Shown here: piece after piece, positions 1-64,000 of the stretch
Position numbering within the stretch: position 1 is the first letter of the stretch
Layout: each line of letters opens with the position of its first letter
Assembly (NCBI GenBank): GCA_030141605.1
Contig: JAQGDQ010002386.1
Coordinates: forward strand, 124,001-188,000
Reading direction: 5' to 3'
Length of the DNA: 64,000 nt
Source of the DNA: Tubiluchus corallicola
Taxonomy: Eukaryota > Animalia > Priapulida
Notes under the pieces: generated by a model
Told to the model about the DNA's origin: nothing
Seen by the model: the letters and a program-made list of their open reading frames with translations, nothing else
Databases searched by the model: none
Program-made: the position numbers and the translations under genes

Positions 1-290
1 ACACCAAATCCAACACATCACAGTGATTATGATGATGACATTGATGACCACCCACCACAATATACCACACCCACCGTCGAGACCACACTACACCACAAGA
101 CCACACCATGCCACAACAACCACACCACACCACCCACGCCAAAATACCCATACCATGCCACACCACCACACCACACAACACTATCCGCAGCACGCTCACC
201 ACACTCACCACATCACATGGTGATCATGATGATGATGACGACAACGATGACGACACTACAGCACCAACACCAACAAACAGCATCACAACA
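1..290. repeat. CCACA/CAC-rich low-complexity repeat with a GAT/GAC stretch
   Basis: Runs of ccacac/caccac and gatgatgac; the His/Thr/Pro-rich ORFs here are compositional by-products. A loosely similar sequence occurs in reverse orientation at ~60730-60900. Confidence 0.7.
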
Positions 291-531
291 AAACCATTTA
301 AAACATTTTGCACAAAGTCAAAACGGTGTGCTGTAATAAATGCTCTTAGTCTGTCTACCAATAATCAGTAATGCACGGATGTTCTATTTAGTTTTGCTTA
401 TTGCTTCTCAAATGATGATAAGCTAACAGAATATACTTACATGTAAAATCTATAACCCTGTAGAACGACTGGTGAAGACAATGCCTGGAGCAGCTCATAA
501 TTTCTCAAACTCTAAGACAGTGAATGTTCTA

Positions 532-1074
532 AATAGCAGGCAGCACAGGGGGTAGAACAAGAACTTCAAAATACACCCCTCCTATTTCGTCCAGTTTACA
601 TCTCCCCTAGTGAAACCTCCAGCACCTTGTAGACTGTTTTGTTCTCTTTCTGCGAGTGTGCATATTTTTTCCCAACGTGTCCAAACAGTTGCACGAATCC
701 AGTTTTTCTTGAGGCTGTTTGTGCAGTTTTCTGCAAAATTTGAATGGTTGAGTCCGGGAAAACACCCGTTACGAGACTTTATAGCCATCTCGCGAATTCT
801 AAATATGCCTATAACACTCACCGTTGAACGGGCTATCTAACTATTACCAGCAACACCCCCGGCCCAGTTCCGATTTCTAGAAATAAGAGGTATAAATTTG
901 CAAAAATGAGCAAAAAGGGCCATTTTTGAAGGCTTAGCCCTCCTCCACCCATTCCTCCCGATGTGTCCGATTAGAAAAAATAAACACCCGGGTGCTAACC
1001 TGTGGATGGAGACCTTCCGTTTGACGTATAGATCACTGAAAATGGTGCCATCATCGGAGATGTAGCCTCTTCGG

Positions 1075-1120
<46 letters not shown>

Positions 1121-1143
1121 GCCACCGAAATTAATATATCAGA
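532..1143. mobile_element. Possible non-autonomous Helitron/Helentron-like (HINE-type) element ending in a (TA)n tract
   Basis: GC-richer non-coding block with a subterminal microsatellite and an ...atatatcagat end, an architecture resembling HINE/Lep1-type elements. Family assignment is by resemblance only. Confidence 0.3.
1076..1115. repeat. (TA)n microsatellite
   Basis: Perfect TA dinucleotide run. Confidence 0.95.
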
Positions 1144-1308
1144 TGAAATAGGCAGAAAGAAGGCTTTAAATTGTATAAATTGGCCTCAAGCAACTCTCGG
1201 TATGTTATTAAAGATTCAGTAGCTTCTGTTAGTTCATTAGCAAGCATTTACCAATGTGAACACATTTCCATTTTTTGTGTGATGGCTGAAGTGTCTTTGT
1301 TTTTACAG

Positions 1309-1427
1309 GCATGGTTAAAGCCACACCTGCTAGGTAATGATTTCTGTCATCTGGAGTTTCAACGCCGTCTAACTCGTGAGGACGTCGGACGGCAAGTTCT
1401 GTACAGGGATCAGAATATGACAGGATG
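1309..1427 (+). CDS. PPM1H: PPM1H-like exon
   Basis: ttttacag|GCA...TG|gtaagc; AWLKPHLLGNDFCHLEFQRRLTREDVGRQVLYRDQNMTG(W). Confidence 0.92.
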
Positions 1428-3215
1428 GTAAGCCAAAATTTTATAACGAGTTTTCCCAACTTGAAAATGGCATTTAATATCATGTTGTGGCAGACTGGCA
1501 GCTGCACTGTCTTATTCTGTCACAGTATGTGTATGTTCTCTTTGTTAGGCAGATATAAACTGTTTCATTTATAGCTCCTTTTTATTTATCAAAGTTATTA
1601 AATTTCCATTTTCTTTTTCCATTCTCTTTGTCATTAGTCAAGCTGATCATTAAGTTTGAAAAATTCGTTTCTTAAGGCTAGTTAAATGAAGTTTCTGCTT
1701 TTGTCAACGTTTGTACATCTTGTGCATATTGTAGCACCATAATCAGAAGTGTATGTATGAAAATTACTCAAATTGTAAATGGGCTTCATAATTTTAGTAC
1801 TTTTCTACGATTTGACACCTTAGTAACAGCTCTCATATCGTAGGCCTTTGTTGTTGGTTGTAGCTGGACTGGTACCTAACTCTTTTTCAACAATAATATG
1901 AATTGAAGTACTGGCCTGGCAGAGGTGTCTTAGCAATGTTTGCATTAATGTTTTTCCTTAATGCGATAAATAGCTCAAGGCAGAATGGTAGATTAAACCA
2001 CACAGAAATGATGAAGAAGTGGCCACCCATCCAGTTAGCAGCCAAACCAGTCATTGTCTAATTTCGGTTGATGAGTATACACCATGATGTCTCAGCTGTT
2101 CCTTCACCTCACCAAACTGTTTTATTTTGCATAACTTCATTTTGTGGGATAAATATCATTTTGGTTGCTGAAAGTTTAAAAAAGATATTAAGTTTTATAA
2201 CATTAAAAGAAAAGAGAAAAATTTCACTGTATCATGGGTGGCATAACTGAATAAATGCAGCTATCCTGTACTATTCTTGTACTATAATTCTCTTAGGACT
2301 GGAAAGCTGTAAAATTCATTTAAATAAGGCAGTTATTCATTTAAACAAGACATGAAAATGATCTGAGATCAAACAGTTTTAATATATCATAATTGATCAT
2401 GTCTGCTGCTAGCTTATGTTTTCTTAGTTTTCCCAATTTAACTTTCCCACTTTTTATTTTTACTGGTTGTGATATCAGTAACAGCGCCTCAACAAACCCT
2501 GAAGCTAATGTTGTGTGAGTAAGGTAAAACCTTTTCCCTCGCTTTGTGGTAGTAAAGAATGCAGCATGCTTCTAATTTTGCTCCTTGGTATCACCGTGCC
2601 ATATGTTACATGTGTGCATCACGTGGCTTTGGCATTCAGTCTTGAGAGAAATCTTTAGTTTTGCTATCTGTTAATAACTTGAAGAAAGTATGTGCTTTTG
2701 TCGGCACATTGTGTGTTTTCTAGTTGCAGACTGTATATAATATTGACAAAACAATAGTGATTTTTGAGTTTTTGACCAAAAAAATGCTATCAAATTTTTC
2801 AGAAATGATTGAGTAATGTCTTTTAACAAGTGGCAACATTCTGATTTGGTTGGGCGTGTATTTGTGTGAGTGTGTCCATGACTCACTGTTATACTAGCTA
2901 CTATAAATAAGTAATGTGGCCACCATGCTTTGTTATTATATGCCAAAAAGATTAGTGACTAATTAATCAGCTTCCTGGTTGTTAGTCCAAAAGTTAGTTC
3001 ACCTGGTTAGCTAGTTAGTTGGTTAGTTGCCCACCTCATTGGTTATCTAAAAAATGACAAATCAAATAATGTCCAAATCAGACCACTAACTAAACTACAG
3101 TGCTTGTTTGACTCGCTGCCTGGCTGACTAATTGCCTGACTGACTGACTCACTGACTGAGTGATTGATTGACTGACGGAAAGGTAGGGAAACAAAAAGAG
3201 GGAGGGAGAGAGAGG

Positions 3216-3286
<71 letters not shown>

Positions 3287-6200
3287 CCTTCTTTGTAGTT
3301 CTGAGAATTATGGAAAATTAAGGAAATTAGTTCTGTCGCCAATTTGGAAGTGTTTAAAATAGTGGCAGATTGTGTTTGATTTTGTTTTCATTGGAATAAA
3401 CATGCCAGCTATTAGGTGACTTTTCGATACTACATTGATGCTCCTTGAGTTGTCATTGGTCCTTTACAGTTGTAATTCAGACATGTCATCTTTACATTTT
3501 TGTACATTTTGTTAACAATGCAAAATTAGTTTACTTTTATTTACTACCATCCTTTTGTAACATAACTGATGCAGTAAAGGTCAAGTAAATTGCTTTACCT
3601 CCAGTCTGTTATTTTCATATATCATGTGGGCATTTTTCCTAGTTAATTTTTTATTTTGCAGGGCTTACAAGATGGTTGCTATTGAAGACACAAAATTTCC
3701 ACTTATTGCTGACAAAGGCAAAAAGGTAAGTTTACAAATATGCAATGTATGAATTGTCACTATGCCACTTTGAGCTGACTGCACACTTTCTCTAATAATG
3801 TGAGCAGTTCGTATTTGTTTAAATGAGTGACATTATAAAATTGTAAGCAAGCCTTGAAAAAATTCTTAAATTGATAACACAACAAGCTTTAAATACCTTT
3901 TTCCTCCTTATCAGTTAGATAAAATTCTGTGGCATTTCAATCCGTATGTGACATTAATACGCTAATCCTCTTTCATTAGGCACCCAAAATTTATTTTATT
4001 TTGAGCATCAGTTAATTTAATAAAATCTAAACACAATTTGTCTGCAAATGTCTTAACATGTGCGCTTACTGACATGATTCCATTATTCAGGTGACTAGTA
4101 GAAAGTTTCTAATCAAGTGACTTAGTTGCTTACATATGTCAGAACAAAACAATACTGGTCAATGTTAGGACATGTCTCTTAGCATACAAGCCTTTTAACT
4201 CAACCAATTGCACTTCAGAAATGTTCAACTTGGAAGTGTTTAAAAGTCAAATCTCTTTAGAAAAAAGAGCTTACTGTAACTTGAAATTTGACCCTAACTT
4301 TATTAACTTTTGTGGCTTCCTTCCTAGTGAAATCAGGCCTTGAAGTTGCATTTTTCCACAAATATTTTGTTTGGATTTGCTCGTGAAACTTTGGAAAATC
4401 GCAGGCTAAACTAATGTGTTAGCAATGGCTTCCTTGGATACTGCATCGTTTCTGTGATGCTAAATTTGTAAACATTGCTACACAGCGAAATTGACACGTG
4501 ATAACCAAATCAGCTGCGCTGACATCATCTAAAAAGCAAAATGCGTGAAATTAAGGCCCTGACTTTCTTCGGAAATGACACATTCGCACCCGATCTCCTC
4601 TTGTATAAATCACGAAGAAAAAGTTAAGGGTATCAGAAAATCTTAGAGCAGAGCATTTTCTTTCTGTTTTTGTGTAAAACTGAAACTTCATAAAGTACGA
4701 TGTATTTGACCTTTAAGCAGTATTTTACTACTTATAAACCATTTACCACTTATAACACATACCAGTATTAAGACAGTGTTGTTTTAAGGCAACTTTCTCA
4801 ACACATTATCATTAGTATGAGTTGTTGCATTTGATTAATTGTGCATATTTCTTCACAGGCTCGTGTGCTAGCCACTATTGGACCAACACGAGGTCTAGGA
4901 GATCACGATTTGCGTGTTTTTGATACTAACTTGTATGTAAAACCATTTCTGTCTTCAGTACCTGAGGTAAGTTTATGATGACTTGTTATGTTTATATTGT
5001 ACCTTTTGCATGCCTGACACATTACAAGGTGACACCTGAGATTGTTAGCTTCAGATCAAAGTTCGATTTGTAAGCTTAGCTGGTCTTTAGTTTGTAAGCT
5101 GACAGGAACAAATCCTTTTTTCTAAGACGTTGGTATTGCAGTGTTTTAAAAACTACACGAATATAGAAAGAAGTTTCACTAATGTGAAAATGACTTATCA
5201 CTAAGAACTAGTACAATTCATACAAAAATCCCATAATAAGCAAATGAAAGATACATAGTACCAGCTTACGTCTCGGTGAGCTATCTTAATGTAGGTGAAA
5301 GAATGTAAAATCAAAAAGTATCACTATCCATTTAGCATCCATTATTGAAAATATCAAGAAAACACAGATTATAGATGGATGCATGGATCAAGAAATGAAA
5401 AGTCCTAATTTTGTTTTAAGAACAAAATGGATATTTTGCAACCCTTTACTCACACTGAAAAAGCAACCTATATCCAAAATATCCATATTGAAAATATCAA
5501 CTAAATCCAAATATTTTTCAACATATTTTTCATTATCTTATTTGTGGGATTTGTTTATTAATTAAAATCCCTGAGCTTTTAGTGTCGACCAGTAGCAAAT
5601 ACTCATATTGGAAGTAACATGAATTACCATGATTAAATCTTGTTATGTCTATTTAGGTAGAAGTAATTGACCTTTCCACAGAGGAGTATGGTCCTGATGA
5701 TGTAGTAATTCTTGCCTCTGATGGATTATGGGATGTGACGAGCAATGAGACGGCAGCAGAAATTGTCATGTCGACACTCTCAAAATTTTCATTTAATGAA
5801 CTCAGCAGGTAAACAAGAAAACATCATTTGTTTTTTTGTGATTTATATTTGCTGCTTTCAACTTTAACATAAAATTACACTCTAAAATGGTTAATGGTAC
5901 ATGTTTACTTACATGCTAATTTTGGTAATCAAATATTAGATGAGCTGCATCTTGAGCAACAAAATTTTATTGAGAAAAGTTTTTTGTTCTATAAAGTATC
6001 TTTGTTAGCTTCATTATATTAGTGTCAAAATTATTAAGTTGATGTTTAATATAATGCCAGCACTAAAAGTACTATGATGTGGATGAAGTAATACCATGTT
6101 TTTTTAGTTAAAGTAAAATACTTGCAGAAATATCTCTTTTGTTCTGTTCGTTATTGAAATATATCTAATTTGTTTTTTGTGATTCTCACCTAATAAGAGT

Positions 6201-9200
6201 TTAATCCTGTAAACACAGGAAAGCAATATTAAATTAGAGTCTGAAAAACTGTGCATTTCCACTGGGATGCAAACACAAGACCTGCTTTATAGGCAGCTAT
6301 GCTAATCATTACACTACAGTGGTACCCGACTTTTCAGACTGGGAAATTTACTCTACTAGTCACTAGAGGACTAACAGCAGGAATCACAGTCCACACTTGT
6401 ATTAAAACGTAATATAACATATTGTAACAATATGTAGTTTGAAAATTTTCACTATCTGCATATTTCCCATCTCAGGTATACATCGGCTGCTCAGGATTTA
6501 GCTATGCATGCTCGAGGTCTGCTACAAGAAAAATCCAACTGGAAGACGCGGGATGACAAACCAGCTTCAGGTGATGACATCACAGTGTTTATAGTTCCAC
6601 TGAGCTTTCACAAAGAACCGGCAAAAACCACCGTACCAACAAGTGCCTCTGTACTTTCTAAGTAAGTTGGACTTTATGAGGACTATGGTAGAGCCTTTTT
6701 CTTCTTGTGTTTACGTCGTTCATGCACTTTCAGCTTAGGGCTACTTTATTTGAATTTACTGTCAAACAGTCAACTGATAAGACACACATCTGCAAGAACT
6801 GAACTGTGTTAATACAGGCTATGCTGTCTTCAGACAAGCTTTATGCCCAGTTGACTTGTGCACAAATAAACATTCTCGTTTTACAATAACTAATTAGAAA
6901 TGAAGCAGTCAAAAATACGAAACCTAATGCAATGATGTTCTTCATCAATTTCCAAAAACAAATCTAATTTGAGTCTCACATCTCTAGTCTTCAAGATCGA
7001 TTTGAATCTAAATTTTTAATTCATCTAATTTTCAAAATTTGCTGAATTTGAATCTTGTTAGATGTGGAATTTGAATCATAAGAATTTCATATAAATAACA
7101 GTTTTAAACAGACTGTTCAAAAGACTGTTGAAAAAATTATGTAAAAATCATTGACATTACAATTTCTTCTGCAATGATTACTCCTGGATGAGTTACAAAA
7201 CAGTCTGACATCAATCCAAACTGAACTGTTGTCTTGAAAATTTTCTTCACTCCTAGTAGTCTTACTACAGCATCACCAGCATTTTTATGACAGTATTTCC
7301 TAAAATCGAGCTAATAACTCATTTTTCCTATCTACATCACAAATGTGTTACTAGAATAGTGGGTTATATATTACAGTAAGTGCTCACTTAAAGACACTAA
7401 TGCATGCCAGCAAAACACGATGTTAAGGGGAACATCATTATATGAAACAATGCATTCCATAGAAAACAACGTAAAAGCTTTCAGTTGTGTTCCTCACCCA
7501 AAGTTCAATAATGCTTGGTTTAGCAAGAGCGGTCACTAAGTTGCATTGCAGGACAAAAAATCAATAATGCTTAGCTATGTAAAGCTTTCATTTGCTTTGC
7601 CCAACAAAAATCAATAGTACTTCGGCATAAATCAAACACTTCATGGATTTTATCCTTTATTACTGACAATTTTTAACTAAAAGTTAAATTGTTAAAGTTA
7701 AAGAGAGAACTGAAGTTTGCAGTGAAAATTCAATCTTTCATGCATGCATCTTACTCTGATTGATCCCCTTATGCTATTTGTTCCTCCTTTTTTCATATCA
7801 TGCATAGTCTCCATGTTTTTTCTGTTAAAGCTTTTTTTCAACACTGTAAGGCATTAGCAACACAATGTCTCACTTCTGAGCTTCGCTCTGTTTCTGGATT
7901 ATTTTCTCAAAAAAATTTCAAATCCAGCACCATACCGTGTTTTAAAAGCTTCTTGCAGATGTCTAACTCTAGCCATTTTTGTTTTGCACTCCTGAGAAGT
8001 ATTTCTAGTATAGCTTTTCCAGCAACATAAATGCAAATGAGGTGAAGGTAGCTATAATTAACCAAGTAATGTAACATCAATCAGCGCTATCAATTAGCGA
8101 GTAATCAGCAAGGAGTCAACGATGCCTGCTAGGTAGGGCAAATTGTCGAATTGTACTAAGGTGGTTTCTGTTAATAGGGCTTCTCTGTGAAATGCGAGTG
8201 CAGTAACTAAAATTTCAGTGCTTGAAGGCCAAAAAATTGTCGTTAAGATGAAATGTTCGTCGTTGAGTAATAAAAGTTGTCAAAAGGTCAGCTTCGTTAA
8301 ACAAAAAGTCGCTAGGTGAGGTGTCATCAGGCAAGGACTTACTGTATCTAATATTTGAAATAATTGAGAATCTGCATATTATTTGCAGAATAGTATAGTA
8401 TGCTATGTTTTAGGTCTAGTTCTGGTGTACCAAAGGACTGGATGTCTCCCGTTATGGCAGCTATTGAAAGTGAGGAGGGTCTGTATGCATCGGGTGACTC
8501 AGGGATTGCTGAAAATGATGACTTTAATCCTGCTGAATATCGAGAAAATTTTCAAAATCGCCTACAGAATGATGATAGTCTTCTTGACTACAGCTTGCGT
8601 AAAACATTGGGCGCAACTTCAGAGACTTCCAATAACTCAGAAACGGATATTAATGCCCGCACACCAGAAAGTACCGACCTTGGAGTTGCCTCAGATGTTG
8701 GCGCAGAAGAAGCATGGCATGATTTCGAGGATGGATTGTCAGAATCAAAGGGACCTGACTCATTTGAGATTGCTTTTCGATTACGCAATGCTTCTATGGT
8801 GGCTTCACTACAGGAAGATCAAATTACCAAGGACATTTTGTCTTCAGGAACTGAAACTAGAGGTGCTCTAAATACTAATGAGGAAAAAGGATTTAATTGT
8901 GAAACTAGCCAAAAATTAGAGTTTGACATAAGCAATGAAGCCAGTGAGAAGGCACATTCTGGTGCAAGCCAAGAAGCGTGTGACAAACTAGAATGTGGCA
9001 TGACTGATGGAGACACGGAGAAATCACAACATGGTGTAAGTGAAAAAACTCCTTATGATGAAACCAGTAAACAATCAGGCAACGATGTGAGTAAAGAAGC
9101 CAGTGAAAAGCTTGATTATGATGTGAACAGGGAAGCCAGTGAAAAGCCTGATTGTGATGTAAGCAAAGAAGCCATTGAAGAACCTGTTCATGATGTAAGC

Positions 9201-9311
9201 AAAAAAGCCAGTGAAAATCCTGATATTGATGTAATCAACAAAGCCAGCAAGAAAACAAATTTTGAAGAGCTAGAACATAGTGATTCAGATTTGGAAGAAG
9301 GTTATGTGTAA
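1309..9311 (+). CDS. PPM1H: PP2C-family phosphatase PPM1H/J-like gene, 3' part (5' exons lie outside the window)
   Basis: Exons 1309-1427, 3662-3725, 4859-4966, 5657-5808, 6476-6661/6665 and 8414-9311 have AG/GT boundaries and compatible phases. Translation matches PPM1H motifs (HLLGNDFCHLEF, ARVLATIGPTRGLGDHDL, ILASDGLWDV, SGDDITVFIVPL). Confidence 0.9.
2020..2085 (-). mobile_element. Degenerate 5S rRNA-derived SINE head
   Basis: Minus strand reads ccgaaattagacaatgactggtttggctgctaactggatgggtggccac, which aligns to the 5S internal control region (gaagctaagcag...ggatgggagacc). Confidence 0.4.
3197..3286. repeat. (GA)n microsatellite
   Basis: Long AG dinucleotide run; explains the SL- and ER-repeat ORFs. 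Confidence 0.95.
3662..3725 (+). CDS. PPM1H: PPM1H-like exon
   Basis: ttttgcag|G...AAG|gtaagt; AYKMVAIEDTKFPLIADKGKK. Confidence 0.9.
4859..4966 (+). CDS. PPM1H: PPM1H-like exon
   Basis: cacag|GCT...GAG|gtaagt; ARVLATIGPTRGLGDHDLRVFDTNLYVKPFLSSVPE. Confidence 0.93.
5657..5808 (+). CDS. PPM1H: PPM1H-like exon with the metal-binding DGLWD motif
   Basis: tttag|GTA...AG|gtaaac; VEVIDLSTEEYGPDDVVILASDGLWDVTSNETAAEIV... Confidence 0.93.
6255..6325 (-). mobile_element. tRNA-derived SINE head or decayed tRNA-like sequence
   Basis: Minus strand shows an A-box-like tgtagtgtaatgatt and a B-box-like gtttgcatccc at tRNA spacing; no intact cloverleaf. Confidence 0.35.
6476..6665 (+). CDS. PPM1H: PPM1H-like exon ending the PP2C domain (stop TAA 6663-6665, or donor after 6661)
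   Basis: ctcag|G TAT...; YTSAAQDLAMHARGLL...SGDDITVFIVPL...SK*; the stop lies inside AA|GTAAGT; AATAAA at 6865-6870. Confidence 0.9.
7374..8344 (-). mobile_element. Tigger/pogo-like (Tc1-mariner) non-autonomous DNA transposon
   Basis: TA|cagtaagt...acttactg|TA terminal inverted repeats with a TA duplication. A minus-strand remnant, NPETERSSEVRHCVANALQC, resembles a Tigger transposase C-terminus. A related right end occurs at ~46860-46955. Confidence 0.6.
8414..9311 (+). CDS. Acidic low-complexity terminal exon (298 aa), probably an alternative C-terminus of the PPM1H-like protein
   Basis: Long open frame in AT-rich DNA. Acceptor tatgttttag|G is phase-2 compatible with the AA|gtaagt donor at 6661. 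D/E/S-rich with 12-aa repeats. Confidence 0.7.
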
Positions 9312-9907
9312 AGGTTTAGAAGGAATATTAAAAGATTTTAATACTTAAAATGTAAGCAATTTGGCCTGATTTTCCCCCTAATGCAAAACGAATGCTGCTT
9401 GACTTTGTCATCTATAATTACTACGTATAATTATTGATATGTATTTGATGTACTGTAGCAGTCATAATCCTCTTTTTCCAAATCCTTATAAATAACCTGT
9501 ACAAACTTTTGTGTTTCAATAATGACTCAGTTTGCTTTTTTAACTAATTTTTCTCATTGATGCAGAATCAAAATGTACGTTAATTTATTTTTTCATATGT
9601 ATATATATATATGTATTCTATATTATATTATATTTTATTATATTATGTTATAGTATATTATATTATCGTGTTTAGTTTCTTCACTTGTAAAAGTTTTGTC
9701 TTAGCAGTGACCCCCACCTGTAATTTAAATTTTTTATTGTAACCTTTTTTCTGTAAATATTAAAATAATTGCCCTGTCATGTTCTTTTTGAGTGAATTAA
9801 CATGCTTGCAAGATGTTTCATCGATGTATGCATGCAGCATTGTTAGTTGCAACATAATGTCTTGCCATAGTCTGTAACTTTTATGCTTTAGTATGTCTAG
9901 TTGTAGT

Positions 9908-10665
9908 CAGGGATGCGAGGATCTATTAATTTCCCAATCCGCAATAAATTTGGTCCACAAAGATAAAATCTGCAGTCCACTAAAAATCCACATTTTCTTA
10001 TTAACAGCGATCCGCAAACACTCTATACTAAATTTCTTAAAATCTATGATCCGTCCTGATCCGTAAGGCTTCCGATCCGCATCCTGCTTACATGTCTATT
10101 TTAATTCACTTCCACATAATAATCTGCATGTTCAGCAAACCTTGGTTTAAATAAATAAAAATATTTTAAATCAGTGGAAATCGCACCTTGTTGCAGTGTG
10201 TCCACTGGGTGGTTCATTTTCATTGATTAATTGCAATTGTAAAAAGGAATATTAGAATATTCTTTATCTGATGTTATTGATTTCACATTAGTATTTTTAG
10301 AGCAAATAAAAGATTTTACTACTACTGCTGCTGCTGTTGCTACTAATGCTACTGCTACTAGTATAGTAGTACATTAGTTTAATGATTAATGAAGCTAATT
10401 ATTATTTTTATTTCATTGTTATTCAACTTGGTAACTTGTGATGAGTGTCAGTCTGCTATTTTCTTCCTGCAATGCTCACATTATTATCTAATGTGTATTA
10501 ACATTAATGAAAATTAAAATCCGCAAAGATCACCAAATTTTTAATCCGCATTTGGTCCGTATAATTCCTTATCTTTAATAGTAAATCCACAATCCGATCG
10601 GATCCTCAAAAAATCTTGCGAATCTTGCTGTCATCCAGTCCGCAAGATCACGTTCCGCTCATCAG
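9908..10665. mobile_element. Degenerate MITE-like element with ATCCG-rich subterminal repeats
   Basis: Begins cagggatgcg...gatc, has many atccg/gatccg motifs at both ends, and ends ccgctcatcagtg. No clear TSD. Confidence 0.35.
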
Positions 10666-13600
10666 TGGTTCTTTATTCACTTCTACGAACATAGTGCTAA
10701 CTGAGAACGGGTTTGTGCATGTCTAGAATTATTATATGCCTGTTTTACCAATGATGCTACCACTGATACTTCCATGCTTAAACACACACTTGAGTGTCCT
10801 GCCCTATCTCGCCTTCATTTGTAAAGTTCATTTGCAATATACAAGTGCAATGAATTGTTGTTGTTGCAATAAACACAATTACATATTTTGGTGCTGTCAT
10901 TAAACAATTTGAAACCTTGTATTCACTTTTATCTCAGACTTTCAGCCTCTCTGCCTTCTATGTGCCAAACACTTTAATTAATTAGATTTTATTCAAGCTT
11001 TATTAAAACAAATGAGGCAATGAGCAGTCAATGGCTTTAAAGCTGAAGTTCACCTGCATAAAGCATTTTAATTTACCTTTATTAACAATATTACATATAA
11101 GCAGATATATTTAATAGATAACAGTTTTTGAGTTATCAGTCTAATAATCTGTCTGCATGACTAATAGACCTATACAATATTAGTGCTTTATATTTGTGTG
11201 ATTGATATTTGTAATTGTTGTTCAGATGAGTAATAATCATTTTAATGATTTTATTAGCTGGGAAATTTTCTAACAAATGTTGTGGTCATTTACAGTTGGT
11301 ATATTCTATTGTAATTGTTCATTTTATTATGATAATTGATATATTATACAACAGTCATATTTTTCAAATCCAACCACTCTGCTTACTAAAATAATAATAT
11401 TGTAAATTTTCAGTTTTTTTAAATATATTTTGGTGTTTTCCTGTATCGTGTTAATAAGAACATAAAGACAAAAATTAATTACTGCTTCCAATTAACATGG
11501 AACATAGAACATTTATTGTCTCCAACGTTTGTCCACTATAACAACAGCGTTTTCAGTAAGTGTTGCTTAAATATTAGGTAATTGCAATCATGTAGCAGGC
11601 AGGGAGGGACCAAAGGGTCATCTAGTCATATTGATAGGTTTGACAAAATTAAAAATAAATTTATTATTGCTTCAATTACAACCACCTATATAAGTTAACT
11701 CGTTGATTAACTAAGTAGCCTAATTACAGTTTTCAAGTTGTAAATCTTTTTGCAGTTTGCTGACTGATACAAATTAGGATTAAGAATTACTTGAAAGTTT
11801 TTCGACATCCTTGCAGCATAAAAAATATTCACTCAGTCCTTAAATAAAGCCTACTGTAAGTGTACATAATTATATACACTTAGTCCTTGGTTTTTCAAGT
11901 AGTTAGAGTGCCGTAAAAAAGGGCAATATATTTTTTATTTTTATAAAATTAATTATTTTGTGATCGTTGCACATGTATTTTAGCCATACAAAATAATCTT
12001 TTTGCAGCGGGTAGAGGACACAAGACTACTGTGATTTCCATGAAAAGCAAAATACTTTTCGTTTTCTCCAAGAGGTGGCACGACAAGAAAAACTTTGATC
12101 ATGTTCACTTGTTTCATTAACAGGTAGCCAGTTAGCCACTAGCCAGGTAAGGAAAGTTCGTAAGCAGTACGGAATCGGTTGCGTTTGTCGAAGATTTCGG
12201 AATTTCTGTGTAAGTGTATTGTATTTTCAAGGAATTCAGAATTATAATATTTGTGACAGATCATTACTAACGACGATCAAATCTCCAAAGAATTGATAAT
12301 TGTCTGATTTGGGTTACACACCAAATGGTATTTGGGCTAAGTGGTTGGAGAAAGTTCAGCGTGATCCGGCACTGTCAGAATTTGATAAGTACTGTATGCT
12401 AATATCATCTTATTGTTTTTACTTATAATAAGTTATCATAAATTGTATTAAATGCTGATAACAATCTGATAATTAGGCTTATGCTGTTTTATTGACTGAA
12501 ATCCTGCTTAGAATGTGCACATGAGTGTCACTGTGTGATGGATATTTTTTGACTACTGCCTCTTCAGTACTTGCTATAAATTTGTTATTTTTGTGCGCCT
12601 TCTGCGCTCTTCTCCAAGACTAGTGTATTAAATTTTCGTGGTATTATCTTCAAGTTTGGGAAAACACTGCTGGATTTAGCTGAAAAGATGCCTTGGGCTA
12701 TTCAACTAATTGAAGAGGGCCCCACCAGCCGTATTCAACCTCGTTTCCCTGACTCTGAAAACAAGTAAAGGTTCAAACAAAAATTAAGCTGAGGGTAATG
12801 ATAGATGTTTAGTAAAATAACACAATTCACAGTTCTTTCTAACAGAGTTCCTCCTCAAAAGAGTACAAGATGGTATTGCTAAATGCTGTAGTGAATGCAT
12901 GAATGCCAAACGAAACACTTTGTTTTGCAAAAACTGAACTTTGCGAATATTTTAAAGCAGAAATTAGCGGAAATTAAAAAAATGAAATTATAAGTTTACT
13001 TTTATATTCTTTGAAGCCCTTGAACTTGCAAATTTTATTCCTGGGAAGTGTTACTAAAGATGATAATGACTACGTGACAGTGACAGTGTGACACTTTTAG
13101 ATTCTATTTTAAGTTTGTCATTATGTGCAGTTTGAAGAAAATTGAGAAATTTCTTACTTGGTAAACAGTCTTCAGGTGATACGTATCAGCCATAATGATC
13201 ACCTTCTGATGAGTATTCAAAATATATGTCAGAATGAGAACTACCTACTGTCAGGTTAAAATATTCAAATTTTTCACATCAGTTAAAATTAACCTTCACT
13301 GGTTAACTTGTGGGTGGGGTATTAGAAACAAGAAAGCATCCTTAGATTCCTGATTCATAGAAAGTAAAGAAAGGTGATTTCTGAAGGAAGATTCTTTTAG
13401 AGGTTGGTACATTATAACAACATGTGTAGGGCAGACTTATGAGAGTGTCAAAAATATTATACACAGACTTTGAGGCCTTAGCCTTCAGCCAGTCTAGCTT
13501 GTAGGTGAATTTACCCCTAGACGAAAACCTCAAACTGCTCGGTTAGCTGAAGAACTTAGGCCTCGTTTAAATGCAAGAAATAGTTTTATTATGTGTTACT

Positions 13601-16600
13601 GGATAAAGACTTGAAAGGGGTTATGACATGTGGCGACTTCAGTAATGAATGTTATATTAATTATAAAAAAACAGAATCTTGATGTATGAACAGAATTGAA
13701 AGATGTTTATGAAATTTTAGCAAGATCTAGAAAGTTTTATTAAATTGTAAGGGCTTTTTATAGTTATTAAGTAATTTGCAGCTAATAAATTTGTGTCTAA
13801 CAGTGGTAATTTTTGTTAGGAGTTGGACATACCAATCAGTAAAGCCAGTTTCTTGAAAAGTAATAGACATACTAACATAGCCACTCGCTTCTAAAACTAT
13901 ATATTATGTGTAAAGCTTCAATAGATATTATCACACCACTTTCAATTTCGGCTCTCTAAATGTACTTGGAGATAAAATTTTTTATCTCTACCACGCGCTA
14001 CCAAAATCTCAGCTTTTGCCAAAAAAAAAAACAAACACTGCTGTGCCAAGTAGATACTGTAACTGTGGCTGAAAAGTTTTTGATTAAATTTCTGATTAAA
14101 AAATAGGCACCCAGCTTGTGAAGCAATACGTATGCGTATATATATATATATTGTAACAAATTTTGTGTATATATACTGCTGTTGCTATTGCCGCTGCTGC
14201 CACCACTACTATTAGCATGACAACGTATGTATTACACATACAGTATGTATGCAATATATCTTTGAGTTGTGAAGATTTCACAAATTTATTTGTTTTCATT
14301 TGAAATTAACCAAAGTTCTCAAGAGGTCTTTATTAATTTTATCATTAAGTTTTTTGGAGAAAACCTGGGATGAAAACATGACAAAAACGATGAATTTAAA
14401 TAAATTGAAAAAATGACTAATACCTTTCTGCTGGTTGATTGGCATTGTATTACTTGCTTCTTATTTTGATCATTCTACTTGGTTTGTTGGTAATCATTTG
14501 AGGTCTGTCATATTCTAATAATAATTCTACCATCATACTGTTTAGGATGCTTTCTTGTGTACTTGATGAAACTGATAAGAATTTCCACAGGTGTTTAACT
14601 AGATGATTGATTTACACATAACAACAGCTTTGAGCCAAATTACAAAATTACCTTGTGAATAGTGGGTTTGGAAACATCTCCATGTCTATTAGGTTTTGCT
14701 ATTTATGTCAGTTGTAGAATAGCTCTGCGTATCACTGGCTAGCCAAAAGGACTGTTGCTTCCTGGGTCGAAATGAAGTATTGCTTGTGAGTACCATTTAT
14801 GTTAGTAAGAATTTGTTGTCTGAAACAGCATCCACAGCAGTCGCAGATCTATTCAATAACCTGCCTCGACATTGCACAATTTGATTGATAAGCACTTAGC
14901 AAGTATGAAGTACACACTTTTTGATTGTATTTTTTCTTTTTTGTCTTAAAATTGAATGTATTTTAAGTGAGTTCAAACTGGTAATGGTCTAATATACTGT
15001 TTGCTCTATAAAAACACATCTATAGCCACAATGTTTACTCATATTGTGTATGAAAAAACTATATGTGCAAACCCAAAATTATTCACCGAGCTTTCAGTTT
15101 TCATTATTCTGCTTAGTGATAGTGAAATTCTAGTGGATTCTCTATATTCCTTTTAGACTTTCAATTCCCTTATGAGGGATATTAAATGAGGGTGTTAAAC
15201 CGTAAGATTTGTTTCATAATTTATTGCATGATTAAACAAAGCTTGATTGTTGTTTTTCTTCATTATTAGCAATAGATAATACAAAACTCGGTTAAGAGTT
15301 AATCTGGATTTAGTGCTCAATCGCTCGTAATAAATGTTATATTTATTGTCAGATGTGATCAAAAGTTGGTAATATAATTTTCAACTGTAGCTCAGGTTGC
15401 TAAGCCTTTCTTACATTTCCTAGTTGTGTAGCTATATAACCTAGTTTCGTTGTTGTCCGGTCATTGATTTTTTATATACAAGCATCAATAAAACTAACCT
15501 AGTCTGATCACTATCGATGTATCAATTATGGCCGTTCATAAATGCTGTAAAGGGCAATATCCTTTGTGCACGGGAGACATGATTGGGGGGTAATTACGCT
15601 CGTAGAAACAGCTGACATGGTGTTAGTGATCCCATAATTACCCGTTTGCATTCTTCACTGGGTAAAACATTGATAAGTTTAGGTGAACCTTGTTATTTTC
15701 GCCTTCCAATCTTAAGCTTGGACAAGCGGCGACATTTTGCAAAAAGTCTAAATTTGTTGTGTTAGAAGGCCATCAAAAACAAGAAATTTTGATGATCATA
15801 TCTATATCTGCGCGTGAGATAGATTTCAGAATTTTGTTGTTTACTTACAAAGATTTCAAGTCCTCCTACAGTTACTTGTACAGTAGTTTGCGCTATATTG
15901 TGTTCATGTTACCGTTAATTTTGATTAACATTGGTTAAGTACTAAGTACAGATTTACCAAAACGCAGATGAGTGTCTCGGGGAGAGAGAAAAGATAGGTA
16001 ATGAGCATGATAAAGGTGGGAGGGAGAGAGTGGGGACGGGTGATTTTGTAAAAATGTGCAGTTATTTCGTCGTAGTAGTTCAATGTCTAATTGTTTTAAT
16101 TAATTAAGGATCTTTCGTGTTTTTCTTCAGACGTTTTTCACATAAAATACAGTCCTTTATTAATCCTAGTACTAACCTTGTTGTTTCGGGCAGTTTATGT
16201 AAAAAATGGACATCTAGCTGGAGGCTTTGTTAATTATTTTCTCTTTTGTCTTGTTTATTCTGACAGTTAGTTTATAATTATTAGTCGCTTTTAACTGCTC
16301 TGTAATTAGTAATGTTGGGGATTGTATTTTAACTCAATATTGTTTACAAGTGGAGCTGTGTGTCCAATGCAAAACTGATGCGACTCATGTGGTACCTATC
16401 TGAGAGTACCACGACTTGCTGGAATTGGAGGTACTTTTGTTGGTTGGGTTGTTGAAACGTGCATTTCATTGCTTTTTTGGTCTAAGTTTCACGTTTTGCA
16501 TACATCTGCTAAACTTGTAAGTACCAAAAGTGTGATAGACTTTTTAATAGAGTAATGTTGGTGACTTTTAATGGTGTATCGAGGTCAAAGGTCATTTGTG

Positions 16601-17836
16601 AATTTAAAACTGTGGGGTATTAGGCCACCAAAAGTTGAGTAGCTTTAGTGCTACAGAGAAGACAGATTATACTGTATACTTTATGATCTTGAATAGCTTG
16701 TTTGAGTTAAGTCAGTTAAATGCCGAATGAACACAAATCAGACTTTTTCATCCACAGGATCAGCCAAAGCCACAGTACTAGGGTTAGGTCCGCTGTGTGG
16801 TGTGATTCAAGACCATCTTGCTTTTGTGCGATATCTATCTATGAAAATACCTCGGCATTACCTTTCATTTGATGTATTACAAGCTACTATTCAACAGAAT
16901 GTGTGAGCATTTTGTCTGTTTGGCTCCTCAATTTCACTCCTAGCGATGTTCTGTGTCAACCAATCTGGTCGCAGCTCATATTATTGAATCCATGGCATGA
17001 TTGTCATTGAGGCCTTTCATTTGATACATTACGACCTACTGTTTTCCCGCACTCAGCCGTTCACTAGATTTCAACCTCCTAGCCACATAACCAAAAATTG
17101 TAAGAGGAGACCCAGCCTAAAGAGATTATAGGAAACCCACTGCGTGACCTTTGACCCAGGTGACTGGTCATATACAGACATAAATCCCCCTGTCTGGCGA
17201 TTGCGCTCTGAGAGCTTCGTGAGCCTTGCCCTCTATGTTTGCGAGTTATTAAAAGAAACACAAAGGCCGAAGAGTAAATAAGCAAAAAACGTGGTAGGCC
17301 GAAGAGTAGATAAGCAAAAAAACGGGGTAAGTCAACAAATTAAAGTACTTTAAGTAATGCATGATATCACAAGCTGAAGTGTTTCACCTGAGATTCCTGC
17401 AATATCCCTTTCATCATGCCGTCTAACTAATTGCAGCTTTAATTATTAACATTGCAATGGGAAACTCATTAATTAGTAATCAAGGTTTGTTAACTGAACA
17501 ACGCCTAATTGATGTGCAATTGCTAAACAATTGTTGTGTTGCTCACACCTACGAGGGTTATTAATTACGTGACAGGCTTTAGGTTGAGAGAGAGGCTATG
17601 TATCTAGCCCTGAGAAACCATAATAGATTATTAGCTCAACGTTCGGCGCGAGGTAGGCTTTTATAGTGGTTATCTTTGATTAATATTTCTGGCTTAGTAC
17701 TAGCGGTTTACTGTGTTTTCACTTCGCGTTGATTTATTTTCAGTGAATAAAATTCCAGACCATCCAGCTGATTAGTTATTGCCGGTTTTAATAATGTTTA
17801 AACCTTCTAATGACTACCACATAAATTAAAACTTAA

Positions 17837-18413
17837 AGGAAAGCCAGAACTCATCTTAAACTATAGCTCAAAACAATCTACCCTATAATAATAATATTGA
17901 AAGGAAACATACTATTTCTTTCAATACTGATTTACGCAAAAGAATTATTACTACAGAAACGTAATTTCGCATTCGCGCTGTTAGTTCTTCGTTGTTACTG
18001 CTGTTACATGCATTTCGCAATTCGCTAATTACATCGGAAGAGCGCCTCTCAGTTCAAATGTGTTCAATTTTGACGTAGTGCAGACGTCCGAGAGCTACTG
18101 GCAAACTAGAAATTTGAATTTAAAACTTAAAATTTGCTGAGTTTTTGTGTATCACGCTGAATGTTGTACAGTAACACTGTACTTCAATTTTCGCTTTCGC
18201 AAACAGGTGCACCACGCTCGTGAAATGTTTTTGTGCTGTTGAAAATTATGTTCAGTTGTGATGTCATCACTAGTTAGGCTCGCTTGTCGTTAATTAGGTT
18301 ATAGTCTATTATTTAAGTACCAGAAATACTTTGGTAGTGCTATAGGTCTTAAAATGTGTACTTTTACCGTACCTCAAAATGGGGTAGGATATATAAATTC
18401 ACACAGTTTTTCT
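17837..18413. mobile_element. Kolobok-like non-autonomous DNA transposon, copy 1
   Basis: TTAA|aggaaa...ttttct|TTAA ends; collinear similarity to 40029-40610 (e.g. tgtgatgtcatcactagtt.ggctcg). Confidence 0.55.
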
Positions 18414-21400
18414 TTAAATGTAAACTTTTGTGGACCATTTGTGGTATTGGACTCTGGTTTTTTTATTTATCTATGCGTTTTCAAATCATGCAGTAATTTT
18501 TCTCAAATCGAGTTGTACCGATTTTGAACTCATTGCCTGCATATGTTGATCGTAACTGCACAAAATATTAAGTTATTTAAAAGCCGCTTATATAAATTTA
18601 AATAAATAAAGTTACCTTACATAAATTCCTTGTCCTCAATAGACACATGCTAGCAGTTAATCTCTTTGTGTCTTTACCACACTCTTGTAAATATTTTATT
18701 TGTATGTTTTTCCAACGTGTTTTATATATATTGTTTTTATTATAGACTGTATTTTACTATTGGGTGTGAATAAAATAAAATAAATAAATAAGATACCAAA
18801 CGCAGAGGTCGGTTAGCTGTCTGTAGGTTCTGAGCTACGTCTCTTTATTTTGATACTTTCTAAATCTGTGTATTCAATATGCTTGCGGCTACAACGTTTT
18901 GCTACAAGTATGCATTCACCCGCTTTATGTTCTGCCGTTTCTACTCGTCCTTGTACGGAAACGGTTGTTCACATTGAAATAGAATCACCAAAGTTGTATA
19001 TGAAATTAAGCTTCTCTTGTACATTAAAAACTGAAATTTTTCTACAGCACTATCTTCTTGTGACTTTGCATGATTTTCTGCGTTTTGGATCGACCTCTTT
19101 TACGATGTCCTTTGCATTATTTGTAGGCGCGCTACGTCAGTAGAAGTTTGAGGAAAGTAGTTGAGAACCGTGATTATTTAGAATGTATAGTAACCACACA
19201 TGTTACACTGACACACAGCCGTAGTTCATTGTATTGTTTTCTCAGTAGCAGTTGCTCAAATTTTCATGTTAAACCAGGAGTCTCACCTGCATGGTTTTAG
19301 GAACGTAATGATCTTAAGTGTGTAAGATTTTCTTATTAATTGTAAATATTTACTTGAAATTTTATTTGTTTCTTCCTCTGAGTAGATGAGTGAATTGCAA
19401 TAAATTTATTTAATTTATTGTGTGTAGATGTTTGGTTTATAGGTCCTAGATATTTTAGTGTTTTGCCGTAACCGTAATATAGGCCGCTTAGCGGTGAAGG
19501 CCTACACTAACAGGTGTGAATTGTCGTTATTATAAACAAAGGATTCGCCACTGTCAACGAGACGTAAATATTGTCTTGTTTACCACATTGCTCACGTATC
19601 TACAAAGTACAAATACTAGCGAAAGAGCGCTTGATTTGTTGTTTCTAATTTACCTGCGTCCTGCAGCAAAGACTGGCTCACAGGTTTGAGAATGTTTATT
19701 CAGATTATTTCCTTAGCTTATTGGCTGATATGTATTATCAAGCTCAAAATTGAATGGTATACATAATAAGCTTATAAATTTAATTGCAATCGTCCATTTA
19801 TAATAATTAATAGGTTGCTTGATGAGTGAAACTCAATGGTAAATGAAAAGCAACAGACCTGCGCTTTTTTACTGTACAATCACCGTCTTCTTTTAAGTGA
19901 GAATTTCGCCAGTTTCCGCTTGATTTCTTCAGTTTTGTTTTCATCTTTAAGCCATTCGGTTTACTTTTGAACAAAATAAAGGGGTTAACCCTGCGTTTGT
20001 TTGCTTTTCCCATGTTTACATTATTGTGCAGTGTTTACTTTTCGCTCATCTCATTACCGCTATCTCTGTAAAACTTTTTCAATTTTTCATATCGTCCGTA
20101 CAGTCATTGTAACCATGTGAAGTGAATTAAACTTGAACGTGTACAATGAAACTGAAAATTTCTGAACATTTGAACCGTCCCTTGAGTTTATTCTGTGCTG
20201 CTGTGAAGCATATTCTGTTGATGATGGCAGAAGGTGCCTAGAAACAACAAGATTTTTTTAAAAAAATTAAACATTGGCAATGGTTTATCCTGATACTTCA
20301 TTAATCCGGCGTTACATTTTTAATCCCGCCTGATTGTTTCATATTATGTTCTGTTCGAATAATTGCTCTTTGGAGAACTTGTGTCATATGGGGACAGTCG
20401 ACTTGCTGTGTCAGCGTAAAACCGAAAGTAACAAAATATTTTCCATGAACCAATCATTTCAAACAAAAACAAGTTTTATGACTTATCACCAAAACGCCAA
20501 CACATTTGTTAACGTGCTCACTTGGATGATTCCTTGCTCAGTCTGATCCAGTGTTTGTTCCTCTTAATCTTAGCAATTTGTAAGCATCCATTCTGCTAAA
20601 AATTCTAACTGAGGTTCGAACAAACTGAGGGGTAATCTCCGGTAATTTCAAGTCTGTAAGTTGTCGCAGCCGGTATATGTTGTTATAAAAATTGAATGAT
20701 ATTAGAGACAGGTTAAGAGAAAAGAATTCACGAGCTCTTCTAATACTTTGGTTCTCCTCAAGCATCAAAGAATTTTCTTTAGTTTTGAGCAAAAACTAAA
20801 ACCATGGCCAATTTTATCAATACTTTACATCGCATGCGTGAGCATTTTTGATAAGTTAGTGATTAGAAACCAGTGGCAGTTGTGCGCAGTTTTTGTATTC
20901 ATTTACTCAAAGCATATCGGAGCGCTTGAAGCGCCATTATTAATGAATATTGATGCTGTAAGTTAACATGATTGTTTCGTATGAAAGGTCCAGGTGCTAC
21001 TTGGAGTAAGCCAAGGTCATTTTTCTTACAATCTTGACAAGATCATAAGATGGGCACATTTACTTTGACGCCTAATAAAACTCATTCTATATTTGTCTGA
21101 GAAATTTTACTATCCTTTCATTCTTTTCGCTTTTCATTCCTGGTCTAGGCCTTGGATAAACTTATTGTGAAAATGCAGTTAAACTCTTGCTAAAAGATTA
21201 AAAAATTCTTTTGCAAAACGTCTCTTGTATCTATTGCACATCAGAAACGATTCTGTTAAACTCAAACCATGTCGAATTGACGATGTTTAATATTTTATTC
21301 TGTGGTATTTGTAAAGTTTTCGAATGCTCCTTTATGATGGCTGCTAGCTTGCATTTTGCTGAAAAGTGTTTTAATTTGACATAAATTTTCACGGACATGA

Positions 21401-24129
21401 GTCTTGTGTGTGAGTCTTTGAGCCAGTGAATAACTCGGTGAGTCAGTCGGCAAGTGAACATAAAACTGCAAGGGCTCACATTAACAGCAAACACTAGGTC
21501 CTTATGGTCCAGCATCACCTTATCTGTGTGTCTCAAAAGTAATGTGTACAAGTGAGTAATTAGCACCGATTAACTCACTGAGCATTAATCTAAAAAGTGA
21601 GTAACTCAGTGAGTCAATCAGTTAGTGGACACAAAACTTCAAGAGGCTCACTACACTAATGTAAACGGGTGAGTGGCTCAGTGAGTCAGTTTCTTTGTGG
21701 CATCATAAAAGCCATGAAATTCATTCTAAATTGAATGTTCAGCAAGAGGTTCACAACACGTCTCCTTTATCGAGCGGTCGTTTCTTGTAAATAATGGACT
21801 TTACATATACTGATTAACAATGAAGGTTTTTACAAGATTTAGTGTTGGCTTTACTAAGTAAGTTCTAGCAGGAGACTGGTTTATTGTTTCAAACCCTGTT
21901 CATTACCGTGTTGGCCAACATGCTGCTGTTGAAAAGATGAAAACGGTCAACCTTTCAACCGAATCAAGTTAGGGAATTCTCTTTGATGATCTGCAATGCA
22001 ACAGTTGACCTCGTGGTACAGTGAAATTATTACGAAGAGAAACATAAGGCAAAGCGTAAATATTTTAATATTCTTCATGTGATCTTTTTGACTTTTCTCT
22101 CATTTTTCTGCACCTGTAATCACTCCACACCTGTCTATAGGTAACACTAGCTGAAAGACATCAACCAAGAACAAATTGAATTGCTTTATCAAATACTTGT
22201 TGAAAGTCAAGAGGTGTTTGATTCAAAGATTTTCTATAGACGTTAAAGAATGAGTTTTCCTTGAGACGGTATTACAGTTCATTCAAAGTAAAATCCACAG
22301 TTGAACATTACTAGGTGTTATTCAAAGTTTAATTGATCGATAACTCTAGATTCTAAAGATTCTTACAGCTTGTAAACGCCTATTGCTTATAATCATATGT
22401 AAAACAAGGTGTGGCACAAAAACTAATCACACCCCTCCAATCATATCCACCCTTGTTTTGCGGGTGCACAGATGTGCCACCAGCTGTGGTCGATAATGAA
22501 GATGGACTGATAAATCTGGTGCTCAAAAATAGATGATTTGATGGATAAGAGAATGTCAAACTAGATTAAATTGGACACGCAACAAGTCAGAGTTTTTAGA
22601 TTTGTGCACTTGCAGTATATAAAAACTGAGCAACTGGTGTTTCTTTCAACAAGTTATGTTTTGCTATATTACAGAATTATGTTTATTTTATTCTTAGCGT
22701 TTATTGATCTGATATGTTTATTTTGCAGATGCTAAAACTGTGCACAGCATTACTAAGTTTTAACTGCTAGGTGGATTTATTTGTTATTTTCTTTCCGTAA
22801 TTGCAAAATATTTTTCGAATTTTTGATGTTATTTTATTCTGCAGTATAAAAATAAGATAAACTGCTATTTCTTTGATGTTTTCTACCAGTCTGGCTTGTC
22901 GGAATTAAGAAAAAGTTATGTAATATGGCAAAATAAGACGTGATTTATTTCGTAATATTCCAGTTTTTCTAAAAAAAAAGTTAATTATAACAATGTGGTT
23001 GAATTATCCGAGCAATTTTTATAGAATTCAGCATTAGCATACACGTTTTACATCTTTTTATGGCAGAAAGCTGGTGTATGTTACCTGATTTTAACATTCT
23101 CTTATGTAATATCTATGCGCATCTATGAAATACGTTGTTATTTTTGTACGTTTAATGGAAACTTTGGCATTATACGTAAATACCAGTTATAAAATAAAGT
23201 TTACGTGTTTCCAGGGCGAGCACGATCTTTGTTTTGAACATGTTTTTCCAAAGTTTGTTTCGGGTCGTCCAATGACTACATTTACAAGATTTAGAACACG
23301 AATTTTTTAATGAGTTATTCTTTGTCCCTTTGTATCAACGTGGCTACAAAGCTGCATATGTTCTTTGGTTTCCACATGTCATTAGAATAATGTGCTCTTC
23401 GCCCTTGCCACGTATTGGGCTGAATTTCGTCAATTGCTGTCAACATTTTTATCTTCGCCATCTGACTTTTTTCTCCTAACTTTAGAGTTGTAGAGTTATT
23501 TTCACATCTGATTGAAACTGTATAGTAAGAGTTGCTGTGATTCGTCTAAACGTTTTTATAAACGACTGCACAGTCAAAGCATCACATCATTTTTGTATAC
23601 AGTTATTTTTTTGCTAACTTTTCATCTTATCATGCGTGCTACTGCATGTCTACTCGTGTGCATTACCTGTGAAAGCTTTTCATTTTACTCCTTGATAATG
23701 TACAGATAGCCATGCACCTGGTTACACACCTGTCCCACAGGATTTTGAATGGCAGACCACCTCTGTCTGGTTTGACTATAAGAATAATGTGCCACTCTGA
23801 CACTATTGCAAGCTTTTGAGTATTTAGGTTCAAGACTTTCTTATGCTGATATTCAGAATGTTTTTTACACAGTATTAAATTGAGGTTATTCTAAATCGTA
23901 TGTGTTTTACATTGTTAGATTATTAAATCTATATATTTATAATCATAAAATTTAGATTTCAAACTAGTTGACAATGTTTCTGATGTGGTCAGAAACTGAA
24001 GATTTTGCAAACAATACAGTCAGTAGTTACAGAATTGGGCATTGAAAAGACACCAGCCTCTTCTTTTAAAGTTCTAACATTATTTTATTGAATTCAGTTT
24101 GCTTGAATGCATAGGAACTGCACTTCATA

Positions 24130-24935
24130 ATGAAATGGCAACTTGTAACATTTTAACCTGTGACCCAGGAGTCAGAGGTCCACCAATTTTGGCATAACTG
24201 ATACCATTCAGTTTATCTCTTTGAGACATTTCATTTGATATACTACATCATACTATTCCTAGACACCCAATGTATTCCTGTTCCTGACCCCCATTTTTCA
24301 GTTTTTGCCTCCTAGCGGAAAATTTCCCATCCCTCTAAGTGCCCCATATTCTGCCATACCCAGGAACTTGGCAACACCTAACCATATACCAGATATTATG
24401 GCCCCAGCTCAAAAACTGTCGGAGAAGATAGATCCTAAAGAAAAATAAATGAAGACCCACCCGCTCCATGACCTTTGACCCAGCAACTCCGGTCACATGT
24501 ATACATAGTTCCCTTTGCCCAGAGAGTGTACCCTGTGAATTTGGTGTTCCTGCCCCTAAGCATGTAAAAGGACACCAAATGGCAGCCCCAAATTTTGCAT
24601 TGTGGCCCTTCCCTCGGGCGTTTATAGCTTGTCAGCTTTTTGAAACCCCAGTTCCATATCTACCCCACAGTACCCAAATACTTGTGAAAAAGAATTGCAA
24701 AAAACCGAAAGCCCTAAGAGGAATTATGTCTTAAAGGAAAAACTGACCGATGCCTACTGCCCTTTCCCCTTGACCAAAGGTCAGTGGTTCCCTGCCCAGA
24801 GCTACCAAACCTGTGAGTTTGGTGACCCTATCTAACAAAGGTTTAAGAGTTGTTAAGCATTTAAGTTGCAGAGAATAAATAAGAATAAATAACTCAATGA
24901 AAATCAGTAAGATTTTGCTATAGCTAAATCTTAAT
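24130..24935. repeat. Interspersed repeat rich in tgacc(t)ttgacc motifs
   Basis: Shares tgacctttgacc and tttcatttgata motifs with 16570-17170; non-coding. Confidence 0.4.
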
Positions 24936-25100
24936 AATTATCAGGAACCAATAAAAGCTCAAAATTGATTACAAAAAATAATTAGTTATTTTTTAAATTA
25001 TTTATTATTATTTATATAATTTAAAAATAACTAGTCCAGCAAAACTAATACTTACGAAAGTTGGATTGACTGGTGAGCTATTAACAAGTTTAAGGCGCAC

Positions 25101-25153
25101 CTTGATCACAAGTTAATCATCTTGATCACAAGTTGATCACCTTAATCACAAGT
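25101..25153. repeat. Short ~20-bp tandem repeat (2-3 copies)
   Basis: cttgatcacaagttaatcat / cttgatcacaagttgatcac / cttaatcacaagt. Confidence 0.7.
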
Positions 25154-28100
25154 CTAGATGTTCTAATGGTCACTGCATTCGACTTATAATCTGAAGGTCC
25201 CTGTTTCAATCCTGACTATTTTGCATTACCTTTCGGATAAGTTTGTTTTCAAAAATGTAATAAAGCTGTATAGGTTCATTTTATCATTGTGGATTCTCGT
25301 ATACTGACACAGTTTGCAGTTTTATGTGCATAGTGTGCGCTAAACATTTTACATAGACGCTCAAATAAATTTGATTTATCCACCTATTAAAGAAAATTAA
25401 CGAACTAAGTAACAGCACTGTCTCTTAGTTTCTTTAAAGTTTTTAAATCATTGATTTCTATGTAGTGCAATAGTTCAGTTACAAAGCATCTTTCCCTGAC
25501 TGACTATATTTTTTATTACCACTTTTACTCCAATTTGTCTGTTTCTGTACTTCTTTACAGAACAGGAACGTCTTTGTTAATTTTTCTTCTCCAGTTTTCT
25601 TATTGGTTTTTCTTCCGTCTGAAATCGAGTTTGTGTATTTGTCTATTCATTGCCTTCCTCGGGCGGATGAATACAATCACTGTCCATCTCATAACAACCG
25701 AACTTATTGTCTAGGGAAGACTTATCTGGTCTTAATAAAACTTGATCATTTTTGTAAACATTCGATGTGTTTAGACTTGTAGAACACACAATCTTTACCA
25801 GAACCTAAGAACTGCACTTAGCTGTGCGCTATTAATTATTGTTTCTGTGAAGTAGCTGATATATTTGAAATACCATGGTACTACTAATAGACCTGTTAAC
25901 ATAAAAGTACATCAATAATCACTCTGCTATGGAGCCTGTAAAAGGTCGATCAGGAAAATGTGTTAATAATAATTGCCATTATTGTACATAATTGTTGTAG
26001 ATATTACAGGTTTATTGTTAAAAGAGTGAGTCTTCTGGTATCTCCAATGAGAAAACTTAAACAGATAATTAAGGTATCTGGTTCAATGATAATTAGATAA
26101 ACATTGCTCTGCTATGAGAATAAATCCAATTTGTTGAAGTATAATAAGAAACTGTCAAGTGTTATTAATGGTGTGACTAGTCAGTTGAAGTAGGACTTTT
26201 CTTGTACGAATCAACGTTAAAAACTTTTAAAAGGGATTGTGCGTAGTCATATAAGAGAATCTCAGACCTTTTGCTTACTTTTTAAAAATATAGCTTCCTT
26301 ACTATTTTCCAGGAAATTGCAGTCTGGTGAAGCAAAAAGCTCCGCTTTTGATTGTCGATCTTGATTGGCACCACGCACTTGAAAAATCATCATTCAATTT
26401 AAGACAGCCACCCACATTGTTAAAACGGGTCACTAAACATGAAGGGTACAAGAGTTTATTTTTACTTTTAATCACCTGTTTTCCAGTTTGTAATAAGCAC
26501 TACACTGAAACCTGCAATAGAATTAAAACGTTTATTAGGTGACAGTGCAGAAAAAAATTCATGGAAGGTTAGTATTTATCTACAAAACAATTTACCTGGT
26601 AGCTGTATATCCTGATTAAACCCGCGTTTACAGTTAATTCGTCGTGTGAGAATTCCTTAAAGCTAAAATTTATATTTGTATCGTCTATATGTAGCTTTAT
26701 ATCCAGAAATAAAAAGTAATGGAATGAGGAATTTTACACAAATACTTGTATCTAGAATGCTAGAGGGTTTCATTATCTACTCAAATAAAATATTAATTAA
26801 ATTTATAGCGTTTCATCATAGAGGATTATCCTCGATAATGAACTGTGTTACAGTCCTTCCACAACCATCTTTTAAATAGGTCTTTCCTTTAATTCTGGAT
26901 CCCGGCATGCATAAAAAGGTACACTTAACTGTTTGCCATTGTACAAATTAGTAAATTACAGTCACATTAGAATTAAATTGACAATGTTAAGAGACTTGGG
27001 AAGTCTTCCCTATTGCATTACATTGCCGTTAGCGCGTTTAGATTGACACTGGATAAGTGCACGTTTAATGAGTTCACATTCTTTGACCAGTTTCTAAAGG
27101 AGGACCACCTTGCATGAAAACCCACTCCGTCATCATCTTTGCGTCTCCTGCCGCCCACAGTTCTACATTCCTGCATGAAACGTGTGATAATAAATTACCT
27201 CTCAGCACATCACGTATAGTTGTTGCAGTAAAGATATAAATTTTATAGTTTTAATAACAATGACAACATCATGTTACATCAGCAACAACAACAACAATCT
27301 TTATGCATTTATTTCAACAGATAACATGTCTGTTACACTTAAGGCTTTTATCACTCACACACAGAAAATAAAACCTTATTAACCCTTACTAATCCTTTTA
27401 TGCTTATTAACATACACTAGACAGGGCAACAGCAAGTATAACTTTTAAAATTCGTTGATTTGATTAGCTGCAGTATCGAACCCACAACCTTCCAGCTGGA
27501 AAACATGCACATTTCTACTAGATTTAACTTTTACCTAACCAACATTTCAGCTTCCTCCTTGATTATCCAACTTGTTGGTGCCAGAACTTAGTCCACTCAC
27601 CGCAGGTGTGGGCCATTTGAAGTCATATACCCAGGCCCTGAATAACGCTTTTGATTAAATACATTTTAGCCACAAGTACAACACGTAACAAACCTTTTTA
27701 TTATTATGTAGAACGTATTTCAGACTACAGTAATCATGTTCTGCTGGTTTGACACTTTACTGGTTACAAATAGTATTGAAATTTTAGTTGCAACTGCAAG
27801 TACATCGAGGTTACCAGTCTTGGGCACTCATGTGATGATTTTTAAATGATTGATTTTTTAATAACACGAGTATTATATTGTTTTGCTATGTGATACAGAG
27901 CTATATATTTTATATAAAATGATAAACAAAGTCGGTGCCACCAGTCACTTCAAAGAAGTTCAATAAACGTCTGTAAAACTGCTTAATGTTTAAATACTAC
28001 TTATTTTAAGTTTTTCCATGAAGTAGCTGTAATCGAAAGCAGTTTTGTGATACCTGGCGACACCTGGCTCAAATCCAGGCAGTATCAAACTTTTTATGTA

Positions 28101-30405
28101 TTTCGAAAATTTGTCAATGTGTCTGTTTAATTACTTTAAATTGCTTTAATCATAAAAGTCTTAATGATAATGCGGCGCACCATAATTATCGGTAGTAATT
28201 GTAATATATATTTTGTATTTTTTCTAAAACACGATTACAAGAGTTTTAGTGCTTGAAGCAAGTTTTTCGTAGTTACTGTGGAAAATCCGCTTTTTAGACT
28301 AGTTTTTCTCCCGGGTTGTTTTTTTCCATTTTGTTTGGGTAAAGCTGGTCCGCGTTACCATAATACAGGTTTGTATAACTTTTACGCCTGCAGTCAGATG
28401 TGATGTGTTTTTATGTACGAGGTTTATGTAAATGACAAAAGCCAGGTTTTAGACGCCTCTAATCTCGAATAGAGGGTAGCTGCTGTGTGTGAACCCAACG
28501 TTAGACTTGTTAAGAGGCAAGTTTACTGTCTGCCGAATCATGACTGATTGCATAGGAAATTCCACGGGTATTGAAAAATTAACTACAGTATTGTCAGTTT
28601 AAAGGAACGAAAATTGTCAAGCTGTCAGAGTTATGAAAACAGTTTCGGTCTCGTCTAGAAGACTTTGTCCTGTGCTCATATAACGACCGCTATCGTGTAC
28701 AGTCCAGTCAACTTGGCTAAACAAAGCTACTTAGTGGGGTGGACAGGTGAAAATGTTGAATATAAATCCAGAAATATTGCTTTCTTGTAACTCGTTTAGT
28801 GATAGGAGTACTAGTTCTTTACAAACGTGTAAGGCTCTAGTTAAAAAAGAAATTTTCTGGTAGAGAATGCCGAAGATAAAAGGCCCGAGTGAAATACTGG
28901 ATTTATAAATGCAGTTATTCTCTATTTAGGAATGTCCAGTGTAAAAGTACAAGAAACAGCAAAAAATGACTACTGTGAGCAAATTGTTCCTTTTAAGAAC
29001 AAATCACGAGACATCCTGAGACAATCTTCCCTTAAATTGTAATTTAATTATTTTTTAGACAATTTTATCCGACTTGTGCCCATACGTAATGTATTTGTAT
29101 CAATAGAAAACGTTTCTGAATAAGTCTATTTAATTTATGCTTACTTTGTTTAGTCTGTACATGTGAAGTTTAAATAATAACTTGGCTGAAGTAGTTTTGC
29201 TAAATAAAATACATTTTTTGGAGAGCTTTTACTGGTTGAAAGCTGTTCAAGCAAAGTTTTGATTGGTTTACACGAATAATAGGATGAATACATTAGTGCT
29301 GGGAGCATTGTACCTAAACCTTTGATTGTACACGATAAGAGTTTTAAACTCTCTTGTCCAGTCGCACTTATAACTAACAAAGCCAGACAGGTAGTCCATT
29401 AAGCACCGTCCACACACCTACAACACCTAAGCTTACCTCACCTGACGACTAATTAGTAATATTGGTCATGACAGGTAAGGTGAATGAGTTCCTAATACGT
29501 AGCTAATTGTTGATCACTTGCAGAATAGGATATTAGATAGTGTTTGTTTTTCATAATTATTCCTGTTGAATCATTGTTTTCAGTTGTCTTGCGTTGTTTG
29601 ATTTAGATCAAGTAGGAATTTCAGTGTAGGCAATTAGGTAAATTATAATTATGTACATCATTGTTAATTAACCCACCAAATGATGTTGATTTTTTCATAT
29701 CGCGTGCGTTTCGGCAACTAGCACTACTGTGTATTTGAGTTTATCTTACAAAACTTACACAATATTTATAGGCCTATAATTTATAGAATAACATTATACT
29801 TTTGCGATATTGAGTTATTCGAACTCAAGCAGCGCTGAGACAGCGAACTATTTAATTTCACTATTAACGCATATATAGTGAATAAATTTGACCTTTGATT
29901 TGTAAATTCTATAATTGTAATGATTTTGTTACTGAGATAAAAGTTTAGCAACACTAAATAATTGTAGTTACAGCAGTTTTGTTTACTGTATGTATGTTAC
30001 AATTTAATAAAATAAGTCAAGCATTTATTATGTCAAAAATATTTACAACTTCTTTGTTAGTACTGCTATATTGCCTGAAGTCATTTTCTCAGCAACTGAT
30101 TTCATGTGTGATAGTAGAAAGTGTTGTGGTGTTTTATTTAATCATTTACTCTTCATTGCGTTTACATAAACACTGCTGAGTCAGTTGTGGACAGTAATGC
30201 CATAAAGTATGTTGATCTGTTTTCATGTTTCTCTCCGTCTCTCCCCTTTCCCTCCCTCCCCCCCCTCTCTCTCTCTTTCCTCCCCTATTTTCATTTACAA
30301 AGTGCATATATCAAATAGCGCTATTTGATATCAGACGTCAATCTGCCTCTAGTAAACAAACACCTTTTTCTGTTGACTTGCTCTGTTGGGAAGTTTGCTT
30401 ACTTC

Positions 30406-30419
30406 GTTTCCATGGCAAC
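30406..30419. promoter_or_regulatory. RFX X-box motif upstream of the first Rab23 coding exon
   Basis: GTTTCCATGGCAAC is a near-palindromic X-box; a forkhead-like GTAAACAAACA lies at 30352-30362. Confidence 0.45.
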
Positions 30420-31935
30420 TAATAGCGCGGTTAGTGATAGGAAAAGGTTTCATTATTTACTGGATCGATTGTTCATGCATCTGTATTATTGCTTCTGATC
30501 AATACAATTCAATTAATAACTGTTCCTGCTGCAGTTCTTATAATCAATCAGCTCAAAACTAAGCAAGAATTATTGGGCGATTAATCCACATTCAATTATG
30601 TACCCATTTGGTATGTCCAAAGTTTCTAGAGATTGTCAGGTTTACCTTGTCAAGGAAAAAAGCAAGAAAAATAACTTTCTCATAATAAAAGGCAATAATA
30701 ATATGACTCATTTATAGTTTATGAATGTTAAGTGATTTTTAGAATTCAAAAAGATAATTTAAACAGTGCAACTGTGCATTTAAGTTCTGCTTTTTTCTGA
30801 ACAAAAATAAATTAATATTTTTAATAAATAATTTCATATAGTCACTAAAACAAGTGGCATCGTAACTATGTACTTTTTTATCAAAGGTACCTACATCAAA
30901 GGTGCTATACACATTTTGTTTGTCACTTGTAGGCTTACATGTGTGCAATTTCCTAATAAAATGTAGCTTAGGTCTGTTTGGTTTATTAGCTCTCATGCAT
31001 TTTTAAGTGCACATGTTGATTGCTTTCCATTCTGCTATAGAGGTATAAAGTCTATAATAGACTTTTTTATATTTCTTTAATTCTACAGACCTTGGTGCAA
31101 GCTAGCTGGGAACTTGGGGCCCATCATAATTGTTCTCAGTTGGGCCCCACATCTCCTAAGCCCGGCCTTGTTTATTATATCATTATTGCTTTCATATATC
31201 TGCAACTTTTTCTTTTTTCTAAATACAGCATTTCAGTTTTTACTGTAACTATGTTGCTCCTTACACTGACCGTGGGCTATTTATCAACCAAAACACACTA
31301 GACCTTTATATTAAATTTCTGTTACTCTGTGGTTATATCACAATTTGGCCCTTTCTTTTTCTCATTACAGAAAAAAGGGAGTTGATAAATTTGAAGGCCA
31401 CTTTGGGCCTATCAGTATTCACCAGATGTTACATTCACAATCAGAAGTGTGAACTTCTGTTGAATTTTCTGTTTTTCCTTACCCATCTTTGAAATAAGTT
31501 TTCAACTAGCCATAATTTATGGGCTGTAGGGATTGTTGAATTAAATCAATTATTTATTTCAGGTTTCCAACAGGTTATATAAATAGAATTAGCAAAACAC
31601 TCCTATATCTTCACCTGCCAGAGATGCAGTGTAGTTCTTCAGTTGGCCATGCTACCACGTGGAGCCTGTCATATCCTGTTTATACACAGAATCCAGAAAA
31701 TAATGAAAAGTGACACAAACTTTAGGTACTAACGGGAGTGGTCTTAGCAGACCTCCTTGAAGGACCTCGACTCATCATTTTTGTTTTTTCGCAGGTTGGC
31801 GAAGATGACTGCAGACAGGATTTACAATTGAATTTTGTGCTTGAACTTTTACCGGGCCTCGGGGCAAGGCCGGTCAGCCACTTTCTGCAATCTCACACTT
31901 GAGTTTAAGCATTGAAACTCAATGCGGTAAAAGTG

Positions 31936-31968
31936 ATGAGGGAGGAAGAGATAGAGACTGCCATTAAG
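31936..31968 (+). CDS. RAB23: Rab23 coding exon 1
   Basis: [11 protein letters not shown]|gtttgg; exon acceptor ttttttcgcag ends at 31794. Confidence 0.88.
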
Positions 31969-34900
31969 GTTTGGTTCACTTAACAGACAATCTTTTTTTT
32001 CTGTTTAATGCTTATTCCCCCTTGCCTCCTTGGGGCAGTCTTATCATTGCAGATATATTCTTTTTTAATTTTATAGTTTTCCTTTTTCTGCACCTGTTAT
32101 GATGGCACTGTAAAACATTAACACTGTTAAAAAACTTTGCTTTCCAGCCTTAAAATTTTATATGAATCCCTATAGCCAAGGATGCTACCATGTGCATATC
32201 TCATTAATAACTGGCAAAAAGTTTATGATTTTCAGCAAGGTTATAATTTTCAACAGCATTGAACTAAACTTTTCTCCTCAATTTCTCTTTTGGCCTGTTA
32301 GAGGTGTAGTGAATTATAATGAATTCTGTCGTAAATTTCAGCTATGATTATCATAAAACAGTTGATGGAGAGCCAAGCATTACTTTTATCCTTCATTGGC
32401 CATTATTGACACAATTTTAGAACTGTGTAAGAGGATCCATTCTAAACACATCATTGACACAAAATAAAATTACTAATGTGATCTGAATTTGTTAGCGCTA
32501 CAGCCTACAGGAAATAGGGGCCATTTGCCATTTCCATACAATGTGCTATATTTACTAGCTGAATAACCATGAAGTGCAGTGGACAATAGGGGAGTAAAAT
32601 CATAAATGTGTTATTCATGCTTCTTGTTCATGCTCAAAAGTAATGTTGTTACAGTTAATGTAGAAGTGCATAGATTTTACTAATGCTGCAATTTATTATT
32701 TAAAGTGCTATAATGGCATTATTAACTGCGGAATTGATTAAGTTTGATAATCACTGAGTTGCCAAAAGCTGTGACCAGCCATTGAATGCTTGTGCTATTC
32801 TCATAAATTAAAAATGTTAATGTGCAGATTGCATGTGTGCTATTGAAATAGAAGTATGAGTTCAAAGTGAATAAAAACTCTTTGTATTTGCAATAATTTG
32901 TGTTGCTCAATAAAAAGTGAATGACTCATTTTTATCCATATGAGTAATTTGTTTGTCTTCCACTAGGTGGTAATAGTAGGCAACGGTGCTGTAGGAAAAT
33001 CATCTATGATACAGAGGTACTGCAAAGGCATTTTCACCAAGGAGTACAAGAAGACTATAGGTGTTGACTTTTTGGAAAAACAATTTCAGTAAGTGCTTTG
33101 TTTAACTGAGGTAACTCAGTTACTACAAGACCTATTGCAGAGTCTTTGTTGATAAAAAGTGTGCTTTAAAGTTTCTTTTAGGTCAACCATCCGTCTAACT
33201 CACATACTTCTAGTTGCAACAACTTGTAACAATATACCAGAATATCCAACAGTTGATCATGTTTTATTAAGTAGTTTTCTTGTAATTAAAGTCTTCTTGA
33301 AAAAGTGGACATCTGTCAGCTTGATGACTGTTGCAGAATTAACGGGGAAGATGTGCGGCTAATGTTATGGGATACAGCCGGTCAAGAAGAATTTGATGCA
33401 ATAACAAAGGCATATTACAGAGGCAAGTACCTTTCAAAGTTGCAAGCTTCTTGACTGCTTCACAGTTTTTATCACTATATGGCAATTGGGTGTGTATGGA
33501 AATCACAAACATATCATAAACTAAATTTGCAAGCATGGTTAAAGCACCTTGCTTTAGTATGTAAACTTTAGGTATAATGCACATTATAAATGTGCAAGAA
33601 GAAAGTTTTTAACATTTTTATACAGTTTGGCACTCTGAAGCTGGAGTTCTAATGATTGTGGTAGGATTGGGACCTTGGTGTATCAGTCACATGCGGATAT
33701 GAATACCACGTAAACAGCCATAAACAAACTCCTCAACAGTATAAACAGCCATAATTAAGCCGGCAGTAGCAAGTATCAAACCCTAGTGGTTACCTATCCA
33801 TTTTCTGATTAAGCTTGACATTACTTAATTTCAGTTACTAAGTATGCACTGTTAACTCACTCAAAATTTTGGCTGTTGTCTGGATAGGTCTTAGCTTGTG
33901 TTTGTGTTCAAATTTGTAGTTTTCTACAAAGATTTAATTTCTTTTAGAAACTAAAGTTATTTGTTTAAATCAATTTTAAATCTGTACAGTAATGTGCCTG
34001 CAGTCTCGCATTTTGTTTTATAAAACTGACAGGCAAATAAGTATATTGTGTTTTTACTTTGCACTAAGCTAATTTCCATTTGTTTTGTGTTGGTCTTCGA
34101 TGTTGATTATCTACATGCAAGAAAACAGTTTGTTACCTTATTTGTGGGACACGTATGTCCAGCCTTCCGCGCTTCACGGTCGTCCTCTTTTCTTCCCTAA
34201 ATTGCATTTATCTGCCGTGTTGTAATTTGCATATATTTTCCTTGACAAGCAAAATGACAGGTTAGACAAATTCATTCATTGTTCTGTAATAAAAGTTACT
34301 AGTTTTTCTAATTATTGGTTAGAAATTTCATCATGCCAGTTTGTTAGTGAAGTGAAACTATGTTACAGATAAACAAGTACGTGATATGGGGGGAAATTCT
34401 ACTGTGAGTTGATCGGGGTGGGCAAATAAAATTTGTGTCTCTGCTGCTATGTAATTGATATTTCTTGAATGACATTGCCTGATTGAAACATAATTAATGA
34501 TCTTCTATTAAACCTTGAATTAATATACTTCGTTGTACCATAATTAATCCATCGTTTGTTGAAGAATGGGGCATAGAAATAATTATGACTCCTATCTCAA
34601 CTGCTTTCTACTCCTATCTTTAGTCACATTGTTGTTGTTATACCATTTCAGGTGCTCAAGCTTGTGTTCTAGCTTTCTCTACTGTAGACAGAAGTTCTTT
34701 TGATGCAATAGAAAAATGGAAAAAGAAAGTGAGCATTTTAGAATAATTAGATAAATATACATAAAGCAAATTACTGATCGTAAGTGATTCGCTTAGATAC
34801 TACTTCTTTTTTGCTGTTCCTCCATATTTGTTAAACATTGAATGTTGACAAAGTGTTGGATACAAAACATTGTAGAGGAGCTTCAGAGGAGCTAAATGCA

Positions 34901-37900
34901 CAATACTTGTTGTGATGACAAAAAGTATAACAGTAGAATAGAAAACTTTAAATATTTATTGATGTAAAAGATTAAACAAAAATATCGGTAAAAATATAGG
35001 CATATAAGGTCTTGTAACAGCCAACTAGTGAGAACAGAATGTAACAAAATTGGAGCAAACTGTTCACTATTGGGCTAAACCTGTTTTTAGAACAGGGTAA
35101 CAGATAGGTAGAAGCCATCTACTACATCAGTAGTGATTTTACAGATTACTGAGCTAATTACAATTTAAATGTAATTTTTGTAATTTTCTGGTCATTCACA
35201 ATGTCAATACTTAAGATTAGGTTTAAGTGAACAAGCGGTGACCAAGAAATTTTGTCTAGTGAAATTCCTGGGTTGTTCATATCCATGGCCATATCTAATG
35301 TTTAAGGCTGGAGGTAGATCCACGAATCAACTGTAGTTACCTGTGTACTTTCTTACATCCAGCCTGCCTCTGGGTCTGTACAATTTACAAGAATGATCTC
35401 TAATATTAGCTGCATTCCTCAAGGATGGCTCATCTTGAATGTTAGTTTTATTGATAATCTGAAAAACCTGAATCATGAAATTTTGCATATAAAATTTAGA
35501 GAATAGGCAATTCATGTTTTCTGAAAAGCTTCCTATTAATTTGTTTGCTTTGAGGAAAACTAGGTCATCTGTTAAAACAAGGTATCACTAGCAAAGACTT
35601 ACAAAGCTCAGTGAATTAACCAAGTGCCAAATAAATTAATCCACATTATTTAGGTTGCTATGGCAATGCGGTAATGATGATAGTTTAACTAGAAGTAGCA
35701 CACCATTAATTATGTGCTGATTGTGCAATGGCTCTTACTAGCTTAGATTTTTGTAACAGCGAGGATCTTGTGATATCTGAGCTTACACAAACATTTTTGA
35801 TTTTTAGTTAAATATGTTTTGAAACATCTATATTCATTTGTTTTAATGATAAATATACGTATTACATATATTCAGCATAGCAGTTTTATGAAGGTGATTA
35901 AAAAAATGTTTCTTTTATTTTTCTGCTGTTATCATCACAAATGTACTTTTCAGATGTCTGTTGCCTTCATATATAATTAAAGCAACATTTCTGACTTATT
36001 AACTTGGTTTACTCTATTAGCTTCTCAAACTCAGCTGTAGGCTTCGATCATCCATGATGTATAATCAATAGATTTAATTAGCTTCGTTTAGACTAAGCTT
36101 GCATGTAATTTATGCTGGTTCTTAATCATGTTGGTTTGTTTTGGCAGGTGGAAAGTGAATGCTCTTACATACCTACTGTATTGGTGCAGAATAAGATGGA
36201 CCTAATTGATCAGTCAGTGGTCCCCAAGTAAGTGTTGATAAGTACTGTCTCCTATGCATGTATGGCAATGTAACGAAAGAGGGTGAAAGGTGCAAAGGAA
36301 GAATGATGTACGACAGGAAGGAAGGAGCAAAGGAAAGCCATTAGTGTAATTACTAACTTGGAGTATAGTGACATTTGGAATTTAAGGCTGTAGTTGTCTA
36401 TCATGTAATAACATGTTATTGACATAAAATACAAATTGTTTGTGTTTTATATTACGCAGTAGTTTGCATTAATGGTTCTAACATAGAAGCTGTTCATATG
36501 TTTTCATCTCTAAAGTTTGAGCATTGAACAAACATGATATTGGATTGCCACGTTGCATTATTTTTTTAATATCCTCGTGTAGATTTTGCTGCTTATAGTA
36601 AAGTTGTAGGTGCGAAAGTGTAATCAGCAAAAGAAAATTGGTAACAATAGTAGTGTTATTTTTGATTAAAAAGCATTAACCATAAAATGGATTAATGTAT
36701 TTTACTGCATAAATCTTGACACATTTGGATAAGTACAGTAGACACATACACACGTGCACAGATTAATGAAATTATTATAGTCTATCTAAGAATCACCAAA
36801 AGTGCACATAGTGCACACAGTTATTATAGATAAAACTAAAATCATAATATGTATGTTTGATGCATACTTATATATGTATATGTATACAGATTACTTTTGC
36901 ATTTGTTTTAGGGAAGATGCTGAAGGGTTAGCTAAACGACTAAAACTACGGTTGTATCGAACGTCCGTGAAAGAAAATTTACACATAGATGATGGTAATT
37001 AAATAGTACATGTTTTACATGTATCATTGGCATAATAAACTGTAAAGAATGTAAGAACCTGGTTCTGTAATGCAAAAAGAACTTTTAAATTATGTCATTA
37101 GTTTAGAAGTGACAAGTAACAAGCTGTGCGCCATTTTGTATCACCAAAGTGTCTTGTTCTTTTTACAAAGTAATATATTGTATCACCATCCCAATGTACA
37201 CCACTGGCTCACCAAAAAAACATTAATCTTTTTGACAGTATAAAGTAATTAATACTTTTCTTTAGTTAGTGAAGAGTTTGCTACTGCAAATGCTCTGATT
37301 ATTTTTTCAAACTTTACGCATTGTTATTTTTTATCTAAAGTTGTTTCAAACATCTGACTGTTCAAATGGCCATGCTTAATGGTCATTTCAAGGCAAACTT
37401 TTGAATTTTATTTATGAAAAGTGTTTTCTTGTCCTTAATGTCTTTTTTAATATTTTATCATTGTCATATTCCTTATTTAATATAATTTTTAAAATTCTTT
37501 CCATGTCATTTTGTCAGAAATGAAAATTTGACAAAGTTCTTGAAGAAATGAATCATGACATCATTCCCATTGAGAAACAACATGAATCATACTTTTGTCA
37601 TCTTATAACCCTCAGAACTATTCCACTAGAGTCCTTCAAAGCTGTGAATAACTGCAGTGCTAGATATTAAGATACTATTATTATTTATTTGTACATCAAT
37701 GTACATTAATACCACATGGTCATGCAGTACATTAGTAATTTTACAAATGTAATCAGTTACTGATTTATAATACATTAATCACAAAATTATACAATGGAAA
37801 AAACAAAGCAATAAAGAGACAAAAATGACAATAATTAACTTTAAAAGTTATACTTTAAAATACTATGAAATTATTTGCATGTGGTTAATCCTGCATAATA

Positions 37901-39404
37901 AACATTAAAATTTCATTTAATTCAGTCAAGATAAGAAAAGAGAATTCTGCTGCTTCTATTGTATTTAAAATATCCATGGCCAGAGATGCACTAGAAGTTT
38001 GATCATCAGTTAGTCTGCATTCCTCTATAAATACATATGATTGGACAAGCTTCGGCTTAGATATCATCAATGCATAATCTATATTGTAATTTTGGCAGAT
38101 GTACTTCACATTATTTCCCATATGTGATAGAACTGAATAACAACTTTGTCGAGCAACTTTGTTCTTTCCTGAAAATTAAATCCTGCTAACCGTTTCGTTA
38201 ATTTTCATCTATTTATTATTCTGTCCAGGGGAGGAGGCAGTCATTTCCTGACACCCTTACTCTTTATACATGTTTTTATAGAAAGACGTAGAGACGAGAA
38301 TTGAGAATGTACGTCCTTCATTAACTTTTTGCAATAAGTTACATAAATTTGTTTGCAGTTTTCAGGTATTTAGCAGAAAAATATTTACAGCAGATGAACA
38401 GTTCAGTAGATGACTGTCAGATGCATCGTATTGGCGGGCACAGTAAGTAGAAGTTTCTCTGTCTTTAGTTCTGCACTTCTAGTGATTTTTTTTGCAAAGT
38501 ACATGTGCTTATCTGGCAGTCAAGAGTAATAAATACGAAAGATATTACATAAGATACCTGTGTTTCATAATGTGAATTGTGCTTCAGAAGTAATACATTT
38601 TTCTGATTGAGTATCCAGTAATTAAATTTATGAAACTACTGCAAAGTAATACATAAAGTTAAGATGCGATGCAAGTGGACTGTACAGTTGTCTAATCATG
38701 CTGCTGTTTAAATAATATTTGAAAATAATAACTTTACTTAATGAATTAAAAGCTTACAAGTTAATCGTTGTTAAACCTAATTAGTAATTTGTTTGGAGAC
38801 ACACTGAATATTTCATTCATTGAGTGTTGCTTTCTTGAATGAAGATACTTCAGGAAAGCAGTTGAAAGCCTTGGAGCCTTGAAAATTAACTAGTGTTGCT
38901 TTCAAGTAATGCATATGCCTTTGAATGTATGATAAATGGTAAGATATTTTGAAGAAAATTATTGTGAAAATGTCTAGCAGATTGTTTTTAATCTTCACTA
39001 GCAGAAATTGCAGGTTTGCCTGTTGTAGCATAATGCTCATTAAATTTTGTTGATAGAAGACAAGTCATGTCACTTTGCAAGAATGAGTGTGCAACAGGAA
39101 GTGTTGCCAGAAGAAACTTTCTGTAATTCAGTGCATTTTTATAGAGGCATATCTTGCTAGTAACATAGTATTTTTACTTTAGACATTGGTCTTGCTTGTG
39201 GCAATTTGTATAAAAAATTGTGCAATCAAAGCACTGAAGTTCCTATATATGCTTGTTGTGCTAATTTGACATATTATTAATGCAGATGCGTTTGCAACTG
39301 GGAACGGGGTGCCCGGAAAAGGACGTGAGACGATCCAGCTTCATCCGAGCAAGAGGAGAACACAGGGAAAGAAATCTCCCCTTGGAAGGTGTAAGCTATT
39401 ATGA
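31936..39404 (+). CDS. RAB23: Ras-related protein Rab-23, complete CDS, 8 exons, 227 aa
   Basis: Exons 31936-31968, 32967-33088, 33337-33422, 34652-34728, 36148-36227, 36912-36994, 38359-38442 and 39286-39404 join in frame (684 nt). Motifs [45 protein letters not shown] and a C-terminal CKLL CaaX box. Confidence 0.95.
32967..33088 (+). CDS. RAB23: Rab23 coding exon 2 (P-loop, switch I)
   Basis: [40 protein letters not shown]. Confidence 0.95.
33337..33422 (+). CDS. RAB23: Rab23 coding exon 3 (switch II), followed by a GC donor
   Basis: [28 protein letters not shown]; AG|gcaagt. Confidence 0.93.
33760..33850 (-). mobile_element. Degenerate 5S rRNA-derived SINE head
   Basis: Minus strand gaaattaagtaatgtcaagc...ggataggtaacc aligns to the 5S A and C boxes. 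Confidence 0.4.
34652..34728 (+). CDS. RAB23: Rab23 coding exon 4
   Basis: (G)[25 protein letters not shown]|gtgagc. Confidence 0.93.
36148..36227 (+). CDS. RAB23: Rab23 coding exon 5
   Basis: [26 protein letters not shown]; NKxD motif. Confidence 0.93.
36912..36994 (+). CDS. RAB23: Rab23 coding exon 6
   Basis: [27 protein letters not shown]. Confidence 0.93.
38359..38442 (+). CDS. RAB23: Rab23 coding exon 7
   Basis: (V)[27 protein letters not shown]; A|gtaagt. Confidence 0.9.
39286..39404 (+). CDS. RAB23: Rab23 last coding exon
   Basis: [38 protein letters not shown]. Confidence 0.9.
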
Positions 39405-40028
39405 ACTATCCAGCTCCAGTCCTCGGCACTGCCTATACTAATCAAACGATGGGGAATCTTTAGTGCAGTTTACTTCTGTGATTACATGCAACACATTATG
39501 TCTCGTACATCTTGTAATATCCTGTGTAGCTGAACGTCGTGTTCTAAGATGTGGTGCGTTCTCTAACATTGCGTAGAACATTATGTTATTTTGAAAAACT
39601 CGTAACACAGGTTTAAAGCAAAATGTAGATAGCTGACAATAGGTTCGTTAAGCGTATTTGAACATGTCCACTGTCTAGCAGTGCTAATGGCAACTGGTGC
39701 ATTGTGGTTACAGATTACTGCTCACAGTGATAAACTAAAAGGTGTGCATTGTAGCCATATTTGCCCTAATTCGGTACATCTTGCATATCGTAACGGAAAA
39801 AAGACGTATTTTTGAACTCTGATGTAAAACTATTTGAGGTATTAAATATTGAAAGACAGAATGTTTTTCAAGAAAGATATGCTTCAAAGAAATATTACGG
39901 GGAGTCTAATTTTGTTAGTTAATTGTTGTCTAACATACTTCCAGCTATTCAGGTGGGTGACAGTGCAGGCTTGGATTTTGAAAACACATGCACAATAACA
40001 GTTTGTGCCTGATCAGAATGCAACTTAA

Positions 40029-40610
40029 AAAACCTGGCTGAAATCTTGAATTATAGCTTAAAACAATTTACGTTATAAAATATTGAAAAGGAATGTATAA
40101 TTTTTCAAAAATAACTTACATGAAGGAATTATTACCACAGAAATGCAATTTCCTATTCGCATGGCTAGTTCTTTGCTGTTACATGAGCACTACCGCTTGG
40201 AACATTTCGTTAAAAACAGGTGTTGTACCTCTCAGTTCAGAGGTGTTCAGTGGTGATGTAGTATGCACGTTTGAGAGCACTTGCGTGAGCACAGCAATAA
40301 GCTTGAAATATAAATTCTAGACTTATAATTTGCCAAGTTTTTATATATCACACTGTATATTGTACAGTAGCACTGGACTTCAATTTTTGTTTTTGCAGAC
40401 ATATACAACACACACGTGCAATGTTTGAACTATTGAAACTTATGTTCAATTGTGATGTCATCACTAGTTGGGCTCGTTTGCTCTTCATTAAGTTTTTAAT
40501 CTATTATTTAATTATCAGAAACACACTGTGACATCATTACCGATGTTAAAATGTATTCTTTTTCTGCAGTTCAAAACGGGGTGTGTTATGAAAAATCATC
40601 CTGTTTTTCT
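40029..40610. mobile_element. Kolobok-like non-autonomous DNA transposon, copy 2 (partial third copy at ~40670-41001)
   Basis: Flanked by TTAA on both sides, ends ...gtttttct|ttaa, and is collinear with 17837-18413. Confidence 0.55.
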
Positions 40611-43600
40611 TTAATCATGTCATGATGGCAGCATTGTTAGATTATTCATTAATCCAGTGATGAGCTTAAAATGTGAAATTGTCAATTTAAATTTGCGATG
40701 TTTTGTATTTAATTGTCAGTCTTATACAGTAGTGCCAAGCTTCAATTTTTGCTTTTGAAAATGTGTGAAACTCTCATGATGGTTTCTACATTTAGAAAAA
40801 TTTTCTCACTTGTAAACTCACCGTTACCTATGCTTACCTGCTGTTAATGAATTTTTTCATATAATTTCCGTAGTGCTCCCGTAGGTATAATATCACAGTC
40901 TCAATGTAAATCAGAAACTTTTGGTAATTATTGTAGTTAATAAAATGTATGTCTGAGACCAGGTCAAAAGAGTTTGGTCTGAGAAATCATACTATTTTCC
41001 TTTAAATAAATTATCATCTAAAGACATAGTTTTAATATAATGACGAGTTTTGCACTGTGTTGCTGCGATTAGCGATGACCACTAATTTATATTAACAATG
41101 GACAAAAATTGTTTCAGATGAGCGGTCCAGTTCTTCCCACTAAATGACATTATGCTTATTTATGCTATTGCTGTCTGCCAGCGCTTTCATTAATTCATGG
41201 TTGTGCTAGAAAAATTGTGAACAGGGTAACTAACAGACGGAACATTATGCAATGTACTGTATTTTAGTACAAATGCCAATTACCAAATGCAGCATGCCCA
41301 GTGTCTAATTCATCCACATGTGTTACAGTATTGTGTTCTATAATTCTCCTCTTTAAGACAAGTCATCTTACCATTATACTTCTACATTGTTTAACTGACA
41401 AAAAGAAACTCTAACATATGTTTATTGTTTAACTTTGCATTTTGGTTATCACCAAGATCGTTTAATGTACTAACATACAATTTTATTGACTATATCTTAC
41501 TGTGACATTTTTACTTTTTTATGTTTCTTTATTTTAGAAATGTTTTAAATAATGCCAACATTGATTTCTTGAACGTGTAACTTTACTTATATTTTATAAT
41601 CTTTAATTTATTCAGGGTTCTTATTAGGGTCACCATAATTATTATTTTTGTACATAGCTTATTAACGTACATTTATTATTTTATGTAAAAATGATGTGCT
41701 TATTCTATTGCTTATGTTAGGACAATTTTAAAAAAATCCCTTAGGTCATTTATTAGCGTTTGATTTTGTTCATGTTAGATAAATGTCAGCAATACTTTTA
41801 TTGCATACTTTATCAAAAATTGAATTTTTCATTTTTTGCCATAATTAGATTGTAATTCTAACCAAATAGAATAAACTGATAGTTTCAACGTCGAGATTAA
41901 ATAAAAAGTACAGAGAATTTTGTGATTTCAATAATTAAATTGTTTTTCGCTTCGCTTAATATCTTTTACAAACTTATTTTTCAACTTTACGAATTTGTAG
42001 TTCGATTTCTGATGAAGGACATTTTTGTATAACTGTGACTAAACAAAAACTTACGTTTGCTTACACTTACTGTTAAAGGGCAGTAAAATTCAATGACATA
42101 TCTTGAAGATTTCTTGAAAAGTAAAATTAATTGCATAATAAATATTTTTATGGCTACTATTTGCTGTATTTGAGAACATTTGAGTCCAAATTTTTGGTTT
42201 TGTCATAAAAAAACGTGAATTGTACTGAGGCAAATTTATTTTGCTGTTAACATAAATACTGAACACATTACATTTATTTCAGGTGATAGTGCTATATTTC
42301 ATTCATTTTCAGCACTAACTCACTAGTGGATTTCAGCAAGCCAGCCACTCAGTCAATTTCCCTCTTAAAACGAGAAATTTTTAGTACATGTGCACTTAAG
42401 TAATGATCTGATTTACTATTTTGCATTTAATGACTTTGTTTCAAAACAGAAAATGGACTAGTAACATCTCCATAGTTATACATAAAAACTTAGTACATTA
42501 TAAATTTACGAGTATCTTTTTATTTTTCACAGACGTATTACAGTACTGGTGTTACCATAACAACAATCATTAATCACACTACATGGTGGCACAAATGTTT
42601 TTAGACATATAATTACAATATAAATAGGAATATCTAGCATAAATGCTATTACTAAACATATACATTATATAAATATACATCTGTTTTGTACGTACGTGCA
42701 ACATGACATCATCACATACTATAATGACTACACCAAATGGTGGTAACATTTACGTACTTCTTGAACATCACGAAGGGTAAAATTGAATTAAGTATAACCA
42801 AGGCAAATGAAGTCTGAAATTGCCAGTAGAGAAATTTCCTTTTTTTTACTGTGACTATAACCCAGTATTGTGAGGTCAGAAAATCGTTCAAACCATCTGC
42901 AACTATTCAACACTTAGCAAGCACTTTCTAAGAAAAGAACCTAGCTAGGACCACTAATGGAAGTAAACTGTGGAGCCTGTATAATATTGTTAATGAAACT
43001 GATTTAAACAAGTACACAAACTTACTTCACTAGTAGAAAAAAAAGGTACAAGTAACGCAGAAATTCGAAATTCTGTAAATCCAGTCTAGCTTAGTCATTC
43101 AGGACTAGTGCAATAAATAATTCAGAAACTTGTAATCATAACATAATAATGTAGCATTCAGAGTCGAGAGTTTTCTCTCAAAGAAACTTGCAAGTTTTAT
43201 ATCAAGAAATGTGCAAGTGTCTTCACACTAGAAAGCAGTGTCTGCTGTGACTACTCTAAGACAGTAATCATAAGCAAAACCTTATGACGGATAATGTAGC
43301 GACATTGAGGTTAAAAGAAATTTACTCTTAGCAAATTGATTGTCTTTGCAACAGCTAGGAACTGTCAAGAGGTTTCACAATGAAAACAGGTCGTGTCTCT
43401 ATTCAAAGCGAGAAGTGTAGAAAAGATGCAGATAGTAAACTCGCAGCAGGGGCATTTACACTAAACAGTAATCAACTCGTAGCTCTTGTCTGCGACTTCG
43501 CAATTTCTTGAAACAAAAAAGTCACAAAGCAGTTATACAAACAAATTTGCTGTAAAATAGAAAATTCTGCCGTTGGCCCAAGTGCAGAAAATATATAAAT

Positions 43601-44772
43601 CATGTGCAAACGAAAAAGCATTGTTTACAAAAAATTGCAAACTAAACCAAACTATAGGTATGGAATAACGGCTTGCTCATAAAACGGTAAGTTGTTTGAA
43701 CCCCGCAACCAACACTTACATAAATTAGATATTGAAAAATCTGTAAAATACAAGGAAGAAATTGTAAGAACCTGCTTTATGTTACGGCACATTGGTAGAC
43801 ATTAACATCATCAAAATTCTATAAGTTATTTACACCTTGGTAATTTATAAGTTATATACACAAGGAATCACAAAATTAAATGACTGATCAACTGAGTCGA
43901 TGATACATGAACACAGTAATTAATAAACATCAGTTGTGCTGAAGGACAAATTGTGAAAAATAATAGTTCGGCGCTGAAATGCTTAACATTAGAATCCATT
44001 CGTGAAAAATTAACTTTAAGGCTATAAGAGTGAAAATTGTTCATAATAAAGCTGGGTGTGCAAAATTGTGTGTCAAAATAACAACCTAACACTTTTGCAA
44101 ATCCAATGTTCATCCTGCATGATCGACATTGTGCACAAGAGCAACTCCACAAAATCATATTTAGAAAAACGTGAAAGAAAATAAATCCAAAAATCAAACT
44201 ACTTGTTGTTACTAAAATCTCTTAGGAATTCTAAAAATGCAATTATTCGATTTGTGTGCAGCTAAGAATAAAGGAAAATTAATATAATGGATTGAACTTC
44301 TAATAAAACAGAAATTTCAAGTATTAATAAGTTTCTTAACGTAAGAGCACTGGCTAGAAACTAATAATGAGATAATAATAATAATAAAACTATAACTATA
44401 TTTTTACTGTTAACAATGTTCATAGACTGATAACAAAAACATTAATAGTAGCTAGTTTGGCAAAACTTATAATGCAATACTTCAACATTTGCAAAAAGGA
44501 ATCAGTGCACATTCAGCCTGTTTTTGTATCCTCTAAATCCATATTTAAGAATCACTAGAAAACCAGAAAAACAAGAAAATGGTAGTTATGTATTATGAAT
44601 GGACGAATTACTTGGTAGATGAACATGTTCCAAAAGAAAGTGAAATCAAAATTAAAGTCACGTATCCATTCTTAACTCCTGGCTCCGATCCTATGACTAA
44701 AAATAATGCATTACATACAATGGCTGATTATATGGAAGCTCACTATCAAATAGTAGACGCACAGTGAAAAAA

Positions 44773-44786
44773 TCACACTTTGTCAT
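44773..44786 (-). CDS. UBE2W: UBE2W last coding exon
   Basis: tttcag|AT GAC AAA GTG TGA completes H-D-D-K-V*. Confidence 0.8.
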
Positions 44787-47700
44787 CTGAAATGTAACAA
44801 CAAATGTTTTACGTTTAATGCAAACTATGAAATGGCAAAGAAAATATTTGTCATTGATTAAGATATTTCATGCCATAGTAGATTTCAGGAATTAAAAGAA
44901 AATCAGCGTAATTAAATATCAAATAGTGCTGTCGAAAGTTTGTTGGATACACCCAAGTTGAACACCAAATAATGGCACTTCAACATAAATAATTAACTAT
45001 AGTAAAAGTTAATATAGTTACAAGTCATAATAGTACCAATTGCATACAAGATAATGATACATCAGCATACAATAATAGTCGGGATATTGATGAAAAACTT
45101 ACCGTGGTACCACCACCTAGTCTTCTTTGGATTTTTGTTGCATGTGCGTACATAAAATGTGTTATCAGGTGGTCGTTTCTGCAACAAATGAAGGATAAAT
45201 TATGACATTTTACTCGCATTGGAGGATCTGACAAAGCTAAACCATATCTAGAAGTACCTGTTCAATTATTTTTTATATTCTTGCATTTTTCATCAGAAGA
45301 CATTTTTACGAAAAGTCACATATAAGTCAAAAGCTTCATAATGTTGATCATTAACAAGGTTTACCCGCTAAGCAGATTCTCCCACCCCTGGCCCGTCAGA
45401 AGTGCCTTAGTCAAGTTTGAATCTACGAGATAAATAGCCAAACTCAGTATGGTGAATGAAACCCACTCAAAGTAAACGATGGCAGTTACACATCCATGAG
45501 TTGGCCAACCTTGGTGTTGCTTAACTTTTATTGCAAAGCACAGGCGCATGACCACTAGCCTATTTCCCTGAAATTTCACGTGTATTTTTCTCAATGTAGC
45601 TGACCAATGTATTTACAACTTCATTTACTGATTACTAATTACTGATTTTTTTACAAACCTTTTCCTTGCAGCTGCTTAGCATACTGACTATACTTAAACA
45701 GATAGATTGTACAGAAAGCGCTGGTGACCAATCCTCTGTCAAGATGGATAGACAAATGTGGCCATTACTGTAGACATGTGGATGCACAGGAATGTGATTA
45801 CCAGTGAAAACTACCTGTGGTAAAAATGCAGAAGTTCACTAAAATTCAGGAAAACGAAGACGTTTGTGGCTTCCTAGTTTGTCTACAAACAAAGAAACCC
45901 AGTGTTCCTGGTTTAAAAATCCTCCGAGGAATTTTCCAGCACAATTATAGAGCTTACAAATCAATTTCGTCCTACTAAGCACAAAAAGTAGTGCCCAGCA
46001 GCAGAAGAAAAACTTCTGGCACTCCAACCATTTAATGTTTTCATTTTTGTTTCGTGGGTGAAGACACAAATTGTGCATGTTTTTTGCGTCCCTGAGACCG
46101 ACTTTCCCTTTTCAACAAGAGGGGATAAAGATAAATGATTTTTTTCTAAAAATCACCCGGAGTTTGATTTGCAGTACTGACCAGAGTAACTTTTCTATGT
46201 ATGAGTTGTGCATAACACGACAGTCCTAAAACATTCAGCTCCAGCATTAAAAATTGCAAAGATTATAAAAGACATAGAACACTGTCACAATAATACAATC
46301 GGCATTTAGAGAAACGCTACTGTTTCTCCCAAAATTTTCGATCTACTAAGCCACACGATACAATACACATGCCGGTAAGTAACAACATTTGCTTTTTTTC
46401 TAGATTGTATGTAGTAATTAGGACAGCTACGATGATTTCTGACTAGGCAATTTTGCTGCATTTTGAAAACTTTTGTTAATGTCGGATTAGTAATTAATAA
46501 TTAACAGTAACTGAACTTTAGACGAATCTTGCACCCTTTCACCCTTACGCCCGGGGGCAATTGCTCCCTCTCGCCCCTACCTTGCTATGCCCCTGGCTAC
46601 AGCAAAAGGTTGCAGGCAAAATTCCTTCACGCAAAATCAGGTGCAAATACACGACAATAAATCTCGCTTGATACAAAGAGCTACAAAGACCATTTAGTAA
46701 TCTGCCGGGAAGCAAAAACATACATAATAATTATGCTGTTTTATATTATCAGTGAGTTTTTAGGACATAATAATGCAATATGTACTGCTTTAATGCTTAA
46801 AATTAAATAAGAAAGTTGTTGATGAAATAAAAATGGTTTTGAGCAAAGTAAAAAAAATTGTCGTTAAAACGAAACATGAGTTAAGTGAGAAAAAGTGTCA
46901 AATGTTCAGCATTGTTACGTCACAAAAACAGGAGTTATTAAACGAGGTCTTACTGTATATGACTTTCAAAATTTAATTTACATAATACTTTATTTCATCT
47001 TTTGGATCTTAATGCTCTTTAAGAAGATGGAAGAAACTGTTTAAGGGAAATAAAGCTCTGGAGTAATTACCTCGGGTGAATCAAATGGATACCTATTACT
47101 AAATTTGAATAGTAGTTGAAAGCGTTCTCCCTCATACAGAGTACCTGTAGCACCTTCCATTTCTATTGTCCACCTATAATCATACATAAGTAACTATGTA
47201 AAATAATGAAGGCAGGGCCAACCATGCAAAATTTCATCTGCAGACCATACAACAAAATACCCTTGAATTTCTATTCCAAATCTTAACTTTATAGATACAC
47301 AGATCCAGTTATGAAAAACCAGGTCAATAAAGTGCAATTCATAATAAGTTTACATATAGCCGTATTTATACTCATCAACATGCAATTACAAGTTAGATCC
47401 CAGATGAAACCTTTACACGGATATCTAGGTTTCTGCACACTTAATGCCCACACAACTATAAACTCGCAATGATTTGCACAAAACACTAAAAACTTTTCAG
47501 TGTAGAACATTTTTACTAAAATAAAGTTTTGAAGACAATGTCAGTACATACGTGTGTAGACTGTGGTCTGCATTAACTTTTATCCCAGGAGGCGGATCTC
47601 GTACAAGTGTTGACAGCTCCTTCTGTAGTCGTTTCTGTTAAATTATTATTGTTATATTAGCTTAATATGTTACAACTGTTGTACGATATTACATTGGACA

Positions 47701-50700
47701 CAATAATTCACGAATTCTTATTAAAAAAGTTTAGACGACAATGGTGGTTACAGCCTATACTAGTAAAATAGTGACCGTGACTAGTAGCTACTAACTATTT
47801 AAAAGCTTAATGCATTTGAAACAATATTTGATCATAATTTCGACAACTGTGACCTTCTATAACATTCTAATTTAAACAAGTACAGACAGCAATAAGCCTT
47901 TTATGCTATAAAGTGATGCCAGGACTCTCTTAATTCTTTTTAGGCAGTTTCACGCTTTTAATAATTTAGACCACTTGTGCACCTACTAATGATTAATGAT
48001 GACATACGGGCTCGTTTTTGTGCCTTGTAAATCCACTAATGGTCACCTGCCTGCAGATTGAGCCAAGTAAAACAAGGGTAGTAAAATATTCCCTTGGGTC
48101 AAATAAGGGACCAACTTGGAAACAAACATTTAGTTAGGAAAAATATGAGACTACTCGCTGGAGACATCATCTTTAATGATAAGAATAAAAAGTCCATGAG
48201 CTTTATTAGAATCAGAAGCAGATATTCTTTATTGCCAAAAGATTTTTTAAAAATCTGCTTTAAAAACTAATAAAGGGCATTCAACTTTTTATTCATGATA
48301 ATAAACATTTAGATCCTTTAGGTAAATATTATCCCTGGTCTATACCCAAAACAAGCTTTTTACAGTAAGTTGCTAACCCAACCAAGTATACTTCAACTGT
48401 GGTTTCTTTACTGCCACAGAGCTACTACTGGCTTTCAGTACTATCATGTTTACTCTCAAATAAGGATAAGTTCGACGAAAGACGCAAGATACTTGAATTT
48501 TCTGAAACTACCTTCTCACATGGTAATGGAAAAACCAGGGCTGTCTCTCTCTCCTAGTCAATGCAACTGTGCTTTTCCTGTGTTTCATTTGTTGTGCCTC
48601 TGCAACTTTAATACGTGATTGTATGCTTTTATGTGTGATGTTTTTATTTGTAAATAATATAAAGAAACCAAAAAATTGGTTTTAGAATCTTTATGTGTTT
48701 CCCCCTTTTTATTTCAAGTCTTGTGTCTTTTTATTGTATTAATTGTGGGATTTTTTAATAATCAGCAAGGTGTGCAACTGGCTAATAACCACTAAAAAGA
48801 ATTTCAACTAATTAAATAAATTCTTTCCTAGGATTAGGAAATTAGGTGTTTCACAAATCTAACTCAGCCAGCACATGCATGGATATCACTGACAAACTGT
48901 ATGTCTGTTCTCCATCACATAAATATGACAAACCAGTTATTAAAATTTAATGCAGAATTGAAAATATTACGGTTAACCTGTTTTTTACTCAAATACAGCC
49001 AAAGTTATACAACACACTTACATAAACTAACACTAGCTCAACAGTACCATATCAAGGCCTTGCTCAAACGAATATCAAGTACCTGGCATAAAAGAGTTTT
49101 TCAACAACCATGAACAACAGCAAGTACATTTGTACATGAGTACATCTATGGAATATTTGGCAAAATCCATATGGGCTGACAAAATCCTTACTTCAAAAGT
49201 TGAAAGAGTGCTAGCATACAAAAGATGTTTTTAGAGCACTCGGTGCTTGTTTAAAAGACTTGACATTGGGGGCATTAACAATACCACTGCTTAAACTGTT
49301 CCATTCCTGCACAACACGGTAGGAGAAAAATGCTTGCTGATATGTGTGCATGAATGCTGAATATATAGTTTTTGCTAATGACATCAATGTAACTCTCTAT
49401 GAGGATTCTCAAAGAACTCACTCCGATCCAAATTTGTGGCCGGATTCACTATCTTGAACATGCAGACAATTGTGTCATGGCTCTAATCTAGGGTAGGAAC
49501 TGATATCGTTGGCAAGACGAAGACATCTTCTTTGGACTTTTTTATCTTCTCTTTAAAAGATACAGATTGCAGTGCCCTAATAACAACAGCATATTCCAAC
49601 AAAGGACTAATCAAAAGGTTTGTATATAGGTACAGCAACTGACGGCTCAGGGCATACGACTCTCTAATGATACCAATTCTTTGTTTAGCAGTCTTACATG
49701 AGTAATATAATTGTTGCTACCATATGCAGAATATCAATTGGAAGGTGCTGCATAGGAAGAGCAAGAAAGATGGTGGAATGCTTTTGCCCCCTAGTAAGGC
49801 CTACAAAAAGGTTAAGAAGATGCATTATGAGCATTTTGTGAATTCTTACAACATCATTGAATCATGACTAACACACATTAGGGAAACAAAGGCTGTTAAA
49901 GGGCAAGAAGAATTAATGAATTTTGCAGATGACTCGAGAATGGCCCCAGAAATACTGAATCATTGACCAGTATTAACAAAATAGAAGAAATAAATAATCA
50001 GACAAATCTTTTGTGTATATTAGAGAAACTCCCAATGTACCTTTAACCAAGACAGAAAACAGAAGCATATAAAATTAGAATAAGTCAAAAATGAAGTCCA
50101 ACAGTTGACAATGTAGTGCATTTTGTTTAAGCTGCAGCTTTAGAAGCAACTGATCCAGTTTTCGGTAATTTAGGGTATGCCCAGACCAAGAAAGAAGGCC
50201 CCCAGATAGTGTTTACACGGGCAGCAAAAATTAGACTCTGGTACCCTTTTCCTTATACTCGTGGGGTACGCAATTGTTAAGATTCAGTAGCAGTGAAGAG
50301 ATGGTCTTTATTCGTACATAAGAACAACGACTGGCGCATTTCACCTAACCACAGCTGTTAGGCCTGTGTCACACAGAAAAAGCCACAAAAAGCAAGCCAT
50401 AATCCGTAAGGTATAAAGCGTCTTCCATCTTCCGTAAGGTGCATGTCATAATTCGCAGTATGCGCCTTGCTTTGTATAACTATGCGGGAGACACAAAACT
50501 ACTATATTTTAATATAATAGGTACTATAGTTTAATAGTTAAAATAATTTTACTCATTACAGAATAACAGATTGTCAGTCGCATACGTTGTATATGCATAA
50601 CATGATTGACTGGCATGCTGCCTCCTGCATGTAGTATACATTTATTATATGTATTGTAGTAATATGGCAGTAGTAATTAAGTGCTGTGGGTTAAATATGC

Positions 50701-53700
50701 CTTTTAATGTTTATAGTACATCGATGTTATGAATTGTTTTATACGTAATTCTTATGAAATGAATTTTGCATAGAAAAGCTTAATTATGCAAATTTTCACA
50801 TTAGTGATAAGCAAAAATTCCTTATGGCAAATGAAATTAATGGCCAAAGGCTCAAAACGGCTTGCAAAGCTCCACTAGAGACCTTGATAACATAGTTGCC
50901 CAATTCTGGCAGGTGGAAGTGTGTGAAGATGAAACCACTATTCTGAAGAAGATATCAAGATGATTATATATATATACTAATACTAATCTGTAATAAAACA
51001 TACAGAGAATGTACAGTAATAAAATGTTGTAGGAGGATTCAGTAATTCTACCTAAGGATAATCACTACCAATTGCCAACACTATTGACAATTGATAGTGA
51101 TTATGCTTAGATAAACCCAATACCATTCTGAAGCAAGTATCCTGAGCTCCCAAAAACTTACCTGTGCTCCCTGTGGCACAGTCTAGATTGCAGGGTCGTA
51201 AAAACAAGCTACAAAATGACTGTGGAAATCTTAAATTTGCTAAATATGGCATATGCCGAGGAAATAAATGCCAAAAGTATTAATGGCAGCCCTAGAAAGA
51301 TTTGGTATTAGCCTCACTTTGCAGTTAGTAAAACAAACAAGCCAGATAAAAACAAGAATTGTGTTTAATTGTGCTGTTCAATTTGAAGGTACTACTCTCA
51401 ACAGGAATGTTACGCAGGGCCCTGCTTCAGGAGTTGTGCTTAAATTTAGAAAAAACCAAATAGATTTCATGGCTGATCATGAATGCATGTTTCACCAAGC
51501 AAAGGTACTGCAGAGGATAGTGATATACAAAGATTTTTATGATGGGAAAATGGTTGTTTAAACGCATAACCAAAAGTCTACAGAATGGCCGTACACACAT
51601 TCTGTGGAATGTGGTGACCAAGTGCAGCAGCTTTTGCACTCCAGAGTACTGCAAGGGATAACAGGCATTTGTATGATGAAAATGTATTGGAAGGCCATTA
51701 ACTCCGATTTCCGATGATCCCGAGGATGCAGAACCATTGAGGCCAAATCGTCTGCTTTTGGCTCACAATCACGCTTTGCTGCCACAAGGTATTTTTTGAG
51801 ACTGATCGATACAAACACAAGTGACAACGCATTCAGCTCTTAGCGACAACAACAACAACAACAAAAAATAGACTATGCCAAAGAGAAATCTCAAAGTTAA
51901 TGATGTGGTGCTTGTGAAGGAGATCAGATATCTGTAGCCACTGTGAAATATGTAACAAGCTCATGATGGCCTGAAGGAGTGAAGGATAGATTTTTGGAGC
52001 AACCCATACAGAAGCTTTGTCTTCTGAAGGGTGCTGACAAATTGCTTGTTGAACATGTTTGTCAAAATGCTCTGGTCAAGTTTGCATTAGAGAGGGGGAG
52101 TGTTGCTGCCATATGTAGAATAGGAAGTTGGAAAGTGCTGGCCTAGTTATGAATGGACTTTGTATTTGAAAGAGACCTTTACAATGGGTAGAATAATCTT
52201 CTTACACACTGCATACCTTTCAATGTAACCATTTTGGGCTGTACTCTTGCCACTAGCATCTCTTCCTCTCACATTTCTATCTTCATCATCCTGCCTTCCC
52301 TTGCACATTTTTACTCAGCTTCACTGACAGACATTGCATCTCTTGCTCTGATGGCACATATAGCTGTTACAGCTGGGCTTTAAGCATTTGAAGCAAAGTC
52401 TTTTCTTTCTGGACAGCTCCAATCTGTCTTCTGGCTTCATGGCAGCCAAGTTTGCACATTCAGTTACGAAGTGTTCACCTATGCAGATGCTGCATGTACT
52501 AGGTCTCTTTGACTCACCTGATATTTTGAATAAAAAATTTGTTAGGCAACTTGCTTTAGCATCTTTTCTCGCCGTGAGTTTCTGGCATCTGTTCTTTTTC
52601 GGTCTGTATATTCTAAACTGATTTAGTAATCATTAAATTTCAGTGATCACATGGAAACCCGAGCCAAGATATCAGATCTTACCACCATAAGGCATCATGT
52701 GATTAAGTAAAAACATAGAAGGTATCAATAGTGACTTGTATAATTCTGAGAAAAGCACACTCAACAGTTTCAGCTGAAGAAGCCCACTGGTCAGACTGAG
52801 ACTCAATACTGTCGAGATCTATTGTGGTCGTAAACATGTCAGAATCAAATTGTGATTTGATTTTAGCATATAATTTTAACAAAGCAGGGCTCCAATAGAA
52901 AGATGCATCCTTTATCTACACACTAATATAAAGAAAAGTTGAAACATACCTCCTATTCATAAAAAAATTACTGTTAGCGTCACGAGAACAGACTAAGACC
53001 GAGCGATTTCCTGAAATGTTTTCATTTGGGAGTTAGCAGATAGCAATATTTTTATCTACTGCTGTGTGCCACAGCCTAGGTGTTTTGGATATAAGCACGT
53101 GGTGCCTCCTGGTGTTTGTTTTTCCTAGTTTAGACAGGTGAGCTAGGTCAGGAAATAGGCCATTGGCCTCATTTCACAGTTAGCATATGAAAGAAGTGAG
53201 TCACCGGTATGCGGCAAAGATGTAAGTTTCATTTCTTCACATTTCGTCATGTCATATTATTATTAATTATCATTATACCAGTTACTTAATGTTTTGACGT
53301 TGGTTTAGCAGAAAGAATTTTTAATTTTTCTTCAGCTAAAACGAAGTCGAACGCATGTCGCGTACAGTTTTATATCTCAGTCTGTGTACCTAGAAGAGAC
53401 GGCCATATTGCTTTCGAGAACAGAACACCTGGACAAGGGTAGTACAGCATGGCTTCCGGGCAAGGACGAGATTTGTTGAGACTAAATGAAGAACAGCTTC
53501 AGCAAAAAACCGTACAAGAGTTAAGAAAGTTGCTACGGGATAAGGGATTACAAGTCGCTGGAAGCAAAGCAGAATTAGTCCAACGAGTACTGGACAGCGA
53601 GATTACTGCAGAGGTAACCACGCCTACTTCAAAGAGTGAGAGTGTTAAAACGGCTCGTGACCAATCAGGCGAGGTGGGAGTGATGCAAACGGACAACACC

Positions 53701-56700
53701 ACGTCCAGCAGTGTGAAAACTTCTGCAACAAACTTAAGCAGGTTTGATTTGCATGCCTTGAAAATTAAAGAACAGAAACTAAAATTACAAGCCATGGAAA
53801 TCAAACATTTGAGCCTGCAAAAGGCTAGTCAGGGTTCTGCTAGTTCAGATGTGGCTTCGCCTGTAGCCAAAGAAATATCAAGTGCAGAAAAGGTCAATGA
53901 GTGGATTGAAAAGTCACACAAAGATGTCACAGAAGTCTCGTCACCTGAAGGGCTCATCAAACCCGAAGCTTACGTTACTATGGCTACCAATGATAAATAC
54001 GCCATAGGTGCTCTAGTACTGGCTTCTTCGCTATGTAATGTTGGTATTACACTTAGTTTAGCGATATTAATTACAACTGGAATTTCTAAACCCATAATGA
54101 CGCAGATAAGCGCCACCTTTGATCACGTGGAGCTTGTGGAAGCTATTGACAGTTCACATGTAAAAAGTCTACAATTACTAGGACGGCCCGAATTAAAGGT
54201 GACTTTTACAAAACTGCATTGTTGGAGGCTAACTCAGTTCTCAAAATTTGATTTTTGGATTCTGATGTAATTGTCCTGCAAAACATAGATGATTTATTTA
54301 GCTGGAACGAACTGTCAGCAGTTGCAGATATTGGCTGGCCTGATTGTTTTAATAGCGGACTTTTCGTTTTTGAACCTAATCTTAGCACGTACAGTGAATT
54401 GAGGTCATTCGCTCAGTCAGATTCAAGCACATTCGACGGTGGAGAGCAAGGTCTACTAAACCAGTATTTTAAAGCCTGGAATACAGCTTTTGATAAACGA
54501 TTGCCATACAGGTATAATGTAGCAGTAAAGCAGTTTCGAGAAAGTGTCAAGGTTGCTCATTTCATGGGTCCTAGTAAGCCCTGGGACAGTATACGCAGCA
54601 TTTATCACAAGCAAGTGGCGCCAGCTACAGGTAAAACAGACTTTGAATCTGAAATGTTAAATATTTGGTGGTCACTTTACATTCATGAGGTCGAACCAAA
54701 CTGGCCTCATGAATTAGAACTAATAAATAAAGCTAATGTTCAGCAGCACATTCCTACCCGAACAAAACTCAGTCCTGATGCACCTGAATTTGCCACTCGC
54801 TTACATGACAGGAGCAGTGTTCATAGAAAATTATACACATGATGACGGGGCGAGATATACCAGGCTTTTACAATTTTGCACGGGCGAAGCAAAACGGGTT
54901 GTCGAAAGTTGCAGTTATATGGACCCGCAGATCGCATACAGTCATGCTAAGCAAATGCTTATTGAACGTTTCGGGTCACCCTTTATTGTAACACAAGCGT
55001 GGTTGGCTAAAATAAATGAGTTTGCAGTCATAAAAATAATGAAAAGGAAAAACTCAGGGAATTTTCTGACTTGATGATTGGTTGTGTAGAGACATTAAAG
55101 GCCATGGACAATTTAGCCGAAATAAATACACAAACAAGTTTGCTTCAAGTCATTAAGAAACTCCCATTCCGTTTGCAAGACAAATGGAGAGACGTTGTTA
55201 CCAAGTTAAATAAACATGATGGCAGAAATCCTACAATTTACGACGTGGTGGGATTTGTCAAAGAGGCGACTGAAAAAATAAACCATCCCGTGTTTGGTGA
55301 CCTTGCAACCGGTGGTCAAATGAACATTACAAAACGCAAGAATAAATTAGCAACTAGGAATTTCGCATGCACTACCTTTCGAACAAGAAGTTCATCCAGA
55401 GAAGAAAAATCGAGTCAAACAGGCGGAACGCCAAAGGATAGAAAATTAAGCAGTAGAGATGTCAGAAAATGTGTTCTGCAACTCAGCCGAGCATGTTTCT
55501 CTAAAAAACTGTGAACAGTTTAAAGACAAGTCGGAAGAAGAGAGACTACAGTTTGCTCGGAAAAGTCGCTTATGTTTTAACTGCTTACAGAAAGGGAACC
55601 AAAGAGCTGGAAGCTGTTACAAACCAGGCTGTACAAGACAGGGATGCAGAAGAAAACATTCTGCTCTGCTTCATGACGCTCTGGAGAAGTGGGCTCCTTC
55701 CAATGGCGAGAGGTCAACAAATGTTGAAGCAACAAGTTGCGCTGTCACTACAACCAAACTGTCAACAAGGGCTGTGCTCCCCATCACTCCTGTAAAGGTA
55801 CAGGTGCAAGGCGGACGTCCAATTCAGACAATGGCTTTGTTGGACCCAGGATCAACTAATACGTTCTGTTCCAAGGCCATATATGATGAGCTGGGAGCTG
55901 TTGGCAAGAAACAAGTCGTGTCACTGACTACAATTGAAAAGAAGCATTCAAAAATACATACTTCTGTGACCAAGATGTACGTCAGTAAGTTGGATGGATC
56001 AAACAAAATGAAACTTCCCTTTGTCTTTGTCAGGCCATCTTTGATGTTGGATGTGACTGACTATTTGGTAGACGAACAAGACATTAGTAACTGGCCTCAT
56101 CTCAAAGATGTTCCTTTGACGCTAGCTGATTCACGTGAACTGCAGCTCGGGTTAATTATAGGACAAGACGTCTCTGATGCATTAATGCCTTTAGAAACAC
56201 GCTGTGGGCCAAGAGGAGTTCCGTATGCAACAAGGACTAGACTTGGATGGACATTAAATGGCCTGATAGGAGGCGGCAATGAGGACACTAAAAAGCTGTC
56301 AAACAACCTTCTTCAGGCAGAACAGGTTACCAGCCAGCGACAAGTCGAAAAATTTTGGAAAATGGACGCTGTTGACGATAGCATACAGTACTCCCATGAC
56401 GATAAGTTGGCGCTGAGCATTTGGGAGAAGTCCATCACCAAAAGAAATGGTCACTACGAATTGGAGATACCTTTTAAGTCTAATGATGACAACATTCCTG
56501 ACAGTTTTCAAATGGCTTCAAAGAGGTTGGCAAGCCTTCGCTGTAGACTCAGCAAGAATAAGTTGTTGCATGAAAAATACTCCCAAGCCATGGCTGATCT
56601 GCTCCAAAAGGGATACGCAGAAGAAGTTGTTGAACATGATACGAATGTTGCAACATGGTACTTGTCACATTTTCCAGTTTTTAATGAGAACAAACCCGAA

Positions 56701-59700
56701 AAAACTAGGATCGTATTTGATTGTTCGGCAACAGAAGACGCAGTCTCTCTCAACATGTTGGCACTACAAGGTCCAGATCTGACTAATAAATTGCTTGGTG
56801 TCCTGCTATGCTTTAGAAAGTATCCAGTAGTAATCATGGCTGATGTTCGTGAGATGTTTCACCAGGTGTACGTAGCACCGAAGAATAGGGACATGTTGAG
56901 ATTTCTCTGGTGGAATGATGGAAACCTAGATGCGCCACCCTCCATATTTCGAATGACAGTCCACCTTTTTGGCGGTGTGTGGTCGCCCAGCGTAGCTTCA
57001 TTTGCTCTCCAACAGACAGCTAGAGATAACGTCAACTGTTTTGATGAGCATGCATTAAATACGGTGGTACATAGCTTCTATGTCGACGACCCCTTTAAAT
57101 CTGTGGAAACTGCAAAAGAACCAATCGATTTGATGTCAAAATTAATACAGATTCTAGACACTGGAGGTTTCCACTTGACCAAATGGATGAGTAACGACAG
57201 AGACGTATTAGCATGTGTGCCAATTGAAGAACGAGGAAAGAACATTAAGAATCTTGATCTAACCCAGGACGATCTACCAAATGAACGAGCCTTAGGGGTT
57301 AAATGGGATGTCAAAAGCGATATACTTGGCATTCAGGTTAAGCTGCGAGAAAAGCCAAGCACCAAGCGGGGACTACTTAGGTCATTAGCAAGCACCTATG
57401 ATCCCCTAGGCATGGTCTCGCCTTTCATTTTACAAGCGAAAAGACTGTTTCAGAACGAATGCCGGATCCAGGAAAAATCATGGGATGATAGACTGGAAGA
57501 AGAGACTGAGAAAAGTTGGGATAAATGGAAATCTGATTGTCCTGCACTAGAATACTTTACGCTAGACAGATGCCTGAAGCCAAGAGATTTTGGAAGAATT
57601 GCTGACTTGCAGCTGCATCACTTCAGCGATGCATCCCAGTATGCTTACGGCACTGTAACTTATGCACGGATGGAAAATGCTGATGGAGTTGTACACACAG
57701 CATTTGTAATGGCAAAGTCTAGGCTAGCACCTATGAAAAGCCTAACCATACCACGCCTTGAGTTGTGCACAGCAGTATTAGCCTCAACTGTCGACAAACA
57801 ACTGAGAAGAGAATTGTCCATACCCATCAGCGAGTTCGTGTTTTGGTGTGACAGCACTATAGTGCTTCAATACATACGCAACACCACAAGACGTTTCCAT
57901 ACTTTCGTGCAAAATAGAGTGACTACCATACTAGAAACTTCGTCGCCAGTTCAGTGGCATTATATCAGTACCGCAGATAATCCAGCTGATGACGTATCCC
58001 GAGGAATGGACGCCAATGCCTTAGTAAAATCTCAGCGTTGGAAATATGGTCCTAGTTTTCTGCGAAAAGCCCAACATGAATGGCCGCAGCATGATCCGAG
58101 CAAAGAAAATGATGAACTTAACGACGATAAAGAAGTCAAGCAGACGACATGTTCCACTACTGTAAAACACATACAGGATAGAAACGACACAATTAGCAAG
58201 CACATTGAACATTTTTCGTCATTTTACAACCTCAAGAAAGCAGCAGCTTGGATTCTTCGTCTGAAGGACATTTTGCAAAAGAAGATCAGAGGAGAAAAAC
58301 CTGAAGTACCTCCAAAGTTAACAGTGCAAGAGCTGACAAGAGCTCAAGATGCATTAGTAAAATTCGTTCGGACTCAGAACTTTGGCATGGAATATAAGGC
58401 GCTTACACAAAAATCTGCTAAATTGATGCGCATCCCTAAATCAAGCAGGCTACGAAAACTTGATCCGTTCATTTGCGAGAAGGGTTTGCTACGTGTTGGT
58501 GGACGACTGAAGGCGCCAGGCACCCTATGATATTACCGAGAAAGCATAAGCTGTCAGAGCTAATCATTCGTCATTACCACGAAACGAACGGCCACATTGG
58601 CAGGGAACATGTCATAGCTTTAGTAAGAAATGAATTTCGGATAATTCATGCAAGAGCCTTGGCACGCAAAGTCCTGTACGAATGCCGACATTGCAGGCTT
58701 CGCAAGCCATCTTTCCTTGATCAAAAGATGGCAGATTTGCCTATTGACAGACTACAGCCATCAGACGCTTTTACCACTATTGGCATTGATTGTTTTGGCC
58801 CGATACAGACCAAGAGAGGTCGCTCACACATTAAACGCTATGGAGTCATCTTTACATGCCTAGCTACACGCAGTATTCACTTGGAAGTCCTATTTGACAT
58901 GTCCACTGATTCGGTTATAAAGGCGATTAACAGATTTTGCTGCCGCCGAAGGAAGCCAGACAAAATCAGGTCAGATTGTGGGACTAATTTTGTAGGAGCA
59001 AGCAGAGAGCTGAGAAAGTCTATAGCCGAGTGGAACAATGACGTCATACATTCAGAGCTTCTTCAGCGGCAAATAGAATGGCAATTCAACCCACCAAGAG
59101 CCCCACACATGGAAGGTGTTTGGGAGTCTCTCATTAAGAGTGTGAAGAAGATTCTCTTTCCAACGAACAAACCTTGGATGATGAAGGCTTGGCAACCCTG
59201 TTTTGTATAGTTGAAAATATAGTTAATAGCAGACCGCTAACTACAGTTTCTGACGATGTTGACGACTTCAATCCGTTGACTCCGAATCACTTTCTTCAGA
59301 TCAGCGCAGTTCCAAACCTGCCTTTGGGAAAGTTTTGTCAGGCAGATCTCTTTCGACGAAAGTGGAGACAAATACAGTATCTCTCGGATATCTTTTGGCG
59401 CAGATGGTTGACTGAATATTTGCCCACTCTACAGACTCGAAGCAAATGGAACAAGGAGCAGAAGAATGTTGAAATAGGAGACATCGTATTAGTTCTGGAT
59501 GAGACACCAAGGAATCACTGGATGCTAGGACGGATCATTGAAGCACGGAAAAGCAGTGATGGACTAGTGAGAAGTGTGATGTTGAAGACTAGAGATGGGA
59601 CTCTAAAACGACCAATTCATAAAATAAGTTTAATCGAATGTAACAATTAGTTGATTTTGTTAAGCATTCATAAACTGTATGTTTAAGTTAAACTTTGAAG

Positions 59701-62700
59701 TAGATGTATGTCAATTTAGTCAGTCATGATATGTTATTACACTGTTGGTTTCCTTTAATTTTGTAAATGCTGCAGGAGAGCATTTAAGGAGGCAGTGTTT
59801 TGGATATAAGCACGTGGTGCCTCCTGGTGTTTGTTTTTCCTAGTTTAGACAGGTGAGCTAGGTCAGGAAATAGGCCATTGGCCTCATTTCACAGTTAGCA
59901 TATGAAATAAGTGAGTCACCGGTATGCGGCAAAGATGTAAGTTTCATTTCTTCACATTTCGTCATGTCATATTATTATTAATTATCATTATACCAGTTAC
60001 TTAATGTTTTGACGTTGGTTTAGCAGAAAGAATTTTTAATTTTTCTTCAGATAAAACGAAGTCGAACGCATGTCGTGTACACTAGGTAATAGGAATGCTT
60101 CAGAAAAAAGAACCAAACTGTAAACACTGAAAAGTTAAAAAGAGCTTCAGATGAATTTTTTCAATGTGCGCCATTTTACAGTGTCTGTGTGGGCCAGTAA
60201 GTGGCGTACTCTACCGGCGTTGTTTTGTAACTTTTGATTTTCTTTCGAAACGCGGCACAAATAGCAAAGAAGGGTTGCAGTTTATACAATGAAAATTGGA
60301 ACATACGATACTTTGAGGCTTCATACTGTACAAAAAATATGACTGTATGAAGAAGAAAGCCAATGTTCTAGCACATTAAGTGCTTGTTAAGAACAATAAT
60401 TTTCTTGCTTGTAGTCCTTCGTTGTTTTGAATACATGACTTTTTGTATCATGCAACTTTGAAGGTTTTTGACTTTCCAGCAGATTTCACTTTAAAGATGT
60501 TTTCACGTGTCAGCTCCAAGATGCGTAAAGATTAGGAAACTTGAAACTTTGAAGCCCTGTACATTTCCTTGAGTACTGTTTCTTTCAGTTGCTCAGCACA
60601 TATATACACTCACATACTGACTGACCTTACTGACTAACCAGCTAACTAGCTATGATTTACTTAGTGTCGGTTAGTTATTTAATTAGTTAGTGTTGGTCTA
60701 GCTAAGCTAATCAGAGAGTCAATCAATTAGTTTTGGCAATTTTGTGGTATGGCAGGTTTGGTGGTATGGCAGGTTTGGCGATATGGCACATTTAGCACTA
60801 TGGCGGTATAGCAGGTTTGGCAATGTGGCATTTGGCGGGTGGTGTTGGTATGGGAAGGAGGTAGAGTGTCGACAATGGGACTGATATAGGAAGGTAGAAG
60901 GGTGTTAGGGTGTGAGGAAAACCACCTAAACTGCAAGTGCGCCACAATGGCCCGAAATAAAGACCACCGAGCATTCCCTTTGGAATGCCGCTATGAACAT
61001 TAATCCACTCATAGATAATACATTTAAAACTCCTGACAAAGACAATTTGTTACCTAGAGTCTTAATTGATACAAAGGATCACATTTCAGCCCCTTTAGCA
61101 CATGTTATAAACTTATCCCTCGAAAATGGATGTATTCCTAATAAGCTAAAGGAGTCGGTAATTGTTCCTTTGTTTAAAGCTAAGAACCCTATGGACTTGA
61201 GGAATTATAGACCCATCTCCCTCCTACCATTTTTTCTAAAATTTTTGAAAACTTTTTGAGTTCAGTTGTCAGATTACCTAAACAAAAAAAAATATTATTA
61301 ATACAGAACAGTTTGGGTTCAGGAAAGGTTGTTCAACTGAAATAGCTTTAGTTAAAATTGTAGAAAACAAAATAATTAAATACAGAAGGTAAAAAAGGTC
61401 ACTTGGTATTTTTTGCTACCTGTCAAAAGCTTTTGACTCGGTCGATCATGATATACTACTATCAAAACTATTTTACTATGGAATCAGGGACAAGGCTCAT
61501 CAGCGGTTAGAAAATTACCTTAAAGAGCATACACAAGTAGTTAAATATAATGGTTGTTTCTCTTCAGAAAAAATATAACTCATGGTGTGCCGCAAGGGTC
61601 AATTTTGAGACCACTTTTGTTCTAAATATATATAAATGATTTATTACATTTCCTAATTAGTTCTGTGGAAGTTGTAACTGTATATTTTTAGGTGCTGCCA
61701 TCTATTAACTAATCACTTTACATTTTACCAGCTAAACTCACCCATAATATAATTGTTCGGTCCAGTGAATATGCATACTCACTGGATCTCTCCCTATTTT
61801 ACTGTAATGGTATTTGTGAAGCCAAGTTTGCATAATTACCTATACCTATATATACTGACTGGATTCTACTTCTAGTCACTCTCTGTCTCACTCTCAATGC
61901 AGTGCAGAAGTCATGCTAGTCGTGCTACACAACTGTCTAACTCACACTCTGTGCAGTGCAGCAGTCGTGATCCTCATTTTACTTACTGTCTAACTCTCAG
62001 TGATCAGTGCAGGACATTCTTGTCCTCAGTGTGCAGTGTAGCAGTCATTCTACATATGTGTATGTAGTCTAATAAATGTTTCAGTTTTGTGCAGATATGT
62101 GGTATAGTGTTTTATTCTTTTTCTACAAAGTGTTCAACTACAACTTCATACAAGACTTTCACAAGTTCCAAAATGATTCAATATGCTGACGACACTAGCC
62201 TCCTTTTTAATATTAATCAGTTCAATGCGCAAAACACAGACAAGATAAATGATGAACTCGAACAAATTCCTATGTGATTCAAAATTAATAAGCTTTCCCC
62301 AAATCCGTCAAAAACTAAATACATTGTTTTTAGGTCGCGTTATAAAAATATTCTAAGTAATATTGACATCAACATAGCTCAGGTGCCCATAACATGAGTA
62401 AATGAAATGAAATTTTTAGGTGTAATCATTAATGAATTTTTAGATTGGCAAGCACACATTAATAAGCTATGAGTTAAAATGTCTAAAAACATAGGAATTA
62501 TTTAACATATAAAACAATATACTTCCAAAAAAACATATGATTTCACTATACAGTAGTCTTGTTTTGCCATATCTGACCTACTGTGCAATCCTGTGGGGTA
62601 CAACGTATGCCAGTGTGTTAAACAGTATGACAACGCAAATGCAACCGTCAGATGTATAACTTACGGAAAAGATTCCAGATAGGCAACAATTATTTCAATG

Positions 62701-63527
62701 AAAACAGAATTTTATTATTTGATAATTTAGACAAATGATTAAAAATAGCCCTTCCGTTAAAAAATTTGAAGAAACATTTAAACTACAAAACTTCAACTTG
62801 TATAGTACTTCATAGTTTTTTCCCTTCCTCTTAACCCAGTAAAGTTCATCCTCTGCAATATAATCATTATTTGTTATTTCAGTTCTAGGTTAATATACCA
62901 TTGGCAGTCACAGCATGATGCTAGCCATGGCGTATTCGTATAACGTACGCAATTATTATTAATTATCATTTACTGAATTCATTATTACATATGATTGCAC
63001 GTCGGCACTATCATAATAACTATAATTCTCACATCTTTTTCTGTTCTTTTCTCGTTTTAACCATAACATTTTTTACTTATTCCTGTTCTACATGCTTTTG
63101 TATATAAATTCTCCTCCTTATTTCTATTTCACATTCAGCCATTCTTACATTTACAAGCTATTAGTATTAATAAGCTTCTTGCTGCAGTGGTGTTATCATG
63201 AATTGATACTAATATTTATAACTATATCCGTTAATTTCAACTAAATCACACAATGATGTACATTATATGTACGTAAAATGTATGTTACTAGTATGGTAAT
63301 TACTATTTATGTGAAATAAATAAGTAAAATTGAAAAAATAAATAAAATTGAAACTCTACGTTACCTCCTGCAAGAAAAGAACTAAACCAAGAAGATTAAA
63401 TCTCAAAAAGCTAAATAAATAACAGTAAACATCAAGCAAAAAAATAAACTCAATAGAAAGACGCGAGTTCATTAAAAAATGTATTAAAGAAATGTATCTA
63501 TTGTTCACTGACCTGCATTGACGCCAT
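44773..63527 (-). CDS. UBE2W: Ubiquitin-conjugating enzyme E2 W, complete CDS, 6 exons, 148 aa
   Basis: Minus-strand exons 63527-63513, 47634-47552, 47173-47071, 45814-45659, 45178-45103 and 44786-44773 join in frame (447 nt): [12 protein letters not shown]...[13 protein letters not shown]...[15 protein letters not shown]...[15 protein letters not shown]. Confidence 0.95.
45103..45178 (-). CDS. UBE2W: UBE2W exon 5
   Basis: [25 protein letters not shown]; G|gtaagt. Confidence 0.94.
45360..45562 (-). mobile_element. 5S rRNA-derived SINE (head plus body) in a UBE2W intron
   Basis: Minus strand ggctagtggtcatgcg...aaagttaagcaacaccaaggttggccaactcatggatgtgtaactg resembles a 5S-type SINE head. Confidence 0.45.
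45659..45814 (-). CDS. UBE2W: UBE2W exon 4 (catalytic Cys)
   Basis: [52 protein letters not shown]; HPH in place of HPN is typical of UBE2W. Confidence 0.95.
47071..47173 (-). CDS. UBE2W: UBE2W exon 3
   Basis: [34 protein letters not shown]. Confidence 0.94.
47552..47634 (-). CDS. UBE2W: UBE2W exon 2
   Basis: [27 protein letters not shown]; AC|gtatgt. Confidence 0.92.
47900..48360 (-). mobile_element. Highly decayed LINE reverse transcriptase fragment
   Basis: Minus-strand remnants FGYRPG, ADFxK and [10 protein letters not shown] resemble the QxGFR, DFxKAFD and PQGSILSPLLF motifs. Confidence 0.3.
49210..49715 (-). mobile_element. CR1-clade LINE 3' fragment
   Basis: Minus-strand remnants ISPLLEYAV and [27 protein letters not shown] are typical of the CR1 ORF2 C-terminus. 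Confidence 0.6.
49720..52651 (+). mobile_element. Old, internally deleted BEL/Pao LTR retrotransposon relic
   Basis: Gag remnants ([24 protein letters not shown]), pol remnants ([43 protein letters not shown]) and integrase remnants ([39 protein letters not shown]). PPT agagggggag at 52091-52100 is followed by a TG-starting LTR at 52101 (right end uncertain). An unrelated insert occupies ~50350-50870. Confidence 0.75.
53081..53366 (+). repeat. 5' LTR (286 bp)
   Basis: Direct repeat of 59796-60081 with 3 substitutions by manual comparison. Confidence 0.96.
53449..55700 (+). pseudogene. BEL gag (frameshifted): SAP domain, glycogenin domain, PAM2-like motif, capsid-like region, three Zn-knuckle-like motifs
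   Basis: ORF pieces 53449-54270, 54255-54842, 54736-55074, 55071-55514 and the start of 55459. Motifs [38 protein letters not shown] and [10 protein letters not shown]. Confidence 0.85.
53965..54700 (+). CDS. Glycogenin-like GT8 glycosyltransferase domain embedded in gag (one 1-nt frameshift at ~54251)
   Basis: [109 protein letters not shown] and WWSLY are collinear with animal glycogenin; no introns. Confidence 0.93.
55459..58530 (+). CDS. BEL/Pao polyprotein: Zn knuckles, aspartic protease, reverse transcriptase, RNase H
   Basis: [11 protein letters not shown] (PR); [34 protein letters not shown] (RT); [33 protein letters not shown] (BEL RNase H). Confidence 0.95.
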   Translation: MSENVFCNSAEHVSLKNCEQFKDKSEEERLQFARKSRLCFNCLQKGNQRAGSCYKPGCTRQGCRRKHSALLHDALEKWAPSNGERSTNVEATSCAVTTTKLSTRAVLPITPVKVQVQGGRPIQTMALLDPGSTNTFCSKAIYDELGAVGKKQVVSLTTIEKKHSKIHTSVTKMYVSKLDGSNKMKLPFVFVRPSLMLDVTDYLVDEQDISNWPHLKDVPLTLADSRELQLGLIIGQDVSDALMPLETRCGPRGVPYATRTRLGWTLNGLIGGGNEDTKKLSNNLLQAEQVTSQRQVEKFWKMDAVDDSIQYSHDDKLALSIWEKSITKRNGHYELEIPFKSNDDNIPDSFQMASKRLASLRCRLSKNKLLHEKYSQAMADLLQKGYAEEVVEHDTNVATWYLSHFPVFNENKPEKTRIVFDCSATEDAVSLNMLALQGPDLTNKLLGVLLCFRKYPVVIMADVREMFHQVYVAPKNRDMLRFLWWNDGNLDAPPSIFRMTVHLFGGVWSPSVASFALQQTARDNVNCFDEHALNTVVHSFYVDDPFKSVETAKEPIDLMSKLIQILDTGGFHLTKWMSNDRDVLACVPIEERGKNIKNLDLTQDDLPNERALGVKWDVKSDILGIQVKLREKPSTKRGLLRSLASTYDPLGMVSPFILQAKRLFQNECRIQEKSWDDRLEEETEKSWDKWKSDCPALEYFTLDRCLKPRDFGRIADLQLHHFSDASQYAYGTVTYARMENADGVVHTAFVMAKSRLAPMKSLTIPRLELCTAVLASTVDKQLRRELSIPISEFVFWCDSTIVLQYIRNTTRRFHTFVQNRVTTILETSSPVQWHYISTADNPADDVSRGMDANALVKSQRWKYGPSFLRKAQHEWPQHDPSKENDELNDDKEVKQTTCSTTVKHIQDRNDTISKHIEHFSSFYNLKKAAAWILRLKDILQKKIRGEKPEVPPKLTVQELTRAQDALVKFVRTQNFGMEYKALTQKSAKLMRIPKSSRLRKLDPFICEKGLLRVGGRLKAPGTL
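58473..59650 (+). pseudogene. BEL/Pao integrase (frameshifts at ~58515 and ~59165)
   Basis: HHCC zinc motif (HETNGH...CRHC), [58 protein letters not shown]. Confidence 0.92.
59796..60081 (+). repeat. 3' LTR (286 bp)
   Basis: Direct repeat of the 5' LTR, preceded by aaggaggcag and followed by the TSD CTAGG. Confidence 0.96.
60990..62800 (+). mobile_element. Decayed L2/CR1-group LINE ORF2 (RT), interrupted by a ~500-bp insert
   Basis: [52 protein letters not shown], [insert], [15 protein letters not shown] and [12 protein letters not shown], with many stops and frameshifts. Confidence 0.85.
63513..63527 (-). CDS. UBE2W: UBE2W exon 1, coding part (MASMQ)
   Basis: ATG GCG TCA ATG CAG|gtcagt is phase-0 compatible with exon 2 and identical to the recalled vertebrate UBE2W N-terminus. 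A CpG-containing stretch lies just upstream. Confidence 0.88.
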
Positions 63528-63839
63528 ACTTTTTTGCTGTCAGCAGTGTGAATTTCGTCAACGCACCGCGTCGACAATCGTAACTCACAATTCCTTTATT
63601 CATTTAAAAACATAGAGGTATATACAATTATTTATGGCCGTTATAAACGAAATATTGATTTCCAAGAAAACTGTTACTCCGGGAATTATTTATTAATGAA
63701 GTTTTTAAATTTAGCTTAAAAACAAGATAGTGCTTTTTTGTTACGTGCATTGGTCATAATCGTGAAGAAGTCAAAGTCTCGAAAAATTGATGTGAAAAAA
63801 ACTTTTTGAGACTTAGTGGGCACTTTGACTTCTTTGCGA

Positions 63840-64000
63840 TTATGTTTTCAAATTTATTAACAATGCAAAATATATAATTATGCTGACAATAGGCCGTTAT
63901 AAGCAGGACAGAATGTGCTCCAAACATTAAACAAACTAGATTCTAATTGTAGCAAAGTGTTGAACTGGTTTGAAGATAATAGCATGAAAGCAAATTCAGA
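63840..64000 (+). mobile_element. LINE RT fragment truncated by the window end
   Basis: NYADN...LDSNCSKVLNWFEDNSMKANS resembles the YADD...WFxxNxMxAN region of L2/CR1-group RTs. Confidence 0.55.

Follow-up and report, generated by a model that had tools for sequence, protein, structure and literature searches.

Capture of cellular mRNA by LTR retrotransposons has been described, with a BEL element among the examples: the mosquito ENSANGG00000011308 is an LTR-mediated retrocopy lying within BEL18_AG (Tan et al., 2016, PMC5131818). In that report such retrocopies are partial, intron-free mRNAs inside one LTR element, with neither a poly(A) tract nor a target duplication of their own; they are young, their parents are known and their loci are non-autonomous elements, and some show constraint (KA/KS 0.15–0.26) and further rounds of retroposition. 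Rotifer LTR elements have kept captured enzymes (dUTPase, GDSL esterase and DEDDy exonuclease), the esterase and exonuclease being separate third ORFs common to many lineages, and going by the abstract no glycosyltransferase is among these enzymes and none of them is located within Gag (PMC5408684). BEL/Pao elements measure 4.2–10 kb with LTRs of 0.2–1.2 kb (PMC3118150). In glycogenin the DxD motif binds Mn2+ (PMC5203857) and Tyr195 is the acceptor tyrosine for self-glucosylation (PMC12267440).

The window analysed here is the whole of a 64,000-nt stretch of Tubiluchus corallicola DNA (GCA_030141605.1, contig JAQGDQ010002386.1, positions 124,001–188,000, forward strand). It contains a 7.0-kb BEL/Pao element in which a glycogenin catalytic domain of 740 nt (53962–54701) occupies the gag linker, between a SAP domain and the capsid part. 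Like the retrocopies above, the insert is intron-free, partial, devoid of its own poly(A) or target duplication and bounded on both sides by the same element; it differs from them in lying in frame in gag, in an element that retains gag, pol and integrase, in having the borders of one catalytic domain and in being distant from any known glycogenin. A preliminary description of the window had taken glycogenin not to be known as a component of BEL/Pao elements; mRNA capture by LTR elements, BEL included, was already on record (PMC5131818), and the domain is found in none of the 120 best relatives.

Anatomy of the element

The features of the element are as follows.

53076..53080, +, target-site duplication, left copy (5 bp, identical to 60082–60086)
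53081..53366, +, 5′ LTR (286 bp, TG...CA; three differences from the 3′ LTR)
53449..53595, +, start of gag and SAP domain (SAP at 53497–53595; Pfam PF02037, E 7.9e-9)
53596..53961, +, gag linker ahead of the insert, low-complexity and coiled-coil-like (open frame; layout judged by eye)
53962..54246, +, glycogenin GT8 domain, N-terminal half, in frame with SAP (glycogenin-1, E 1.3e-20; 63% to P0283)
54247..54251, +, frame break immediately 5′ of the DxD motif (window copy; absent from two other haplotypes)
54252..54701, +, glycogenin GT8 domain, C-terminal half from the DxD on (glycogenin-1, E 1.2e-36; PF01501, E 1.9e-10; fold)
54762..54791, +, PAM2-like motif in the gag linker (PF07145, E 0.044, below the cut-off; similar motif in 52 of 120 relatives)
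54823..54824, +, gag deletion in the window copy (extra letters here in other contigs in four of the four runs compared)
54824..55478, +, remaining gag, DUF1759-like, in two frames (tblastn, P0163 residues 333–549)
55450..58530, +, zinc knuckle, protease, reverse transcriptase and Pao peptidase/RNase H region (Pfam; zinc knuckle by eye)
58464..59650, +, integrase and DUF5641, in two frames (Pfam)
59786..59795, +, purine-rich tract 5′ of the 3′ LTR (from the sequence)
59796..60081, +, 3′ LTR (286 bp; three differences from the 5′ LTR)
60082..60086, +, target-site duplication, right copy (identical to 53076–53080)

The LTRs are thus near-identical and flanked by the same five bases, as had been proposed. 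TG...CA termini, the short target duplication, the size, the order protease–reverse transcriptase–RNase H–integrase and the presence of Pao peptidase and DUF5641 all place the element in BEL/Pao. Its Pfam matches are SAP (residues 17–49 of the frame opening at 53449), GT8 (in two frames), Pao peptidase, reverse transcriptase, integrase and DUF5641; PF05380 occurs in all the related polyproteins, and the 55450–58530 region is 40–46% identical to them. The DUF1759-like part of gag gave no Pfam match in its broken pieces, and tblastn with the relatives spans this region at 28–43%. Four of the 120 related polyproteins (P0175, P0190, P0203 and P0209, 43–45% identical in pol) have a SAP-bearing Gag and share with the window element the order SAP, linker, PAM2-like motif, DUF1759-like part and pol, the layout of the linker also being alike by eye, but lack the GT8 domain. 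Since these relatives carry SAP, it is not part of the capture.

The window copy is dead, with six breaks that leave the element without coding capacity for its own transposition. The preliminary description had placed one frame break at about 54251 and read on from the end of the domain into BEL gag motifs. The break is genuine (an X2 contig matches 53962–54320 with no differences) but the gag that follows the domain is interrupted, by the deletion at 54823/54824 and by four further frame changes downstream.

A glycogenin domain in frame with gag

The frame that begins with SAP continues into the N-terminal half of the GT8 domain, as originally claimed. For both halves the closest solved structures are of glycogenin-1 (E 1e-20 for the N-terminal and 1e-36 for the C-terminal half; the animal enzyme is represented by PDB 1ll2 and 3t7n), and a predicted model of the C-terminal half fits glycogenin-1 structures (TMq 0.78), so that Pfam, the searches for structural relatives and the model all identify a GT8 domain closest to glycogenin. 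Identity to the nearest sequence is 44–63% over the two halves, and the domain is distant from all of 171 glycogenins (best match 56%); a quick tree did not place it, giving a long branch. Real glycogenins as divergent as this do exist (P0106 and P0157).

The domain was said to have about 245 codons collinear with glycogenin. It is indeed collinear with host glycogenins from 53962 to 54701, but 10 codons of the acceptor arm near 54520, including the equivalent of Tyr195, are missing from the window copy and had been overlooked; an X2 contig crosses this gap with no differences. With the acceptor tyrosine gone, it is doubtful that this copy could prime itself or form the usual contact between dimer partners. 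The DxD motif is present (54258–54266, adjoining the frame break) and most invariant residues are kept. Roles in glycogenin are described for the DxD, Tyr195, Tyr197, Asp160 and Trp128.

Two further structural claims held. No intron-sized gap separates the domain from host glycogenins in the alignment: an animal-type glycogenin gene (L080) has three introns, equivalent to window positions ~54094, ~54438 and ~54531, and the domain has none there, nor do any of the 10 loose contig ends shown (of 11) fall at these sites. The C-terminal motif that binds glycogen synthase, present in 125 of the 171 glycogenins, has no match in any of the six frames of the window. The domain thus differs from animal glycogenin-1 in lacking this tail and, in the window copy, the Tyr195 loop and in being fused into Gag.

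The insert is in frame at both ends and its 3′ end stops at the domain border; no A-run of six or more, as a poly(A) of its own, was found. A similarity of 11 nt between the two sides of the insert was considered as a target duplication and rejected, being at chance level: of 290 random pairs, 47% reach that score.

Junctions and other copies

Junction contigs came from two samples (X1, X3 and X4 being one sample, which may be the source of the window); X5 and X6 had almost none of the searched words. The 5′ junction is bridged by an X2 contig (53838–53991), which extends no more than 31 letters past it on the shorter side, and is crossed by overlapping contigs with 0–1 differences; the 3′ junction is bridged by three contigs from the two samples (X2, 54528–54811, 10 differences; X4, 54528–54763; X1, 54615–54744). 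No single contig spans the entire stretch, which together with the short 5′ overhang is all that speaks for an assembly chimera, and with both junctions bridged we regard such an artefact as barely conceivable.

At least three domain-bearing haplotypes are present at 54085–54213 and again at 54206–54315, differing by up to 10 positions in 117 nt and by up to 8.5% between copies. The frame break at 54247–54251 is absent from two other haplotypes; in one other haplotype the DxD is changed, and in one the reading frame is lost in the acceptor loop; this loop falls short of the host length in both forms seen. Three loose contig ends mark cut copies, most of the linker depth has a frame-shifting loss at 53669–53675, and no unbroken copy was seen among the window copy and the contigs compared. 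One contig diverges from the linker at the very position of the junction, and a form of the element that lacks the domain may therefore exist; at the k-mer level the linker is common to contigs that enter the domain and contigs that leave it.

That the element transposed after the capture, as first suggested, is likely: the domain is in more than one copy, in contigs that phasing does not tie to particular insertion sites. The same lack of phase to the flanks, and the possible domain-less form, would also suit a retrocopy that was inserted into one resident element after its integration and then multiplied by segmental duplication. Neither a poly(A) nor a target duplication of the insert was found; the insert is cut at the domain border and is in frame at both ends, and the private breaks of the window copy are absent from the other haplotypes. 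We consider this course of events highly improbable.

Searches for similar fusions

No gag–glycogenin fusion was found in 15 homologues of greater length and 65 of nearly the same length, or in the 150 best-ranked of 921 cluster representatives, and a Pfam scan of 19 representatives with odd layouts gave none with an element domain. The GT8 profile had no match among the best 120 of 1337 long polyproteins. These blanks in protein searches are weak because gene calling seldom yields proteins from broken copies. A search of viral contigs gave nothing, and in metagenome contigs, where 80 of 118 loci were kept, none matched six BEL polyproteins. Baculovirus p13 may be a viral glycogenin-like gene, which the titles and abstract openings listed did not confirm. 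None of the titles and abstract openings listed describes glycogenin in a retroelement, and the searches turned up no enzyme domain that constraint has maintained within Gag; the supplements of PMC5131818 may list glycogenin retrocopies.

Selective constraint

Among the copies, 16 of 37 differences in the domain are silent against 22–28% expected (p 0.003–0.03), these 37 sites being unphased, not independent and drawn from 46 (six not displayed, three left out by the analyst). A dN/dS of about 1 had been named as evidence against a domain maintained by the element; the value is 0.43 (95% interval 0.21–0.88 at transition bias 2), the upper end of the interval reaching 1.03 at the highest transition bias of 4. 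Of the three outcomes that the preliminary description had named as counting against the capture (an insert with its own poly(A) or target duplication, unspanned junctions, dN/dS of about 1), none was obtained. In a linker control only 1 of 13 differences is silent (Fisher p 0.019 versus the domain), these being 13 rows of 277, chosen by the tool.

Across the 171 glycogenins, 73 columns are at least 95% conserved, and the domain differs at 9 of these, seven conservatively. When neutral decay to an equal distance was simulated, two or fewer radical changes were seen in 0 of 400 runs starting from all hosts and in 5 of 400 starting from the 54 most divergent hosts, and pure drift was thus rejected in simulation. 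Invariant polar columns are kept in 25 of 27 cases and the two altered ones are unaltered in other haplotypes; zero changes were reached in 0.2–0.8% of neutral runs, the same test being weak for the window copy alone (p 0.04 and 0.10). Constraint is relaxed, since the domain is altered at invariant columns more than 170 of the 171 glycogenins.

The conserved pattern might have been inherited, with mostly decay since, if an already divergent donor (a fast paralogue, a retrogene or the gene of another species) was captured recently. A donor gene is not in evidence, some real glycogenins are equally divergent, and the k-mers shared by contigs entering and leaving the domain fit a young event. We nevertheless think this unlikely: silent differences are in excess when copies of the element are compared with one another, these copies are already up to 8.5% apart, and no intron-bearing gene contig at 80% identity or more was found at the three usual intron sites, the contig filter being able to hide such contigs.

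A further explanation accepts capture and spread as real and holds that the domain is useless to the element, selection having kept only an open frame and a fold because the domain lies upstream of the capsid and pol in one polyprotein. An open frame is required in any case, most of the changes at invariant columns exchange core residues conservatively, constraint is partial, a domain-less form with the same linker is possible and the acceptor loop is short in both forms seen. Selection for fold alone, however, need not retain polar ligand-binding residues, of which 25 of 27 are kept, with both losses private. This explanation has a real claim, at rather less than even chances.

Proposed role of the domain

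The reading that we tentatively favour, although it falls somewhat short of probable, is that an intron-free glycogenin domain was captured in frame from spliced mRNA (supported by the alignment, the junctions and the contigs), spread with the element and was likely kept for a time as an Mn/UDP-glucose-binding glucosyltransferase module on Gag, with selection acting on its active site. Spliced glycogenin mRNA would likely have been picked up by template switching in reverse transcription, the route given in PMC5131818, and the element likely then carried the domain to several loci. As a module of Gag lying beyond the capsid part, the domain would be able to bind UDP-glucose as well as the ends of malto-oligosaccharides and would add short alpha-1,4 glucose chains. 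Because the tail is absent it would not recruit glycogen synthase, and the outcome would be a short sugar tag on Gag, or docking of particles on glycogen granules, rather than glycogen building. The uses put forward in the preliminary description, all hypothetical, were glycan shielding, docking on glycogen granules in oocytes and dimerisation with host glycogenin. As no unbroken copy was seen, spread in trans without use of the domain is also possible. A bolder version, which we hold as speculative and rather unlikely, is that the host glycosyltransferase became a working part of Gag, giving the protein a capacity to bind or add glucose that ties particles to glycogen stores, the short loop and lost tail turning a primer into an anchor.

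An mRNA captured by an LTR element does not usually last long as its cargo. The linker of a BEL/Pao gag can evidently accommodate a folded domain of 250 residues, and a testable pair is on offer in one genome, the form that has the domain and, possibly, one that lacks it. If the domain was kept for the benefit of the element, a transposon made an enzyme of central metabolism part of its own capsid protein, whereas hosts are known for adopting gag in the opposite direction, and retrotransposon particles would be linked to glycogen.

Structure of the element and its glycogenin insert

Features of this part of the window are as follows:
53081–60081, BEL/Pao element, recognized by its LTRs, target duplication and domain order
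49957, + strand, gag-like remnant
51050–51690, + strand, RT-like remnant
52160–52600, − strand, zinc-knuckle-like remnant

The element belongs to BEL/Pao. As in the preliminary description, its LTRs (286 bp, TG start, CA end) are near-identical, with 3 differences (distance 0.011, interval 0.002–0.031), and the same 5 bases stand on both flanks. Pfam gives SAP, GT8 (in two frames), Pao peptidase, reverse transcriptase, integrase and DUF5641, which is the BEL/Pao layout, and element size and LTR length fall within the ranges in PMC3118150. The element is inserted in a high-copy repeat (52881–53080), where contig depth climbs, with many alternative flanks before 52881. The three remnants are scrambled parts of another BEL/Pao element (49900–52650, both strands), and to the right lies a broken LINE-like reverse-transcriptase sequence (60930–61600, +; by eye from translation). 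Elsewhere are two diverged dispersed-repeat copies (18045–18417 and 40228–40614; 75–83% identity, ~22.2 kb apart) and an acidic, repeat-rich open frame of 305 codons (8394–9311, +), probably a host-gene exon.

Starting at its ATG (53449), the gag frame stays open through SAP and the linker into the glycogenin-like insert (740 nt, 53962–54701), up to a break near 54250. Glycogenin-1 supplies the best solved relatives of the part before the break, the match resumes after it through 54701, and a structure model of the latter part (pLDDT 80) is best matched by glycogenin-1 structures. The collinearity first reported holds to 54701, but it was overlooked that, relative to those 171 of 226 retrieved glycogenins that cover the full domain, 10 codons of the acceptor arm are missing, both conserved tyrosines included. 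According to PMC12267440, self-glucosylation takes place on Tyr195, and Tyr197 touches the partner subunit. The glycogen-synthase-binding tail is missing, as originally noted. The top identity to any compared glycogenin is 56%, and a quick tree (70 rows) left the domain on a very long branch with no placement. Judged from its sequence, the insert derives from glycogenin and lacks two defining features of a working one.

SAP occurs in 4, and GT8 in none, of the best 120 of 1337 long BEL/Pao-related polyproteins, which makes SAP the older feature, one that did not come with the capture. In relatives the insertion site is a variable linker upstream of a PAM2-like motif and DUF1759. This motif (poly(A)-binding-protein-interacting; Pfam score below cut-off) lies at 54762–54791 in the gag linker; 52 of the 120 (P0163–P0282) show its pattern, derived from the same proteins, within their first 700 residues (shuffle control 0.7 expected, maximum 4 in 200). 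No description of PAM2 in a retrotransposon gag was found among literature titles; BEL Gag may recruit PABP.

Haplotypes and decay

Contigs of four runs from two samples (X1, X3 and X4 from one, X2 from the other) were compared with the window. Those of X2 are identical to it over both the frame break and the acceptor gap, so neither feature is an artefact. One X2 contig (31 letters on the shorter side) spans the 5′ junction, and three contigs reach across the 3′ junction, one of them carrying 10 differences over its 284 letters; that the fusion is an assembly error is extremely improbable. Restoring one base was said to make 53449–54842 a single frame; beyond the domain, however, gag is also disrupted in the window copy by a deletion at 54823/54824. 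With the domain break and four further frame changes (near 55050, 55470, 58510 and 59170) this copy is dead.

Other contigs retain the gag sequence lost at 54823/54824; X1 has three forms at 54085–54213, one with 10 differences in 117; the break is absent at 54206–54315 from both X1 and both X3 contigs; and LTR starts adjoin many different flanking sequences, X1 having 19 loose ends at 53081. There are thus at least three domain-bearing haplotypes, likely representing two or more loci, and contigs cannot be assigned to insertion sites. In each of the four runs the LTR (53081–53366) is covered at least 10× as deeply as the interior of the element; depth being no copy number, this is a hint of numerous solo LTRs or of derivatives that share the LTR. 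Cut copies are marked by loose ends at 53991, 54251 and 54551, one haplotype is out of frame within the acceptor loop, and a frame-shifting loss at 53669–53675 affects most of the depth over the linker, so that, as far as observed here, the family has mostly decayed. The acceptor loop (54510–54521) is shortened two ways, in frame in the window copy and out of frame in an X1/X4 haplotype; these may be nested or independent, and may reflect a hotspot or selection against self-glucosylation.

Probable route of capture

In an animal-type glycogenin locus (L080) the domain is interrupted by three introns. The insert has none, as had been claimed, and the 10 loose ends listed all lie away from the corresponding intron sites. 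A poly(A) is likewise missing, and repeats at the junctions do not exceed chance; together with the lack of introns this is the signature of LTR-mediated retroposition through template switching, a process described, with a BEL example, in PMC5131818. A later one-off retrocopy, subsequently duplicated, is very improbable: the lack of a poly(A) and of a target duplication of its own speaks against it. Among the contigs of the four runs no joint skips the domain, but a single contig of X1 tracks the linker to 53960 and departs, with ~15 bases resembling by eye the window just 3′ of the insert before diverging. Such a contig could come from a sister element without the domain, or from a copy that lost it by deletion. 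Intron-free GT8 genes resembling glycogenin (35–40% identity) are present at many metagenome loci (L030–L077), on contigs as long as 718 kb that are probably of prokaryotic or viral origin.

Signs of constraint and a possible role

An open frame is no proof of constraint, because capsid and pol lie downstream. Of 73 near-invariant columns the domain differs at 9, and 7 of these changes are conservative (p 0.001 relative to random point changes). Neutral decay simulated to equal distance gave 13–16 changes, 9–12 of them radical, and reproduced what is seen here in 0/400 and 5/400 runs. Invariant polar residues are kept at 25 of 27 positions (p 0.04–0.10 for the window copy alone), other haplotypes being unaltered at the two changed ones. 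Both tests fit selection on the element or on a divergent donor alike, and recent capture of such a donor is rather improbable. Among copies, 16 of 37 differences are silent, compared with a single silent one among 13 in the linker (13 tool-picked rows of 277; p 0.019); dN/dS (37/46 sites, unphased) is 0.36–0.50, below the value of about 1 that was to count against the initial reading, but its interval under three transition biases (0.18–1.03) reaches past it. Together the three tests point to partial constraint. The domain has changed at more invariant positions than 170 of the 171 glycogenins, so it is under weaker constraint than a host gene; that it is a folded passenger is a doubtful but substantial alternative.

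No gag–glycogenin fusion was found in protein searches (the best 120 of 1337 long polyproteins, the best 150 of 921 cluster representatives, and 15 longer and 65 near-length homologues), viral contigs or metagenome contigs, nor any description of glycogenin in a retroelement, judged by titles and abstract starts. Capture of mRNA by LTR elements is already known, and according to PMC5408684 retroelements keep captured enzymes as extra ORFs, whereas here the domain lies in frame inside Gag; an apparently constrained glycosyltransferase so placed had no precedent in our protein, viral, metagenome or literature searches. The gag-borne domain is real, and seen under one species label only. We infer that the domain was captured through a template switch, spread as the element transposed, and came under selection at its nucleotide-sugar site. 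Beyond the observed anatomy, haplotypes, kept residues and lost tail, our tentative reading, given slightly less than an even chance, is of a Gag-tethered module that would bind UDP-glucose and malto-oligosaccharide ends and attach short glucose chains. Glycogen synthase would not be recruited, and self-priming would be impossible where the acceptor loop is short; the sugar chains could tag Gag, or particles could dock on glycogen.
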